Source of the DNA: Nitrospirota bacterium | Lineage (GTDB): Bacteria > Nitrospirota > UBA9217 | Assembly: GCA_963818475.1 (NCBI GenBank) | Contig: CAWFSF010000006.1 | Span: 2,112,001 to 2,176,000 of the forward strand | Reading direction: 5' to 3' | Length of the DNA: 64,000 nucleotides | The notes under the pieces: model-generated | Told to the model about the DNA's origin: nothing | The model's input: only the letters and a program-made list of their open reading frames with translations | Database searches by the model: none | Translations under genes and position numbers: made by a program | In this document: positions 1-64,000 of the stretch, piece by piece | Layout of the letters: each line of letters starts with the position of its first letter | Position numbering within the stretch: position 1 is the first letter of the stretch

Positions 1-1
1 T

Positions 2-1861
2 GTACGGCGTCGCATGGTTGCCGATGACTGATGAATCCTGCCAATCATTATCCATGTGCCATAGACCTACGAGACCTGTCTTGTTGATCCTTATTTCGCC
101 GGACTTTGTCGCTTCGACGTTTCCGGATTTGTCCGTAGACCGGTATGAGAGCGTGTTCACTCCATCGGTGTCCAGCCCAAAGGATGACGTATACGTTACC
201 CATGAAGTCCCGTCTAAACTATATTCGATCCTTGCAATGCCGGACCCTTCACCACCGTCCGAAGCCGTCAACGTTATGGTGACTGCGGAAGAATACCAGC
301 CATCTTTTCCCTTGGTCTCTTTCAGGGACAGTGTCGTGATTGGAGCTGACGTATCGTGGGTGGTGAACGCGATCTGCTGCTGGCCCTTGTTTCCGACAGC
401 GTCCGCGGGGTAAATCGTAACCAGGTAGCTATCGGAAGGAAGCGGCGTTGTGGACGGTGTGAAAATAATCGTTTTTGTTCCTGAATTCATCCACAAACCC
501 GAAACTGCCTGGCCGTCGGAATTCTTTATTGTGGCATCCACCCTGCTTTCGTCAAGATTGATGGAGGAATAAATATCAGTCAGATTGATCGCGACCGATG
601 TTACCGGTCTGGCCGTATCGGAATTATTCGCCGGGTACGTGCTTTCTATTACCGGCGGCATATTGTCATAGATGACCGATTTTGATACGGGAGAACTTTG
701 TTTGAATGTTGCATCAACGGCGACGATGTTCAGGAGATTTACTCCCGGCAGGAGAGTACCGTATGTTCCTAGCCATGCTGCAGTGTTGTCGAGCGGAGCG
801 ATTTTCTTATTGTTCACCCAGATGGAGGTGCTGATTGTCTTGCTCCCAGAGAGCGTAATGGTGCTGGTACCGACCACAGCGGGCACGGGATCGAGAATAG
901 GAGAAGGCGGGGCTGCTGGATCACCGGGAACGGCATTGGCATGTAATGCGATTTCTTCTGGTGTGAGGGCACGTTTATAAATGGCGACTTCATCGGTGAG
1001 ACCGTTAAAATATTGAACTCCGGAAGGGTCGCGCCCAAGGTTAAGGGGGGTAGTGCTCACTTTAAGAGCCGTAATTGTTGACGTTTTCGCTTGGACAGCC
1101 TGTATCCCATTTACATACAGATTGAGTACGCCGGCGTTGAACGTAGCTGCCACGTGATTCCATGCATTCACGATAATGGGCGCGGTTGTGGTAGCAAGAT
1201 TATCATATGCTGTGCCGGTGCCGCTGATGTCTACCCGCAGATTGCCTGACGGTGCAAGCCCGAATTGGTAGGAATAATTTCCCGAGCTGCCGAACTTGCT
1301 CACGATCTGGCGGTAGTTGCCGATGTCGCCTGGTTTAATCCATGCTTCCAGCGTCATGGCCGTCGTAAGGTCCAGGCTGGCGCTGTCTGCCACTTGAATA
1401 AAACTGCTGCTCCCGTTAAAACTGACAGCCTGTGTCCCGCCGTGATTATCAGTCGTAAATGCAGGTGCATTAACAGGAGCTCCATTGTTATTATTGCCTG
1501 ATGAATCAGCCCAATCTCCATCCATGTGCCACAGACCGACAAGATCCGGGTCACCCTGGTTCTCCGGATTCACTGCCAGTGTCACCGGCTTGCCCATGTA
1601 CATGCCGTCCGCTGACGTGAATGGATAAGACACGCTCACCGGCTTGCTGTCCAGCTCGCCATGCATCCCGGTCGGAACAGCAACGCTCACCGGTTTGCTG
1701 TCCAGTTCACCGTTTACCGAAGTAGGTACGGCGACAGAGACGGGGTAGGAGATGGTATTGGCTCCCACATTGGTGACACCTGCAGGAAATAGCAGTACAT
1801 AAGAGATCAGTATGTTCAACAGGGCTCTAAATTTCATTAGTGTCCTTTGACTTTCCGTCAT
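2..1861 (-). CDS. Large secreted LamG (Laminin_G_3)/Ig-like domain protein, 3' end outside window
   Basis: Not in the ORF track because it runs off the edge. Hand translation from ATG 1861 or 1837 gives a signal-like N-terminus (MKFRALLNILISYVLLFPAGV), PVSV repeats, LamG motifs (LVGLWHMDG, AMTLEAWIKP, WNHVAATF, LYVNG, DEVAIYKRAL), then beta-rich Ig-like sequence. Confidence 0.8.
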   Translation of the reverse strand, partial: MTESQRTLMKFRALLNILISYVLLFPAGVTNVGANTISYPVSVAVPTSVNGELDSKPVSVAVPTGMHGELDSKPVSVSYPFTSADGMYMGKPVTLAVNPENQGDPDLVGLWHMDGDWADSSGNNNNGAPVNAPAFTTDNHGGTQAVSFNGSSSFIQVADSASLDLTTAMTLEAWIKPGDIGNYRQIVSKFGSSGNYSYQFGLAPSGNLRVDISGTGTAYDNLATTTAPIIVNAWNHVAATFNAGVLNLYVNGIQAVQAKTSTITALKVSTTPLNLGRDPSGVQYFNGLTDEVAIYKRALTPEEIALHANAVPGDPAAPPSPILDPVPAVVGTSTITLSGSKTISTSIWVNNKKIAPLDNTAAWLGTYGTLLPGVNLLNIVAVDATFKQSSPVSKSVIYDNMPPVIESTYPANNSDTARPVTSVAINLTDIYSSINLDESRVDATIKNSDGQAVSGLWMNSGTKTIIFTPSTTPLPSDSYLVTIYPADAVGNKGQQQIAFTTHDTSAPITTLSLKETKGKDGWYSSAVTITLTASDGGEGSGIARIEYSLDGTSWVTYTSSFGLDTDGVNTLSYRSTDKSGNVEATKSGEIRINKTGLVGLWHMDNDWQDSSVIGNHATPY

Positions 1862-1939
1862 GGAGCGTTAAAGTGAGAACCAATAGGTGCCGCTAAGACG
1901 CGAAGGCATTTAAATTCATTACTGCTTTGCCCACGTTAG

Positions 1940-1974
1940 CCCTCTCCCCACAGGGGAGAGGGTTGGGTGAGGGG
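1940..1974. repeat. REP-like palindrome CCCTCTCCCC-ACA-GGGGAGAGGG-TTGGGTGAGGGG
   Basis: Perfect 10-bp stem; a near-identical copy lies at 46109-46143. Confidence 0.75.
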
Positions 1975-1998
1975 ATTTTCAAGATGTAACAAAGCTAT

Positions 1999-3405
1999 TT
2001 ACGATTTCAACTGCTTCGCCGGTATTTCCTTGCCGCTCGCGGTGATATAGGTCATCGTGGAACCGCCACCCATGGCCGCTTCTACCCGTACCTTCTCAAT
2101 CAGTTCCCCCTGAGCATAGATCGGTCCCATGCCGAGAGAGGCAAGCTGGAACGTCACGGATGCAGTCAGAATAGATGGATAGGCTTTAGATATGTTTATC
2201 TGGATAGAAGCGGAAGACGAGGTGTCTGTTCCAGCCAGAGTTCCCGTCGCCGTCGTAGCCGTCCCGACAGCAGGAGACGCCTTGAGCGTGATCGTAGTGT
2301 TGGCAGGAATATTTGCGCCTGCAAGGACTACCGTAATTGGATTCTGCATATTAAACGGCAGCATCATATCAGGTGACCCGTAAGAACCTTTAGGAACGGA
2401 AGGAGAGTCCACACCGCCCGCTGAAGTAATAGTGAGCGTCGGCATGTTCTGCGGAACAACGGCATAGGGATAATCAAGGGAGAAAGGGGGGGTCGTTCCA
2501 GCTGTCCGCGTGACGCTCGAAGCTTCAAGACGAATTCTACCAATACCACCAGCACCACCGAAACCCCAGCTTGAAGAACCGCCGGTGCCACCAGTAGCAG
2601 ATAGCGTGCCATTCCCGGAAATAGTATTTGCGATGAGCCTTATACCTCCGCCACTACCACCACCACCGCTGCCAGCGTATCCATTACTTTCCCCGAGTGC
2701 ACCTGTTCCCCCATTAGCAGTGATAGCGCCGGTAAGATTAATAATGCCGGACGACGCGATAACAATTGCACCGCCCCCTCCGCCACCCGCTCCACCTACT
2801 AAATTTGTGTTACCAGAACCTCCACCACCACCAGACCCTCCAATTTGAGGAAGAATCCGTTCATTTCCGTAACTGGAACCTCCTGCACCGCCCGTAGAAG
2901 AAGAATAAGTGCCACCAGTTCCACCATTTACCGCAAATCCACCACCACCGCCGCCACCCGCAGGATTACCGTTGGCTGTGTTTGGAGAAGCTCCCCAGCC
3001 ACCCCCAGGCCCCTCGCCTCTTTTGCCAGCCTGAATCACAACCCCGCCTTGTCCACCATCAAAACCGCCGGGCCCGCCAACTCCCGGAATTATATAACTA
3101 CCGCTAGAACCATTAAGATTAATGGTTCCGGCAATCGTCACGTCACCCGTAGTGAGCATCGTTACCGGAGTATTCTGCGAGTTCTTCTTGAACGTGACCG
3201 TCACTCCGGAAGGGATATTGATGGTCGTAAAGTTGAATATGCCGCTTTCCGGGATCTGCAGTACCGTATTGCTCGTCGGCGCAAATTCACCGTCCGCGCC
3301 GGTGCTGCCGCTGTCGAATGCGGCATACGCCGCACGACCGGGCAAGATGCATAGCGCCAGGATCAAGAAGCTCAACATAACCTTACTCAGTGCGTACCGT
3401 TTCAT
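1999..3405 (-). CDS. Secreted glycine-rich protein (polyglycine-II/PE-PGRS-like repeats)
   Basis: Signal peptide ending AAYA; repeated GGxGGGGG tracts separated by short beta strands (GGGAIVIAS, GGGIRLIA); AGGAGG RBS. Confidence 0.8.
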   Translation of the reverse strand: MKRYALSKVMLSFLILALCILPGRAAYAAFDSGSTGADGEFAPTSNTVLQIPESGIFNFTTINIPSGVTVTFKKNSQNTPVTMLTTGDVTIAGTINLNGSSGSYIIPGVGGPGGFDGGQGGVVIQAGKRGEGPGGGWGASPNTANGNPAGGGGGGGFAVNGGTGGTYSSSTGGAGGSSYGNERILPQIGGSGGGGGSGNTNLVGGAGGGGGGAIVIASSGIINLTGAITANGGTGALGESNGYAGSGGGGSGGGIRLIANTISGNGTLSATGGTGGSSSWGFGGAGGIGRIRLEASSVTRTAGTTPPFSLDYPYAVVPQNMPTLTITSAGGVDSPSVPKGSYGSPDMMLPFNMQNPITVVLAGANIPANTTITLKASPAVGTATTATGTLAGTDTSSSASIQINISKAYPSILTASVTFQLASLGMGPIYAQGELIEKVRVEAAMGGGSTMTYITASGKEIPAKQLKS

Positions 3406-3921
3406 ATCAATAAACCTCCTCTACTCCATGCATGACCGGATTTACTTGAATTTTCATTCACATATTCATAATGCTGACTTTAAGCAAACAAAAATATTAG
3501 TCGTCAAATCATTGTCTCGATGCGCCGGTGCCGTACAGCGCTCCGCTTGCGAGGCATTCGTAATTGAAAGTGCCCAAGTATAGCACCCACTTTATGTTTG
3601 TCAACCTTTAGTATTATTGTTTTTATCAAAACGTTAACTCAAGTGATATAAAAGCCTTGCTATTAGCGGCTTGAGCAGGGGTCGGGGTATTTTCAGGGTA
3701 TATGCAAAAGGATGCCAATAGTTGCAAAATATAGGGTTAAAATGCAGATTTTTCCGGTTTTCTCGCGGTCGGATCCCTTTGACATAGCTCGATGCATGGC
3801 GGTCACTTGATAGAAAGGGGCGCTAATTCAGAGCATACTAAAACTAAGGATGGATGCATCCCAACGATCGTGGGGTAGCGATAGAGGGCTGTAGCTGTAG
3901 GGTGGTTGTACTGAATCCAAT

Positions 3922-3957
3922 AAAAAAGAGGCTACAGCATGTGCTGTAACCTCTTGA
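3922..3957 (-). terminator. Rho-independent terminator downstream of tRNA-fMet
   Basis: Minus strand reads AAGAGGTTACAGCA-CA-TGCTGTAGCCTCTT followed by a T tract. Confidence 0.7.
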
Positions 3958-3963
3958 TTAGTT

Positions 3964-4040
<77 letters not shown>

Positions 4041-4050
4041 ATGAGGTTGC

Positions 4051-4079
4051 ATAGTAAATCACAACCGTCCGAATGTCAA
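4051..4079 (-). promoter_or_regulatory. Sigma70 promoter of tRNA-fMet
   Basis: TTGACA-17 nt-TACTAT, about 10 nt upstream of the tRNA 5' end. Confidence 0.75.
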
Positions 4080-4084
4080 GATAA

Positions 4085-5557
4085 TTATAGGATCTTCGGC
4101 GGTTTTGTATCAAGAAACACGTTCAGTACCGGCGACGGAGCACTTGCATTGCCCGGTTCGTCATAGGCGATCGCGGTAATGCCGTTGTTGCCCTCGGTCA
4201 GCGTCAGCTGCATGGAAAAAGCTCCTTTTTCGTCGGCCTTGACCGTTGTTTTGGTCGCGCTGTTCACATAGACGTCGATCTTTGCACCCGGCTCGGTCGT
4301 GCCGGTCAGCGTCAGCGCCGGGATCCGCGTCACCGGCGGCAGCGCATTCAGGGTTGGCGAAGCCGGGGGGGTGGTCTTCAGCACCACATTGATGGTCGCG
4401 GGCTTTGCCTGGTTGCCCGCCCGGTCCACAGCGGTTGCCGTGATCGTGTTCTTGCCTTCGATCAGGTTCACACTGGACAGGGTGAACACGCCCTTCGAGA
4501 CCTGGACCGGGGTGTTGTTGATCTTGACCATGGCCATGGGATCATTGACCGTGCCGGTGACCGTAATCATCTTCTTGTTCGTCACCATCATCTCTTTCGG
4601 TTCGGTCAGCGTAATGGTGGGCGCGATCGTATCAACCGTGATCTTGACCGAGACCGTGGCCGCGTTGCCTGCCAGGCTCACGGCCTTGACCACGATCACG
4701 TTCGGGCCTTCATCCATCTTCACATTTGCCGTGAAGGTGCCCGAAGCGAGCACGGCCTGCACTTCCTGGCCCGTGCGCGTTGCAACGGTGACCGACGCCA
4801 CGTTTTTGTCCGCCGTACCCGTTACCGTGACCGTGCCGGTGCTCAGCAGGCTGTTCGAAGACGGCGCCGTAATATTGATCACGGGCGGCTTGCTGTCCAG
4901 GACCAGGATGACGCTGTCGCTTCCCGTGTTCCCGAACTCGTCGGTCACGGTGGCTGTTACGGTATTAGTGCCTTCGACCAGGTTTACCCTGGCGCTGAAA
5001 GCTTCTTTTTCAACAGCAGCGACCACGCCGTTCACCACGATCCTTGCCCTGCTGTCATTCACCGTACCGACGATCAGAACAGGCGAGTTGTTCAAGAACT
5101 GGTTTGGTTTGTGCGACGTTATCTTCACGACCGGCGGCAGGGTATGGATCGTGAAAGACCAGAGGGTCGATTCGGTGTTGCCGGCCTTGTCAACGATATC
5201 GAGCTTCACCTTATGGCTTCCGTCAGTCAGGGGCGCTGCCGGCACATAGGTGATCTTGTTCTGCATGATCTGAGCGGCTGCTGAAACGTCCTGGCCGTCA
5301 ACGTACATTTTGCTGTCCGTGGTGCTGACGCCGATGCCGTCATCCATGTATTCCGCAGCGATCGTCGGCTTCGAGTTGTTGATCAAGCCGCCATCACGCG
5401 GAGTCAGGCTCATCTTCGTGTCTGGAGCTGTTTGCACGGCAACAGCCGTTCTCTTTACGGTCGTCTTGCGCAAAGCCTTTTTCTCAGCAGCAACAGCCGT
5501 TCCCGCCTGTGAACAGAACAGAACGGCCATAAGGATCGTCATGCAGCGTAACAACAT
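4085..5557 (-). CDS. Secreted tandem bacterial Ig-like domain protein
   Basis: Signal peptide; about five ~90-aa repeats of the type LxEGxNxITxTAxDxAGN...DTxPP. Confidence 0.85.
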   Translation of the reverse strand: MLLRCMTILMAVLFCSQAGTAVAAEKKALRKTTVKRTAVAVQTAPDTKMSLTPRDGGLINNSKPTIAAEYMDDGIGVSTTDSKMYVDGQDVSAAAQIMQNKITYVPAAPLTDGSHKVKLDIVDKAGNTESTLWSFTIHTLPPVVKITSHKPNQFLNNSPVLIVGTVNDSRARIVVNGVVAAVEKEAFSARVNLVEGTNTVTATVTDEFGNTGSDSVILVLDSKPPVINITAPSSNSLLSTGTVTVTGTADKNVASVTVATRTGQEVQAVLASGTFTANVKMDEGPNVIVVKAVSLAGNAATVSVKITVDTIAPTITLTEPKEMMVTNKKMITVTGTVNDPMAMVKINNTPVQVSKGVFTLSSVNLIEGKNTITATAVDRAGNQAKPATINVVLKTTPPASPTLNALPPVTRIPALTLTGTTEPGAKIDVYVNSATKTTVKADEKGAFSMQLTLTEGNNGITAIAYDEPGNASAPSPVLNVFLDTKPPKIL

Positions 5558-5785
5558 GGAATGCCTCCCATAACCTTAAAAAATATATAAACCAAAACAG
5601 CAGTACGTTATCAAAAGGAGCCTGTATTGTCAATTATTTATTTTTCAAAAAACATCTTTTATTGTCAGCCGGCTGTTCTACGTACGGTTGCTCTATTGCT
5701 TGGAAACTGAGCAAAGGGTCGGATCTTGCCGCAGGGTCGTTGCAGCGGAGCACGGAGCATAGATGACACACGGAGCATAGATGCA

Positions 5786-5814
5786 TTGACATATCAATAT
5801 AAATATGGTATAAA
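5786..5814 (+). promoter_or_regulatory. Sigma70 promoter for lytic transglycosylase gene
   Basis: TTGACA-17 nt-TATAAA with a TG extended -10. Confidence 0.75.
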
Positions 5815-5860
5815 GTCTATAAGAATTGAGCACTTGAATTGAGTCTGAAAGGGGCATCTG

Positions 5861-6595
5861 TTGAGAACCGCTGTTGCCGCGTTTTTTGCAACTCTGATCG
5901 TTTCCCTGGTGCCCCCGGTTGCCCATGCTGATATTTATCAGTATACCGATGGGAACGGAGTATTGCATTTCACCAACGTTAGTGGCGGCAAGAACCACAA
6001 ACGGGTGAGATCAGAATCCCCGAAGAAGATCCAGCCTGAGACAGCCTTCCTCCCGCAGGAATCAACGCCCTCAAGAAATACGATTTCTTCGGCAAATATG
6101 CCGAGCACCTATCTCGACATCATCCAGTCCGCCTGCAACCGGCACGGTGTTGATCCGGCGCTGGTGCATGCGCTCGTGAAGGTCGAATCGGACTTTAACC
6201 CCTATGCCCTGTCCAGGAAAGGGGCCATGGGCCTCATGCAGCTCATGCCGCAGACGGCCATGGACATGGACGTGCAGAACTCCTTTGATCCGAGCGACAA
6301 CGTCGACGGCGGCGTCAAATATCTCCGCTATCTCATCGACCGGTACGAAGGGAACCTTTCGCTGGCGCTCGCTGCATACAACTCAGGAGAGACCGCAGTC
6401 AAGAAATGGGGGACCATCCCGCCCTTCAAGGAAACACAGAACTATGTACAGCGGGTCCTCGGATTGTATAACGGAAAGAAAAAGCTGCACGTCCCGCGCT
6501 ACACGGTCTACATGGGATACGCCGAGGACGGTTCTCTGCTCGTCTCGGACACTCCGCAGCCCGGCCAAAAAAAGATCTCCCGAAGAGACCTCTGA
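5861..6595 (+). CDS. Lytic transglycosylase (SLT domain) with N-terminal DUF4124-like domain
   Basis: IYQYTDGNGVLHFTN motif; SLT motifs VESDFNP, GAMGLMQLMP, ALAAYNSG, ETQNYV. Confidence 0.9.
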   Translation: MRTAVAAFFATLIVSLVPPVAHADIYQYTDGNGVLHFTNVSGGKNHKRVRSESPKKIQPETAFLPQESTPSRNTISSANMPSTYLDIIQSACNRHGVDPALVHALVKVESDFNPYALSRKGAMGLMQLMPQTAMDMDVQNSFDPSDNVDGGVKYLRYLIDRYEGNLSLALAAYNSGETAVKKWGTIPPFKETQNYVQRVLGLYNGKKKLHVPRYTVYMGYAEDGSLLVSDTPQPGQKKISRRDL

Positions 6596-6598
6596 TCC

Positions 6599-7045
6599 CT
6601 AGATCCAGACCACCTTATCGAAGTCCTGCAATCCTTCCACAATATGGTTCGTCGTGCCCCGATGGCCGACCTTGAGCTTTGACTCAAGGTCATAGTGCTT
6701 GAGGCAGGTGCCGCAGGAGTACATCTCGACGCCCATGGCCTCGATTTCCTTCAACACGCCCGCGGTTTCGTCGTTCACCGTGGTGAGCTTGACGCCTGCA
6801 TTCAGGAAAAAGATCGTGTGCGGAAGCTGCTTCGTCGCCTTCATCGTATCGAAAAACCCTTTTACCAGTTTTTTCCCGAGTTCCTCGTCCTTGCCAAGAG
6901 CATCGGTGCCGATGATGAGCAGCAGATGTTTCTTGTCCCCCGTCTCCGGATTCAGCCTTCCTGCTTCCGCCTTCGTACTACAGCAGTTATTTGACAACTG
7001 TTCCGCACTCCGCGATCCGCATTCGTTTTGCATATTATCCCTCAA
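6599..7045 (-). CDS. yedF: Selenium metabolism protein YedF-like (DsrE fold, no TusA domain)
   Basis: G-DEELGKKLVKGFF, IFFLNAGVKL and SCGTCL motifs; downstream of selD. Confidence 0.8.
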   Translation of the reverse strand: MRDNMQNECGSRSAEQLSNNCCSTKAEAGRLNPETGDKKHLLLIIGTDALGKDEELGKKLVKGFFDTMKATKQLPHTIFFLNAGVKLTTVNDETAGVLKEIEAMGVEMYSCGTCLKHYDLESKLKVGHRGTTNHIVEGLQDFDKVVWI

Positions 7046-7106
7046 TTCCCCTGTTCCGCATCCTCATTCCCGCTGCTTTGTTCACGAATTCCGCATTCCG
7101 CATCCG
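7000..7106. repeat. Imperfect heptamer tandem repeats (TTCCGCA-type)
   Basis: ttccgcactccgcgatccgcattc ... ttccgcattccgcatcc; overlaps the yedF start. Confidence 0.65.
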
Positions 7107-7116
7107 GGAACTATCG

Positions 7117-7899
7117 TTATTTAACAATATCGCTCCAGACCTTGACCGCGGTAGCCAAAATAAGCGCAGCGAGCAGCCATCGTAAGAACTGTGTTCTTGT
7201 CCTCTTCCCCACGATGCTGCCCCATCGTGCAGCGGGAATGGCGCCAAGGACCAGCGGCAGTGCCATCAGAAAAGGCACCTGCGACGTGGCGACCTTCCCG
7301 ATCAACCCAGCCGAGGACGAGAAGAGCCCGATGGCAAGGGTGCTGCCGAGGGCGACCCGCAGGGGGATCTTCAAAACATACAGCATCATCGGTATCAGGA
7401 TGAACGCCCCGCCCTGCCCTACCAGGCCGATGGAGAAGCCGAGCGCGATGCCGATAACCACCGCGGTCGGCTTATGATACACAACCGCATCCTCGGTCAA
7501 ATCGTCCTCTCCATAACTGCGCGGGACGAGCATCATGCCCGCTGCGATCAATGCCAAGGTCCCGAAGACCAGAAGCAGGAGGCCGTCAGGCACCTGCTTT
7601 GACACCAGCGAACCGATAAGCGACGACAGGAACAGCGAAGAACCGAGCGTCAGAACGAGCGATCTGTTCACGAGCGCGTTTTTGTGGTAGAAGAACAGCG
7701 CCGTCAGGGCGGAAAAAAAACCCTGGGCCATCGTGAGGCCGGTGATATCTTTGACGTCGATGCCGCCAAGGCCCAAAAGCGGCGGCACATAGAGCAGGAG
7801 CGGGAACATGACGATCCCGCCGCCGATGCCGAGCAGGCCCGCGAGAAATCCGACGGACAGGCCCACCAGTGCCAGGAACAGATACAGAGTGACGTCCAT
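7117..7899 (-). CDS. TauE/SafE-family (sulfite exporter) transporter
   Basis: GFLAGLLGIGGG and GLVGQGGAFILIP duplicated motifs; ATG lies 1 nt after the selD stop. Confidence 0.9.
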   Translation of the reverse strand: MDVTLYLFLALVGLSVGFLAGLLGIGGGIVMFPLLLYVPPLLGLGGIDVKDITGLTMAQGFFSALTALFFYHKNALVNRSLVLTLGSSLFLSSLIGSLVSKQVPDGLLLLVFGTLALIAAGMMLVPRSYGEDDLTEDAVVYHKPTAVVIGIALGFSIGLVGQGGAFILIPMMLYVLKIPLRVALGSTLAIGLFSSSAGLIGKVATSQVPFLMALPLVLGAIPAARWGSIVGKRTRTQFLRWLLAALILATAVKVWSDIVK

Positions 7900-7900
7900 G

Positions 7901-8948
7901 CTATTGCTCCACAAAGATCCGTTTCGTACCCTGTCCCGCCCCGTCCTGTACATCGCCGATATAAGCTGCCAGGATATTCTCCTTCTGCAGCGCCGCGATA
8001 AGCCGCGCCTTGTTCTCCTGGGACACGAATATCAGGAGGCCGCCCGAGGTCTGAGCATCGTTCATCAGGATCCGGTCAATCGCGGAAACGTCGGCGCTCC
8101 ATTCCACAATGGGATCATAGCTCTTCTGGTTTGCCCGCGTGCCCCCCGGGACCATGCCCAGTCTCCGCGATTGTTATTGCCTCTTCAAAAACAGGGACCT
8201 GACGCGCGTGGAGACGCGCCGTGCGCTTACTCGCCGTCAGCACCTCGTTCAGGTGTCCGATGAGGCCGAAGCCGGTGATATCCGTGGCCGTGCTGACACC
8301 CACCTCGAGCATGATCTCTCCGGCCCGCTTGTTGAGCGTAGCCATGGATTTGGTGAACGCTTCCGCGGTCACGGCACTGCATTTCCCGGCTTTGATCCCG
8401 GTCGAGATCACGCCGGTGCCGATCGGTTTCGTGAGGATCAGGGCGTCGCCTGGTTGCGCTTTTGCATTATCGAGTATTTTATCCGGGTGGACATTCCCCA
8501 TGATGGCATACCCGAACTTCGGTTCCTTGTCCTTGACCGTATGGCCGCCGATGATGAACACGCCGGCCTCGGTCATCTTGTCGATGCCGCCCTGCATGAT
8601 CTTTTTGTTGATCTCGTAAAACTCCGCTCCCGCCGGAAGCGCCGCGATGTTCAGGGCGACCAGCGGCCTGCCGCCCATGGCGTAGACGTCGGAGAGCGAA
8701 TTGGCGGCCGCGATCGCGCCGAACCAGTAGGGATCGTCCACGATCGGGGTGAAGAAATCCGCGGTCAGGACCATGGCGATCTCGTCGGTAATGCGGTAGA
8801 CGCCGGCGTCGTCGGCATTTGAGGCGCCGACCAGCACGTTCGGATCGGTTATCTGTGGCAATTGTCCCAGGACCTGGGACAGTTCAGCAGGGCTGAATTT
8901 TGACGCTCAACCTGCGCAGCTGGAAAGTTGTGTAAGTTTGATTTCCAC
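7901..8948 (-). CDS. selD: Selenide, water dikinase SelD; selenoprotein (Sec at codon 14, TGA 8907-8909); apparent 1-nt frameshift near 8160
   Basis: GTG 8948 gives MEIKLTQLSSCAG-U-ASKFSPAEL, in frame with ORF 8115-8861 (DDAGV, DFFTPIVDDP, AANSLSDVYAMGG, DITGFGL); C-terminal DAQTSGGLL lies in the shifted frame. Confidence 0.95.
8863..8897 (-). promoter_or_regulatory. Candidate SECIS hairpins of selD
   Basis: TTCAGC-CCT-GCTGAA and TGTCCCAG-GTC-CTGGGACA lie just 3' of the UGA. Confidence 0.65.
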
Positions 8949-9092
8949 AGTCCACCACCCCCCGTCATTTCAGTCATGTTCATCTATGATTCCGGTATAC
9001 TTTACGACAGGGGAGGCGAGAGTGTCAATGAGGAAATGACTGATGGGATTTTAACCATCGGTCTCGAGGAGGTACCGCGGAGCGCTGCCGCA

Positions 9093-9743
9093 TCATGCCT
9101 TCCGGATGCCGTCAATGAGCAAATAGGTGTCATGCTTCACATATCGCGTTCCCGTCACGATCAGGTTGGGATTGTTCTGAACATGCGCCAGTGTCTGCCG
9201 GTCGAATCGCGCGCCGTACACTTTTTCAACAAAACGCGCAAAACGGTCCTGCCTTTTTCTCAAAGCAGGATTTTCTGAATACTTCATTTCCAGAAGGCGG
9301 AACCTGCCGCCGGGTTTGAGCACGCGGGCAAACTCCGTGATTGCCTGGTCCTGCAGTTCATCGGGCAGAACGCAGCAGAGGAAGAACGAAACTACCCAGT
9401 CGTAGCGGTCCGAAGGAATGGTCTCCATCCTGCAGGCATCCTCATGGACAAACCGGACCGTGCAGGATGCCTCGTTGCACCGTTTCGAAGCGCGTTTCAG
9501 CATGGCAGGGCTGAAGTCAACAGCGGTCAGGTTGACCCCGGGCTGGTAATGCTTCAAGTTTCGTCCGGTCCCGATCCCCGCTTCCAGCACCTCACCGTCT
9601 ACATCAGCCAAAAGCTCAGGCCGCCATTTCCGGTATTGGAGTTCCCAGGGGTAATCCAGAATATCGTATACCCATGCGGTGATGGCATAGCGTTTCTGAT
9701 TCAGGAGATTCAGCTCGTGGAGATCAAGTTGTTTGAACTTCAT
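9093..9743 (-). CDS. Class I SAM-dependent methyltransferase
   Basis: VLEAGIGTG motif I, DFSPAML, FFLCCV, RVLKPGG; GGAG RBS before ATG 9743. Confidence 0.9.
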   Translation of the reverse strand: MKFKQLDLHELNLLNQKRYAITAWVYDILDYPWELQYRKWRPELLADVDGEVLEAGIGTGRNLKHYQPGVNLTAVDFSPAMLKRASKRCNEASCTVRFVHEDACRMETIPSDRYDWVVSFFLCCVLPDELQDQAITEFARVLKPGGRFRLLEMKYSENPALRKRQDRFARFVEKVYGARFDRQTLAHVQNNPNLIVTGTRYVKHDTYLLIDGIRKA

Positions 9744-9851
9744 GACAGCGCATCTCCTTTCTGTAAAAATACGATCATCCTTATGGGGCTGGGATTTCAA
9801 CTTCTTGTACAGGATCAGACTCTATCCTGCGATGAACATCGCACCCCGGCT

Positions 9852-10274
9852 TTAGAACGTAAGATTCATGTCCGCCGGTATGACCGTATCTTTGTAATAT
9901 TTTGCGGGATCGGCAACCTTCACGCCGTCGATGAGATCATTCTTCTGGATATTGAAGAGCGCCACGTTCAAAGGGCAGGCAAGAACAGTCCCGCCCTCCG
10001 CGATCAGCATGAAGAAAAGGTCTTCTACGGAGGGAAGCTCCATCTCCTCCATTTTTTTCATCACTGCGTCGCCTTCTTCCTTGGGCTGGTCAGGAAGACA
10101 TTTCAGCATCTTCACCTTTTCCTTGTGGACCGCGTTGATTCCGCGCGAGCCGAAAAACATAGTCACCTTCGAGCCTTCCCGCAGCAGGCTCAATGCTGTC
10201 ATAAGGGCGTTGTAGACTTGACAAAGTTCCTCATGGAAACACATCACCGAAACGTTTTTCACGATCTTAGGCAT
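9852..10274 (-). CDS. DsrE2/DrsE-like sulfur-transfer family protein
   Basis: VTMFFGSRG and LACPLNV motifs; MEEMELPSVEDLF segment typical of DsrE2. Confidence 0.8.
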   Translation of the reverse strand: MPKIVKNVSVMCFHEELCQVYNALMTALSLLREGSKVTMFFGSRGINAVHKEKVKMLKCLPDQPKEEGDAVMKKMEEMELPSVEDLFFMLIAEGGTVLACPLNVALFNIQKNDLIDGVKVADPAKYYKDTVIPADMNLTF

Positions 10275-10310
10275 GGCACTCTTCCTCCTTTGGCGAAAAT
10301 TCGCGAACTT

Positions 10311-10898
10311 TTACGCCCATCCATAGGGCGTAACGCTGGAATACGACCTCCAGGTAAAGAGACCTATCACCGCGGTCAGCACGAGTGTGAGCCAGATCGG
10401 AAAGGGGGCCCATACTTGTACCCCCAGCATGGTGGAGAGAAGCACCACGAACAAACAAACCGTGGCAAGGCGTTTCCGCTGAATACGCAGCGGCCCGATC
10501 CGCTTTGCGAGTTCCGGGGTCGCGGGCGCTCCGCCGGCCTGCGCGAAGAGAGCGTCGATTCGGGGTTGCAACGACACATGAACGTATGTCAGCAGGCTGC
10601 CGATCAGAAGAAGGGGAAAAAATTTGATCGCAAGGACGGGTTCGGTAAAAAGAGCCCCCAGGCTCCGGCCGCGCAGCGCTACGAGGATTGCGCCGGAAAT
10701 GAGGGCCGTAGCCTGGAACACGAAACAGGGGATCGTCCGATTCTTGATGATGTTCTCCATATACACATCAACCCGGTCGCCGAGCGGCGGTCCCAGCCTT
10801 CCGCGCTGGTTCACCGCCACAAGCGCATAGAAAGGCCATATCATCAGCATGGCATTGGTTACGTGGATGAACCGAAGGATACCGGTCAATGTCTCCAT
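10311..10898 (-). CDS. Uncharacterised integral membrane protein (about 4-5 TM)
   Basis: Several hydrophobic helices; GGAGG RBS; in operon. Confidence 0.75.
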   Translation of the reverse strand: METLTGILRFIHVTNAMLMIWPFYALVAVNQRGRLGPPLGDRVDVYMENIIKNRTIPCFVFQATALISGAILVALRGRSLGALFTEPVLAIKFFPLLLIGSLLTYVHVSLQPRIDALFAQAGGAPATPELAKRIGPLRIQRKRLATVCLFVVLLSTMLGVQVWAPFPIWLTLVLTAVIGLFTWRSYSSVTPYGWA

Positions 10899-10918
10899 AA
10901 AACCTCCCTGATCAGCAC

Positions 10919-11200
10919 TTAAAACATGCCCACGACTTTATCGCTTTCAACCATCAAGTCCGTCAGGCTGTCGTAATCGATGGTTTTAGCGCGGCCATCC
11001 AGCTCGTCATCCCTGAGGCCCCTGAGTTTTTTGTCATCATCCAGGACATGAATGGCGCCGGGAAAACCCGCGAGCCTCCCCTTCTGGGCGAACAACACGC
11101 CATTCTGAAGCAAAACAAGGTCAGCTGCGCTGTCCCGGGCAAGAGCCACGCCCCGCATGGCGTCGGCAGTGTCCGGCGCGCTTTTGATAAGAACGATCAT
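10919..11200 (-). CDS. DsrH/TusB-family protein
   Basis: LVLLQNGV and VLDDDKKLRGL...IDYDSLTDL motifs; GAGGTG RBS before ATG 11200. Confidence 0.85.
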   Translation of the reverse strand: MIVLIKSAPDTADAMRGVALARDSAADLVLLQNGVLFAQKGRLAGFPGAIHVLDDDKKLRGLRDDELDGRAKTIDYDSLTDLMVESDKVVGMF

Positions 11201-11212
11201 GAAGGCCACCTC

Positions 11213-11566
11213 TCAAAACAAAATTGTCGATTTGGCGCTTTTAATGATACCGGCAATATCTTCGCCCGAGGCCGTTTGCACGCCCTCGACCAGGTCGTCC
11301 CTGGTTATTCGCTGAGACAGCAGAGACGACGCATCGGCATACACGGTAATCCCCATGTCCAAACAGTCCCGCAGTGTCTCTTCAAGGCCGGTGAGGCCGG
11401 TCCCGGCATCGTCCTGTCCTTTTTTCGCGAGCAGAACTCCGCCGTCAACGAGAAGCATATCCACACTCAATTCATTCACCACCGCTCCCAGCGCATGGCG
11501 CACCGCCTCCGCGGCATTCACCGTGCCGTACGGAACGTGCTGAACTATCATCGCGACATCCGCCAT
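11213..11566 (-). CDS. DsrF/TusC-family protein
   Basis: HVPYGTVNAAEAVR and LVDGGV motifs; lies between DsrE and DsrH. Confidence 0.85.
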   Translation of the reverse strand: MADVAMIVQHVPYGTVNAAEAVRHALGAVVNELSVDMLLVDGGVLLAKKGQDDAGTGLTGLEETLRDCLDMGITVYADASSLLSQRITRDDLVEGVQTASGEDIAGIIKSAKSTILF

Positions 11567-11578
11567 GTTCCCTCCGAG

Positions 11579-11941
11579 TCATATTCCCATATTGATCCAG
11601 ACATCCGTTTCCCGCAAGGTCGCGAACAGGACCTTCAGCGAGCCGAGCTGCGCGCCCGGAATGTAATCTTCTTTCGCCGCACGGCGAAAGTTCATGCAGC
11701 CGCCTCAGAGGTGGACCTGCAGCCCCTTGTCGATGAGGCGGGCAAACTCCTGCTCGGCATGCGGCATCCCCTTGGCCTTTTGCTTGGATAAAAAGCAGTA
11801 GAGTCCGTCCGCCGATGCGATAAGGTTCACCCGATGGCCTTTGTTCAAAGCGGATTCCGCGATCCTGATGCTGGAAGCCGCATTTTCAAAGGAATACGGA
11901 GAGCTGGTCAGATAGATCGTGATTGTTTTGGCCATACTCAT
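11579..11941 (-). CDS. DsrE/TusD-family selenoprotein (UGGC motif, TGA 11705-11707)
   Basis: ORF 11705-11941 continues in frame past TGA: VHL-U-GGCMNFRRAAKEDYIPGAQLGSLKVLFATLRETDVWINMGI*. This gives a full 120-aa DsrE with U at the active-site Cys position. Confidence 0.9.
11671..11690 (-). promoter_or_regulatory. Candidate SECIS of the DsrE selenoprotein
   Basis: CTTTCGCC-GTGC-GGCGAAAG hairpin starting 14 nt after the UGA. Confidence 0.7.
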
Positions 11942-11953
11942 TTTTCTCCAGTG

Positions 11954-12739
11954 TCACTGCGTTAAGATCTGATACCACATCTTAAGCCCGGTAACGGCAA
12001 TGATGATTGCAATGGCGATCCGCAAGTGCTTGGTATTTACTTTTTTGCTTACGCCTCCTCCGAACTGGGCGCCCGGCACGGTACCCACGACAAGCGCCAG
12101 CGCAGCGGGCCAGAGAATTTGGCCGGTGACCATCTTGCCGACAGTCCCCGCAAGCGCTCCCAGAAATACGATCCCGAGCGTGCTGCCGATCACGATCCGC
12201 GTCGGGATATTCAAGATATAGATCATGATCGGGATATAGATAAATGCGCCCGGCGCGCCCACCATGCCTCCGAACACGCCGATGACGAGGCTCACGGCCA
12301 TTGCCAATGGCTTATTATATTTGAGTTCGTCTGGCAACATATCCTTCCCCTGTTCGCGCTTGGGGATGAACATGGCCACCGCGGCGATCACCGCCAGAGT
12401 TGCAAAGATGGCGAGCAAAAAGGAGCTTTTCGTGTGCTGTGAGTAAAAAGAGCCCGCAAGATTTCCGATGGCGTTGCAGACGCCCATATAGAGGAGCAGT
12501 GATTTGCTCACAAATTTGCTCTTATTGTGGACGATGACGCCCGTGAGAGAGGCGGACAGGACCTGCACCATGCTGATGGCAGCCACGTGCTTCATGTCGA
12601 ACTGCCCGACGCCAAGAAGCGGCGGCACATAGAGGAGCAGCGGGATCATAAAGATCGCACCTCCCAGGCCTAATAGTCCGGAAAGAAAGCCGCCACCCAG
12701 ACCGAGCGAAACAAGGGTGATCAAGAGGGGGATCTCCAT
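11954..12739 (-). CDS. TauE/SafE-family transporter (second copy)
   Basis: GFLSGLLGLGGAIFMIP and GMVGAPGAFIYIP motifs; ATG overlaps the upstream TAA (TAATG). Confidence 0.9.
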   Translation of the reverse strand: MEIPLLITLVSLGLGGGFLSGLLGLGGAIFMIPLLLYVPPLLGVGQFDMKHVAAISMVQVLSASLTGVIVHNKSKFVSKSLLLYMGVCNAIGNLAGSFYSQHTKSSFLLAIFATLAVIAAVAMFIPKREQGKDMLPDELKYNKPLAMAVSLVIGVFGGMVGAPGAFIYIPIMIYILNIPTRIVIGSTLGIVFLGALAGTVGKMVTGQILWPAALALVVGTVPGAQFGGGVSKKVNTKHLRIAIAIIIAVTGLKMWYQILTQ

Positions 12740-13029
12740 TATGCCTCCGATCCGCTGTTGCTCAGCATCGCCGCTTGTATATCTTCGTAGGTAACGGCAG
12801 CTGTCCCAATCAAAGTGTATGACGGCGCTACGATCCGGCCATTCACCATCACTGATGGACAAGATGGCGGGTCTTTTTCCTGGCTGTATTCCTTCGAGGT
12901 TTTCTTAACAACGACAATTTCCGCGCCGAGTTCCTTCTCCGCCCGACGGGCGGCTTCCATGATGGATAGTCAGCGTTTGCCCATGGGATCATTCATGTAG
13001 AGAGTGATCGTATGCTTTTTCATATACAT
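12739..13029 (-). CDS. Small thioredoxin-fold selenoprotein, NDPxGxxU motif (TsoC-like; TGA 12970-12972)
   Basis: ATG 13029 or 13023 gives MKKHTITLYMNDPMGKR-U-LSIMEAARRAEKELGAEIVVVKK...CPSVMVNG; coupled to the arsR stop; hairpin CCGCCC-GTC-GGGCGG 16 nt after the UGA. Confidence 0.85.
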
Positions 13030-13370
13030 TAACGTCTCCTTTCGCCTGGGTATGCTCCTTTTTTCGTCACCGGGCAGCAGGCCGGTGCGGGGACATCTTC
13101 TGTATATTCTTTTTTAAGCAGATTGAGCAGATCAGGGATGAGGGGTTCTTTCAGGAAGTAGCATTTAAGCCTGCCGTCGACGAAGAAATCAACGATCCCG
13201 TTCGTCCGTAGCAGCGTCAGGTGCTGGGATACGTTCGGCTGGCTGATCTCAAGGGTCTCCTCGAAATCGCTCACGCACTTCACGCCCTGTGTAAGATCTT
13301 CAAGGATCCTGATCCGTATGGGGTGGGCGATGATCTTCAGGATTTCAAAGCGCTTCTCTATGGGGACCAT
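13029..13370 (-). CDS. ArsR/SmtB-family transcriptional repressor
   Basis: LKIIAHPIRIRIL, KCVSD and SQPNVSQHL HTH motifs; C-terminal ACC. Confidence 0.92.
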   Translation of the reverse strand: MVPIEKRFEILKIIAHPIRIRILEDLTQGVKCVSDFEETLEISQPNVSQHLTLLRTNGIVDFFVDGRLKCYFLKEPLIPDLLNLLKKEYTEDVPAPACCPVTKKGAYPGERRR

Positions 13371-13402
13371 GGGTATTTCTCCTCAGGGCGACCGGTACGC
13401 TT

Positions 13403-13654
13403 TCATGTATCGATCAGGCCTGGACCATCCAATCGTATATGAATGATGCTTGCATTTTCCTGATCCACGGCTTTAAGGACACTGCACCACTTATTTTTCA
13501 GGAAGCATTCTACCATCGCTTTCGATGCGATGCTGTTATCTATTCTTACCAGGAGCGTATCTCCCGGGGACAACTTACTCAACTCTGCCATCAACCTCTT
13601 TTTGTCTGGAATGGAACTGTCAAGCATGATATCCAGAGGCTCAGTCAATTTCAT
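13403..13654 (-). CDS. TusA/SirA-fold small protein lacking the CPxP motif
   Basis: LSKLSPGDTLLVRIDN pattern and 83-aa size match TusA. Confidence 0.6.
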   Translation of the reverse strand: MKLTEPLDIMLDSSIPDKKRLMAELSKLSPGDTLLVRIDNSIASKAMVECFLKNKWCSVLKAVDQENASIIHIRLDGPGLIDT

Positions 13655-13686
13655 AAATAACTATATCCCCCTACTCTGCAATTAAT

Positions 13687-13724
13687 TATATGCAAACATT
13701 ATTATGTTTTAATATAAATGTCAA
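13687..13724 (-). promoter_or_regulatory. Promoter with ArsR-type inverted-repeat operator
   Basis: Minus-strand TTGACA at about 13719-13724; palindrome TATAT..AAACAT-4nt-ATGTTT..ATATA overlaps the -10 region. Confidence 0.65.
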
Positions 13725-13881
13725 GCACATTTTTACCGGCCCCGATTAGCCGCCCCGTGCTGAGCATGCGCACACATCCGCAAGCAACGACGAGAAAAGC
13801 GATATGAAGTTTGACCTGGACCAACTGAGTGTGTACACTAGATGCATCTCAGGTTTATTCAGAGCTGAACAGGAGGACGTG

Positions 13882-15337
13882 ATGCTCCGATCATGTTTTA
13901 TCGGCATTGACCAGGGAAGCAGTTCTACCAAGGCGCTTGCCCTGAGCCTTGACGGCCAGGTCCTGTACCAGACGAAGAAGGTCCTTCCGCCTGCGTATCG
14001 CGACGGCCAGCGCGTTGAGCATGACCCTCTTGCCATCCTCGATTCGGTCCGGAAGGTGCTGGACGAAACGATCCAGTACCTTCGCTCCGCCGGCGTTACG
14101 ATCAGCGGCATCGGGCTTGCCTGCCAGCGTTCGTCCTGCCTGGCCTGGGAAGAGCAGACGGGAAAGCCCCTGTCACCCGTCTTAAGCTGGCGCGATACGC
14201 GCGGAGCAGAGTACGTGCAGGGTCTCGGCACGAACGCACCGCGCATATTCGATCTCACCGGCCTGCCGCTTACACCCTATTACGCAGCCTCCAAATTTCG
14301 CTGGCTTGAAAGACCATATGCAGGAAACCCGCGGTCCCGGTGTTGTCTTCGGCACCCTCAGCAGCTTTCTCTGCCAGCGCCTCACGAATGCGGACAAGGC
14401 ATTCATCGACCATACGAACGCGGCCCGGACGCAGCTCATGAACATCCATTCCTGCGCCTGGGATGATGAACTACTGAAGCTCTTCGGACTTGCGGATATC
14501 CGGCTCCCTGCTATCACGCCGACACTGCAAAGTTTCGGCACTGTCCAGGCTGCAGCGGAAAAGATCCCCCTGCTCGCCTGCATCGGCGACCAGCAGGCGG
14601 CCATGGCAGGCCTTGGCATTCTCGAGAAGAACGACGGAGGCATTAACTACGGAACGGGCGGCTTTCTGATGGTGAACACCGGCAGCAGCCTCGTGCCCGC
14701 CCCGGGACTGATGGCGTCGATCCATTACTCAACGGACCAAAACCGGCACTATCTGGTCGAGGGGAGCGTCAATGCCGTGGGCGACAGCCTTGAATGGCTC
14801 AGGGAACAATTGCAGGTTTTTAAGGATTACGCTGAACTGGACGACCATTGCTGGCAGGCGGCAACTGATGTCGTTGCCTTCATCGGCTTGAACGGGACCG
14901 GGTCGCCGCACTGGGAAAGGGACATTTCGAGCTCGATCCATGGCCTGACCGCAGAAAGCAGGCCGGGCGACATCGTTCGGAGCGCTGTCGAGAGCATCGC
15001 CTTCTTCATGAAAGACATCGCTGCAGCAGTCGGGAAGGCAGGGCTCGAGCCAACATCCTTTTCAGTTTCGGGAGGCCTGGCATCGCTCAGCTACCTTGTT
15101 CAGGTCCAGGCCGACATCCTGGGCAAGGACCTGCAGGTAAGCGCTGAGCAGGAGGTATCGGCATTGGGAGCAGCGTTGCTTGCCGGTCTGTCTCTGGGGG
15201 TTTTGTCTTCAGCGGACATTAAAAGGATCGTGCCGCAGGGTGAGGTCGCTCAGGCACGTCAAAATGCCGGTGCGGAAAAACGGTATCGTCGCTGGAAAGA
15301 GCTCCATCGGATGACGAAGCTGCTCGACGAGATGTAA
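13882..15337 (+). CDS. glpK: FGGY-family carbohydrate kinase (glycerol kinase-like); frameshift near 14305
   Basis: GIDQGSSSTK, DHTNAARTQL, GDQQAA, YGTGGF, VEGSV and EVSALGAALLAG motifs across two frames. Confidence 0.7.
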
Positions 15338-15371
15338 CCGGAATCCGCCATCACTCCTGAACCATGCCTGC

Positions 15372-16245
15372 CTATCCGTGCGAATATGCCAGTTGTTCCT
15401 GCTTTGAAAAGGCCAGGACGCCGATATAGACGAGGCTGACGATCGGTACCAGAATGAGCAGACCCAGCCATTTGTTCCTGCCGAGATTTTCAGTAATGCA
15501 CATCCAGACATAAATAATAACGACGAAGCCCACAACAGGAATAAAGAAGAGCAAGACCCACCAGCAGGGTTTGCCGGCTGCCTGAAGGAGCGTCCAGATA
15601 TTGACGATCGGGACCCATGCTGTCCAGGGAGCCTGCACATTCAGCTTTTTGGCGATCAGGAAGAGGCATAACGAGAAATAAACATAGAGAGCAGCGCCCA
15701 GCGCGAGAAAGATCATAAAAAAAGCCGCCACGAACGCCATGATACCTTCATTCGTCAGTCTGTTGCAGTTCTTCAGGAACGGAAGAGCGCAGCTCATCGC
15801 ATGCAGTGGTGGTGCTGTTGCTGTAAGCTGCGAGACCGTTGCAGCTGTCGCCATGACATCATGGCCACCCCGGGTCGTCGTAGGCTGTGAAATCGGCGAC
15901 GCGAGGCCTGATCGTCGGCGTACCTGCTGACGACGGCACGGTTGCAGTGGCCTTCGTTACTTGTCCCTGGGGAGGTATCGGCGCCAGGGGAGCGGTCTGC
16001 AAGGGACTCTGTTTCACTTCAGGCGTGGCAGGAGAAGCAACCGGAGCAGGAGCAACCGTTGCAAATTTGCTTTCTTCTTCAGAGTTGCTTTCTTCCTCCA
16101 CACCTTTGACCGGCTTCGGGTAGTCGGTAATATGGAACACTCCGTTGTCATCGACCCAGCTGTAAGCGGCGAAGGCAGGAGAAGAACAGAACAAGCTTGA
16201 GGCAGCAATGACGAATACGGCACCGAGAAAGAGCCTTTTAGTCAT
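15372..16245 (-). CDS. DUF4124-like domain fused to DUF5684-like membrane domain; frameshift(s) near 15860
   Basis: YSWVDDNGVFHITD N-terminus, Pro-rich linker, WTAWVPIVN / GKPCWWVLLFFIP C-terminus. Confidence 0.7.
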
Positions 16246-16475
16246 GAATAATTCTCCTTAGAGGACAACGTGCAACAAAGTGTATCATGGGGCTGCGGAA
16301 CCTGTCAATGGAAAGTAACGGCCATAACAGCTTGTCTGATTCGTCGTCTTCTCCTTCTGCGACAGCTGCGCCGATTGACATGCGCCGCCCAGGTGCTGGA
16401 CAGGCCTGGGAAGATGGGTTATACTCTTCGCAGATACGATCTGCAGAATACTCTGCACCCTGGAGAGGAGCACAG

Positions 16476-17075
16476 ATGCAGATCATGGATTTGGCGAAGG
16501 CATCGTTGCTCAGTTTTATACCGATCATGGTGGCGCTCGATGCCCCGGGAACGCTCCCCCTCTACGTTGCCATGACCGAGGGGATCAAGAAGCATGAGCG
16601 AAGGACGATCGTGCGCCAGTCCATTCTCACCGCGCTGTTGATCACGATCGGGTTCGTGTTCCTGGGACAGGCGGTCTTTCATGCGCTCGGCATCCTGGTC
16701 GAGGACTTCATGATCGCCGGCGGGATCGTGCTGCTCATCATCGCCGTAAGCGAGATCGTGCGCGCCGGCGAGCGAAAGATCCTGATCAGCCCCACCATCG
16801 GCGTGGTCCCCTTCGGCACGCCGCTCATCGCAGGACCTGCCACGCTCACGACCACCCTGGTGCTCGTCGGCACCTACGGCTATCTTCCCGTCATCCTGTC
16901 GCTCATCGTCAACATCCTGCTGGCCTGGGCCATCTTCTCCCAGGCGGACCGGATCATCAGGCTCATCGGCATCAGCGGCTCCCGCGCCTTTGCCAAGATC
17001 GCGGCACTGCTGCTTGCAGCCATCGCCGTCAAGATGATCAGGAGCGGCATATTTACGCTTATCGGGATTCAGTGA
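16476..17075 (+). CDS. MarC-family integral membrane protein
   Basis: DFMIAGGIVLL and GVVPFGTPLIAGPA motifs; GAGGAG RBS. Confidence 0.9.
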   Translation: MQIMDLAKASLLSFIPIMVALDAPGTLPLYVAMTEGIKKHERRTIVRQSILTALLITIGFVFLGQAVFHALGILVEDFMIAGGIVLLIIAVSEIVRAGERKILISPTIGVVPFGTPLIAGPATLTTTLVLVGTYGYLPVILSLIVNILLAWAIFSQADRIIRLIGISGSRAFAKIAALLLAAIAVKMIRSGIFTLIGIQ

Positions 17076-17318
17076 ACCTGAAAAGAACTTTTTGGACGCG
17101 GATTTACGCGGATAGACGACAGGCAGTGAAACTCTCGACATCCAATCAGATTTGTCATTCTTCACTTTTGTTCAGGATGACGCCTAATAGATTCTAACCC
17201 GGACAAGCCGGAACCAAAAAGCCTTTTCACCACGAAGGGCACGAAGATCACGAAAAAGTTGAAAAAGGTTGTCAAGTGGGAATGGTCAGCGACAGGTTGC
17301 GGTGAGCTCGATTTTTGC

Positions 17319-17993
17319 TTACATCAGTTCATTAAAGTCCATGACCGCGGGGAACTCAGTGGACGTGCCGGGAGGGAGCTTTGAGTTGCCGAGTGCCTTG
17401 TAGACAACATACTTGATCCCGAAGGCCTTTGCGGTTTTCAGCACAGCAAGCGTATCATCAACGAACAAGGTGTGCTCCCGGTGAAACCCTATTTGCTGTT
17501 CGGCCCGCTGCCAGAAATCAGTCTTCTCTTTCGGGAACCCTATCGCATCTGACGTGATGGATCCGGTCAGGTACTTTCCCAGATCCGTTTTCCTGAGCTT
17601 CAGATCGAGGACCTTGTAGTGCGCGTTCGTGGCAATGAACGTCCTCTTTTCCCGCTGCTTCATCAGCTTGAGAAAGCTCTCCACATGAGGATGCACCTCG
17701 ATAATATGGCGGATCTGTTCCTTGAGCGCCAGGATATCAAGATGCAGTTCCCTTGACCAGAAATCGATATCGGTCCAGTTCAGGGTCTCTTCGTGCGATT
17801 TATACTTTGCCAGAAGCTCTTCTTTTGCCCTGCCGAACGTGATGTTATGTTTGTCCGCGTACTTTTCGGGAACAAGATGCTCCCAGAAGTAATCGTCGAA
17901 ATACTTGTCGAGCAGCGTTCCGTCCATGTCGAGCAGCACGCAATCGATGTCTCCGGTGGAGAGCGCCTGTTTGATCTCGTTGATCGTGGTCAT
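17319..17993 (-). CDS. HAD-superfamily hydrolase (GMP/IMP nucleotidase YrfG-like)
   Basis: LDMDGTLLD...FDDYFW, TNAH and FVDD motifs. Confidence 0.85.
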   Translation of the reverse strand: MTTINEIKQALSTGDIDCVLLDMDGTLLDKYFDDYFWEHLVPEKYADKHNITFGRAKEELLAKYKSHEETLNWTDIDFWSRELHLDILALKEQIRHIIEVHPHVESFLKLMKQREKRTFIATNAHYKVLDLKLRKTDLGKYLTGSITSDAIGFPKEKTDFWQRAEQQIGFHREHTLFVDDTLAVLKTAKAFGIKYVVYKALGNSKLPPGTSTEFPAVMDFNELM

Positions 17994-19099
17994 GGCCGGA
18001 TATACCCCTCGACCATCAAGTCCTGCCCGACCCACTGCGACGTGACCCGGTGCAGCCTGATCGCCTTGCTGAGCCTGGCCGGCGACTTCCCGCCGATGGA
18101 ACACAGGGAATCTGCACCCGTCATCAGCAGGGGGGCTGAGAACACCACGACCTTGTCGACAATGCCCGACCTCAAGGCTGAAGCATTCACCGTTGAACCA
18201 CCCTCGATCAGGACCGAGGTGACGCCGAAGCTGCCGAGCATGCGCATAAGATCATTTCAGGTCCACCTGTCCGTTCTTTTCTTTCACGATCAGTATTTCT
18301 GCGCCTGCATCCAGCAGTTTATCGAGCCTGTCCTTGGGCATGCTGTCGAGCGTGGCAATACAGGTTTTTGCGGCCGAATGTTGCGTCAGGACCTTTGCAA
18401 TCAACGGGACCCTCAGTTTCGAGTCAACGACGACACGCAGCGGGTCGCGGCCATGAGGGACCCTTGTGGTGAGCGACGGGTCGTCCTTCAGAACGGTGTT
18501 GATGCCCACCAGGATCGCATCATGCTGGTCCCGCAGCCGGTGCCCTTCCAGACGGGCCTCTTCTCCGGTGATCCATTTCGATTCGCCGGTATGCCGTCGC
18601 GATCCTGCCGTCCAGGGTCTGAGCGATCTTGAGCGTTACAAAGGGCATGCCCGTGGTCACGTGTTTGATAAATGCCTCATTCAGCTTTTTCGCATCAGCT
18701 TCGAGAACACCCGTCTGCACCTCGATCCCGGCCTTGCGCAGTGCCTTGATGCCGCCGCCGGATACGTGCGGATTCGGGATCGATCATCGCCACCACGACC
18801 CGCTTAACGCCGCTCTGCACGACCAGCGGTGTACAGGGCGGCGTCCGCTTGTTCGTGTGCGAACAGGGCTCAAGCGTCACGTACAGCGTAGCCCCTTTAG
18901 CTGCTTTGCCGGCCTTCGCAAGCGCAATGGCCTCGGCATGGGGCTCGCCGGCCTTCCGGTGATAGCCGCGGCTGACGACCTTCCCGTTCTTGACCACGAC
19001 GGCGCCCACCATGGGGTTCGGGCTCGTCCTGCCCCTGGCCTTTTCGGCAAGGCGAAGCGCCATGCGCATGTATTTTTCGTCTAGAGGTTGTTTGGTCAT
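17990..19099 (-). CDS. ribD: Bifunctional riboflavin biosynthesis deaminase/reductase; several frameshifts
   Basis: [32 protein letters not shown] and VLIEGG motifs spread across four ORFs. Confidence 0.9.
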
Positions 19100-19102
19100 T
19101 TT

Positions 19103-19492
19103 TTATTTCTTCCGGGGAACGGTATGTTTTTTCAACCATGCAATGGCTTCACCAGTCGCCAGTTTCCCAACAGCCATGTCCAAAGCAAACCGTTCGAATG
19201 TTTTCTGCGGTGCTACCAACACCAAACCATTTATCTGAAGGAACAACCCCGTTGACGTAACAGCAGTCCTCTTGTTCCCATCCAGAAAAGGATGATTCCT
19301 CGCCAATGATTCCATCAGAGCGGCAGCTTTCGAAAAAACATCCGGATAGAGTTCATCTCCGCCGAAGGTTGCCTTCGGTCGCGCTGCCGCGGATTGCAGG
19401 AGGCCGACATCCCGAACGCCATGAGCGCCACCGGTCTCATCGACGATCCTCGCATGGATGAAGAGAATCTGTTCTTCGGTCAGGTATTTCAC
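19103..19492 (-). CDS. doc: Doc (death-on-curing) family Fic toxin
   Basis: HPFLDGNKRTA signature. Confidence 0.92.
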   Translation of the reverse strand: MKYLTEEQILFIHARIVDETGGAHGVRDVGLLQSAAARPKATFGGDELYPDVFSKAAALMESLARNHPFLDGNKRTAVTSTGLFLQINGLVLVAPQKTFERFALDMAVGKLATGEAIAWLKKHTVPRKK

Positions 19493-19740
19493 TTTTTCGC
19501 AAGTTCCTTGAGCGCGGGACGATACCGTTCAATGAAATCATTTACCTGGGCTACAAACTCACGGTCCACGCTCTTGGGATATTTCTTCTTACGCACCGGT
19601 TCTATGACGATGCGGTCATGGACCTCATCAAGAGTCACATCAACCTCGGCGCCTACGGCCAGATCAAGTTTGCTGAGGTAGTCGGCAGGAATTGACACTC
19701 CCCTGCTATTCCCGACGGAGAAGACTTTTCTATGCATCAA
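19489..19740 (-). CDS. AbrB/MazE-type antitoxin
   Basis: VGNSRGVSIP AbrB motif; C-terminal YRPALKELAK; overlaps the toxin start. Confidence 0.9.
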   Translation of the reverse strand: MMHRKVFSVGNSRGVSIPADYLSKLDLAVGAEVDVTLDEVHDRIVIEPVRKKKYPKSVDREFVAQVNDFIERYRPALKELAKK

Positions 19741-19754
19741 ACACCTCCTGACGC

Positions 19755-19780
19755 GTTACGTTATAACGCCATTATAACAT
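19755..19780 (-). promoter_or_regulatory. TA operon autoregulatory operator/-10
   Basis: Palindrome CGTTATAACG with adjacent TTATAA, just upstream of the antitoxin RBS. Confidence 0.55.
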
Positions 19781-19817
19781 ACGATAAATCGCTGTAAAGT
19801 ATTTTGCGATGCAGGTT

Positions 19818-19849
19818 CAAACAAGAAGGGCGGCTTTCGCCGCCCTTCT
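19818..19849 (-). terminator. Rho-independent terminator after ppdK
   Basis: GAAGGGCGGC-GAAA-GCCGCCCTTC followed by TTGTTT. Confidence 0.8.
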
Positions 19850-19870
19850 CATACATTCATAGCTTGCTGG

Positions 19871-22556
19871 TTACTTGGTCCCCGAACCGCCGATGCCTTT
19901 TTCCTTGAGCTTGGCATGTGCAGCCGCAAGCCGGGCGATCGGCACCCGGTAGGGGGAGCAGCTTACGTAGTTGAGCCCGCTCCGGTAGCAGAACTCCACG
20001 CTTGCCGGGTCGCCGCCGTGCTCGCCGCAGATGCCGACCTTGAGGTTCGGCCTGGTGCCGCGGCCTTTGGCCACGCCGATCTTCACGAGCTGGCCCACGC
20101 CCTCCTGGTCCAGGGTCTGGAAGGGGTCCTTCTCCAGGATGCCGTTCTCGGTGTAGTAGTTGATGAACTTGCCCGCGTCGTCGCGGCTGAAGCCGAAGGT
20201 GGTCTGCGTCAGGTCGTTCGTGCCGAAGGAGAAGAACTCCGCCTCTTTGGCGATCTCGTCCGCGATCATGGCTGCGCGCGGCAGTTCGATCATGGTCCCG
20301 ACAAGATAGTTTATCTTCACGCCTTTTTTCTTCATGACCTCTTCAGCCGTTGCCTTGATGAGCTCCTTCTGGTTCTGCAGCTCCTTTTTGATGCCGACGA
20401 GCGGCACCATGATCTCGGGAACCACCTTTTTGCCCTTCTTCGCGAGCTCGCAGGCGGCCTCGATGATGGCCCGGGTCTGCATGCGCGTGATCTCGGGATA
20501 GACGATGCCGAGCCTGCAGCCGCGGTGGCCGAGCATGGGGTTCAGCTCATGCAGCTCCTCAACACGATGGAGAAGCTTCTCCTTCTTCGTGATGGACGCC
20601 TTGGGCGCCTTCTTCGCATGCATCACGGCTACCTCGCACATCAGTTCCTCGCGTTTGGGCAGGAATTCGTGGAGCGGCGGGTCGAGAAGACGGATCGTGA
20701 CCGGGAAGCCGGCCATGGTCTCGAAGAGGCCCTTGAAGTCGGAACGCTGCATGGGGAGGAGCTTTGCCAGCGCCTTCTCCCGGTCCTCGATATTGTCGGC
20801 CAGGATCATCTGCTGCACGATGGGCAGCCGGTCCGCGGCGAAGAACATGTGCTCCGTGCGGCAGAGCCCGATGCCTTCGGCGCCGAACTTCATGGCCATC
20901 ATGGCATCGCGCGGAATGTCGGCGTTGGCCCGGACGCCCATGGTGCGGATCTCATCGGCCCATTTCATGAGCGTTCCGAAATCGCCGCTCACTTCCGGCT
21001 CCATGGTCGGCACTTTGCCGAGGATGACGCGGCCCGTGCCGCCGTCGAGGGTGATGTGGTCGCCCAGTTTCACCGTGACCTTGCCGACGGTGAACTTTTC
21101 CGCTTTCAGGTCGACCCGGATCGATTCGCAGCCGGCCACGCAGGGCTTGCCCATGCCGCGGGCAACGACGGCAGCGTGAGAGGTCATGCCGCCGCGCGCC
21201 GTCAGGATGCCCTGTGCCGCATCCATGCCGTGAATATCGTCAGGCGTGGTCTCGGGCCGGACGAGGATGACCTTGCCGTTCTTTGCAAGCCTGACCGCTT
21301 CATCGGCGGTGAAAACCACCTTGCCCGATGCGGCGCCGGGCGATGCCGGAAGGCCCTTGGCAATGACCTGGATCTTCGCCTTGGGATCGATGATGGGATG
21401 GAGCAGCTGATCCAGCGAGGCCGGCTCAACGCGAAGCACCGCTTCCTCCCGGGAGATAAGCCGCTCCCCTACCATGTCCACCGCGATCTTGACCGCGGCG
21501 TGGGCCGTGCGCTTGCCCGTGCGGGTCTGGAGCATGTAGAGCGTGCCGTCCTGCACCGTGAACTCGAAATCCTGCACATCGCGGTAATGCTTCTCGAGCT
21601 TGGTCGTGATCTCGCGGAGCTGCTTGTACACCTGCGGCATTTCCTTGGCCAGCTCGGAGATCGGGTGCGGCGTGCGGATGCCTGCCACGACGTCCTCACC
21701 CTGGGCGTTCGTCAGGTACTCTCCGTAGAATTCCTTGGCGCCGGTCGAAGGATCGCGGGTGAAGCCCACGCCGGTGGCCGAGGTATCGCCCATGTTGCCG
21801 AAGACCATGGCCTGGACGTTCACGGCGGTCCCGAGATTGCCGGGAATGTCGTTCAGCCTGCGGTAGGTGATGGCGCGGGGGTTGTTCCAGGAACCGAAGA
21901 CCGCATCGCGCGCCATGGTGAGCTGCTCAAAAGGGTCCTGCGGAAAGGGCCGCTTCGTTATCTGTTTTACCTTGACCTTGAACTTGTCGACGAGCCCCTT
22001 CAGGTCCTCGGCCGTGAGATCGATATCGAGGTTTACCTTCCGTCTTTTTCTTCACCTCGTGGATGATGTGCTCGAACACGTCCTTTTCGATGCCCATGAC
22101 CACGTTGCCGAACATCTGGATGAACCGGCGATAGGCGTCCCAGGCAAAGCGCTCGTTGTCGGACATGCGGATCAGGCCGTCGATGGTCTGGTCGTTCAAG
22201 CCCAGGTTCAAAACCGTGTCCATCATGCCGGGCATGGAGAACTTGGAGCCCGAACGGACCGAGACGAGCAGCGGACGGCTCGCGTCGCCGAACTTGAACC
22301 TGCCGCCCAGCGCGTCCTCGACCTTCTTCATGTACACCCGCATATCGGAGTCAAGACCTTCCGGCACGCGTTTGCCGAGATCATAGAACAGGTTGCAGAC
22401 CGCGGTCGTGATGGTGAACCCTGGAGGGACCGGAACGCCCGCATTCGTCATCTCGGCCAGGCCCGCTCCCTTGCCTCCGAGCAGGTCCTTCATCGCCCCC
22501 GTGCCGTCAGCCTTGCCGCTGCCGAAAAAATAAATGTATTTCTCCCCCGTAGCCAT
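19871..22556 (-). CDS. ppdK: Pyruvate, phosphate dikinase; frameshifts near 21930-22045
   Basis: LLGGKGAGLAEM, SMPGMMDT, GGMTSHAAVVARG, GTNDLTQ and GICGEHGG motifs. Confidence 0.97.
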
Positions 22557-22667
22557 ATGACCATACCTCCTGGAAAATTTTTAATGCACCGAGTATTCAG
22601 AAGCCAGGAACCGGAGTTCAAGAGACTTGTCTCTCGGCGAACCCGGTCGGCTGACTTCTGGAATCTG

Positions 22668-24753
22668 TTATGTCGTCTCTTCGGAACTCAGGACCAGGCG
22701 CGAAAAATCCGCGATCTGTGAAAAAAGCCCGGTAATGCCGGCAAGCAGCGCCAGGCGGTTCTCCTTCACGGCAGCATCCTTGTCCATCACCATGACCTTG
22801 TCGAAAAAGGCGTCCACCGGTTTCCGCAGCGACGCAATATCCGCCAGAGCGCCGCGAAAATCGAGCGTTGCTGTTTTATCGGCGACCCGGTCCTTGATCT
22901 GTACATACGAGGCGTAGAGCGTTTTTTCCTCGTCCTGCTTCAGCAATCCGTCGTTCACGACGCCGGAAAAGCCTTTCGGCACGATGTTCCCGGCCCGTTT
23001 GAGCGCCGTTACGAGGGGCCGGTAATCCTCGGAGGTCCTCCAGAGATCGAGCGCCCTGACCTTCTCTTTCGCGATCAAGGGGTCGTCGAAATTCACGGAG
23101 AGCGCGGCATCCACCACATCGGACCGCAGCCCTTCGCTGATCAGCATGCCGGCAAGGCGCTGACGCATAAAATCGAGCGTTTCCGACTGCACCCGCAGCG
23201 CATCCTCTTTTTTCAGCCCCAGTCCCGTGCATGCCCCGGCGATGAGCGCGGACAGGGACAGCCGTTTGTTCCGGTCGAACAGTATGCTCAGGATGGCGAC
23301 GGACTGCCGGCGAAGCCCGTAGGGGTCTTCCGATCCGCTCGGCACGAGACCGACGGAAAAGCAGCCCGTAATGGTGTCGATCCGGTCGGCGATCCCGACG
23401 CAGGCGCCTTCGAGCGACGCCGGAAGCGTGTCGCCGGCAAAGCGGGGCTGATAGTGCTCCAGGATCGCATCGGCGACCCGGGGGCCTTCACCGGAAAGGA
23501 GCGCATAGTGCCTGCCCATGACGCCCTGCAGCTTCGGGAACTCGCCTACGATGCCGGTGAGCAGATCGGCCTTGCACAGATGAGCGGCGCGCTCAGCTAC
23601 CTTCGCATCAGCGCCCAGGGTACGCGGCAAGCGAGACTGACAGTTTCTTAACGCGCTCCAGTTTATCGTGGACCGTGCCGAGCTTTTCCTGGTACGTGAC
23701 CTTTTTGAGGCCCTCGACCCGGTCGGCAAGCGGGATCTTTACGTCGTGATCAAAGAAATAGGCGGCATCGGACAACCGCGCCGTGAGCACCCGCTCGTTC
23801 CCTGCGCGCACAACGTCCATGTCCTCGGCCCGGGTGTTGCTGATCGTAATGAAATGGGGGAGCAGGTTCCCCTGCTGGTCAACAACGCTGAAGTAGCGCT
23901 GGTGCTCCCGCATGGCCGTGATCAGCACTTCCTTCGGGACCCGCAGGAACTCCTTGTTGAACGAGCCCATGACCGGCACGGGATATTCCACGAGGTTCGA
24001 GACCTCATCGACAAGGCCCTGGTCGTCAAGCACCCTGCCGTTCTTTGCGAGAGCCAGCTCTTCAGTCTGTTTCACGATCCGCTGTTTTCGAACCGCAGGA
24101 TCGATCACAAAGAAGTTGGGCTCAGCCTGGGCCTGGTAGGACTTCAGGTCCTTGACCAGGAAGGCGCCGGGACTCATGAACCGGTGGCCGCGGGAAAGGT
24201 TGCCGCTCTTGATGCCGCCCAGTTCAAAGGGGATGACCGTACCGCCATAGAGCGCCAGGATCCAGTGGATCGGCCGCGCGAACCGGATGTCCTTGTCCAT
24301 CCACCGCATGGTCTTCGGGAACGGGATCGACAGAATGAAACCCGGCATCACCTGCCGGAGCCATTCAGCGGTATCGCCGCCTGCTTCGTCGATCCGGACA
24401 GCCACGTACTCGCCCTTGTCGGTCTGCTTGATCGTCAGTTTTTCGACCGCGACACCGTTCTTTTCAGCAAAGACCAGGGCTGCTTTTGTAGGTTTCCCGT
24501 CGGCATCGAAGGCGATCTTCTTCGGCGGCCCCACGACCTCTTTCGAGAGGTCCTGCTGCCGCTCGGCAAGCTGCGGGACCGCGAGGATCAGCCGCCGCGG
24601 CGTGCCATAGGCCTGCAGGCTGCCGCCGTCGATCGTCACGCGGCCGCCGGCCAGGAGCGCTGTAAAAAGCTCCTTCATTTTCTCCAGTGCCGGATTGATG
24701 AACCGGGAAGGGATCTCCTCGGTGCCGATCTCTAATAGAAATTCTTTAGACAA
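22668..24753 (-). CDS. glyS: Glycine-tRNA ligase beta subunit; frameshift near 23615
   Basis: LLEIGTEEIP, TPRRL, GNERVL, KADL...EFPKLQG and GSEDPYGLRR motifs. Confidence 0.97.
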
Positions 24754-24778
24754 AAAACACTCCTAATGCTTTTGATTC

Positions 24779-25684
24779 TTACCTTCTGACCCTGACCCCT
24801 GGACCCCTGGACCCTATTTCTTCAAGCATCGGGAAGCCCTTTTCCTCGCGCATGGCCAGGTAGGCATGGGCGCAGAGCCGGGCAAGCTTCCTGACCCGCC
24901 CGATATAGCCCGTCCGTTCGGTCACGCTGATCGCGCCTGCGGCATCGAGCAGGTTGAACGTGTGCGAGCATTTAAGGCAGTAATCGTATGCCGGCAGCAC
25001 AACACCCGCTTTCACGAGCTTTTCGCTTTCCCGTTCATAGGCCTCGAACTGCCGGAAAAGCATGTCCCGGTCGGACAGCTCAAAATTATATTTTGAGAAC
25101 TGGACCTCGGACTCGTGATGGACATCGCCGTACTTGACGCCTTTGGTCCATTCGAGGTCATACACGTTGTTCACGCCCTGAAGGTACATGGCGAGCCGCT
25201 CCACGCCGTAGGTGATTTCGGCTGAAACAGGCTTCAGATCGATGCCGCCCACCTGCTGAAAATAGGTGAACTGGGTGACCTCCATGCCGTTCAGCCAGAC
25301 CTCCCAGCCCAGTCCCCAGGCGCCGAGGGTCGGCGACTCCCAGTCGTCCTCCACAAAGCGGATATCGTGCTTCAAAGGATTGATGCCGAGGCTCACGAGA
25401 CTGTCGAGGTAGAGGTCCTGAACGTTTTCCGGATGGGGTTTCAGAATGACCTGGAACTGATAGTAGTGCTGCAGCCGGTTGGGATTTTCGCCGTAACGGC
25501 CGTCCGTCGGCCTGCGCGACGGCTGAACATATGCCGCTTTCCACGGTTCAGGCCCCAGGACCCGCAAAAATGTTGCAGGGTGGAACGTTCCCGCCCCGAC
25601 CTCGGTATCATACGGTTGATGGATAACGCAGCCCCTGGAGGCCCAGAAGTTCTGCAAGGTGAGTATAAGATCCTGAAATGTCAA
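24779..25684 (-). CDS. glyQ: Glycine-tRNA ligase alpha subunit
   Basis: [27 protein letters not shown] and [12 protein letters not shown] motifs. Confidence 0.98.
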
Positions 25685-25830
25685 CGATTGCCCCTGCCTG
25701 AAAAATCATGGAAAGATAGATAAATAGAGTGCCATTATACAAAAAAACCTTATGTTGTCAAGAAAATATCGGCGTTTTGACCAGTATTATCCTTGTCAGA
25801 CGCTGATATCGAAACAGTTATTTAATTTTA

Positions 25831-26428
25831 TTATGAGATGATTGCCGCAGTTGCCTGGACTTGCAGCCGCTCGTAAAGCAGGCTGAAAAGCATGGCGACC
25901 GCGCTGCCGAGTGCTGCGCCGACGATCACATCAGAAGGATAATGGACGCCGAGATAGACCCGGGAAAAGGCAACAGCCGCAGCCAGCACCAGGGGATAGC
26001 ATCTGGCAAGGATTGGGACGAAATACCGGGGAAGGTAAAAAAGCGTTGTTGCAGCTGCAAAGGATGAGATGGCATGGCCTGATGGCATGGAAAAACTGTG
26101 AGGGCAGCGGACCAGAAACCGGATTCCCTGAACAGCCTGGCAGGGCCGGATCCGTCCGAAAACAGGTTTCAGCAGATCAGCAAGCAAATCTGCCATGAAG
26201 AAGGAGCAGATCGAGATCAGCACGATCAGGAACGCCTGTTTTAATGACGTGGTCTCAGTGCCTGCGCCACAGGACCATCCCCGGATAAGCATATAGAGCA
26301 GGTACGGAACGAACAGGAGATAGCCGAAATCGGAGAGCGATATCATGACGGCATCGAGACTGGGATTGGCAAGGACCGTTGTTGATGAGGAGCAGGAGCT
26401 GCGTGTCGAGATCTTCAAGACTCATCAT
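25831..26428 (-). CDS. PAP2-family phosphatase; frameshift near 26378
   Basis: KPVFGRIRP, SMPSGHA and SRVYLGVHYPSDV motifs. Confidence 0.88.
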
Positions 26429-26450
26429 TGACTGGCCGGCAGCACCGGTG

Positions 26451-28656
26451 CTAAACCTGCCACATCATGGCCTCAAAATCGTCGGTCGGCACCTTGAACT
26501 GGATGAATCCCCGGTAGGGCCATTTTTCGATCTCGGAGCCGTCCCGTTCGACCGTGATAAAAAGCTGCACCTCGTCATTGGGCATGACGCCGAGCAGTTC
26601 GAAAGGCACGGCAAGCTCAATGATCTCGTAGGCTGCCACCGTATTGATCAGGGCAGCCTGTTTCCGCACACTGTTCTCACCGCGAAACAGCGTTGCGCTT
26701 ACCCGCCGTTCCCGGGGCACGATACGCATTTCGATGTCCATACCCTTGGGGCTGAGAAAATTGACATAGAAGGCGAGTTCGGATACTTTTTCGTCGCGGA
26801 GGTTCCCGCTCGGGTCGAGCCGCAGGAACAGGTTCTTCAGGTCGAATCCGTAATAAATATGCGTGATAATGGAGTCCCCGCGGTGCATGGCGCCCCCGCT
26901 CTGGCTCACGTCGTAGAACCCGGCAGGCAGCCATTCGAAGTAGTTCGTCACCCGCCCGTCGATGGTCGGCGCAAGGAACGCCGTCAATTGCACCGTCGGA
27001 AGCGCCTGCCGGTCCTCGCGCAGGATGGGCACATACAGTTCATCGGGAATATCGAGGCCGATAATGCGGTAGACGTTCATCAGGTGTGTTCTGAACAGAA
27101 GGTCGAACTCTTTGTCATTCTCCGAAAAATGGTCGTCCCCGTACCACCAGCACCAGTCGCTTCCCTCGGCAATATAGATCTCTTCCCAGGCTTTCTCAAG
27201 GCGGGCAGGCTCACCCCCCCGTGACGCATACTCGCTCAGGGCATCACGCGTCTGTGACAGCAGGTCCCAGGCACGGTTGTCCTCCTCGTGCCCGATCCAG
27301 ATCCGGAAATTCTCATTGATCCACGAGCCTGCATGGAGCCGCTCGATCTGCTCCTGCGCGGGGTTCTCCTTCAGGTATTCGCCGACGCTCACGCACCGGA
27401 GCCCCTGCTCGCGGCTGAGCCGTTCGTAGAGGTACAGGAAAAAGTCGCGGCCGTCGTTCTGGTAATACTCCCAGGCATTCTCGCCATCGAGGATGATCGA
27501 AGCCAGGTGCGGTCCTTTCGGCAGGCTGCGCCGGACGCGGTGCAGCCGGTCGATAAGATCGTGAACAGCGTTCTTGTAGTCCCACTTGGAGTAGACAAAG
27601 CCGACGAGGTCCGAAAGCGTATGGTCGCGGAACACCACCGAAACACGGTTGGCCCCCTTGCCCGCCAGATAGGGTTTGTAGAGCATCGCGGGGTTCTTCA
27701 TGATGCCGGCAAAATCCCGCTCGATATGGGTCCCGAGCGAGCGGGCCAGCACTCCCTCATCAGTGCCGATCCACGTGATCCCCGCTCCGGCCAGCATGGG
27801 GAGGACCTCTTCTGCGACCGAACCCTCGGCAGGCCACATGCCTGTCGGCCGGCTGCCGAACAGCTGCTCGTGGAACTTGATCGCACGGTCAACCTGGATC
27901 TGTGCGTCTTCGGGATGCATGAACCGCTTAGACGGCAGATGGATGTCGGGGATGGCCACCTTCGCCAGGTCCGTATCGCACAGGAGCGGCAGGATCGGGT
28001 GGTAAAAGGGCGTGGTGGTCAGTTCGATCCTGCCCTGCTGGGCGAGACGCCGGTACTCGGGGATGATGAGCCCCATCACCTCGCGCTGTTTCTGGAGCAG
28101 CAGCACTTTCTCCTGCTCCGTGAAGCTGGCATCCCTTTTCGATCAGGCCTTTGACCAGCGGGTCCGTCTGCTTGAACAGGGGATCGAACCAGGTAAGATT
28201 GAACCAGACCTGCAGGTCGAGATAATCCTGATCGGTAAAATAGCGCGTCGCGTTCAGCAGGTCGTCGTGGGATACGCTGAAACCCCGCCGGTCGAGCAGG
28301 CGCCAGTAGCCGGGATAGGGTTTGATCATCGTATCCCAGTTCGCCATGAACGAGTTCTTGAGCAGAAAGAGCTTATCTTCGAGCGCAAGAGCGGACGCCG
28401 GTTTCAGCGCGACCGTGAGAAACGCGTCGGTCGCGCCGTTGCCGACATAGTCGTTGATCTGCTTCAGAAGGGACGGCACAAGGTTGAAGGTCTGATGGAT
28501 GTCCGGAAAATCGGTCAGCAGCGCCGGCATATCATAATAATCCTTGATGCCGTGCATGCGGACCCAGGGAAGGATATAAGATCCCGTAAGGTCGTCCTTA
28601 TAGTACGGCTGGTGCATGTGCCATACAAAGGCTATGGAAAGAGGGTGATCGGACAT
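26451..28656 (-). CDS. Glycoside hydrolase family 57 (amylopullulanase-type); frameshift near 28135
   Basis: WHMHQP, HPILPLL, GMWPAEG, ILDGENAW and AEGSDWCWW motifs. Confidence 0.93.
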
Positions 28657-28779
28657 GACACAGGGATGAGCAGCCCTTTCTCCGACGCGGGTCCGGCGGA
28701 GCGAATAAAACCTGACCAGCCTGACCGGCTTGTGATTTTTTTCAGCACTGCGTGATTGAACAAGTGCGGTCGGGAGGGC

Positions 28780-29108
28780 TCAGGGCTCGCCGTAATAGTA
28801 CACAATCTCACCCGGCCGTGCAAGCCCCAATTTATCCCTGGCGATCCGTTCCATATAGGCGGCATCGGTCTTCAGGGAATGCACTTCCCGGGACAATTGA
28901 ACATTAGCCTGGCGCAATGCCGACATTTCCTCGTTGACGGCACTGTATTGGTGCTTCATGCGGTAATACTTCACTACTCCCATGTCGCCGAAGATGAATG
29001 AAACCAGCAGATAGATGCCGAGCAGGACGCCTGACGCTATGACCAGCCGCTTCCTGAACGGTGATTTGGAACTGACGCTCAGCCTTCACATAGTTTCGCT
29101 TCGACCAT
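28780..29108 (-). CDS. ftsB: Septum formation initiator FtsB/DivIC; 5' part frameshifted
   Basis: TM helix, FIFGDMG, coiled coil, ERIARDKLGLARPGE. Confidence 0.8.
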
Positions 29109-29314
29109 AAGAACTCCCCGGCATCATGCAAGGCGCCGTGCACCGATAAGAACAGGGCAGGAAGGATACGCTCGTACTGTGCGATAAGGATATTGTAGAG
29201 CAATTCAGAACGTGATGCAGTAAATAAATCGAGCGAAAAAACAAAACCACGAAGATGCTCTTCGTGGTAGAGTTGCAGTGCATATCAACAAGCAGCTGTC
29301 ATGGTTTTCAACGG

Positions 29315-29371
29315 TTATTTCTTTTTTGCGGCTTTCTTGGCCTTCTTGGCCGGGGCTTTCTTTGCTGGCAT
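29315..29371 (-). CDS. 18-aa Lys/Ala-rich micropeptide MPAKKAPAKKAKKAAKKK
   Basis: Extended SD AAGGGGGTGAT; varied synonymous codons; TAA stop. Confidence 0.7.
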   Translation of the reverse strand: MPAKKAPAKKAKKAAKKK

Positions 29372-29535
29372 GGTGTTCATCACCCCCTTCCGGTCAAAAC
29401 GTTATGCTCATGAGCGTTAACGAACTTCCTGGTAAAGAATGATGATATGATAACCGTACACGCAAACTAAGGATGAAATACGCCGGGGGCACGAGGCCCC
29501 CGGCGGGCCCCCCATATGGGGACATTTTATAAAAA

Positions 29536-29604
29536 CTACTTTTTCTTTTTGGTGGCCTTCTTCTTGGTTGCTTTCTTCTTTGCTGCTTTCTTTTTTGCCG
29601 GCAT
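29536..29604 (-). CDS. 22-aa Lys-rich micropeptide MPAKKKAAKKKATKKKATKKKK
   Basis: SD AAAGGGGGTG; paralogous to the neighbouring micropeptide; TAG stop. Confidence 0.7.
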   Translation of the reverse strand: MPAKKKAAKKKATKKKATKKKK

Positions 29605-29649
29605 TATATGTCCACCCCCTTTCGGCTACCGCGTATAAGCTATGCGGCG

Positions 29650-30136
29650 TTATCTTGAAACAAGCTGTGGTACGTCGTTCAGCAGCGACATCTGCGAGTA
29701 TTTTTCCCTGATCCTGCCGCTGACGAGCCCGAAGAACTCTTCCGCATCCTTGATCGCCTGGCCGGCCTCGTACTTCGATATCACCCTGCTCGACTCTTCC
29801 ATAAAGTTCTGATATTTACGACGCATGCGGTCGAACTTGTTGATCAGGCTTTTGTACTGCTCTCCCAGAATAACACCCACCGCCGTTACGATGGTCTTCT
29901 GGATATCCCTGCCCCGGACGCCTTTCGGCCGGTACCCCTCGGAAAGTATCAGTGCCCGTGCAGACCGGGCCATCGCGAGATAGGCCGCTGCAAAGGCCCA
30001 TTCCTCATCTTTTTCCTGGAGCAGTCTGCTGGTTGCCAGATCGCGCTCGGCCCTCGTTATCAGGCCGATGACCTCGACGGTCTCGGTGACCCGCTCCTCC
30101 AGCATCCCCATGTCCTGCAAGTTCTTTATAGTCCAT
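29650..30136 (-). CDS. HEPN-domain protein with degenerate RNase motif; probable 1-nt error near start
   Basis: WAFAAAY..MARSARALILSEGYRP and FDRMRRK HEPN pattern; ATG 30136 overlaps the end of the MNT gene. Confidence 0.8.
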
Positions 30137-30692
30137 CTTCCCTGCCTACCAGGAATATCTTTTTGCTTTTCACGATCTCCCGGATAAAGGGATCTTTTGC
30201 ATCCTTGCGCTTCCGGTATTCCTGCTCATCGAAGACCAGATAATCGATCTCGCGCTTCAGTTTTTCTTCCAGCGTCATCACCATGTCGTTCAACTCGGTG
30301 ATATTGACCTGGCCGATCACCATGATGTTGATGTTGCTGTCCTCTTTTTCAGACCCCTTTGCGTAGGACCCGTAGATGAACGCGAGCTGCACACCCTTGA
30401 GCCTGGACAGCGTCGCCTTGATGGATCCCTGAATTCCCGTGGTCTTAAAGATCAGACCCTTCATCTCGGAGAAGATCGGGGAGTTCTTGTCAGCGTAATA
30501 ATACTTCTGTACACCACGCTGCTCTTTTGCCAGGAGCCCTATCTTCACCAGCGTGTCCAGTTCCCGCTTGATCCCTGCGGCATCCTTGTTGATGTGACGC
30601 GCTATCTCCCGCAGGTAGAACTTATTATCCGGATTGTTAAAGAACAGACTTAAAAGCTCCGCTCTTGTAGAAGAGAAGAGTTTCGTAAGCAA
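30126..30692 (-). CDS. wHTH-fused minimal nucleotidyltransferase (MNT) with DxD changed to NxN
   Basis: LFSSTRAELL..FYLREIAR wHTH; AFIYGSYAKG..EDSNINIMVIG; TTG start after GAGGTG. Confidence 0.85.
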   Translation of the reverse strand: MLTKLFSSTRAELLSLFFNNPDNKFYLREIARHINKDAAGIKRELDTLVKIGLLAKEQRGVQKYYYADKNSPIFSEMKGLIFKTTGIQGSIKATLSRLKGVQLAFIYGSYAKGSEKEDSNINIMVIGQVNITELNDMVMTLEEKLKREIDYLVFDEQEYRKRKDAKDPFIREIVKSKKIFLVGREDGL

Positions 30693-30712
30693 TTCACTCA
30701 CCTCATGTGGAC

Positions 30713-30744
30713 AAATATACAACAAGAGTGTACCTTTTGTCAAC
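30713..30744 (-). promoter_or_regulatory. Sigma70 promoter of MNT-HEPN operon
   Basis: TTGACA-18 nt-TATATT on the minus strand. Confidence 0.55.
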
Positions 30745-31227
30745 AAGAAAAATATAAAAATTATATTTCCGTATGTTAGACAATTTATCAACAGCCAATA
30801 ACATTCCAATTAAATTTGGTACCAATATTTTATGTAATTTTGCCGCCATACCATATTTTGTGGCTCCCATCCCAAGGCATACTAGGGGGCGGATTAAGTC
30901 GCGAATTTGCGTAAAATAATTATTATGGGAGCGTAACGGTCCGATATGTCCGTAAAAATGACCGCATGGACAGCGCCGTTTATAAGCAGGCCGACACAGC
31001 ACAGCCTCTTCACCTGTTTCGCGAAAATATAATGCAGACGCTGCGATAATCCAACGAAGAGCTCTCACCTGCTCTCTCTGTTTCTCCGTCTGTTGACGAG
31101 AAGGCGAGCATCCAACTACAGACTGCATCACGTTCTGCGATTTTTCTTTCGACATCTCCGCCTCGTAATGGTATACTGCGGCCTCAATATCCGTTGACAA
31201 AATGTCCTCCACCATGATCGGAGATGT

Positions 31228-32512
31228 ATGAACTTCAGTGAACTAGATATTCCGGACGAGATCCGGCAAGGCGTCGAGCACGCCGGATTTACGGTGTGCA
31301 CGCCGGTGCAGGAAGCGGTGCTGCCGCGTGCCATCCGCGGCGAAGACATCGCTGCGCAGGCGCAGACCGGCACGGGAAAGACCGCGGCCTTTCTCATTTC
31401 GCTTTTCACCCGCATGATCAGGAACCCTGCCGTCGATTCCGGCGACTCTCCCCAGGCCCTGATCATCGCTCCCACGCGCGAACTGGCCGACCAGATCTTC
31501 CACGAGGCGGAGCGTCTCGGCAAGTTCACCGGCTTTCGGATGCTCGCGGTCTATGGCGGCATCGATTACCGGAAACAGATGGAGACACTGCAGAACGGCG
31601 TCGATGTGCTGATCGGCACGCCGGGCAGGCTCATCGATTACTATAAGCAGCATGTGTACAGCCTGAAAAAGACGCGCTACCTGATCATCGACGAGGCGGA
31701 CCGCATGTTCGATATGGGATTCATCGATGACATCCGGTTCATGCTCAAGAAGCTGCCGCCCTATACCAAACGGCAGTCCATGCTCTTCTCGGCCACGCTG
31801 TCGTACCGCGTCATGGAGCTGGCCTACGAGCACATGAACCTGCCGGAGAAGATATCCATCACCCCCGAGACCCTGACGGTCGAGAAGGTCGCGCAGGTGC
31901 TCTACCACGTCGGCAAGCACGAGAAGATCCCCTTGCTGCTCGGCCTCCTGAAGCGGGAAGCGCCCGAGCGCGCGCTGATCTTCGTGAACACGCGGCGCGC
32001 CGCCGAGATGGTCGTTGAACGGTTGAACCGGAACAGCTGGAAGACCCAGGCCATCACCGGAGAGATCGAGCAGAAAAAACGGCTCAGGATCCTCGCGGAC
32101 TTCAAGGCCGGGAACCTGGCGGTCCTCGTTGCCACCGACGTTGCCAGCCGCGGCATCGACGTCAAGGGAGTGACCCATGTGTTCAACTATCGACCTCCCC
32201 CAGGATGCCGAGGATTATGTCCACCGCATCGGACGGACCGGCAGGGCAGGTGAGACCGGCAAGGCGATCAGCATGGCGGACGAAGAATATGTGTACTCCC
32301 TCGAAGACATAGAAAAATATATCGGCCAGAAGATACCGGTCGAATGGGCAGATGAAAGCATGTATCTCCGGGAGATCCGGCGTACACAGGAAGAAAAACA
32401 GAAGCACGACCAGGAACGGCTGGCCCGCACTCCATCAGGCCCCGGATCACGCCGTCCCGGCGGCCCCGGCAACAGACGGCCGCAGCGAAAAACAAACGCC
32501 CGCTCCTCCTAA
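31228..32512 (+). CDS. rhlB: DEAD-box RNA helicase RhlB-like; frameshift near 32190
   Basis: [28 protein letters not shown] and [10 protein letters not shown] motifs. Confidence 0.85.
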
Positions 32513-32626
32513 AGTCGCAATATGTGCTATACTATGGACGAGAGATAATTCCGGACAGAATCTGTCCTTGATCCGGCATTTTCTCGGCCACGCCGTGTAT
32601 ATGCCAGCCGGACTCGAGGAGGTGGA

Positions 32627-34364
32627 TTGATGAAAACCATCGAAACCTACGCAGATCGTCCCTGGACCCGGTCCTATGAACCGGGAGTGCTCCCCTCGCT
32701 CACCTATCCCGACAGCACGCTGGGAAACGTCCTCGCGCAAACCGCACAGAAATTCCCCGACCACACCGCGCTCCTTTTCTTCGGGAAAAAGATCTCCTAT
32801 GGCGAACTGGACAAACAGGTAGACCGGTTCGCCCAGGCGCTCATCGGGCTGGGGATCCGCAAGGGCGATCGGGTGGCGATCATGCTCCCGAACATCCCGC
32901 AGATGGTCATTGCCTACTACGGCACGCTCAGATCCGGGGCCGTCGCCGTCCCGACCAACCCCCTCTACCACGAACACGAGCTGGAGGTCCAGCTGAAGGA
33001 CAGCGGGGCCGAAACGCTGGTGGCCGTTGATATGTTCTTTCCTGTTATTAAGAATGTTCTGAACAAGACGGGCGTCAAGAACCTCATCCTCTGCGGCATC
33101 AAGGACTATCTGCCCTTCCCGCTGAACCTCCTCTATCCGGTGAAAGCGAAGATCGAGAAGCAGTGGGTGAGCGTAAAACGGGTGCCGCCGATCTACGATT
33201 TTGTGTCCCTGCTCAGCCAAGCCCCATCGACGCCGGTAAAAGCGGATATTTCACCCGACGATACGGCGCTCCTGCAGTATACCGGAGGTACGACCGGGGT
33301 GCCCAAGGGCGCGATCCTGACCCACCGGAACCTGGTGACGAACGCGGCGCAGAGCAGAGCATGGCTCACGCTCCGGAACGAGGGCGAAGAGCGGATCCTC
33401 TGCGTCATCCCCTTCTTCCATGTATACGGCATGACCACGGCCATGAACCTGGGCGTGCTCATCGGCGCCGAGCTGATCCTCCTCCCCAAGTTCCATACCA
33501 AAGAAGTGCTCCAGATGATCAACAAGCACCGGCCCACGATCTTCCCGGGGATCCAGGCCATGTACCTTGCCATCGGGAATTATCGACAGCATCAGCAAGT
33601 ACGACCTCACCTCCATAAAAGCGGCGATCAGCGGCGCCGGACCGCTCATGCGCGAGGTGCAGGACCGGTTCGAACAGCTGACCAAAGCGAGGATCGTCGA
33701 GGGCTATGGCCTGTCCGAGGCATCGCCGGTGACCCATGCCAATCCCATTTTCGGCAAGAGGAAGCTCGGCACCATCGGAGTGCCCTGGCCCGATGTCGAG
33801 GCGCGGATCGTGGACATCGAGACCGGCGAGAAGGAGCTGCCCGTGGGTGAGGCGGGCGAACTCGTGGTCAAGGGCCCGCAGGTGATGAAGGGCTACTGGA
33901 ACAAGCCGGAGGAAACGGCCCAGGCGCTCCGGGGCGGCTGGCTCCACACCGGAGATATCGCGAAAATGGACGAGGACGGATACTTTATGATCGTGGACCG
34001 CATCAAGGACATGATCAAGACCGTGGGCGAGAATGTCTACCCCCGTGAGGTGGAGGAAGTGCTCTTCACCCATCCCAAGGTAAAGGATGCCGTGGTCGTC
34101 GGGATCCCGCAGGAGTTCCTGGGGGAGGAGATCAAGGCATATATCGTTTTAAAAGAAGGAGTGACCGCAACTGCCGCTGAGATCATCCAGTTCTGCCGTG
34201 AGCAGCTGTCGAAGTTCAAAGTGCCGAAAGAGGTCGAGTTCCGCAAAGAACTGCCCAAGACCCTGGTCGGCAAGGTGCTCAGGCGCGTGCTCAGGGATGA
34301 GGAAATGAAAAAGATCGATCCAAAACAGGGTTGGACACGGATAAGATCGGAAGGGTCAGATTAA
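32627..34364 (+). CDS. fadD: Long-chain fatty acid-CoA ligase; frameshift near 33585
   Basis: [24 protein letters not shown] and LPKTLVGK motifs. Confidence 0.9.
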
Positions 34365-34439
34365 CTTCAACAGTCGTGGATCCAAGGACTTATCCGTCTT
34401 TCCCGTGTCAATCCGTGTCCCATGAATTAGGGAGTTCAC

Positions 34440-35724
34440 ATGAAAGAAGTTGTCATCATAGACGGGTTCCGCACACCCTATGCCAAAGCAGGCACGGTCT
34501 TCAAGGACGTGCACCCCGTTGACCTCGGTGCAGCCGTGGTCAAGGAGGTCGTCAGCGCGGACCGGCATCAATAAGGACCTCATCGATGAGGTGATCGTGG
34601 GCAATGCGGGTATGCCCGCGGATGCCGCGAACATCGCCCGGGTGATCGCGCTCCGTGCTGGCCTTCCCGAGCGCATTCCCGCATACAGCGTGCAGCGCAA
34701 CTGCGCTTCGGGCATGCAGGCGGCGGCGAGCGCCTATACGCAGATCCTGGCGAATATGACGGATATCGCCGTGGTTGCAGGCGTCGAGTCCATGTCCAGT
34801 TTCGATTTCTATATAAAGAAGAAACTGCGCGATGTCATTACGTCCGTGCAGCGGGCAAAGAGCATTGCTGCCGGTACCCGGGCAGTCCTCTCACTCAGGC
34901 CAGGGGACTTTGTGCCGGTTGTCGGACTGGTTTCGGGTCTCACCGACCCTGTTTCCGGCCTCAACATGGGACAGACCGCCGAGGTGCTCGTCCGGGACTT
35001 CGGCATCACGCGTCGCGAGCAGGACGAATTCGCGCTCTTGAGCCATCAGCGCTGGACCGCGGCGAACGAGGCCGGCAAGTTCAGGAACGAGATCGTGCCG
35101 TTCTATGTGCCGCCAAAGTTCGAAGCCGTGGAAGAGGACATCGGGCCGCGCAAGAACCAGACCCTGGAAGCGCTGGCAAAGCTGCCGCCCTATTTTGACC
35201 GGGCGTCCGGCACGGTCACGGCCGGCAATTCTTCGCCGATCACCGACGGTGCCGCCGCAGCGCTGATCATGAGCGCGGACCGGGCAAAAATGCTGGGGTA
35301 CAAGCCGCTCGGCACTATCAGGGCCGTGGCCTTTGCCGGGCTCGATCCGTCGCGCATGGGCCTGGGGCCGGTCTTTGCCACGCACAAGGCGCTCAAGATC
35401 GCAGGCATGGCAATGAAGGACATCGAGCTCATCGAGTTCAACGAGGCCTTTGCCGCCCAGGTCTATGCCTGCGAAAAGGCCGCGGTGTCGAAGGAGTTCT
35501 TCAAAAAACACCTTCCCGGCGAGGAGCCCTTTGGCGAGTTCCGGCGCGATATCATGAACGTGAACGGCGGGGCCATCGCCATCGGCCACCCCGTGGGATC
35601 GTCGGGCATCAGGATCGTGATCACGCTCCTGAAAGAGATGGAGCGGCGCGGCCTGTCCACCGGCCTTGCCACCCTGTGCATCGGCGGCGGACAGGGCGGA
35701 GCGATGATCGTGGAGAGAAAATAA
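34440..35724 (+). CDS. Acetyl-CoA C-acyltransferase (thiolase, FadA/FadI-like); frameshift near 34550
   Basis: NCASG, NEAFAAQ, GHPVG and CIGGGQG motifs; ATG 34440 gives MKEVVIIDGFRTP. Confidence 0.92.
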
Positions 35725-35828
35725 TGCAAAATGCAAAGTTCAAATTGCAAAGCTCAAGTTTAAACTCCTTTGCCACATCACTTCCCATTTTGCATTTTGC
35801 ACTTTACACTTTGAACTGAGGTAATCCC

Positions 35829-37992
35829 ATGTCCGCCTTCACCTATGAAATAAACAAGGACAACATCGCCATCCTCACCTTCGACCTGCCCGGTGAAAAG
35901 ATCAACAAGCTCACGATGCCGGTCATGTCCGAGCTGGACCTCCTTCTCGACGAGCTTGCGGTCAAGCGCGATATCAAGGCAATGGTCGTGCGAAGCGGCA
36001 AGGAAGGCAGCTTCATCGTCGGCGCCGACATAGCCGAGATCCGCGACATCACGGACGCCTCCGTTGGCGAAGCGCTTGCGCGCAGAGGGCAGGCTATTCT
36101 GAACAAGCTCGAAGCGCTCCCCTTCCCCACCATTGCCGCGATCCACGGCCCCTGTATGGGGGGCGGCATGGAGCTCGCCCTGGCCTGTTCGTACCGCGTG
36201 ATCAGCAACGACCAGAGAACGGCCCTTGCCCTGCCTGAGGTCAAGCTGGGGATCCTCCCCGGGTTCGGCGGCACCCAGCGGCTGCCGAGGCTGGTGGGAC
36301 TGGTCAATGCTCTCGATATGATCCTGACCGGCAAGTCCATCTACGCTAAAAAAGCGAAGAAGATCGGACTTGCCGACGAGATCACGTACAAGGAGACGCT
36401 TCTTGCCGCTGCCCTTGCCAGGGCAAAAAAGTCCGTCAATAAACAGGTCCCGTTGAAGATCCGCGCAAAGAGGCCGGTTCTCACAGCCGTGCTCGAAAGC
36501 AACCCCCTGACGAAACTGATCATTTATCAGCAGGCAGAAAAGAACGTCCTCCGCGAAACGCACGGCAATTATCCCGCCCCGCTTGCAGCGCTGGAAGCAG
36601 TGCGCTATGGCCTGCGCACGGGCATGGCAGCAGGCCTGCAGAACGAGGCTCGGCTCCTCGGCACGCTCGCGCCGACCGAGGTATCGAAGAACCTGATCTC
36701 GGTCTTCTATCTGAACGAAACGCTCAAAAAAGATCCTCACCCGTCTCCGCTTGCGATCTCGTCTGCAGGCGTGCTGGGCGCAGGCGTCATGGGCGGCGGC
36801 ATTGCGCAGCTCTTTGCCGAAAAAGGCATGACAATCAGGATGAAGGACATCACATACGAAAGCGGTGAGCGCAGGCCTCAAGGAAGCAGCCGGAATATTC
36901 GCGAAGCGGAAGAAAAAAGGCATCCTGACCGAGATCCAGTCTCGGGACGGTTTCGACCGCATCACGGGCAGTGTTGACTACAGCGGCTTTGGCCGGGTGG
37001 ACATCGGTGTCGAGGCTGTGATCGAGAACATGGATGTCAAAAAGAGCGTGCTTACGGACTTTGAACGGGCGACACAGGAACAGACCATCTTTGCGTCGAA
37101 CACCTCGTCCCTTTCGATCACCGAGATGGCAAAAGCGTCACAGCGCCCGGACAAGGTCGTGGGCATGCACTTCTTCAATCCCGTTGAGAAGATGCCGCTC
37201 GTGGAAGTGGTGCGCGGCAGAAGGACCTCGGCGGAGACCGTCGCCGCCATCACCACCCTTTCGCGCAGGATCGGCAAGCTGCCCGTGGTGGTGAACGACG
37301 GCCCGGGCTTCCTGGTGAACCGAATTCTTATGCCTTATCTGAATGAAGCAGCTAAGATGCTCGAACAAGGCGGCACGATCGAAGAGATAGATAGTGTCCT
37401 GCTCAAGTTCGGCATGCCCATGGGCGCCTTCATTCTGCTCGACGAGATCGGCATCGATATCGCGCACAAGGTCGCGGACATCCTGCATAGCGGCCTGGGC
37501 GAACGGGTCAAGCCTTCAGGCCTGCTCGCTGCACTGTATAAGGAAGGATACCTCGGGAAAAAGAACGGCAAAGGCTTTTATACTTATACAGGACGGAAGC
37601 GTGGCAAGCCCGATGCTTCAATATATAGGATGATCACTGGAGGAACAGGTGAAAGAGGAGCTATTCCTACGGACGAGATCGTAGACCGGGCGATACTGCT
37701 CATGATAAAGGAAGCCGCGCTCTGCCTTGAGGAAAAGATCATCGACCGGCCGGACCTTCTTGATGCAGCGCTCATCTTCGGCATCGGGTTCCCGCCCTTC
37801 CGCGGCGGTTTGCTTAAATATGCGGACACGATCGGGGCAAAGGCAATTGTCGAGAAGCTCGAAGGATATGCTAAAAAGTACGGCGAGCGGTTCGCCCCGC
37901 CTGCATCTCTTGTGGAGATGGCAAGGGACGGGAAGGTGTTTTACCAGAAAATAAGAGAAAATATTAATCATCTCACAATAGAAACTTCATAA
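35829..37992 (+). CDS. fadJ: Fatty acid oxidation multifunctional enzyme (enoyl-CoA hydratase/3-hydroxyacyl-CoA dehydrogenase); frameshift near 36860
   Basis: GADI, GGGMELAL, LPEVKLG, GAGVMGGG, SNTSSL and MHFFNPVEKMPLVEV motifs. Confidence 0.88.
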
Positions 37993-38066
37993 AAAAATGA
38001 CCTAACCCCATTAGGCGTTAGGTGTCCAAGGGAAATAAAGGTCACAGAGATTCAGATGCAGTTGGG

Positions 38067-39836
38067 TCAGTATTTGCCGGGATCAAGTTCGTGGGCTTTT
38101 TTGAAGTATGTAGAACTCTGTTCAGTCAGATTTTTCCGCTGAAATACTTCACCAAGAAGGAAATAAACCTCAGCCTCATCTGGAATATAGCGAAGAGCAA
38201 TATTTAAATTTTCTATCGCCGCGTCAGGCATCCCCTTCAGGTAAAGACCCTTGCCGATGTTGTAGTACAGAATGCCGGTGTCAATATTGTCAAAGCGATT
38301 TGATTTCACCGTGATCATCAATTCATTCAGCCCCTCGTCAATTCTGCCTGTCTGGATATATGCAGTCCCAAGGTTCGAGCGTGCTTCCGCATACGAGCTA
38401 TCCACATCGAGGGCTTTTCTGAAATAGTATATCGCTTCATATATTCTGGAGTTCTCCAGATAATAAATACCAACCATGTTATATCCCCTCGGGTTAAGGG
38501 GCTTTTTGACAATTGCATCACTCCAGAGAGTCAACTCTTCCTTCCAGACCTTGTTTCGTGCATAGGCTGCATACGAGAGAGCAATGACTGTGATGGCAAG
38601 GATGCAGGCCGCGGCTTTCCGCAAGTGCCTGCGAGTCAATGCCGTTTTCTCCAGCGCATGAACAAACGCGGCCGTGACAGCAATAATTGCTCCGACGCTC
38701 GGCAGATATAATCTATGCTCAAACATGACATCGATTAACGGAATGATACTGGATTCAATGGATAGTGTTACAAAAAACCAGAGAATACCGAACGATACGA
38801 GTCGCAAATACGAGCGCGCACCGCGCGAGACCTTGAGCAGATACCATGCCGAACATACCAGCAGTGCAATTGCCACCAGCGACGCGATGACAGCGGGTTC
38901 AAAGACATTACTGTAAACCTTGTAATGATGGTCTATTGTCTGGTTGACCGGGAAAAACAGCAGCCGTATATAGGTGACAATGACCCTAAATTGAGTAACC
39001 AGGTAATCATGTCGCGTAATTTCGTTGGTGTCCTTGAATTTTTCAAATAGACCAGGCAGATCATGGGTAGTGATGACGAATACAAAAAAAGCCAGTACCA
39101 AGCCTGACAGGAAAACAACAATACGCCAATGTTTCCTGAAAGTTGTGAGTAAGCGTGACAAGCCGCTAATGAACATTGCCTCATACATGACTGCGACAAT
39201 GGGCAGCGTATATGCGTTTTCTTTGATTTTCAGACTTACGAGCGCTGACAAGCCTGCGATAAAATACAGCAGTATCGCTGCCCGATGAGACCATAATCTG
39301 TGGGGTGGTGCGGTAGAGTCCCTGTTTTTGACAATCAGCCTGGCCAGGATATAAAAATCAAGCGACAGCATGAAAAACAACGCAGCCAATGATGCAAATC
39401 TCTGCACTATGTAGGTAACCGCCTGTGTTTGAACCGGGTGCGTAACAAACAAGAGAGCGCACGCAAAAGCAAGCCATCCGTCAGAAATGAGCGCACCCTT
39501 GCGACCGCTGAAATAAGGTGTTCTGAGAGTGAGGAGAACAAAGAAATAAACGGACAATGCGGTGAAAATGTGAATCCCTGTGTTCACAAGATGGTATCCA
39601 ACCGGGTTTAAGCCGCCAGCCATATAATTCAGCGCAAATGTCAGAAATCCGAACCAGCGTGCACCTTCTGGTGGCCACAGGTTCCCGATATCCCGGATTA
39701 AAGGATTGTCTACGATGTTTAACTTGTCATCAAACTGGAACGAGGCCGTCAGGGTATTCGAGTAGATCAATGCACCTAGTACGGAAATAATGACGAGATG
39801 GCATACTGTTGCAGCGTTGCGTTTGAAGTTATTCAC
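38067..39836 (-). CDS. Multi-TM, C-terminal TPR protein (TMTC-like/GT-C putative protein glycosyltransferase)
   Basis: FQFDD, YHLVN..IH, HPVQTQAVTYI.QR, KEN and EHRLYLP motifs followed by TPRs; lower GC than flanks. Confidence 0.85.
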   Translation of the reverse strand: MNNFKRNAATVCHLVIISVLGALIYSNTLTASFQFDDKLNIVDNPLIRDIGNLWPPEGARWFGFLTFALNYMAGGLNPVGYHLVNTGIHIFTALSVYFFVLLTLRTPYFSGRKGALISDGWLAFACALLFVTHPVQTQAVTYIVQRFASLAALFFMLSLDFYILARLIVKNRDSTAPPHRLWSHRAAILLYFIAGLSALVSLKIKENAYTLPIVAVMYEAMFISGLSRLLTTFRKHWRIVVFLSGLVLAFFVFVITTHDLPGLFEKFKDTNEITRHDYLVTQFRVIVTYIRLLFFPVNQTIDHHYKVYSNVFEPAVIASLVAIALLVCSAWYLLKVSRGARSYLRLVSFGILWFFVTLSIESSIIPLIDVMFEHRLYLPSVGAIIAVTAAFVHALEKTALTRRHLRKAAACILAITVIALSYAAYARNKVWKEELTLWSDAIVKKPLNPRGYNMVGIYYLENSRIYEAIYYFRKALDVDSSYAEARSNLGTAYIQTGRIDEGLNELMITVKSNRFDNIDTGILYYNIGKGLYLKGMPDAAIENLNIALRYIPDEAEVYFLLGEVFQRKNLTEQSSTYFKKAHELDPGKY

Positions 39837-40233
39837 AGGTCATATCACTCACGAGCAGCGTAGCCGTGGAACCGCACAAAATAAGTAGCCACGTCACAAA
39901 TCATAACCAATTGATGTACTTGGCACCTAATAGGGCTCTATTCAGCCAGTGGTCGCATCTATTGACGAAGGTTAGGCGTTTAGAATTGTCTCTCGAACCC
40001 GGTCGTCTTGAATACGGCTTTTTTAACGTTGCCCCGATAGGTGATGTGGTACACTCCTAGGCATTCAATGCAAAGTGGGCGTACCATGCGTGAATTTATC
40101 GGAAGTATAGACAAAAGTCAAGCAGTACAGACCCATGTGTAGCACCCCATGAAAACCGACCCTCCTCCCATCAACGGGAATTCATCCTCCCCCTCACATA
40201 AACCTGCATATTCGTTGATTCGCCATTCAAATA

Positions 40234-40345
40234 CTTAATGCTGATACAGTAGATGGAAAACATGCCACCGATCTTGCGTCAGCAGTTCACACGTATAGTC
40301 AATCCGAAGTGACTGGCCTGGAAGCGGCCCTCGCTGGGAAGTCAG
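40234..40345 (+). pseudogene. Fragment encoding fibre/phage-tail-repeat-like sequence
   Basis: Frame reads LNADTVDGKHATDLASAVHTYSQSEVTGLEAALAGKS with no credible start. Confidence 0.5.
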
Positions 40346-40369
40346 AGAATCTAAAAAGGGGGTACTACA

Positions 40370-40558
40370 ATGCGTAAAGCACTAATGATTTTAAGCATCA
40401 TGACAGCTGCCTCACTTTTCAGCACAACGGCTTTTGCATCAGTGAACGACGATCAGGTCACATCACAAAAGATCAGGGAAGCCGACGGGACCAGCGGCCA
40501 AGACACGAATAGCGGTAGCGGAGTAAAGACGGGGCACATTCAGGAAAAAGAGGCGTGA
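40370..40558 (+). pseudogene. Signal-peptide-bearing N-terminal fragment of a secreted (fibre-like) protein
   Basis: G-rich RBS, signal peptide ending TAFA, then VTSQKI..GVKTGHIQ and an early stop, 48 nt before an IS. Confidence 0.5.
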
Positions 40559-40605
40559 TCGTTGTTTTGCCTCAGTCGGAAATGGACTTTTAAGCTGTTT
40601 GAGTG

Positions 40606-42015
40606 TGTACTCCCAAAATGATAATGTCCTATTCTCCCAAAGTAGAAATGTCCTATTCTAAGTTACAATACCCTGATGTAATTGGAGGGTACTGTGACAG
40701 AAATGGACATGATCACTATGAGCAGGAGAGAAACAAAAAGACTGCACATTATCCACCAAGCATTGGATAAAAGGATCACGCAGAAGACAGCTGCTGAACT
40801 TGTAGGCTTGAGCAGCAGGCAGATTCGACGGATACTCAAACGAGTACGGAAGGAGGGAGACGACGGCATCAGTCACCGATCCCGCGGCAAAACCTCGAAT
40901 CGTCGATTCCCTCAGAAGGCAAAAGACAAGGCACTCAAGCTGTATCGGGAGAAATACAGTGATTTTGGCCCCACCTTTGCCTGCGAGAAGCTTCTTGATG
41001 TTCATGAAATCAAGCTAAGCGACGAAACCCTCCGTCTATGGCTTAATCAGGAAAGCATCCCTTACGAGAAGCGCAAGGGTAGAAAGCACCGGCAATGGCG
41101 CGAGAGGAAGCATCATTTTGGTGAAATGCTCCAGATGGATGGCTCCCATCATGCCTGGTTCGAAGGCCGGGGTCCTGAGAGCGTATTAATGGGATATATC
41201 GATGATGCCACAGGAACGGTGTATGGGCGCTTTTATGATTATGAGGGGACCATGCCAGCCATGGATAGCTTCAAGCGGTATATCAAGCGCTACGGCATTC
41301 CACAGAGTGTCTATTTGGACAAGCACTCAACGTATAAATCCAATGCCAAGCAGAGCATCGAGGATGAGTTGGAAGATAGAAAACCCATGAGCCAGTTCGA
41401 AAGGAGTCTAACCGAACTCGGGGTAACGGTCATCCATGCGAATTCACCCCAGGCAAAAGGCAGGATAGAAAGAAGTTTTCGAACGCTCCAGGATCGATTG
41501 GTTAAAGAGATGAGGCTTGCCAGGGTAAACAGTGTTGTGCAGGCAAACGAATTCCTGATAAAGTATCATCCAATATACAATGCGAAATTCAAGGTAAAAC
41601 CCGTTTCTGCAGCCGATGTACACCAACGCGCGCTATCCATAAGGGAACTCGACAAGATCTTCTGCATTCGAGAGGAGCGTACGCTACGGAACGATTTCAC
41701 CATAGCTTATAATGGCAAACTGTACCAGATCAAAGACGCTATAAAGACTCAAAAGGTCGCAGTGGAAGAACGACTCGATGGATCTCTGCATATCACTCAC
41801 AGGGGCTTGGAATTAACATATCGGGAGATCAAAACACGGCCAGCGAAAGAAAACCCTAAAACACCGGCAGTCAATAAGAAACCGACAAGTCGGTATCAAC
41901 CATCAGATCATCCATGGAAGAGACTCCGCAGAGCAAATGTACAATTTCCAATTGCTTCCTAAAAGCGGACATTTCTATCTTGGTAAGAGTAGGACATTTC
42001 TACTTTGGGTTGACA
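40606..42015 (+). mobile_element. Complete ISNCY/IS1202-family insertion sequence (1410 bp) with 16-bp target duplication
   Basis: TGT...ACA ends; imperfect TIRs with repeated AATGTCC/GGACATT sites; DR TTAAGCTGTTTGAGTG at 40590-40605 and 42016-42031. Confidence 0.92.
40682..41962 (+). CDS. DDE transposase (HTH + integrase core), IS1202/ISNCY type
   Basis: YSDFGPT, QMDGSHHAW, IDDAT, YLDKH and SPQAKGRIERSFRTLQDRL motifs. Confidence 0.95.
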   Translation: MEGTVTEMDMITMSRRETKRLHIIHQALDKRITQKTAAELVGLSSRQIRRILKRVRKEGDDGISHRSRGKTSNRRFPQKAKDKALKLYREKYSDFGPTFACEKLLDVHEIKLSDETLRLWLNQESIPYEKRKGRKHRQWRERKHHFGEMLQMDGSHHAWFEGRGPESVLMGYIDDATGTVYGRFYDYEGTMPAMDSFKRYIKRYGIPQSVYLDKHSTYKSNAKQSIEDELEDRKPMSQFERSLTELGVTVIHANSPQAKGRIERSFRTLQDRLVKEMRLARVNSVVQANEFLIKYHPIYNAKFKVKPVSAADVHQRALSIRELDKIFCIREERTLRNDFTIAYNGKLYQIKDAIKTQKVAVEERLDGSLHITHRGLELTYREIKTRPAKENPKTPAVNKKPTSRYQPSDHPWKRLRRANVQFPIAS

Positions 42016-42113
42016 TTAAGCTGTTTGAGTGTTGCCTTTTCCCCACAAAACATGGTATATTTTTCGATTAGTTGCACTAACTCGAAACTCATTAACTATA
42101 GAGGAGAAGACCA

Positions 42114-42644
42114 ATGCGCAACAGGATGGGCCTATCGATCGCTTCGATCACCTTGTTCATGGTTGTCTGTTTTACGGGAGGATCGGCTCATGCAGCGAAG
42201 GCCACGCCGGTCAGCAGAGGGGACCAGGCGCCTGACTTCACGCTCAAGGACCTGAACGGCAAGAAGATATCGCTTCACGATTACCGCGGCTCCGTCGTGC
42301 TGCTCAATTTCTGGGGATCATTCTGCATGCCCTGCAGGGCTGAGATGCCTTCGCTGAACAACCTGTATGGAACACTGAAGGATAAGGGCTTCACGATCAT
42401 CGGGGTTTCTCTGGACCGCACAGAAGGACCGGTCAGGTCCCTCGTCGAGTCCGGGCACCTGGCCTTTCCCATCTGCATTGACGAGGGGAAAAAAGTTTAC
42501 TACGAGAAGTATGCGATCTTCGCGTTGCCGCTCACTTTTCTGATCGATAAAAAGGGAGTGATCATCGAGATATATTTAGGCAAGCAGGAATGGGACTCTC
42601 CTGAAATGATCGAAAGTATCCTCAAGCTGATCGCAGAAAAGTGA
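42114..42644 (+). CDS. TlpA/ResA-family thiol:disulfide oxidoreductase
   Basis: APDFTL, LNFWGSFCMPCRAEMP and LPLTFLID motifs; signal peptide. Confidence 0.92.
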   Translation: MRNRMGLSIASITLFMVVCFTGGSAHAAKATPVSRGDQAPDFTLKDLNGKKISLHDYRGSVVLLNFWGSFCMPCRAEMPSLNNLYGTLKDKGFTIIGVSLDRTEGPVRSLVESGHLAFPICIDEGKKVYYEKYAIFALPLTFLIDKKGVIIEIYLGKQEWDSPEMIESILKLIAEK

Positions 42645-42815
42645 CGATCCATGCCCGCTCGGAAAGCTTGGATTTGACATTCTGTTGCAAAATCATGTAG
42701 GATGCAATCGTTCGTATCGACAGATCGTATCCTAACGTGACCGTGGTGAAGCTATCCATGTGCACTGATCATCATCAACGTTAACGGCTTAGCTGCCCCA
42801 TAACAAAAGGCGCAC

Positions 42816-43709
42816 ATGGACATTCACCAGCTTCAGGTATTCCTCTCGGTCTACCGCAACAAAAGCTTTTCCCTTGCCGCCAGGGAGCTGCATCTCACGC
42901 AGCCCTCGGTCAGCATCCATGTGAAAAAGCTTGAGGAAGAGCTGGGAATAAAGCTCTTCGACCGGGTAGGCAGAAGAACGATCCCCACCAAGGAAGGCAG
43001 CCTCCTGTATACCAGGGCCGGTGAGATCGTTGAACAGCTGAAGGACATCAGGACCGACCTATCGTCCTCAGAAAAGGAGGTCAAAGGGCTTTTGAACATC
43101 GGCGCCACGAGCATCCCCGGCTCCTACGTGGTCCCGCCTCTGGCAGCAGAATTCAGCAAACGCTATCCCGAGGTCTTCTTCCAGGTCACCATCGACGGCA
43201 CGAAGGAGATCGTTGACAAGGTCGCCGGCGGAGAACTGCTGCTCGGGATCGTGGGTGACCTGAAGAGCGCGAAGGATGTCGAGCGCGTCCACTCCTTCCG
43301 GGATGAGCTCGTGCTCGTGGCCGCGCCGGGCCTTATCTGGAACAAGGAGATCTCGCCGCTCAAGCTTTTCACGCTGCCGCTCCTCATGCGTGAGGAGGAG
43401 TCGGATTCGCGCAAGAGCATGGAGCAGCACCATTTCCTGCACCGCATCAGCCTCAAAGCGTTGAACATCAAGGCCATCCTGGGCTCCACGGACTCGCTGC
43501 GGGAAGCGGTAAAATCGGGGCTCGGGGCCTCCATTTTGTCGCGCTTCGTGATCAAGGATGACCTCAAGGCAGGCCGCGTCGAGGAGATCCGCATCAAGGG
43601 AGTGAAGATGAAGCGGCTTTTGTACGTCATCACGAACAAAAAGCGCGCCCTCCCCGAGCACTACCGCGCATTCGTACAGTTCCTTACAGAAAAGCTTCCG
43701 AAAGCCTGA
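42816..43709 (+). CDS. LysR-family regulator (CysL / selenium-metabolism-associated type)
   Basis: LTQPSVS HTH, GATSIPGSY and REEESDSR motifs; upstream TTGACA-18-TAGGAT promoter. Confidence 0.88.
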   Translation: MDIHQLQVFLSVYRNKSFSLAARELHLTQPSVSIHVKKLEEELGIKLFDRVGRRTIPTKEGSLLYTRAGEIVEQLKDIRTDLSSSEKEVKGLLNIGATSIPGSYVVPPLAAEFSKRYPEVFFQVTIDGTKEIVDKVAGGELLLGIVGDLKSAKDVERVHSFRDELVLVAAPGLIWNKEISPLKLFTLPLLMREEESDSRKSMEQHHFLHRISLKALNIKAILGSTDSLREAVKSGLGASILSRFVIKDDLKAGRVEEIRIKGVKMKRLLYVITNKKRALPEHYRAFVQFLTEKLPKA

Positions 43710-43927
43710 ATCCATTCACTCCTTTTCGAATCGGATAAAGAAGAAATTATCGCCAGCTGCATATGCTCTTTTTCTCTAAAAAGGTGATACTATTGTGATT
43801 ATCAGGATAAAATCGCTGCAATCTTGTACGCTGCACTACTCAGCCTATTCACCAGTTGGATTAGAGAAAATCCGGAATTACCCGGTGTCTCCCCGTTTTC
43901 GCGCCTGCGGGAGAAGAGAATTTAATA

Positions 43928-44074
43928 ATGATGATCCCGTAAGAAATCTCCCAAGCCGTCATTGCGAGGAGCGAAGCGACGCGGCAATCTCGTTTTTCCG
44001 ATCAGTTACTAACTGCGAGATTGCTTCGCTATGATCGCAAAGACGGCTTTTCAGGCTTATTACGAATCGTCAAT
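43928..44074. repeat. MITE-like element with TIRs enclosing GTCATTGCGAG..GCAATC / GATTGCTTCG palindrome
   Basis: Ends ATGATGATCCCGTAAGAAATC and GCTTATTACGAATCGTCAAT; internal inverted repeat. Confidence 0.65.
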
Positions 44075-44086
44075 AATGTACGGTAA

Positions 44087-44722
44087 TTGCGTTCAATGGA
44101 CAGTACATCTTTCTTAAAAGGGCTGGCTATAGGTTTCGTGATCGCCGCACCCCTGGGGCCCATCGGCATACTATGCGCGCGACGGACGCTGACGCACGGG
44201 CGGCGAGCAGGTTTCTACTCCGGCATGGGCGCATCGACGGCAGACGTGCTCTACGGCTTTATCGCTGCCTTCGGACTTACGTTCTTATCTGACTTTCTCT
44301 CCAGCTATCAGTTCTGGTTCAGGCTTGCAGGCGGAGCGATCTTGTGCTTCCTCGGCGTCAAAACATTCACTGAACATCCGCCGGAGAGCAACGACGTTCC
44401 TTCACCATTGAACAAGGAAAGACGTCACACCAAAATGTATAGCTCCACGTTCCTCCTTACACTGACGAATCCCATGACCATCCTTTCTTTGGCCGCGGTC
44501 TTTGCCGGGTTCGGGATCACCGGCACCAGAGGGAGTGTCCTCTCCGCGGCAGTTCTGATTCTGGGAGTATTTCTGGGCTCAGTGCTCTGGTGGCTGTTTC
44601 TTGTCGGGGTGTTCAGTGTCTTCAAGCGACGCTTCAAACGGCACGAATTGCTGTGGATCAACAGGATCGCGGGCCTGATCATTACGATCTCCGGCGTGTT
44701 GGCGCTCATCAGCCTGTTATAA
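44087..44722 (+). CDS. LysE/RhtB-family exporter
   Basis: APLGPIGILC, TLTNPMTI and GVFLGSVLWW motifs. Confidence 0.9.
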   Translation: MRSMDSTSFLKGLAIGFVIAAPLGPIGILCARRTLTHGRRAGFYSGMGASTADVLYGFIAAFGLTFLSDFLSSYQFWFRLAGGAILCFLGVKTFTEHPPESNDVPSPLNKERRHTKMYSSTFLLTLTNPMTILSLAAVFAGFGITGTRGSVLSAAVLILGVFLGSVLWWLFLVGVFSVFKRRFKRHELLWINRIAGLIITISGVLALISLL

Positions 44723-44887
44723 TGCAATTGCGGAGCACCGTATCGCGGGAACGTTTCAACTGTTTAATTCCGTTAGGATGGCAGTGTATCGCCAGGACCT
44801 ATAAATTTTACACCCATCTTCCCGCCCACTCTATAAAGAACAACAATTAGACTTCCCCCTGCATATGCTTTATGGTAATCATGCAAT

Positions 44888-45024
44888 TTTGATGGACTCG
44901 CAATAATTCGGATTTTAACCGCGGAGACGCTGAGACGCAGAGAAAGTCTTTAATATTTCAAGGTGCCTTCCTCTGCGCCTCCGCGTCTCGGCGGTGGATA
45001 ATGACTTTTTACGAATGTATCAAT
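44888..45024. repeat. MITE-like element with related TIRs enclosing a 9-mer palindromic repeat
   Basis: TTTGATGGACTCGCAATAATTC ... GACTTTTTACGAATGTATCAAT around CGCGGAGACGCTGAGACGCAGAG / CTCTGCGCCTCCGCGTCTCGGCG. Confidence 0.65.
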
Positions 45025-45085
45025 TTTGTTGGGATAGCTTCCCGGTCTCAGGAAAAACTACTTTTTTTCATCTCTGGGAGGAACA

Positions 45086-45190
45086 ATGCTCTATCGTCTC
45101 GTAGTAACGCTGCGTATCGCAAAAGCTGTGGTCATCGGTATTCTGACCCTCGGTCTTGTGATCTCGGCATCACTGTTGTTCGCTGCGTAG
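45086..45190 (+). CDS. 34-aa hydrophobic single-TM micropeptide
   Basis: GGGAGG RBS; MLYRLVVTLRIAKAVVIGILTLGLVISASLLFAA*; directly upstream of the methyltransferase. Confidence 0.5.
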   Translation: MLYRLVVTLRIAKAVVIGILTLGLVISASLLFAA

Positions 45191-45224
45191 CTTTAAGGAA
45201 TTAAGCCAAGGGGGGAGTAAGACT

Positions 45225-46025
45225 GTGAAGAGGATCGACGTAACGCTGAAAGAGGTAAGGGGAGTATATTCAGGTCCTGAAGGGCAGCTCTGGGAAATGA
45301 TCATGGGCGAGCAGATCCACGTAGGCGGATTCGCGTCATCCATGGCGCTGGCGCAGAAGGCCGGGATCAGGGAAGGCCAGAAGGTCCTCGATCTCTGCAG
45401 CGCGCTCGGTGCTGGCTTGCGGTTCCTGGTCAAAAACTTCAAGGTGCAGGGCTACGGCCTTGATGCCACGCAGCACATGGTCGAAGAAGCCGACAGGCGC
45501 TGCAAACGCGACGGCATGGACGGGTCCATCGAAATGAAACTGGGCGACGTTACCAGTATTCCCTGGGACGCGTCCACTTTTGATGTTGTCTGGGGCGAGG
45601 ATGCATGGTGCTATGTGACTGACAAGGACAGGCAGATCGCCGAGGCTGCACGGGTGCTCAAAAAGGGAGGCACCATTGCTTTTACCGACTGGGTGGAGGG
45701 TCCCAAAGGCCTGATCGACGTTGATGCTGAACGCATCGAACGCTTCATGAAATTCCCCTACATGGAAAGCCAAAAAGGATATGAAGCGCTGCTCAAGAAG
45801 CACGGCTTTACCGTGACCGTATCGGAAGATCTTACACCTGACTTCGCTGACCACATCCAGCTCTACATCGACATGCTCACCAAGCAGCTCACCTTCGACG
45901 CCCTGCGCATCATCAACTGGGACATGAACCTGATGCAGGCCATGGGCGGAGAGATGATGTTCATGCTCGAAAAGGCGCGCGCGGGAAATTTCGGCAGGAC
46001 CAGGATCGTGGCTGTAAAGGGATAG
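45225..46025 (+). CDS. SAM-dependent methyltransferase (sarcosine/DMG N-methyltransferase-like)
   Basis: GEQIHVGG, VLDLCSALG, FDVVWGEDAWC and RVLKKGG..AFTDW motifs. Confidence 0.85.
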   Translation: MKRIDVTLKEVRGVYSGPEGQLWEMIMGEQIHVGGFASSMALAQKAGIREGQKVLDLCSALGAGLRFLVKNFKVQGYGLDATQHMVEEADRRCKRDGMDGSIEMKLGDVTSIPWDASTFDVVWGEDAWCYVTDKDRQIAEAARVLKKGGTIAFTDWVEGPKGLIDVDAERIERFMKFPYMESQKGYEALLKKHGFTVTVSEDLTPDFADHIQLYIDMLTKQLTFDALRIINWDMNLMQAMGGEMMFMLEKARAGNFGRTRIVAVKG

Positions 46026-46058
46026 TATCCGCACAAGGAACGCGTGTAAACACTGACC

Positions 46059-46143
46059 ACCCTCTCCCACCCCCTCCATCAAGGGAGGGGCATATTTTAT
46101 TAAGTAATCCTCTCCCCTCGCGGGAGAGGGCTGGGTGAGGGGG
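46059..46143. repeat. REP-like CCCTCTCCC/GGGAGAGGG palindromic pair
   Basis: Second half is nearly identical to 1940-1974. Confidence 0.7.
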
Positions 46144-46223
46144 AATGTTTTCTATAACAGGACCCTTCTTAACAGGAGCACGTTGGCGCTTGCATCCAAT
46201 GATGGACTACCGTATATTATCCC

Positions 46224-47327
46224 ATGCGCAAAGCATCCTTGATCCGTACAGCCTGTGACGCAAAGCATATCGCAGAACTCGAAGCGCTCCGTCAGCACCG
46301 GTCATCAGGCGGGAAAGTGGCGGGATATACCTGCCATGCGTTCCCGGCCGCGGTCCTTGCCGGACTGGGCCTGTGGCCTGCACGCATCCTCTGCGACTCC
46401 TCGGCTGACGCTGAAAGCGCAGGCGAAAAGGTGGTCCGACCGGACGTCTGTCCCCTGGTCAAGACCCTGCTCGGGAACGTTGCGGAAAAGCGAGGGCTCC
46501 ATGCCCAGGTGGACCTTTGGATCGGCCTTTCGACCTGCGACCAGATGCGCCGGGGCATGCACAGCCTTTCCGAACATCTTGCCTGCGAAGTGCACCCCAT
46601 CCAACTCCCCGCGACCCGAACACCGGAATCGGCAGACTACTACGTTGATCAGGTAAAGCGGGTTGCGGCAGACATCGAAACGCGCCACGGGCTGAGCTTT
46701 GACGCGAACGCAGCAGAACAATGGCATCGGGACCGTTACAAAGCAGCAGCAGTTCTCTCCCTGGCTGCCCGGTCAGGCAGGGTATCTCCACTCGATTTGC
46801 ACAACATGTTCCATGTCTTCTTCATGGCCCGGCCGAAAGGGCTGGCAGAATTCTTTTCCGGGCTGATCGCATCATCCAGGCCGTTTGAGGGAACAAAGAC
46901 CGTGGTACTCAGCGGCGGACCGCTCACTCGTGAGGACACAGCGCTACTCGAAGAGCTGGAAGAACGGGGCTATACCGTGCTTCCGCTCAACTGCACCGGT
47001 TTGAACGCCGTAGAGAGCGAAGGTCAAACGCGGGCGGGCAAAAATCTGATCGAATCGCTGGCCCTTGCAGCCTTTGGCATGCCAACCTGCACCAGGTCGC
47101 GGCCGAATACTGCTGTCTACACCCGGATCGGTGAGACGCTCAAAACATCGGGAGCAACCGGCCTGATCGTCAAGACCCTCAAGTTCTGCGACCACTGGTA
47201 CACGGAGCGCGAACGGCTGCGCAGGTCCTTTGGCGTGCCGGTGCTGGTCTTTGACTCGGATTACGCAGAAGGCGGACGGGAACGGATCTTGAGCAGGATC
47301 GATGCGTTTCTGGAAACACTGGAGTAA
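46224..47327 (+). CDS. 2-hydroxyacyl-CoA dehydratase (HgdB/FldB, HGD-D) family Fe-S protein
   Basis: GYTC, DVCPLVK, STCDQMRR, KFCD and RIDAFLE motifs. Confidence 0.88.
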   Translation: MRKASLIRTACDAKHIAELEALRQHRSSGGKVAGYTCHAFPAAVLAGLGLWPARILCDSSADAESAGEKVVRPDVCPLVKTLLGNVAEKRGLHAQVDLWIGLSTCDQMRRGMHSLSEHLACEVHPIQLPATRTPESADYYVDQVKRVAADIETRHGLSFDANAAEQWHRDRYKAAAVLSLAARSGRVSPLDLHNMFHVFFMARPKGLAEFFSGLIASSRPFEGTKTVVLSGGPLTREDTALLEELEERGYTVLPLNCTGLNAVESEGQTRAGKNLIESLALAAFGMPTCTRSRPNTAVYTRIGETLKTSGATGLIVKTLKFCDHWYTERERLRRSFGVPVLVFDSDYAEGGRERILSRIDAFLETLE

Positions 47328-47539
47328 AAACAGTTAACCACGGAGTCACGGAGGCACGGAGGAAAGCTGAGAGAATCAAAAGCTTTAAGCTTTTGTTTTA
47401 AAACCAAGGCTAAGGCTCTTGACCCTCTCAGCCTCAACGCCGTTCTCCGTGCCTCCGTGTCTCCGTGGTGAAAAAGGTTTGCGTTTGTTCAGGGTTTTGA
47501 TCTTCTCTGTGTCTCTGTGCCTCTGTGGTGAAGGCCTTT

Positions 47540-50140
47540 ATGTTCAACGAAGTAAAAAAAATAAGCGTCATGGAATGGGAAGAGCGCATGCCGCAGGTAC
47601 CCGAAGCGTACCGGCAGCAGTGCACGGTCCTGCGCTCCCTCGTGCCCGGCGGCGTCCGCTACCTATTCAGCCCCTACGAATATTCCTGCCGTGGCGATAC
47701 GCTTCTGAGACGGCTCAAGTTCGACTCATCGCTCGCAGCACTCCGGCTCTGGGCCTTTATCTTCAGCGAAAAGGACCGATTGTTCCTTGCCAAGGAAAAA
47801 GGCTGGAAGATCTTTGCCGCCATGAAGGACCTTGGCCCTGTGCCGGTGCTGTCCTATGCCGTACCCGAGTCCATCACCTTTTATGCTGACGAATTGTGGT
47901 GGGCGCCCTGCTTTGCCGAAGAATCGCATCTTCTGGACGAAGCAGCCAGGCTTGGTGCAGGCGACGAACTCTGCTTTGTGCGCGCTGCGCTCGGTGCCAT
48001 GAAGACGCTGGACTACTTCCCTGCGCCGGACCTTTGTATTGCCGGTGTAGGCGCCTGCTGTGACGACTTCTCCGCGGTCATGCAGCTTATCGAGGCCGAG
48101 GGCTACGCAACCCATTGGTGGGAGATGGCTGAGCGCTTTGATCCATCGACGGCGATCATCACGGAAAAGTTTCTGCACACGTCTGCAGGGAGTTCCCCAT
48201 ACTTGGAGTCAGCCCGGATCTTTGTGGCAACCCAGCTTAAGGGCGTGGTGCGCAGATTGGAAGAAGTGAGCGGAAAAACGATCACCGAAGCCATGCTCAG
48301 GAAGAGCCGCGACCAATCCAACGCGATCAGGAGCCGCATAAGCGAGCTGCGCGACCTCGTCTATGGCGCGAAACAGCCGCCCTTGCCCGGGCTTGAGATG
48401 CTGCTTGCGGAGTTCATTGCTCCCCATGCCTGTTCCGATCCTGATGAAGCTGTTGCGGTCCTTGACGAGCTTTTGAAGACCGTGCGCGACAGGCTTGCAA
48501 AGAAGCTCTCCCCGCTCTCAGCCGACCCCTTGCGGGTCTTCTGGGCAACTCCTCCCACGGACGCTGCGCTCATCAACCTGCTCGAAGACCTGGGCGGCTG
48601 CATTGCCGGCACCGAGTACATGATCAGCCATTCCTTTCTTAAGATCGCTGAGAACATATCCGTCATCGACGCGGTTGCCGAGAACTGCATGGACGATCCC
48701 ATGACCGGCTCGGCAGCCTTCCGCGCCAGACGGATCATTGAAGGAGCAAAAAAATACGGGGCCGAAGGCATCATCATCTCAGGCATCTCGGGAGCCAGCC
48801 ACTGCGCTTTTGACGAGACCGCTATTACTGCCGCAGTCGAGACCGAACTGAACATCCCGGTGCTCTCGTTCGACGTACCTTATTCACCCGGCAGGCTGAA
48901 CGAACAGGTGGTAACGCGGATGCAGGGCTTTATGGAACTCCTGCGCCAGCGGAGAAATCCATCAGGCTCGATCACGAGCATGCCGCTTGTTGATCAGCGC
49001 AGCAAACACGACGAGAGCCCCTCGGAATATTTCAGAAATTCCATGTCGCGCGAAGTGGACCTGGTGCGCGACGCCAAACGGTTGGGTAAAGGCGTGGTCG
49101 GCATTTACTGCGAGTTCACGCCGCGCGAACTGATCCTGGCTGCGAATGCCGTCCCGGTCTGCCTCTGCGGAGCCAGCAACCGCACCATCCCGCCGGCAGA
49201 GACCGTGCTCCCCTCCAACCTCTGCCCGCTGATTAAATCCTCGTTCGGCTACATCCTGACGAACCGCTGCCCTTTTTACCTCGTCACCGATCTGATCGTG
49301 GCAGAAACGACCTGCGACGGGAAAAAGAAGATGTACGAGCTGATCGCGGACAAGAAGCCCGTGCATATTCTGGAGTTGACCCAGAAAGTGAACGAAGAAG
49401 AGGCCTTCTCCCATTGGCGCTCGGAAGTCGAAAAACTGAAAAAGAAGCTTGAGACCACGTTCAAGATCACGATCGCCGAAAAAGACCTGAGGAACGCGAT
49501 CAAGGCGATGAACCACGAGCGCGAACTCCTGCGTGAGGCCTTTGCTCTGGGCAAGGAAGACCCGGCCATTGTGACCGGCAAGGAGCTCGCCGATCTCAGG
49601 TACCGCGTGGCCGGAGAACCGGGCCATCTGCGCATGCTCGAGGCCTTCATTGCCGAGGCACAGCAGCGAAAAAAGGCGGGCAAGTTCGTTGCAAAGAAAG
49701 GCGCGCCCCGGATCCTGATGACCGGCTGCCCCACTGCCCAGGAGACGACCAAGCTCATTGAAGTGATCGAAGAATGCGGCGCCATTGTCGTGGTACAGGA
49801 AACCTGTTCAGGCGTCAAGCCGCTGGAGGTGCAGGTTGAAGAAACCGGCGACCCGATCGAAGCCATTGCACGCAAATACTTCCAGCTCCCCTGCTCCTGC
49901 ATGACGCCCAATCTGGGCAGGACTGAGCTTATCGAAAAGCTGTCAAAGGAATACAAGGTGAATGCAGTGGTCGATCTTGTGTGGCAGGCCTGCCATACGT
50001 ACAATGTAGAGTCCTATCTGATAGACAAGTTCGTGCGCGAAAAGCTCGGCATGCCTTATATGAAGGTGGAGACGGATTATTCGGATTCGGACCGGGAACG
50101 GATCAAAGTCCGAATACAGACGTTGGTGGAGATGCTGTAG
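47540..50140 (+). CDS. Fusion of two HGD-D domains; C-terminal domain double-cubane (YjiM/DCCP)-type reductase
   Basis: N-domain LCFVRA, GACCDD, SHCA; C-domain GIYCEFTP, CLCG, NLCPLIKSS, TTCDGKKK, TCSG, PCSC, QACHTY. Confidence 0.88.
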   Translation: MFNEVKKISVMEWEERMPQVPEAYRQQCTVLRSLVPGGVRYLFSPYEYSCRGDTLLRRLKFDSSLAALRLWAFIFSEKDRLFLAKEKGWKIFAAMKDLGPVPVLSYAVPESITFYADELWWAPCFAEESHLLDEAARLGAGDELCFVRAALGAMKTLDYFPAPDLCIAGVGACCDDFSAVMQLIEAEGYATHWWEMAERFDPSTAIITEKFLHTSAGSSPYLESARIFVATQLKGVVRRLEEVSGKTITEAMLRKSRDQSNAIRSRISELRDLVYGAKQPPLPGLEMLLAEFIAPHACSDPDEAVAVLDELLKTVRDRLAKKLSPLSADPLRVFWATPPTDAALINLLEDLGGCIAGTEYMISHSFLKIAENISVIDAVAENCMDDPMTGSAAFRARRIIEGAKKYGAEGIIISGISGASHCAFDETAITAAVETELNIPVLSFDVPYSPGRLNEQVVTRMQGFMELLRQRRNPSGSITSMPLVDQRSKHDESPSEYFRNSMSREVDLVRDAKRLGKGVVGIYCEFTPRELILAANAVPVCLCGASNRTIPPAETVLPSNLCPLIKSSFGYILTNRCPFYLVTDLIVAETTCDGKKKMYELIADKKPVHILELTQKVNEEEAFSHWRSEVEKLKKKLETTFKITIAEKDLRNAIKAMNHERELLREAFALGKEDPAIVTGKELADLRYRVAGEPGHLRMLEAFIAEAQQRKKAGKFVAKKGAPRILMTGCPTAQETTKLIEVIEECGAIVVVQETCSGVKPLEVQVEETGDPIEAIARKYFQLPCSCMTPNLGRTELIEKLSKEYKVNAVVDLVWQACHTYNVESYLIDKFVREKLGMPYMKVETDYSDSDRERIKVRIQTLVEML

Positions 50141-50334
50141 GGACATTTTTCACGCGGAGACGCGGAGTTTGCGGAGACAAGCAACGCATTTACCTCACGC
50201 AAAGATCGCTCTGAAAGTTAAGTCATTTGATTCTAAGGCCAGCGCCTAATGTTTCCTTTGCGAGAGGCCGCTTTTAATATCTTTTTTCTCCGCGTCCTCC
50301 GCGCCTCCGCGAGAGACAGCTTTGAGGTTAAATC

Positions 50335-51111
50335 ATGGTCACCGCAGGTGTTGACATAGGCTCCCGATCCATCGAGATCGTCCTGACCGACGGCGCGCAG
50401 GTCATCGAAGCGCTCACCACGAACTCAGGCTCCGCTCCCACGGAGAACGCGAGGAAGGCCTTCGCCGACGCCCTTGCTTCCGCCGGCATCAAACGGCAGG
50501 AGGTGGTCAAGGTCATTGCGACCGGCTACGGCAGGAACTATTTCCCCGAAGCCGACGCGGTCTCGTCGGAGATCCTCTGTCATGCCCGGGGCGTGGCATA
50601 TCTGTTCCCGAACGCCCGCACCGTGATCGACATCGGAGGACAGGATTCGAAAATGATCAGCCTTGACGGCAATGGCAAGGTGTCCAACTTTGTCATGAAC
50701 GACCGTTGCGCAGCCGGTACCGGAAAGTTCATCGAGATGGTCGGGCTCATGCTCGACGTGCCGCTTGACCGCATGGGTCCGCTCACGGATACATCCCCAG
50801 AAGCCTGCGAGATATCGTCCATGTGCGCGGTCTTCGCCGAATCGGAGATCATCGGCCTGACCCAGAGCGGTACGGCCGTTGATGTGGTGCTGCGCGGAGT
50901 GTTTCGGTCCGTGGCGCGCAGAACGCTTGCCATGACCGGAAAGGTCGGCCTGGTGAAGGATGTTGTCTTTACCGGAGGAGTGGCAAGGAACGCCGGTGTT
51001 GTGCGGGCTTTGGAGCATGAGACCGGCATGCGGTTGTCCATCCCGCCTGACCCGCAGATTACCGGAGCACTGGGCGCAGCATTGGTGGCCGCGGATAAGG
51101 CAAAGGCATGA
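50335..51111 (+). CDS. ATP-dependent activase (HgdC/BcrAD, ASKHA-type [4Fe-4S] electron-transfer ATPase)
   Basis: GVDIGS, ATGYGR, IDIGGQDSK, MNDRCAAGTG, SMCAVFAESE and GGVARN motifs. Confidence 0.93.
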   Translation: MVTAGVDIGSRSIEIVLTDGAQVIEALTTNSGSAPTENARKAFADALASAGIKRQEVVKVIATGYGRNYFPEADAVSSEILCHARGVAYLFPNARTVIDIGGQDSKMISLDGNGKVSNFVMNDRCAAGTGKFIEMVGLMLDVPLDRMGPLTDTSPEACEISSMCAVFAESEIIGLTQSGTAVDVVLRGVFRSVARRTLAMTGKVGLVKDVVFTGGVARNAGVVRALEHETGMRLSIPPDPQITGALGAALVAADKAKA

Positions 51112-51188
51112 TCTGAAGTTTTAAGCTCCTGCATTACACGCCCTCGCATGACTCCTCAGCGTCAAAGGTTATTTGCCTTTTTCTCGGA

Positions 51189-52430
51189 TCACAAAAACTC
51201 CTCATAGTAGTCCAGATCCTTATGGAACGTCTCTTCCAGAAAGGCCAGAGCGATGAACGCGGCGATCACGCAGATGGCGCCGACGGCAAGTGCACCGCCT
51301 TCCAGGCCCAGGTACTGGCGGAATAGCTGGAACAGCAGCGTGATGGGCACCACCATGCCGCGCACGAAATTGGGCACGGTCGTGGCGACCGTGGCGCGCA
51401 GGTTCGTGCCGAACTGCTCTGCCGCAACGGTCACGAAGATGGCCCAGTAGCCGCCGGCAAAACCGAGCACGAGGCACACGCCGTAGAAGAATGCAGGACT
51501 CCTGCTCCCTTGCAGAAAGTAAAGGGCGATGGCTGCCATGGTCAGGAGAATGAACAGGAGGACCACCTTTTTCCTGCTCTTCAGCACCTGGCTCAGAAGG
51601 CCGCTCGAAAGATCTCCGAAGACCAGCCCGAGGTAGCAGAACATGACCGCGTTCCCCGCGGAGACGGGCCCGGTCGTGCCGAATGTTTTGGCGAATTCCG
51701 GCGAAAAGGTGATCAGGATAGCGACGACGAACCAGATGGGGACGCCGATCAGGATCGAGTTAAGATAACGGAAAAACCGTTTGCGGTCCGAAAAGAGCGC
51801 AAGCAGGTTGCCCCTGCTGATGCGGGATTTCTTGTTCATGGCGCGGAACATGCCCGACTCGGCCACACTGATACGCGCAATGAGCAGCAGGAGGCCGAGC
51901 ACGCCTCCGATGATGAATGCGTTCCGCCAATCATAGCTTTTCGCGATAATGTTCGCGAGTATGGCGCCGGAAACGCCCACCGAGGCCACGAGCATGGTGC
52001 CGTAACCCCTGACGCTGGTATGCAGGACCTCGGCTACCAGGGTAATGCCCGCCCCCAGCTCTCCTGCCAGGCCGATACCGGCGATGAAGCGCAGGGTTGC
52101 GTAGGCGGGAAGAGAGGAGGCCATGCCGTTCGCGATGTTTGCAATGGAATACAGAAAAATGGATCCGAACATGATCTTGAGCCGTCCCTTGCGGTCGCCC
52201 AGCACGCCCCAGATGATCCCGCCGATCAACATGCCGGCCATCTGCATATTCAGAAGAAATACGCCGTAGTCGGTCACATCCCTGCCGGTCAAACCAAGCG
52301 ACTGGAGGCTCGGCACGCGAACGATGCTGAACAGTACCAGGTCGTAGATGTCCACGAAATAACCGAGGGCCGCGACAATGACGGGCAGGCTGAAGATATG
52401 GCGGAAATGACCACCGGCTTTCTGCTCCAC
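51189..52430 (-). CDS. MFS transporter
   Basis: LGYFVDIYD, GVLGDRKGR, GLAGELG and EQFGTNLRAT motifs; GTG start after GGAGG. Confidence 0.9.
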   Translation of the reverse strand: MEQKAGGHFRHIFSLPVIVAALGYFVDIYDLVLFSIVRVPSLQSLGLTGRDVTDYGVFLLNMQMAGMLIGGIIWGVLGDRKGRLKIMFGSIFLYSIANIANGMASSLPAYATLRFIAGIGLAGELGAGITLVAEVLHTSVRGYGTMLVASVGVSGAILANIIAKSYDWRNAFIIGGVLGLLLLIARISVAESGMFRAMNKKSRISRGNLLALFSDRKRFFRYLNSILIGVPIWFVVAILITFSPEFAKTFGTTGPVSAGNAVMFCYLGLVFGDLSSGLLSQVLKSRKKVVLLFILLTMAAIALYFLQGSRSPAFFYGVCLVLGFAGGYWAIFVTVAAEQFGTNLRATVATTVPNFVRGMVVPITLLFQLFRQYLGLEGGALAVGAICVIAAFIALAFLEETFHKDLDYYEEFL

Positions 52431-52605
52431 AAGATCCTCCAAAGTATTCGGGGTTAAAAAAGAATGCTCAGCCAATGCATGGCTGAGCATTGCTCAGGAC
52501 TGTATCAGAATTTTGTCCATCCTGCAACTGAATGTAAAAATCCGGCAGCTGAGCCAAAAAGCTCTTGAACGGGTTGGAGTTCGCGGCAGGTAAGCAGTCA
52601 CCCTT

Positions 52606-52992
52606 TTACAGAAGATAGGGTTTGATAAGGGTATAAGCTGTCAGGCTGATACTGATGGCAGCGGTCGCCCAGAGTATGATCTTGTTCTTTCGCGGCACCA
52701 CGCAGCCGGCGTGATAGGTCTTGTAGAACGAATATGCCAGCAGGCTGGTGGTGGTCGCAACGAAGTACCAGCGGTAATGCGCCATCCAGCTTCCGATCGC
52801 TACGCTGCCCAGGCCAAGACCGGCCAGGATAATATTGATGTTTCAGACGAGGAAGCCCATGAAGGCGGACGAGACAGCGCCGGTGCCTGCGGCCGTGGTT
52901 TTTCCCAGGCCCCTGGGCTTCATGTCGAGGCGGCACATGGGGCCCTGCGGCTCGGTGGCACTTTTTTGCATCGTGATCTTCATCGGTTCCAT
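52606..52992 (-). CDS. MerT-like membrane selenoprotein (TGA 52843-52845)
   Basis: Readthrough gives GAVSSAFMGFLV-U-NINIILAGLGLGSVAIGSWMAHYRWYFVATTTSLLAYSFYKTY..KIILW.., a MerT-like 3-TM pattern; hairpin 14 nt after the UGA. Confidence 0.8.
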
Positions 52993-53203
52993 GGGCATTC
53001 TCCCTGTCAGTATCAAGTGATCTTTAATAACTGCAACCTGCCATTCCCGCACATAGTAACCAAATCATCCTTTTCTGTCAATATGAACCATCGGACGGGT
53101 GCCACCTCCTCGCTTGATTTTCCCGAACATTTGCGTTATGCTTTCACTACGTTGCCTGAGCAAGCTTCCCACACCTTGCAATAATCATTCGGAGATCGAC
53201 GTC

Positions 53204-53989
53204 ATGCGCGGATCATTTCTGGTACTTCCCCTGCTGCTCTTTCTGGCGCCACCGGCGTTCGGCCACGAGACCACCGCGACCTCCGCAGACATTGCGCTTG
53301 ACGATAAGCTCGGACAATACATTCCCGCAGATGCGAACTTTTACGACGAGAGCGGCACCCAGGTGAACCTCAGGACCATGATCGACAAGCCCACGATCAT
53401 CGCGCCGGTCTATCTGGGCTGCATGCATGAATGCCCCATGCTTCTGACCGGCCTTGCCGGGGTGCTCGGCAAACTCGAAATGATCCAGCCGGGCAGGGAT
53501 TTCAAGGTCATCACGCTCAGCTTCGATGACAAGGACACGCCGGCCATAGCCCTCGACAAAAAAAGAAATTACCTCAAGGCCATCGGCAAGCCCTTCCCTC
53601 CGCAGGACTGGCCGTTTTTGACCGGCGACAGCGAGAGCATTAAAAAGTTCACCGATGCCATCGGCTTCAAATTCCAGCGGGACAGCGAACATGATTTTTC
53701 CCATCCCATCACGCTCGTGGTCATCGCACCCGGCGGCAAGATCGTCCGCTACCTCGAGGGAACCAGCTTCCTCCCTTTTGATGTGACCATGGCCGTGAAC
53801 GAGGCCGCCGAGGGCAAGGTCAGCTCTGCAGGACGGCGGGTGCTCATGTACTGCTTCAGCTACGACCCGCTTAAGAAATCCTATGTGTTCAATATCCTGA
53901 AAGTGGTCGGGACGGCAATGGTCCTCTTTGTCGGATCCTTCTTTGCGTACTTGATGATCACGACAAAGAAGAAACGAGGATCGGCATAA
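53204..53989 (+). CDS. SCO1/SenC-family copper chaperone
   Basis: YLGCMHECP CxxxC motif, FLTG and FSHP. Confidence 0.9.
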
Positions 53990-53990
53990 G

Positions 53991-55576
<1,586 letters not shown>

Positions 55577-55689
55577 GATCGTACAAGAGGAAAACAAGCG
55601 GGAAGGTATTTTCTTCTGAACCAGATCATACGTATTTAGTCGAGTCTTTCTCCGTGTCTCCGTGCCTCCGTGGTGAAAGTTAAGGTTTT

Positions 55690-56304
55690 ATGCCCGAACA
55701 GCTCGTCCAAAACAAACACTTCGACTACACCGGGTCCAAGCTCGGCATGTGGCTTTTTCTGTTCACGGAGATTCTGTTCTTCGGCGGCCTGTTCCTGCTC
55801 TATGCCGTGTACCGGTCCCTGTATGCCGGGGAGTTCCATAGCGCTGCTCAAGGGCTGAGCACCGCGCTCGGCGCAATCAACACCATTATCCTGCTCACCA
55901 GCAGCCTGACCATGGCCCTGTCCATTGTTGCACTGCGGCAAGGGAAAAAGAATTCCTCAATTGTCTTTCAGACGGTCACGATCCTCTTCGGCCTGGCCTT
56001 TCTCGTGAACAAATACTTCGAGTGGAGCGGCCACATCCATGAAGGGATCTACCCAAATTCTCCGCAGCTGCTCTCCCGGGGCCACGGTGAGATCCTTTTC
56101 TACGGCCTGTACTATGTCATGACCGGGCTGCACGGCATTCACGTTATCATCGGCATGGTCGCGATCGGCGTCATGCTGCGGCTGACGGTCCGCGGCAGCA
56201 TTTCAGGCGGGAGCTTCAACAAGCTGGAGAACGCAGGCCTTTACTGGCATCTCGTGGACATTATCTGGATCTACCTGTTCCCGTTGTTCTATTTGATCAC
56301 GTAG
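55690..56304 (+). CDS. coxC: Heme-copper oxidase subunit III
   Basis: GMWLFLFTE, TGLHGIHV and YWHLVD motifs. Confidence 0.93.
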   Translation: MPEQLVQNKHFDYTGSKLGMWLFLFTEILFFGGLFLLYAVYRSLYAGEFHSAAQGLSTALGAINTIILLTSSLTMALSIVALRQGKKNSSIVFQTVTILFGLAFLVNKYFEWSGHIHEGIYPNSPQLLSRGHGEILFYGLYYVMTGLHGIHVIIGMVAIGVMLRLTVRGSISGGSFNKLENAGLYWHLVDIIWIYLFPLFYLIT

Positions 56305-56312
56305 GGGGGATC

Positions 56313-56597
56313 ATGGAAGAACAAAACGCACATTTGGGCATGACAAAAACCTACGTAGCGGTCTGGCTCACCCTGCTCGCGCTTACCGCTGCCACGATCA
56401 CGGCCGCGAGCATGCATCTCGGAAAATTTAGCACGCTTACTTCGCTTTTGATCGCGTCGGCCAAGGCAAGCCTGGTGCTCTGGTTCTTCATGCATCTCAA
56501 GTACGAGCGGAAACTGTTCAAGATCATGTTCCTTGTCCCGGTAGCAACACTTACCGTCACTATCGGACTCACATTTTTCGATATCTGGTACCGGTGA
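56313..56597 (+). CDS. coxD: Heme-copper oxidase subunit IV
   Basis: KASLVLWFFMHLKYE motif. Confidence 0.9.
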   Translation: MEEQNAHLGMTKTYVAVWLTLLALTAATITAASMHLGKFSTLTSLLIASAKASLVLWFFMHLKYERKLFKIMFLVPVATLTVTIGLTFFDIWYR

Positions 56598-56601
56598 AAT
56601 T

Positions 56602-57516
56602 ATGGTAAACGGCTGGCAGCATTTATCAGGCTCCGTTGACAGCATCTTTTTCTTCATTATGGGCATTTGCGTCACGCTCCTCGTGGGCGTGACCGGTGTG
56701 ATGCTGTATTTCGTCGTGCGGTACAGCAGGAAACGGAACCCTGATCCCGAGGACATCGCAGGGAGCCTGCCACTCGAGATCATCTGGACCGTTGTCCCCA
56801 CCCTGCTCGTGCTGGTCATCTTCTGGGTGGGTTGGAAAGGGTTCCAGTACATGCGCACTGCCCCGCCGGATGCCATGCTCGTCAAGGTCACGGGAAGGAT
56901 GTGGACGTGGTCCTTTGAATATGAGAACGGAAAGCAGGGCAGCGTGCTGAAGGTGCCGCTGCGCAGGCCGGTGAAGCTTGCCATCACGTCAGCCGATGTG
57001 CTCCACAGCCTTTTTATCCCTGCCTATCGCATCAAGGAGGACGCTGTGCCTGGCATGGAAACGCACCTCTGGTTCCTGCCGGATGAGCTCGGGACCTACG
57101 ACCTTTTCTGCACCGAATACTGCGGCCCCGGCCATTCCGGCATGATCACGAAGGTAGAGGTGCTGTCTCAAAAGGATTTTGAGCAGTGGTACAAAACGGA
57201 AGAAGAATCAGGTGGGTCTAAACCGCATTTGTCCGAGGGCGCAGAGCTTATCCAGGAAAAAGGCTGCATTGCGTGCCACTCCCTGGACGGCAGCGCGAAG
57301 GTCGGCCCCACGTTCAAAGGACTTTTCAGCAGGAAGGAAACCGTGGCTACCGCAGGCAAAGAAAGGACGATCACGGTCGATGAGGGCTATATCATGCGAT
57401 CGATCAAAGACCCCACTGCTGATGTGGTAAAGGGTTTCCCTCCGATCATGCCGGCAATACCGATGACCGATGAAGAGATGCGGGCGATCGTTGACCACCT
57501 CAAAACCCTGAAGTAG
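56602..57516 (+). CDS. coxB: Heme-copper oxidase subunit II with fused cytochrome c
   Basis: LEIIWT, DVLHS, CuA motif CTEYCGPGHSGM, heme motif CIACH. Confidence 0.95.
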   Translation: MVNGWQHLSGSVDSIFFFIMGICVTLLVGVTGVMLYFVVRYSRKRNPDPEDIAGSLPLEIIWTVVPTLLVLVIFWVGWKGFQYMRTAPPDAMLVKVTGRMWTWSFEYENGKQGSVLKVPLRRPVKLAITSADVLHSLFIPAYRIKEDAVPGMETHLWFLPDELGTYDLFCTEYCGPGHSGMITKVEVLSQKDFEQWYKTEEESGGSKPHLSEGAELIQEKGCIACHSLDGSAKVGPTFKGLFSRKETVATAGKERTITVDEGYIMRSIKDPTADVVKGFPPIMPAIPMTDEEMRAIVDHLKTLK

Positions 57517-57527
57517 AGCACGCGACC

Positions 57528-58403
57528 ATGCCAATGATGCTGAAGATAAAAATCTATGCGGACCTCTGCAGGATCCCCCTGTCCCTGTTCGCTGCAGCCT
57601 CTGCAGCCACCGGCTATGCGCTGGGAGCCCATCCGGACGCTGCAGGAGCTCTCGGACAGCAACCTCGCGGTCGCCCTGCTTGCCTGTGGTTCGTCAGCAC
57701 TGAACCAGTTCCAGGAACAGGGACCTCGATGCACGAATGGCCAGGACCAGGAACGGCCGTTCCGTCCGGAGCACTCACCTCCCGCCATGCGCTGCTGGTA
57801 TCGATCGCGCTGCTGGCCTTAGGACTGGCTGTTCTTGGCGTGACCAGTACAGTGCGAACGGTGATGCTCGGGATCATAGCGATCGGCTGGTACAACGGCG
57901 TCTATACGTTCCTCAAAAAAAGGACGGCGCTTGCGTTCCTTCCCGGCGCGATCGTCGGCATGATCCCGCCTGCCATCGGATGGACGGCTGCGGGCGGGTC
58001 GCTTCTTGATCCACGGCTTGCGGTCATCAGCCTTCTCTTCTTCCTGTGGCAAATGCCCCATGTCTGGCTGCTGCTGCTCCAGTACGGTGGGGAGTATGAG
58101 CAGGCCGGCCTCCCCTCCCTTGCGCGATGGCTGAACAGGGACCAGATCGCCCGCCTTGCATTCACCTGGATAGCGGCGATGGCCGCAGCGAGCCTGGCGA
58201 TACCGTTTGCCACCAGAGCGAATGCGCTGACCACGTATGCGGCGCTCATCCCTGCCGCAGCCTGGCTTGCGTTCTCAGGATATAAACTGCTGGGCGTCGA
58301 TCCGGGACTCCCTGCAGCGGCTGTTTTCAGGCGGATCAATGTCCACATTTTGGTGGTCATGTGCACGCTCTGCCTTGGCCGCTTCATCCCTCTTCTCTTG
58401 TAA
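57528..58403 (+). CDS. ctaB: Protoheme IX farnesyltransferase (heme O synthase); compensating frameshifts near 57660-57765
   Basis: SALNQFQE (alternate frame), YTFLKK, PPAIGW and WQMPH motifs. Confidence 0.85.
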   Translation: MPMMLKIKIYADLCRIPLSLFAAASAATGYALGAHPDAAGALGQQPRGRPACLWFVSTEPVPGTGTSMHEWPGPGTAVPSGALTSRHALLVSIALLALGLAVLGVTSTVRTVMLGIIAIGWYNGVYTFLKKRTALAFLPGAIVGMIPPAIGWTAAGGSLLDPRLAVISLLFFLWQMPHVWLLLLQYGGEYEQAGLPSLARWLNRDQIARLAFTWIAAMAAASLAIPFATRANALTTYAALIPAAAWLAFSGYKLLGVDPGLPAAAVFRRINVHILVVMCTLCLGRFIPLLL

Positions 58404-58408
58404 ATCCG

Positions 58409-58828
58409 ATGACCCATGAACAGGCAGAACGATTAAAAAAGCTGCTGATTGAGAATTCCCCGCTCATCGAGGAATATACAGCCGCTGTCTGCCCGGACTG
58501 CGTTGATGTGTGCTGCCGGCAAAAGCACGGTTCGCATAGCTCACGCGACCTCGCCTATCTGCACGCGCTGGGTTCGACTGCTCCGCCGCTGGAGGCCGGC
58601 CGTGACCCCGACGGGCCATGCCAGTTCATGGGACGGGCCGGTTGCACCCTGCCGCGCTGGACCAGGGCGTTCAAGTGCACCTGGTTCTTTTGCGAACCGC
58701 TCCTCGCGGCGCTGGACGAAGGGGATCCGCGGAAAGCGCGTCGGCTCTCGGATGCACTCCAGGAGATGGTGGATATTTATAATGGGTTGGAAGTTAAAGC
58801 GGTTGGTGAGATAAAAGTGAAAAAGTAA
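58409..58828 (+). CDS. Cys-cluster protein (CxxCxxxCC, YkgJ-like)
   Basis: CPDCVDVCC, PCQFM..GCTL and CTWFFC motifs. Confidence 0.7.
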   Translation: MTHEQAERLKKLLIENSPLIEEYTAAVCPDCVDVCCRQKHGSHSSRDLAYLHALGSTAPPLEAGRDPDGPCQFMGRAGCTLPRWTRAFKCTWFFCEPLLAALDEGDPRKARRLSDALQEMVDIYNGLEVKAVGEIKVKK

Positions 58829-58831
58829 TGG

Positions 58832-58995
58832 GCCGCAGATAAAATCCGATAAACGCGGATAAAAACAAAAACCAGAAGCAACTGTTTTTTCCAGGTCAAC
58901 ATATTGTCCGCAGATTTCACAGATTTCACAGATTAAAATCTGAAATAACCCGGAATTTATTTTTAAAATCTGCGGCCATCTGCGAAATCTGCGGA
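58832..58995. repeat. 9-mer palindromic repeat element (CAGATTTCA / ATCTGCG type)
   Basis: ccgcagatttcacagatttcacagatt ... aatctgcggccatctgcgaaatctgcgg between convergent genes. Confidence 0.7.
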
Positions 58996-59027
58996 AAAAA
59001 GCGTTTTGCCTTCTGCAGTTTTTAAGT

Positions 59028-59669
59028 TCAAATGACCAGGAGGTCCCGTTCGCCCTTGAAGTATTGCCGGACAAGCAGAAGCAGCTTGAGATAGTAGTTG
59101 TCGATGCAGGGCACGAAATCGTCGACAGTGATCACGACCGCTGTTCCCGCTCCCGGGCTTACGAGCATGGCCGTGGCGCTCCGGGCGGCTCCTGAAAAAA
59201 GGCTGATGCCGCTCTCCACATCCAGTTCGATCACCGCATCGACCTCTTCAGCCTGCAGCGCCAGATCGCCCGGCCCGCCAGCGCAGGGATAGAGGAACAC
59301 ATCCTGAAACTCCTGCTCAATGATGCCCGGCGTGAAACAGTAGGCAAAGACCCGCCGCCCCACGCTGACCAAGCCTGAAAAGGGCACGACCAGTCCCAGT
59401 TCTTCCTTGATCTCGCGCGGCCCGGCGATCGCCGCATCCTCCCCCGCGGCATAGTGCCCGCCAACGCTCACATCGAACTTTCCCGGGGCGATCATCTTTG
59501 CTGCGGACCGTTTTTGGAACAGAACGCAGTGCTTTCGGTGATGTTCGTACGCAATGAGGCAATGGAACGCACCGTGCCATATACCGCTGCGGTGTGCCTC
59601 GTCACGGGCGATCGTAGCGCCTGTTTTCCTGCCCGCGCAGTCAAGCATATCGAACATTTCCTGTGCCAT
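59028..59669 (-). CDS. NUDIX hydrolase (IDI type 1-like)
   Basis: AHRSGIWH, QKRS..K..PGKFD.SVGGH and REIKEELG motifs. Confidence 0.85.
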   Translation of the reverse strand: MAQEMFDMLDCAGRKTGATIARDEAHRSGIWHGAFHCLIAYEHHRKHCVLFQKRSAAKMIAPGKFDVSVGGHYAAGEDAAIAGPREIKEELGLVVPFSGLVSVGRRVFAYCFTPGIIEQEFQDVFLYPCAGGPGDLALQAEEVDAVIELDVESGISLFSGAARSATAMLVSPGAGTAVVITVDDFVPCIDNYYLKLLLLVRQYFKGERDLLVI

Positions 59670-59826
59670 GTCTTCTCCTTTCCCGGGGAAAAACAAAAAC
59701 CGCAAAAAACCGGGAACCACCCCGACGGGGCTGATCTTGGCTTTTTGCGGCTTTGTGGTTACTGGAATAGCATCGTAAAAACTTTGGGCTACAACACCCA
59801 TTGAGGAAAGACAGCTGACAACGGTG

Positions 59827-60111
59827 TCAGATCTTGCCGTCAACCATTTCCTTCATTTCCTTGCCTGCTTTGAAGAACGGGACCTTCTTCGGAGGAACAG
59901 AAACCGTCTCGCCGGTCTTGGGATTGCGTCCTTCCTTGGCACGCCGGTGCCGGATGCGGAAGCTCCCGAAACCGCGGATCTCCACCTTGTCCTCATGGGA
60001 CAGGGCATCCTTGATGCCGTCAAGCACCGTGTTCACCACGATCTCCACCTGCTTCCTGGTAAGCCCCGGCTTCTTTTCTGATATTTTGTCTACCAGCTCC
60101 GCCTTCGTCAT
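59827..60111 (-). CDS. ihfB: Integration host factor beta / HU family
   Basis: MTKAELV, EIRGFGSF and GRNPKTGE motifs; follows rpsA-sppA. Confidence 0.9.
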   Translation of the reverse strand: MTKAELVDKISEKKPGLTRKQVEIVVNTVLDGIKDALSHEDKVEIRGFGSFRIRHRRAKEGRNPKTGETVSVPPKKVPFFKAGKEMKEMVDGKI

Positions 60112-60138
60112 GCAACCCCTCCTCCTGACCGATTCCCG

Positions 60139-61038
60139 CTAGTAACGGTACTGTAGTTTTCCGGAACCGCTTGTGATTCCCTGTGCTACGGTTTCTGCGA
60201 TCCACGAAGCAGTTTCTTCCTTCAGGTAATCAAAAAACGGCATCTTCTTTTCTTTTTTGACCACGTAGGGTTTCCCTTTTATCCCCGCCAGGCCGGCGGC
60301 GGCGCGGATACTGTGCTCGAGATCCCCCAGCTGGTCGACCAGCTTGAGTGCCAGCGCCTGTTGGCCGGTGAAGATCCTGCCGTCCGCGATGGCCCGCACA
60401 TCGGCCTGCGGCAGCTTCCTTCCTTCGGCAACAGCCATGACGAACTGGGTCTGGACATCATCGATCACACCCTGCAGAAGCGCCTTTTCCTTTTCCGTCA
60501 TTTCACGAAACGGTGAACCGACATCCTTGTATTCTCCGGATTTCACGACCATCCCCTTGACCCCGATCTTTTCAAGGAGCTTCTCGACGTTCGCGAACTC
60601 CATCTTGACCCCGATGCTGCCGGTCATAGTCCCGGGATTCGCCACGATCAGGTCGGCCGCGGCTGCAACATAATACCCGCCTGATGCGGCCACCGACCCC
60701 ATGGACACCACAACCTTCTTGCCCTCCTGCCGGGCATGCTTCACCGCATTATAGATCTCCTGGGAAGGAACGACGCCTCCGCCAGGGCTGTCGACGCGGA
60801 TCACGATGGCTTTGATCGACGAATCATCGGCATAATCGTTCAACTCTTCGACAATATGTTCGGAAGAGAGCAATACCCCTTCGAGCTTGACCAGTGCCAC
60901 CTTGTTCTGCCCCACGACCGGCAGTTTGGGGGATGATTTGCTGCCGGTCAGGCTGTAGGCCAGAAACAACAGTACGAAAAAAACCGCGCCGAGCACGGCT
61001 GCCGTAGCAAGTACGACCAGAACGGGATTTTTTTTCAT
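60139..61038 (-). CDS. sppA: Signal peptide peptidase SppA (36K type)
   Basis: DSPGG, AASGGYY, TGSIGV and KSGEYKD motifs. Confidence 0.95.
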   Translation of the reverse strand: MKKNPVLVVLATAAVLGAVFFVLLFLAYSLTGSKSSPKLPVVGQNKVALVKLEGVLLSSEHIVEELNDYADDSSIKAIVIRVDSPGGGVVPSQEIYNAVKHARQEGKKVVVSMGSVAASGGYYVAAAADLIVANPGTMTGSIGVKMEFANVEKLLEKIGVKGMVVKSGEYKDVGSPFREMTEKEKALLQGVIDDVQTQFVMAVAEGRKLPQADVRAIADGRIFTGQQALALKLVDQLGDLEHSIRAAAGLAGIKGKPYVVKKEKKMPFFDYLKEETASWIAETVAQGITSGSGKLQYRY

Positions 61039-61044
61039 GGTCTC

Positions 61045-62739
61045 CTAGCTCCGTTCCTTGAGTAAAGCCCCCAGCGTCGTGTCGGGCTTTTTCTGCTGGC
61101 TCATATACTCCTGCAGCGATGATCGGTCCTTGCCCTTCACCTGCGCCTTGATCGACAGCGCGATCTTGCGGTCCGACTTGTCGACTTTGATGACACGCGC
61201 CGTCACTTCCTCGCCTTCCTTGATCTCAGGAGCGTCCTTCATAAACTCCGATGCTGGGATCAGACCTTCAAATCCCTGCTCCAGCTCGACGAACACACCG
61301 AAGTCGGCGGTCTTCGTTACCTTCACGGTCTCATCCTGCCCGACCTTGTAACGCCCGGGGATAAAGGTCTCCCAGGGATCGGACGTCAACTGCTTGAGGC
61401 CGAGCGAAATACGTTCCTTCTGCGCATCGATGCTGAGGACCACGGCCTTGGTTGTCTGCCCCTTCTTCAGAACCTCCGACGGATGCTTCACGTGCTTTGT
61501 CCAGGACAGATCGGAGATATGGATAAGCCCGTCAATACCCTCCTCCAGGCCGATAAAGGCCCCGAAGTCGGTGATAGTCTTGACCTTGCCCTCCACCTCG
61601 GCGCCCACGGGGTAGCGTTCGCCGATCGTCTGCCAGGGATTGGGTTCGATCTGCTTCATACCGAGAGAAATGCGTTTCCCGGCGGGGTCGACGTTAAGGA
61701 CCTGCGCCTCGATCATGGCGCCTACAGAGACCAGCTTGGACGGATGCTTCACCTTCTGCGTCCACGACATCTCCGAAACATGCACGAGCCCCTCGACACC
61801 GTGCTCGAGCTCTACAAAGGCGCCGTAATCCGTGAGGCTCACCACCTTGCCGCGCACCCGGGCGCCCAGGGGATAACGCTCTGCGGCCGCAGCCCAGGGG
61901 TCCTGCGACTTCTGCTTAAAGCCGAGCGACACTTTCTGCTTTTCCCGGTCATACTTGAGAACGACCACCTCAAGTCTGTCGCCGACCTTGAACAGTTCCG
62001 AAGGATGCCCCACCCTGCCCCAGGACATGTCCGTGATATGGAGCAGCCCGTCGATGCCGCCGAGGTCGACGAATGCGCCATACTCGGTGACGTTCTTGAT
62101 CACCCCGCTGACGGTCTGACCCTCGGTCAACGCTGCAAGCGTTTCTTCTTTTTTTACGTTCTGCTGCTCTTCCAGGATCGACCGGCGGGATAGTACGATA
62201 TTACCGCGACCCGAGTTCATCTTTACGATCTTCATCTCCAGCGTTTGGCCCAAAAGCTGGCTGAGATTGCGCACCGGTCGTATATCGATCTGCGAACCCG
62301 GAAGGAAAGCGGGCACGCCGTCGAGATCCACGGTCACACCGCCTTTGATCATCGATACCACCTTGCCTTTGACGGGCGCACCGGTCTGGTGCGCGCGATT
62401 CAGCACATCCCAGACCTGCATTTTTTTCGCTTTTTCCCGCGACAGGATCAGGTTGCCGTTCGAATCTTCTGCGGCCTCGAGGAAGACCTCAAGCTCTTCT
62501 CCCGGTTTGAGGGCCTTCAATTCCTCTTCCGTGAACTGCTCTACGGGGATGATGCCGTCGGACTTGTAGCCCAGATCCAGCATGACCACGCCGGACCGGA
62601 TCTGCAGCACCCGGCCCTTGACGATCGATCCCGACTTGAAGCTCTTCAGGGATTGGTCATAGAGTTTTGCGAATTCCTGGCTATCTTCATCAGCCCGCGT
62701 GTTATCGTCACCATCGAAATCTTCTCGTGCTTGATTCAT
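61045..62739 (-). CDS. rpsA: 30S ribosomal protein S1
   Basis: Six S1 domains; DGLLHITDMSW motif. Confidence 0.98.
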   Translation of the reverse strand: MNQAREDFDGDDNTRADEDSQEFAKLYDQSLKSFKSGSIVKGRVLQIRSGVVMLDLGYKSDGIIPVEQFTEEELKALKPGEELEVFLEAAEDSNGNLILSREKAKKMQVWDVLNRAHQTGAPVKGKVVSMIKGGVTVDLDGVPAFLPGSQIDIRPVRNLSQLLGQTLEMKIVKMNSGRGNIVLSRRSILEEQQNVKKEETLAALTEGQTVSGVIKNVTEYGAFVDLGGIDGLLHITDMSWGRVGHPSELFKVGDRLEVVVLKYDREKQKVSLGFKQKSQDPWAAAAERYPLGARVRGKVVSLTDYGAFVELEHGVEGLVHVSEMSWTQKVKHPSKLVSVGAMIEAQVLNVDPAGKRISLGMKQIEPNPWQTIGERYPVGAEVEGKVKTITDFGAFIGLEEGIDGLIHISDLSWTKHVKHPSEVLKKGQTTKAVVLSIDAQKERISLGLKQLTSDPWETFIPGRYKVGQDETVKVTKTADFGVFVELEQGFEGLIPASEFMKDAPEIKEGEEVTARVIKVDKSDRKIALSIKAQVKGKDRSSLQEYMSQQKKPDTTLGALLKERS

Positions 62740-62780
62740 GAACCTGGCATACCTCCTGAAATATGGTATCGATCCCCGGA

Positions 62781-63623
62781 CTATCGGCTGATATCGTCTT
62801 TGTGCAACCGTTCCAGCACTTCACTGAGCACCCAGTCGGGGGTGGACGCCCCTGCGGTCACGCCTATCTTTCGGGCGCCCTGAAACCACTCCTGCCGGAT
62901 CTCCCCGGCGACCTCGATGTGATGCGTCGGTTTTCCCTCCTGCCGGCATATGGAGGCAAGCCTGCTCGTATTGGCGCTGTTCCTCCCTCCCACAACGAGC
63001 ATGACGTCAACCTGTCTTGCAAGGATCTGTGCTGCATGCTGCCGTTCTGTTGTTGAATTGCAGATCGTGTTGTATACCTTTAATTCCTTGGAAACACGGA
63101 GCAATTTTAGCACAATTTCCGAGAAATTACCATAGGATTGCGTGGTTTGCGCCACAATGCCGATACGGTGCTGAAGCTTCTCCTCGTCCACATCCTGCAC
63201 GTTCTCGATCACAACGGCATTATTACCTGCATACCCGATGATGCTCTGGACCTCAGGGTGTTTCTTTTCACCGACCACAACCACCTGATAGCCTTCATCC
63301 CTGAGCGCCTCGGCATGACGCTGTGCCTTCCCCACAAAGGGGCAGGTAAGGTCGATGATCTTGAGTCCCTGTTTCTTCGCCTGCTCAAGAATGGACGGTG
63401 GCACGCCGTGCGACCTGATAATGAGGGAGTTTCCTTCCGTCAGGGTCGAAAAGTCATCAACGGTCTCCACCCCTGCCTTGCGCAGCCGATCGACTTCCTG
63501 CGGATTATGGATCAAGGGCCCGAGGCAGTATACGTTGCCCGTCGTCGCCGCCTCAAAAGCGGTATTGATCGCACGTTTGACGCCGAAACAGAACCCGGCC
63601 TTGTCCGCCAGAATGATCTCCAT
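62781..63623 (-). CDS. ispH: 4-hydroxy-3-methylbut-2-enyl diphosphate reductase
   Basis: AGFCFGV, HNP, TCPFV, HPEV, TIC, SAN and GASTP motifs. Confidence 0.97.
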   Translation of the reverse strand: MEIILADKAGFCFGVKRAINTAFEAATTGNVYCLGPLIHNPQEVDRLRKAGVETVDDFSTLTEGNSLIIRSHGVPPSILEQAKKQGLKIIDLTCPFVGKAQRHAEALRDEGYQVVVVGEKKHPEVQSIIGYAGNNAVVIENVQDVDEEKLQHRIGIVAQTTQSYGNFSEIVLKLLRVSKELKVYNTICNSTTERQHAAQILARQVDVMLVVGGRNSANTSRLASICRQEGKPTHHIEVAGEIRQEWFQGARKIGVTAGASTPDWVLSEVLERLHKDDISR

Positions 63624-63630
63624 GCTCAGT

Positions 63631-64000
63631 TCACATCCTTTTCCCGGCCAATTCCATCATAAAGTCGAGTACCTCATCGATGCTCATGGCGCTCGAATCG
63701 ATCACGTGAGCATCGGCCGCGGCCTTGAGCGGCGCGAGCTCACGCCCGCTGTCCTGACAATCCCGCTCCCGGATCTCGCGGGTGATCCGGTCCAGGTCCA
63801 CATCCATGCCTTTTTGCCTGAGTTCCCGGTACCGCCGCTGTCCCCGTTCTTCGGGACTGGCATCCAGAAAGAATTTCAGGTCAGCCTTCGGGAAAACGAC
63901 CGTGCCGATGTCCCGGCCATCCATCACGACCCCGCCGTGGCTGCCGAGTTCCCGCTGCAATCCCAGCAGCCGCGCCCTGACGGCAGGGGACTTTGAGACC
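63631..64000 (-). CDS. cmk: Cytidylate kinase, 5' end outside window
   Basis: MDGRDIGTVVFP, FLDAS and RDxxDxxR motifs. Confidence 0.95.
   Translation of the reverse strand, partial: VSKSPAVRARLLGLQRELGSHGGVVMDGRDIGTVVFPKADLKFFLDASPEERGQRRYRELRQKGMDVDLDRITREIRERDCQDSGRELAPLKAAADAHVIDSSAMSIDEVLDFMMELAGKRM

Follow-up and report, generated by a model that had tools for sequence, protein, structure and literature searches.

An ArsR-headed operon with three selenoproteins in Nitrospirota and its possible role in selenium delivery to SelD

We analysed a 64-kb stretch of DNA (the window) from a sulfate-reducer-type Nitrospirota, whose genome encodes dsrAB, dsrC and dsrMK. The window carries 13 co-oriented genes on the minus strand (6602-13654), predicted to form one ArsR-controlled operon with a single conserved promoter/operator at its head. 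Three of these genes contain an in-frame TGA, and all three TGAs almost certainly encode selenocysteine (Sec). Judged from its sequence, the operon would be ArsR-repressed and would handle reduced chalcogens; delivery of selenium to SelD is the task that we tentatively favour for it here, with a likelihood a little short of even.

Results

As can be seen from the features below, given in their order on the minus strand, profile matches for individual genes bear out the gene set and order of the original prediction, including an ArsR at the operon head, upstream of which we found a conserved operator motif.

13724-13719, minus: promoter-like TTGACA, 5' of the first gene (TusA-like)
13705-13690, minus: predicted ArsR-type operator motif ATAATAATGTTTGCAT, 5' of the first gene
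13406-13654, minus: TusA-like protein, 83 aa, without carrier cysteine; PF01206 20.9 bits (cut-off 28.6)
13032-13370, minus: ArsR/SmtB-family repressor; NF033788 69.6 bits
12742-13029, minus: TsoC-like thioredoxin-fold selenoprotein, NDPMGKRU, Sec20, conserved Cys57-Pro; NF045708 42.5 bits (cut-off 45)
11957-12739, minus: TauE/SafE (TSUP) permease 1; PF01925 151.5 bits; ATG shares 1 nt with the stop codon of the TsoC-like gene
11582-11941, minus: DsrE-like selenoprotein, motif L-U79-G-G-C82; PF02635 53.3 bits
11216-11566, minus: DsrF-like subunit; PF02635 47 bits; TIGR03010 33.9 (cut-off 94.15)
10922-11209, minus: DsrH-like subunit, without cysteine; PF04077 35 bits; TIGR03011 35.4 (cut-off 49.2)
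10314-10898, minus: 195-aa multi-pass membrane protein, at the position of SQR in relatives
9855-10274, minus: DsrE2-family protein; PF13686 52.4 bits
9096-9800, minus: class I SAM methyltransferase, UbiE/Methyltransf_25-like; PF13649 75.1 bits
7904-8948, minus: SelD (selenophosphate synthetase), Sec14, split over two frames in the assembly; TIGR00476 327.4 bits, residues 1-277
7120-7899, minus: TauE/SafE (TSUP) permease 2, partner of the window SelD clade; PF01925 138.2 bits
6602-7045, minus: YedF-family protein, DsrE-like half only, CGTC motif; TIGR03527 134.9 bits (cut-off 110), profile positions 62-194 of 194

Translational coupling, which had been predicted for several junctions, agrees with 1-nt overlaps at ArsR/TsoC-like and TsoC-like/TauE and with spacings of 3 nt (DsrF/DsrH) and 1 nt (SelD/TauE), all in ORF coordinates; the largest intergenic gap in the operon is about 144 nt. 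The operator motif recurs 5' of ArsR genes (the commonest 10-mers are found in 11-17 of 51 unique upstream regions), and ATAATAATGTTTGCAT has exactly one perfect copy in the window. The repressor scores under the cut-offs of the subfamily models for TsoR (35.2, cut-off 115) and BigR (49.2, cut-off 155). Of 38 unique homologues, 37-38 keep its C32, C70, C98 and C99; among these are a C-terminal Cys-Cys pair and the first of the two cysteines in the classical ELCVC site, and in alignment none lies at the sensing positions of BigR and SqrR, which are non-Cys here. The same type of ArsR directly precedes selD in four other loci (L061, L071, L112 and L131).

We assign the three TGAs to Sec because they are kept across relatives, are followed by conserved hairpins and have Cys in homologues, and because selA, selB and tRNA-Sec are all present in the genome, outside the operon, where the original prediction had proposed looking for them. 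Several further selenoprotein genes are also kept in this genome.

12970-12972, minus: UGA assigned to Sec20, TsoC-like; TGA in 16/16 relatives covering the site
12939-12953, minus: SECIS-like hairpin CCGCC.GUC.GGCGG, TsoC-like; 19 nt 3' of UGA
11705-11707, minus: UGA assigned to Sec79, DsrE; TGA in 32/32 relatives covering the site
11671-11690, minus: SECIS-like hairpin CUUUCGCC-GUGC-GGCGAAAG, DsrE; 17 nt 3' of UGA
8907-8909, minus: UGA assigned to Sec14, SelD; TGA in 18/18 relatives of the clade
8863-8881, minus: SECIS-like hairpin UGUCCCAG-GUC-CUGGGACA, SelD; z = -1.74

The claim that the UGAs occupy Cys-equivalent sites holds for all three. DsrE U79 corresponds to Cys in four Cys-form orthologues (L073-L076), in P0008 and in the CxxC of YchN, the C/U column being invariant in the alignment; TsoC-like U20 is Cys in full-length database homologues (NDPMGKRC); and for SelD U14 the aligned residues are Cys17 in the E. 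coli enzyme and the Sec-to-Cys site in that of Aquifex. Public gene calls for the DsrE(Sec) branch nearly all end at 76 aa. As for the hairpins, the five pairs of the TsoC-like one are kept in 16/16 sequences, one of them with a compensatory C-G to A-U change; the DsrE stem, synonymous sites included, is nearly invariant in 33 sequences, with variation at flanking wobble positions; and the SelD stem is invariant in 18 relatives, which vary at the third loop base only. The AF2 model of the TsoC-like protein (pLDDT 75.3) has the order beta-alpha-beta-alpha-beta-beta-alpha, and its top PDB matches in a structure search were all thioredoxins. The genome also has a Cys-type DsrE-like gene beside dsrC.

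Conservation of the neighbourhood proved partial: of the 401 Nitrospirota genomes sampled, 116 have the ArsR-DsrE(Sec)-DsrF-DsrH core, counts over related genomes not being independent, and the exact 13-gene combination is not conserved. An SQR-family gene follows DsrE(Sec)-DsrF-DsrH in 24 of the 34 loci clustered and in 5/7 loci of a second Sec clade (with an SQR fragment in the sixth), and an SQR-like gene lies near the Cys-form module (family f2) in 4/4 loci, where rhodanese is also present. In other bacteria SelD is found fused to a flavoprotein domain, which this SQR-like partner also resembles (TIGR03169 61.4 bits, under the cut-off). Genes that repeatedly follow the core module are those for rhodanese and YedE/TsuA-like proteins and, in many loci, RND/MMPL pumps with an outer-membrane protein (OMP), and DsrE2 relatives (72-94% identical) are found in 17/33 loci. 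The original prediction overlooked that the usual SQR-type flavoprotein is missing from the window; a search of the genome gave no orthologue of SQR, RND or OMP. In its place stands the 195-aa membrane protein, which matched no Pfam or NCBIfam family, has a language-model look-alike in DUF2269 (0.94, a lead only) and has orthologues in L013 and L125. L013, from the same genus, is the sole other locus where the membrane protein, DsrE2 and SelD-TauE come in the window order; it lacks the methyltransferase, and its selD is intact.

The SelD link is not confined to this genome, as several genera have the same SelD clade and TauE next to the module. Of the 18 loci of window-type SelD (76-94% identical) with downstream sequence, 17 have TauE2 as the next gene; L130 has no TauE behind selD. 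In 9/19 loci this SelD shares its stretch with DsrE(Sec)FH, and four more have it immediately after SQR or RND-OMP, with which that module usually ends; arrangements vary, and five genera are represented. TauE was found beside other selD types of the same family in none of 30 loci and in none of 9 further loci. Among the 33 DsrE loci compared, selD was within the available stretch only in L013, and at the family level DsrE(Sec) and selD are on different contigs in most genomes.

Several genes of the window depart from their relatives. SelD and YedF were identified correctly by the original prediction, which missed a frameshift in selD and the absence of the TusA-like half of YedF. The C-terminal piece of SelD is in another frame, owing to a single inserted base near 8161 that L013 does not have. 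This is probably an assembly error, the simpler explanation since frameshifts are general in the assembly (selA is in four pieces, selB in several, glpK in two, and dsrK/dsrM is broken). Relatives of YedF, which adjoins SelD in the window, L111 and L129, keep the full two-domain form with CPxP. The TusA-like protein has the predicted family likeness, below the Pfam cut-off, and carries Ser-Ser (LDSSIPDKK) for the Cys-Cys of relatives (LDCCIPDKK). These two proteins, from families that the original prediction listed as persulfide carriers, are defective or reduced versions here. The methyltransferase, which has no NCBIfam equivalog above cut-off and scores about 25-32 bits against ArsM-type models (cut-offs 263-575), was placed by the original prediction at a possible end of the pathway; it is accessory, lying upstream of SelD in 2/19 loci (one of them L116), with an ArsM-like enzyme in a third, L125, between TsoC-like and SelD. 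In L016/L057 the same methyltransferase stands behind a second ArsR.

Discussion

Each selenoprotein family of the operon (DsrE-like UxxC, TsoC, SelD) is already catalogued, and we found no published description of the whole gene assembly in the literature. The Tso 'three selenoprotein operon', reportedly described by Haft and Tolstoy in 2025 (mSystems), is said to consist of TsoR, TsoA, TsoB and TsoC. As compared through NCBIfam models and parts of one review (PMC13188914) only, the window resembles Tso in having an ArsR/SmtB-type regulator beside a small N-x-P-x-G-x-x-U protein and several selenoprotein genes per operon. With E = 4.7e-11 against the TsoC model, this protein, previously considered unrecognised, is instead related to the published TsoC family, just short of the threshold. 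Unlike in Tso, its partners are DsrE(Sec)FH, DsrE2, TauE, SelD and YedF; the canonical Tso operon is absent from this 91%-complete genome (TsoA was not found, TsoB gave only domain-level matches), and no specific NCBIfam model matched the window DsrE, membrane protein or permeases. Sulfide-detoxification operons controlled by BigR, SqrR or CstR contain SQR, persulfide dioxygenase, rhodanese and TauE. Like them, the window combines in one operon a repressor of the ArsR family with a TauE-type permease and sulfur carriers, to which its relatives add SQR; unlike them, it has no persulfide dioxygenase and has selenoproteins and SelD.

The DsrE-like selenoprotein family (PF02635, UxxC) was listed for Desulfovibrio vulgaris by Zhang et al. 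2006 (PMC1794560) and again in a 2026 review table (PMC13188914), and the portions of both papers that cover it give no operon context. The window protein matches the catalogued one in PF02635, UxxC and Sec at the carrier-cysteine position, but here it opens a DsrE-DsrF-DsrH triad that ArsR would control and that SQR usually accompanies. As in DsrEFH/TusBCD heterohexamers, three small genes stand in E-F-H order with a single reactive residue on E, and, as for 'DsrEFH type II' of sulfate reducers, the host belongs to Nitrospirota or Desulfobacterota with reductive dsrAB (PMC13293266). In contrast to these complexes, the reactive residue is Sec rather than Cys, DsrH has no Cys, dsrC/tusE is not a partner in the operon, and all three subunits fall below the TusD/C/B equivalog cut-offs. 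For type II, Plum-Jensen et al. 2026 find the genes syntenic with tusA and yeeE/yedE, and 99.3% of their sequences keep the Cys; the word selenocysteine is absent from the main text (PMC13293266). SelD beside a membrane permease and a CGXC YedF recalls the selD-yedE-yedF neighbourhoods of Lin et al. 2015, where the YedF family is statistically tied to SelD (PMC5322559). However, the window permease is TauE/TSUP and not YedE, its YedF has no SirA/TusA domain, and, unlike in the stand-alone neighbourhoods of that paper, the genes are joined to a selenoprotein relay under ArsR.

We propose that the four-Cys ArsR would leave its operator on binding or reacting with a chalcogen species. The two TauE/TSUP permeases may transport an anion resembling sulfite or selenite through the membrane, and the TsoC-like protein (Sec20, Cys57), the YedF-type domain (CGTC) and DsrE2 could reduce it and hold it as mixed Se-S or Se-Se adducts. 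DsrE (Sec79-x-x-Cys82), DsrF and DsrH would form a TusBCD/DsrEFH-like carrier with the atom held on Sec79, and SelD (Sec14) would make selenophosphate from the selenide that it receives, to supply the selA/selB/tRNA-Sec machinery, while the methyltransferase might remove surplus by methylation. In most relatives the SQR-type flavoprotein would join the relay to the quinone pool; here the small membrane protein is in its place. Of the selenium or sulfur trafficking pathway originally proposed, the Sec residues, the conserved neighbourhood, the ArsR at the head and the SelD link stand, the methyltransferase is accessory, and the TusA-like and YedF genes are defective or reduced; the cargo, selenium or sulfur, is what we infer. 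We favour a selenium-feeding role over a purely sulfur one because the SelD clade and TauE are usually attached to the DsrE(Sec)FH module. The window selD being the sole one detected in its genome, the ArsR directly before selD in four loci, YedF next to it in three, the lack of TauE at other selD types and the likeness of the SQR-like partner to the SelD-fused flavoprotein domain also speak for selenium. Against selenium delivery, the carrier families (DsrE/F/H, DsrE2, TusA, TauE) are known from sulfur metabolism, as are the families of the relatives' partners (SQR, rhodanese, YedE/TsuA-like permease); the host has dsrAB/dsrC/dsrMK, and the Cys-form module comes with SQR-like and rhodanese genes. 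DsrE(Sec) and selD are mostly on separate contigs, and selD of L130 has no TauE. In the window itself selD is frameshifted, there is no SQR, YedF is reduced and the TusA-like protein is without the cysteines of its relatives.

It is possible, though we consider it rather unlikely, that the operon handles sulfide or persulfide, for detoxification or energy conservation. Sulfane sulfur would then come from SQR (in relatives) and be carried by the Trx-like protein, DsrE2 and DsrE(Sec)FH, with TauE exporting sulfite or thiosulfate and ArsR sensing persulfide; Sec would be just a better nucleophile, and selD would be near since the operon's products need selenocysteine. The recurrence of SQR behind both Sec clades and near the Cys form, the downstream rhodanese and YedE/TsuA-like genes and the dsrAB host all agree with this, and sulfur transfer by DsrEFH-type complexes is established in vitro (PMC13293266). 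Yet sulfide handling leaves unexplained the presence of YedF, the pairing of the SelD clade with TauE and the varied ways in which they join the module. Moreover, the window has no SQR, its ArsR has no Cys where the persulfide sensors BigR and SqrR carry theirs, and the Cys-type DsrE-like gene beside dsrC would already serve the dissimilatory pathway.

A defence island against metalloids or heavy metals (arsenic, antimony, tellurium or mercury) seems improbable. ArsR would sense these through three or four cysteines, the Sec/Cys proteins would bind them, the methyltransferase would volatilise them and the permeases (RND pumps in relatives) would remove them. The invariant ELCVC first Cys and C-terminal Cys-Cys pair, the ArsM-like methyltransferase of L125 and the RND/MMPL pumps and outer-membrane protein of many loci are consistent with such a role, and some Sec residues may serve as metal ligands, according to a portion of the review PMC13188914. 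However, we saw no ArsB, Acr3, ArsC or MerA-type gene in the operon, its methyltransferase scores far below the ArsM-type cut-offs, and SelD and YedF would have no place. Least probable of all is a decaying remnant, a rearranged copy no longer working as a unit in this genome: the frameshifted selD, the TusA-like Ser-Ser, the truncated YedF and the SQR, RND and OMP orthologues missing from the genome would fit it, but frameshifts are assembly-wide, L013 arranges the membrane protein and DsrE2 in the same way and its selD is intact, the remaining frames, three Sec codons and hairpins are intact, and the window selD is the only one detected in a genome that keeps several selenoprotein genes.

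Gene content and layout of the operon

We translated the minus strand of positions 6599-13724 twice, once by the standard code and once reading TGA as selenocysteine (Sec), and named the products by Pfam and NCBIfam. This gave 13 co-oriented genes, as follows (family match and score in brackets).

13406-13654, minus strand: TusA-like protein (PF01206, 20.9 bits, below the cut-off of 28.6)
13032-13370, minus strand: ArsR/SmtB repressor (NF033788, 69.6 bits)
12742-13029, minus strand: 96-aa TsoC-like protein of thioredoxin fold, motif NDPMGKRU (NF045708, TsoC, 42.5 bits, cut-off 45)
11957-12739, minus strand: TauE permease 1 (PF01925, 151.5 bits, whole profile covered)
11582-11941, minus strand: DsrE, motif L-U-G-G-C (PF02635, 53.3 bits, gathering score 22.7)
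11216-11566, minus strand: DsrF (PF02635, 47 bits)
10922-11209, minus strand: DsrH (PF04077, 35 bits)
10314-10898, minus strand: 195-aa membrane protein (no Pfam or NCBIfam family)
9855-10274, minus strand: DsrE2 (PF13686, 52.4 bits)
9096-9800, minus strand: class I SAM methyltransferase (PF13649, 75.1 bits)
7904-8948, minus strand: SelD (TIGR00476, 327.4 bits, cut-off 125)
7120-7899, minus strand: TauE permease 2 (PF01925, 138.2 bits, whole profile covered)
6602-7045, minus strand: YedF (TIGR03527, 134.9 bits, cut-off 110)

The genes fit an operon because their spacing is tight: the TsoC-like gene overlaps both the ArsR and the TauE1 genes by one base, DsrF and DsrH are 3 nt apart, SelD and TauE2 only 1 nt, and no gap is wider than the roughly 144 nt that separate SelD from the methyltransferase. 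The flanking genes, a lytic transglycosylase (5861-6595) and a glycerol kinase (from 13804), lie on the opposite strand.

Several products depart from what their family names suggest. The TusA-like protein reads LDSSIPDKK where relatives have LDCCIPDKK, and DsrH contains no cysteine. YedF in the window is the DsrE-like half alone (TIGR03527 positions 62-194, with CGTC within YSCGTCLKHY); the N-terminal SirA/TusA domain with its CPxP motif, present in nine of nine relatives examined, is absent, and only about 72 nt separate the YedF and TauE2 reading frames. Both genes are where the original prediction placed them; it had overlooked the change of CC to SS and the missing YedF domain. For the membrane protein, a DUF2269 look-alike offers a lead only. 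Outside the operon and unrelated to it, the minus strand at 4085-5557 encodes a 490-aa secreted protein with repeated Ig-like segments (VTGT..D, TVTATVTD).

The prediction also called a SelD with Sec. Gene and Sec codon are both present, but the frame is not continuous: relative to L013, a locus from the same genus (85% DNA identity), an additional base near 8161 divides selD into a 277-aa N-terminal part and an 84-aa C-terminal part in another frame (8100-8220). In the same 7-contig assembly selA is in four pieces and selB in several, glpK is in two and dsrK/dsrM are also broken; because of these other breaks we read the selD break as a probable, still unproven, assembly error. The selA-selB pair (G000:C6:1736324-1739560 of the host genome, loci L001-L012) runs through several frames in each gene, which fits frequent indel errors, and glpK, at 13804-15337 of the window, shows another assembly frameshift, with overlapping reading frames 13804-14466 and 14306-15337 matching profile positions 4-141 and 155-488. 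No public sequencing run covers this stretch: the best match to the sampled words in any run was 0.14, and no RNA run is listed among those that match; contigs of four runs, at 85% likeness, do not bridge 8161.

Decoding of UGA as selenocysteine

The three in-frame UGAs, proposed to be Sec at cysteine-equivalent positions, can be assigned to selenocysteine with high confidence, as four lines of sequence evidence agree: conservation of the TGA, hairpins, cysteine homologues and the decoding machinery. We scanned the DsrE protein against contigs of one genome per species and obtained 33 loci, nearly all labelled Nitrospirota. TGA occupies the same codon in every one of the 32 loci with sequence at this position, and protein identity across it is 61-87%; it is likewise kept in 16/16 TsoC-like genes and in 18/18 relatives of the same SelD clade.

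Small G+C-rich hairpins with G-U in the loop lie 3′ of each UGA, at 12939-12953, 11671-11690 and 8863-8881. Their stems are conserved in the alignments (that of DsrE in 33 sequences), and synonymous sites within them are nearly frozen whereas flanking wobble positions vary. The TsoC-like hairpin carries one compensatory change, C-G to A-U; those of DsrE and SelD are invariant and so show no covariation. An Rfam scan of 6000-14500 (E ≤ 5) returned no SECIS family and two chance matches only.

Cysteine replaces Sec in homologues of all three proteins. At Sec79 of DsrE, whose U79-G-G-C82 follows the UxxC pattern of selenoproteins, it is found in four genomes of another family (L-C-G-T-C; loci L073-L076), in the metagenomic protein P0008 and in the CxxC of E. 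coli YchN. Many 83-86-aa homologues of the TsoC-like protein have NDPMGKRC, and U14 of SelD aligns with Cys17 of the E. coli enzyme; a SelD with Sec is in itself classical. The presence of selA, selB and selC elsewhere in the genome had been named as a check, and the host genome indeed has selA and selB side by side as well as a tRNA-Sec. Whether Cys-form genomes lack this machinery does not discriminate, since three of the four carry selD and selA above cut-off. In these four loci the Cys-form DsrE (LCGTC; family f2) is accompanied by DsrF and a distant SQR-like gene (27-30% identity), by DsrH in 2/4 and by a rhodanese in 2/4; the selD retained with selA in their genomes is of the Cys type.

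Two further candidates were rejected. A fourth Sec at the methyltransferase C terminus (TGA at 9093-9095 followed by 13 codons, UCGSAPRYLLETDG, 9051-9095) is probably a true stop, the extension being absent from locus L016. For the TauE permeases, 19 TauE2-like and 13 TauE1-like matches contain no in-frame stop, and the window TauE2 has no cysteine. Elsewhere, at 8357-9505 of locus L061, a 382-aa polyferredoxin-like membrane protein ends in ...ITCVHUCGG if TGA is read through and may be a selenoprotein; members of its cluster, c21, also occur in L019, L026, L028, L063, L064 and L072.

Conserved core and distribution

As regards the search for the gene combination in other genomes, a core consisting of ArsR and DsrE(Sec)FH is kept in most loci examined, while the rest varies. 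ArsR lies upstream in 28/33 DsrE loci (three of the five misses begin at a contig end), and DsrF and DsrH are present in 31/33 (both misses end at contig ends). TsoC-like genes accompany DsrE in 16/33 loci, DsrE2 in 17/33 and TauE1 in 8/33; the paired TauE and the methyltransferase, part of the combination as first described, are variable members. The usual order in relatives is ArsR-(TsoC-like)-(TauE)-DsrE(Sec)-DsrF-DsrH-SQR-(second ArsR)-DsrE2-RND/MMPL pump-outer-membrane protein, occasionally followed by a rhodanese, a YedE/TsuA-like permease or a methyltransferase.

The SQR-type flavoprotein (SQR) is the usual partner (24 of the 34 loci clustered), but the host genome has no orthologue of it or of the pump. 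A cultivable relative, a Thermodesulfovibrio-type strain, also carries the module in the form ArsR-DsrE(Sec)FH-SQR. At the usual place of SQR the window and L013 have the small membrane protein, which in L125 follows ArsR.

Across the phylum, evenly sampled, DsrE was matched at E ≤ 1e-10 in 116 of 401 genomes, and nearly all matches of at least 37% identity contain one TGA. They form two Sec clades, one of at least 50% identity with LUGGC (LUGTC in L077, at 50%) and one of about 40% identity with IUTGC. Seven loci of the latter were examined; DsrF and DsrH were found in 7/7, ArsR in 6/7 and a full SQR in 5/7. Whole Nitrospirota families are without a DsrE match (0/76, 0/40 and 0/28 genomes).

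Two loci show further arrangements. L116 (G200:C2:113000-132999) has the whole set twice over: a first run of TusA-like, ArsR, TsoC-like, DsrE(Sec)FH, SQR, ArsR, DsrE2, pump and outer-membrane gene and, about 3 kb on, a second TsoC-like gene, a window-type methyltransferase, SelD and TauE. L125, which lacks DsrEFH, reads ArsR, membrane protein, DsrE2, TsoC-like, methyltransferase, SelD, TauE; its methyltransferase, at 10531-11010 on the minus strand between TsoC-like and SelD-TauE, is ArsM-like (VLDFGCGAGLD ... ISNGVINLSPCK).

Link to SelD and TauE2

The window selD is the only one found in the host genome, which is 91% complete. Of 64 genomes of the host's family, 56 contain selD, of several kinds, and every full-length match is of the Sec type. 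SelD of the window type (76-94% identical) occurs in 19 genomes of five genera, and TauE2 follows it in 17 of the 18 loci with downstream DNA, the exception being L130. For the other kinds (44-58% identical) TauE was found in 0/39 loci examined; YedF stands beside 11 of the first 30 of these examined. YedF has been tied to SelD by phylogenetic profile, as reported in PMC5322559.

Upstream of window-type SelD, the neighbours differ. They are SQR in L110 (with an outer-membrane gene fragment between), L111, L113, L114 and L132; the pump and outer-membrane gene in L121, L124 and L129; the same ArsR in L061, L071, L112 and L131; the window's methyltransferase in the window and L116; the ArsM-like methyltransferase in L125; and DsrE2 in L013. 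In L112 the SelD-TauE pair precedes DsrE(Sec)FH rather than trailing it. DsrE(Sec)FH lies on the same stretch as window-type SelD in 9/19 cases. Because the link persisted while gene order changed, it argues for a function shared between SelD and the module rather than for chance, with the proviso that related genomes are not independent counts. No match to tRNA 2-selenouridine synthase above 20.7 bits was found in the host genome, so the selenophosphate made there probably serves selenocysteine.

Regulator and operator

Within the neighbourhood, conservation is highest for ArsR. The four cysteines it contains, C32 (GVKCVSDF), C70 and C98-C99 (PACCPVT), are retained without change in 37-38 of 38 unique homologues, and C32 aligns with the first cysteine of the classical ArsR helix-3 site in solved structures. 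A persulfide sensor of the BigR/SqrR type was rejected: NF040642 gives 49.2 bits against a cut-off of 155, the sensing positions are not cysteine, and in alignments the N-terminal sensing cysteine of 3pqj and 6o8k faces E, D or L.

Many of 51 unique ArsR upstream regions contain TTGACA, a 17-nt spacer and ATAATAAT(A/G)TTTGCAT; in one locus the operator motif forms a perfect ATGCAAATAT/ATATTTGCAT palindrome. The putative operator ATAATAATRTTTGCAT has exactly one perfect copy in the 64-kb window, at 13690-13705 before the TusA-like gene, and none before selD. A consensus scan returned a weak promoter-like site at 9028-8999, no better than chance.

Comparison with known systems

TsoC and TsoR belong to the Tso 'three selenoprotein operon' (Haft & Tolstoy 2025, as listed in a 2026 review, PMC13188914). 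The window is not a canonical Tso operon. Its TsoC-like protein stays below the TsoC cut-off (42.5 against 45 bits; E = 4.7e-11, residues 7-69 aligned to positions 2-68 of the 87-position profile); a six-frame search of the genome with the same model gave 35 bits. Its motif NDPMGKRU and the TsoC motif NEPxGxxU differ at one position, D for E; N, D, P, G, R and U are invariant in 16/16 relatives. The ArsR scores 35.2 bits with the TsoR model (NF045707, cut-off 115). In the 91%-complete host genome TsoA (NF045695) has no match, though this search stands unvalidated, as it found none in 14 control genomes either, and the best TsoB match (NF045694) reaches 80 bits against 805, at the level of a domain only. 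At G000:C2:658475-659352 (L047, L055) a sequence that matches TsoC weakly (18 bits) immediately precedes a DsbD/CcdA-like membrane domain, which matches the middle of the TsoB model with 74 bits.

In DsrEFH/TusBCD, as in the window triad, genes of the Pfam families DsrE, DsrE/F and DsrH lie next to one another, an arrangement seen in 31/33 loci. The window proteins, however, fall below the equivalog cut-offs (TIGR03012, 15.9 against 89.25; TIGR03010, 33.9 against 94.15; TIGR03011, 35.4 against 49.2), and the operon contains no DsrC/TusE acceptor. The host dsrC, some 65 kb distant, has a different, Cys-type DsrE-like gene next to it; since that gene appears to serve the dissimilatory pathway, the window triad is an extra system. 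This region (L067, G000:C6:2049000-2061000) is one of dissimilatory sulfite reduction, with dsrC, dsrM/dsrK fragments and dsrB-like reading frames, and its Cys-type gene (VCEAC) adjoins a second DsrE/F-like gene.

DsrEFH type II of sulfate reducers is described as Cys-based, with a Cys67-equivalent, and syntenic with tusA and yeeE/yedE (Plum-Jensen 2026, PMC13293266); the window has no yeeE/yedE, and its reactive residue is Sec. Lists of selenoproteins have included a DsrE-like UxxC member since 2006 (PMC1794560). In literature covering few of the subscription journals we found no description of this gene combination, in agreement with the initial impression that it is not a characterised system; its composition is a new combination built from known families.

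Possible function

The operon is real and its Sec assignments are solid; a selenium-feeding function is plausible on genomic grounds. Our tentative reading, whose chance of being right we put somewhat below even, is a chalcogen relay feeding SelD in the host genome. The permeases would take up a selenite-like or sulfite-like anion; the thioredoxin-fold protein, the YedF domain, DsrE2 and DsrE(Sec)FH would reduce it and carry it by means of their Sec/Cys pairs. The chalcogen would then be handed over to SelD and any surplus methylated, all under the Cys-rich ArsR. A structural model of the thioredoxin-fold protein (pLDDT 75) has thioredoxins as its top structure matches. Of the selenium or sulfur trafficking originally proposed under an ArsR sensor, the ArsR-headed anatomy, the Sec decoding, the operator and the recurrent SelD linkage are direct observations, from which we infer the cargo and every transfer step.

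The main alternative is a sulfide or persulfide system in which Sec is merely a better nucleophile and selD rides along. In its favour, every family has a sulfur pedigree, relatives encode SQR and the host carries dsrAB; against it, the SelD link, kept through changes of gene order, points to shared function. We consider this alternative possible, though rather unlikely. Metalloid defence under the ArsR-type repressor and local decay of the operon in the host genome are both very improbable.

The relay reading can be extended to a dedicated selenium acquisition system of sulfide-rich habitats, which we regard as doubtful. Here TSUP/TauE permeases would perform uptake, a Sec-based DsrEFH-like carrier, usually with SQR, would pick trace selenium from excess sulfur, the specialised SelD clade would activate it, and a selenium-responsive four-Cys ArsR would switch the genes at a defined operator. 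If true, it would mark the first description in bacteria of a selenium-specific system of uptake, relay and regulator. The operon itself bears on how bacteria supply SelD with selenide while avoiding self-poisoning and on how selenium is told from the far commoner sulfur: one transcription unit combines candidate components for both tasks (permease, three Sec-/Cys-based carriers, SelD and a regulator whose operator is recognisable).

Surveys of sulfur metabolism by presence of dsrEFH will miss or misread the module, found in roughly one in four of the Nitrospirota genomes sampled, because public gene calls end DsrE at the Sec codon: nearly all of 61 database relatives are 76-aa stubs, and the TsoC-like gene is likewise shortened in many.

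Follow-up and report, generated by a model that had tools for sequence, protein, structure and literature searches.

A DsrE-like protein with predicted selenocysteine at the carrier position in a divergent DsrEFH trio of Nitrospirota

In the DsrEFH complex of Allochromatium vinosum, Cys78 of DsrE has been described as the sulfur-binding residue and Cys20 of DsrH as essential (PMC3397948). For the divergent DsrEFH type II, subtype 1 was reported to be 57% Nitrospirota (PMC13293266). Most Thermodesulfovibrionia with reductive dsrAB were reported to "possess dsrFH, but no dsrE" (PMC11033732). DsrE-like selenoproteins with a UxxC motif (PF02635) appear in the tables of PMC1088965, PMC1794560, PMC9312934, and PMC13188914, with WP_014524487.1 as an example. 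The sequence-only reading of the DNA studied here had likewise named such proteins as a known family. SaoD, also a DsrE-like protein, has according to its description never been seen with selenocysteine (Sec) (10.1101/2022.07.06.499078).

In a literature search that was thin on subscription papers and had Haft and Tolstoy 2025 outside its range, no paper was found on a Sec-containing DsrE together with DsrF, DsrH, or sqr. One Sulfobacillus genome paper, in its accessible part, names DsrEFH and selenocysteine once each. The word "selenocysteine" has no occurrence in the searched text and supplement of the type II DsrEFH paper (PMC13293266), and DsrE, TusD, and Nitrospir have none in the main text of the deep-Sep paper (PMC12013277). 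Here, a DsrEFH with predicted Sec is described, a real, lineage-wide variant made from known parts and apparently undescribed. Within the window, i.e., the whole stretch of 64,000 nucleotides analyzed, it comprises the following features:

11941-11579, minus strand: dsrE-like selenoprotein gene, 120 aa plus stop, TGA read as U, motif U79-G-G-C82
11707-11705, minus strand: in-frame TGA, predicted Sec79, LUGGC context
11690-11671, minus strand: bSECIS-like hairpin, 8-bp stem, GUGC loop starting 22 nt past the UGA
11566-11213, minus strand: dsrF/tusC-like gene, 117 aa, PF02635, carrier position without Cys
11200-10919, minus strand: dsrH/tusB-like gene, 93 aa, without Cys, PF04077 above cut-off

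The translation of 11941-11579 reads MSMAKT...GLQVHL-U-GGCMNFRR...WINMGI, with a single internal TGA. Under code 11, the gene is reduced to a 78-aa ORF (11941-11705), which at first reading was held to halt exactly where DsrE and TusD carry their persulfide Cys. The family profile agreed with this, placing U79 opposite Cys78 of DsrE (2HY5_A) and the matching Cys of TusD (2D1P_A), with residues counted by eye. Read-through gave the claimed 120-aa protein, whose stop codon lies 12 nt upstream of the dsrF ATG; because homologs begin at the second Met, translation may actually start at 11935 and give 118 aa. The read-through protein matched Pfam DsrE (PF02635) over residues 6-113 with 53.3 bits (cut-off 22.7, E 3.8e-14), versus 33.6 bits for the 78-aa form. 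It contains a second Cys, Cys82, which is missing in DsrE and TusD, and thereby has both the PF02635 domain and the UxxC motif that characterize the DsrE-like UxxC selenoproteins.

To collect relatives, GTDB genomes were scanned with patterns placed upstream of the site, yielding 52 loci from 47 genomes at 58-87% identity; the patterns were derived from the Sec clade, so the set consists of Sec-clade relatives, with distant Cys forms outside it. By lineage label, 51 of the 52 loci were Nitrospirota and one was Betaproteobacteria. TGA followed by GGC was present in all 51 loci that reached the site (46 genomes), giving UGGC in 51/51. The tail after TGA measured 41 aa in 48 loci and 40 aa in 2; in the remaining locus the contig ends within it. 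Codon statistics were computed on 47 of the 52 rows, after 3 that were too short, 1 with an indel, and 1 near-duplicate had been dropped. In these nonredundant rows, amino-acid identity was 0.79 after the UGA versus 0.82 before it, and variation in the tail fell mainly on third codon positions (0.15/0.08/0.45).

Sequencing error needed to be excluded at this site, because the assembly is evidently error-prone. Many genes of the window are split across frames, namely, glpK (13804-15337), ribD (17990-19099), ppdK (19871-22556), glyS (22668-24753), GH57 (26451-28656), fadD (32627-34364), fadJ (35829-37992), and coxA (54076-55576), which points to an indel-prone assembly. However, an error at 11705-11707 or a downstream segment without conservation, either of which would have undermined the first reading, does not agree with a TGA recurring in 46 genomes and a tail that changes mainly at third positions. 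Sequencing error and pseudogene were rejected on these grounds, and the probability that the TGA is a true stop, a lesion, or an error is close to negligible. Genome-wide reassignment of UGA was likewise rejected, since TGA serves as the stop codon of cluster genes, dsrE and dsrF among them. Judged from sequence, 11941-11579 almost certainly encodes a genuine selenoprotein with Sec at the DsrE active-site position, as had been claimed.

Among 61 database homologs, 60 terminate directly before the site, the exception being a full-length form with Cys. The tail alone was matched by two 38-aa proteins that had been predicted separately (82% and 65%). At the Sec column, 128 distant representatives had Cys (97), a gap (24), or another residue (7); CxxC was found in 81 of them, and CGxC in 118 of the best 120 Cys relatives. 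The source names of the Cys sister forms were Chloroflexota, Nitrospirota, Bacillota, Spirochaetota, Aminicenantales, and archaea. For five distant short forms (P0080, P0083, P0090, P0092, and P0158), a TGA is suggested by where the proteins end. A tree of 111 rows over 77 columns, built only by a quick method, placed the 15 forms ending at the site together with 6 Cys forms in one group of 21 rows, with 3 changes and a support of 93 that was not starred.

Of the named carrier genomes, six were looked up, and all six belong to Thermodesulfovibrionia or UBA9217. In the Atlas, DsrE clusters of 75-80 aa, few of whose members have taxa, were also found with Pseudomonadota or Actinomycetota as the commonest phylum, hinting that the Sec form possibly extends beyond Nitrospirota. 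A plasmid search returned 4 distant, uninformative matches at ~31%. Four genomes contain 2-3 Sec-dsrE loci each (L002/L013/L020, L003/L011, L018/L021, and L049/L051), and the last pair may be a single copy over two contigs. The locus labeled Betaproteobacteria (L004, JBLMWN010000227.1) has a Nitrospirota-like operon, attributable to mis-binning or transfer.

The 8-bp hairpin with a GUGC loop noticed after the UGA was found again at 11690-11671, with the sequence CUUUCGCC-GUGC-GGCGAAAG. Bacterial SECIS (bSECIS) elements are described as having a loop of 3-9 nt, a stem of 4-16 bp, G within the first two loop positions, a spacing of 16-37 nt, and an MFE of <= -7.5 (PMC13188914). With a loop of 4, a stem of 8, G first, a spacing of 22 nt, and -11.3 kcal/mol, the dsrE hairpin agrees with all four bSECIS rules. 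By chance level, 80 of the 2287 TGA triplets of the window (3.5%) pass a bSECIS-like screen; the UGAs of selD and of a tsoC-like gene are among the 80, both with GUC loops. Identity at fourfold sites (47 rows) reached 0.89 in the hairpin codons, whereas upstream codons gave 0.38 and the remainder of the tail 0.42; the first Arg codon was CGC in 47/47 rows. Pairing was kept in 91.8% of cells on 35 rows, versus 46-60% when the hairpin was slid. Covariation on these 35 of the 52 rows was not significant (1 two-sided change; 37/500 shuffles as high). The hairpin is thus supported by invariance of synonymous sites, not by covariation. An Rfam scan of 6000-14500 gave 2 chance-level matches, none at the hairpin.

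The predicted model of Sec-DsrE (mean pLDDT 92) matched DsrE 2HY5_A with a Z of 16.8 (rmsd 1.9 A, 114 aligned), TusD 2D1P_A with a Z of 16.6 (rmsd 2.1 A, 115 aligned), and YchN 1JX7_A with a Z of 16.8. All three subunits scored under the TusBCD/DsrEFH equivalog cut-offs: Sec-DsrE at 15.9 bits on TIGR03012 (cut-off 89.25), the DsrF-like protein at 33.9 on TIGR03010 (94.15), and the DsrH-like protein at 35.4 on TIGR03011 (49.2). No NCBIfam model was found to cover the Sec-DsrE subunit. On TIGR03012, read-through forms reached 15-18 bits and truncated forms 16-18, with F and H at 33-47 on their own models. The claim of a complete trio with cognate dsrF and dsrH stood in the relatives as well. The dsrF gene followed Sec-dsrE in 49/49 loci with room, and dsrH was found by tblastn in 46/47, the 47th having a divergent DsrH-like ORF. 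The Cys20 of DsrH is absent: Cys is lacking altogether in most of the 47 DsrH ORFs listed for the loci, and the others do not share any Cys within their first 20 residues.

A model of the complex, built with F, H, and only the 78-aa part of E, scored 0.33, compared with 0.12 for the best control; contact agreement between runs was at least 82% and partner pLDDT at least 68. Among solved pairs, 116 of 157 reached that mark, as did 2 of 215 mismatched pairs, and scores of <=0.60 at that mark were seen in only 18 of the 157 solved pairs and in both mismatches. The score may also be due to likeness to the solved 2HY5 and 2D1P. The model, of a kind suggested at first reading, weakly supports a putative complex of E, F, and H.

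The minus-strand order in the window is tusA-like, arsR, tsoC-like (Sec), tauE, dsrE (Sec), dsrF, dsrH, DUF2269-like, dsrE2, methyltransferase, selD (Sec), tauE, and yedF-like. The genes on either side of the trio are as follows:

13654-13403, minus strand: TusA-like ORF, weak (PF01206 20.9 bits, under the cut-off of 28.6), in 2/52 loci
13370-13029, minus strand: ArsR/SmtB regulator, NF033788 above cut-off, conserved C-terminal CCP motif
13029-12739, minus strand: TsoC-like second selenoprotein, NDPMGKRU then CPS, TGA at 12972-12970, NF045708 42.5 bits (cut-off 45)
12739-11954, minus strand: TauE/SafE-family exporter, PF01925 E 6e-44
10898-10311, minus strand: membrane protein, DUF2269-like by Atlas feature matches of 0.95 and 0.92 (lead only), in 1/52 loci
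10274-9852, minus strand: DsrE2-like, PF13686, in 23/52 loci
9800-9093, minus strand: SAM-dependent methyltransferase, in 2/52 loci, not a conserved part of the operon
8948-7901, minus strand: selD with Sec (SSCAGU), TGA at 8909-8907, GUC-loop hairpin, TIGR00476 above cut-off
7899-7117, minus strand: second TauE/SafE-family exporter, PF01925
7045-6599, minus strand: YedF-like selenium-metabolism protein (CGTC), TIGR03527 134.9 bits (cut-off 110), in 0/52 loci

After the TGA of the tsoC-like gene comes a hairpin with a GUC loop, spaced by 22 nt as in dsrE. This gene is cut short in code-11 annotation, and its UGA and hairpin recur in most relatives carrying it. The selD frame is interrupted near 8150 at a G run and is continuous in the closest relative, L001; the frameshift is probably an assembly error. 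Among cluster genes, no match to TsoA or TsoB was obtained, and TsoC and TsoR scored 42.5/45 and 35.2/115, respectively. Consistent with the first reading, dsrAB, dsrC, and mnmA were not found in the 64-kb window, to which the statement applies; neither these nor selA or selB occurred among its 202 ORFs of >=80 aa (Pfam/NCBIfam; in the larger scans, best five families per protein). Within the same 64 kb, selC was not seen, sqr was absent, and ARAGORN found one tRNA-Met. A promoter and terminator scan gave counts near shuffle level (5 versus 4.4 and 10 versus 7.6).

Elsewhere in the window, a second selenium-linked island (42114-51111, plus strand) contains a LysR scoring above cut-off for the selenium-metabolism family, a DVU_1556-like methyltransferase, and double-cubane reductases (367 aa, and two-domain, 871 aa) with their activase. 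Genes for a caa3-type cytochrome c oxidase cluster, SCO and heme o synthase included, lie at 52711-58828 (plus strand); the lineage has been described as largely anaerobic. On the minus strand, 1-5557 encodes large secreted proteins that have Ig domains or are rich in glycine, with tRNA-Met (3964-4040) between them. Toxin-antitoxin-like pairs (Fic/Doc with MazE-like; HEPN with nucleotidyltransferase) are located at 19103-19740 and 29650-30809 (minus strand), and an ISNCY transposase at 40682-41962.

In relatives, the consensus order was arsR - (tsoC-like) - (tauE) - dsrE(U) - dsrF - dsrH - sqr - (dsrE2, MMPL, LolA-like, DUF1302-like). A match to sqr, partial in some cases, was found in 44/47 loci with room. 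Its product matched the solved sulfide-quinone reductase 3HYV (E 5e-98), presumably the Aquifex type I enzyme, with Cys aligned to 124, 156, and 347 (counted by eye). Among the 52 loci, neighbors were ArsR in 46, MMPL in 26, tsoC-like in 25, dsrE2 in 23, LolA-like in 20, tauE in 19, DUF1302-like in 19, selD in 8, yeeE-like in 4, tusA-like in 2, and yedF in 0, all lower bounds because some contigs are short. The window and L001 are atypical, as both are without sqr; a DUF2269-like gene, common only to these two, occupies its place. Genes for dsrC, tusE, dsrAB, mnmA, and iscS were not found among the recurrent neighbors of related loci, and no persulfide dioxygenase (CstB) was found among these neighbors or in the window. 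In ~20 loci, an export module of MMPL, LolA-like, and DUF1302-like genes lies 3' of sqr (L043 13069-15375; L019 15527-16327; L047 18614-19879), and its cargo is possibly a sulfur product. A fragment that fits the model of the double selenoprotein MbdU and has TGA at its end occurs in 3 loci (L052 18917-19660).

What the sequence establishes is a conserved UGA with a SECIS-like hairpin, together with the fold of DsrE and the order of the operon. The function we favor, and consider somewhat better than even, is that of a divergent DsrEFH/TusBCD-like trio in which E would be the catalytic subunit and sulfane sulfur would be carried on selenium. ArsR would sense sulfide or persulfide, releasing the operon, and SQR would convert sulfide to polysulfide. 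The Sec79 selenolate would attack polysulfide and retain sulfur in the form Se-S(n)H, and DsrF and DsrH would provide the scaffold. Selenolate is a better nucleophile than thiolate. Sulfur would then pass to DsrE2, a rhodanese, or TusA, and from there either to export or to DsrC/DsrAB encoded elsewhere, and the site could be reset by Cys82 and the TsoC-like selenoprotein. In the window, selD would supply selenium to the cluster's own selenoproteins. The layout of tauE, sulfurtransferase, sqr, and putative sensor parallels that of the cst system of Staphylococcus aureus (PMC5480029). Sulfur is a likelier cargo than selenium, because sqr is present in 44/47 loci and selD lies near in only 8/52. 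Several observations count against this explanation: the window has selD and a YedF-like gene and no sqr; the motif is of the CxxC type, unlike the single-Cys CVAA of DsrE and TusD; dsrC, tusE, and dsrAB were not recognized among the recurrent neighbors, with tusA (2/52) and yeeE (4/52) rare; DsrH is without the Cys20 described as essential in A. vinosum; covariation in the hairpin is not significant; selA, selB, and selC were not seen in the window; and part of the sqr matches are incomplete.

Alternatively, the protein could be a redox catalyst, since UxxC includes the second Cys that DsrE and TusD do not have. U79 and C82 would cycle through a selenenylsulfide, the trio would reduce or trim polysulfides and persulfides (or peroxides) beside SQR, and the TsoC-like protein would re-reduce it. 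This fits the invariance of UGGC in the 51 loci, the prevalence of CxxC in distant representatives and CGxC in close Cys forms, and the top sequence match among solved structures, the CxxC-bearing YchN. PMC1088965 places the DsrE-like UXXC family among redox proteins. The TsoC-like gene was found in 25 of the 52 loci; however, it was not seen in the other 27, some on short contigs. In addition, E, F, and H are known together elsewhere from complexes for sulfur transfer, and the carrier DsrE3C is reported also to have an extra non-carrier Cys (10.1101/2023.12.18.572138). Redox catalysis is regarded as unlikely.

Selenium itself could also be the cargo, with a perselenide carrier delivering selenide to SelD or removing excess selenium and TauE serving as transporter. 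This stays a rival because the window has selD and yedF-like genes and no sqr. Among the rivals, selenium carriage is the best fit to the window itself, with two TauE and three Sec genes in the cluster and a selenium-metabolism-family LysR at 42816-43709. A selenium-supply step requiring Sec is conceivable, as SelD here itself contains Sec. Near sqr-less relatives, selD was found in 3/3, versus 5/32 of those with sqr and 5 kb of room (Fisher p 0.009; post hoc, kinship ignored). However, across the loci selD and YedF are rare next to sqr (8/52 and 0/52 versus 44 loci), polA separates selD from the trio in L050, and a nearby selD is also explained by the operon's own demand for Sec. Selenium carriage is regarded as distinctly unlikely. 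Of the perselenide-carrying complex proposed in the sequence-only reading, Sec at the carrier position with cognate dsrF and dsrH stood, and selenium as cargo was less supported. A TusBCD-like relay for tRNA thiolation or another cofactor is very improbable, since the fold, the subunit order, and the TusD or TusC names given to many homologs by JGI are outweighed by the lack of mnmA, tusE, and iscS among recurrent neighbors, the TIGR03012 score far under cut-off, and the 2-3 copies beside sqr in several genomes.

DsrEFH serves as a marker separating sulfur oxidizers from sulfate reducers, and the Sec form is invisible to marker surveys because E is cut at the UGA in databases and standard models score it poorly. 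Sec-DsrE is a concrete candidate for what PMC11033732 described as "dsrFH, but no dsrE", and the operon may account for that pattern by divergence as much as by UGA. UGA alone as the cause is unsupported; divergence suffices, because read-through proteins score as low on TIGR03012 as truncated ones. According to the same source, dsrAB is pervasive in both classes carrying the operon. A bolder extension, which we regard as doubtful, is that in basal Nitrospirota (Thermodesulfovibrionia and UBA9217) a third, selenium-dependent DsrEFH could couple SQR directly to DsrC and reductive-type DsrAB; this might be the reported missing dsrE and might hide selenium-dependent sulfide oxidation or sulfur disproportionation in presumed sulfate reducers. 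Characterized DsrE/TusD carriers use Cys, and natural Sec and Cys sister forms make selenium's contribution to sulfur trafficking directly testable, along with any limit that the supply of selenium may set on sulfide handling by Nitrospirota of groundwater and sediment.

Compared with known systems, Sec-DsrE shares its Pfam family and UxxC motif with the listed DsrE-like selenoproteins, which are predictions only; these comprise two Sargasso sequences and one from Desulfovibrio vulgaris, and the consulted parts of the lists name no DsrF, DsrH, sqr, or Nitrospirota. In the Tso (three-selenoprotein) operon (Haft and Tolstoy 2025, as cited in PMC13188914), a TsoC-like selenoprotein stands beside ArsR, as in the window, where TsoC falls just under its cut-off, TsoR far under, and TsoA and TsoB are missing. 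YchN of Escherichia coli (1JX7), which among solved structures gave the closest sequence match (profile E 1.8e-14), has CxxC at the site and is one gene product, whereas the window trio consists of three different subunits and has Sec. The cst system of S. aureus (tauE, cstR, cstA, cstB, and sqr) brings together SQR, TauE, a sulfurtransferase, and a sensor-regulator; the relatives' operon has putative counterparts (sqr in 44/47 loci, tauE in 19/52, and ArsR in 46/52), with sqr absent in the window, and differs in having ArsR instead of CstR, a Sec-containing EFH carrier, and no persulfide dioxygenase among recurrent neighbors. With DsrEFH type I (A. vinosum, 2HY5) and E. coli TusBCD (2D1P), the trio has the E-F-H order, the fold, and the carrier position in common. 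It differs from them in Sec for Cys, the extra Cys82, 16-19% identity, subunits under equivalog cut-offs, no Cys20 in DsrH, and no dsr or mnmA neighbors (window and recurrent neighbors). DsrEFH type II is, like the trio, a divergent EFH of sulfate-reducer lineages that standard models miss. According to PMC13293266, however, Cys is found for type II in 99.3% of 985 genomes, and type II lies beside yeeE/tusA, synteny seen here only as a tusA-like gene in the window and 2/52 loci and a yeeE-like gene in 4/52, whereas the trio described here has predicted Sec and, in relatives, lies beside sqr.
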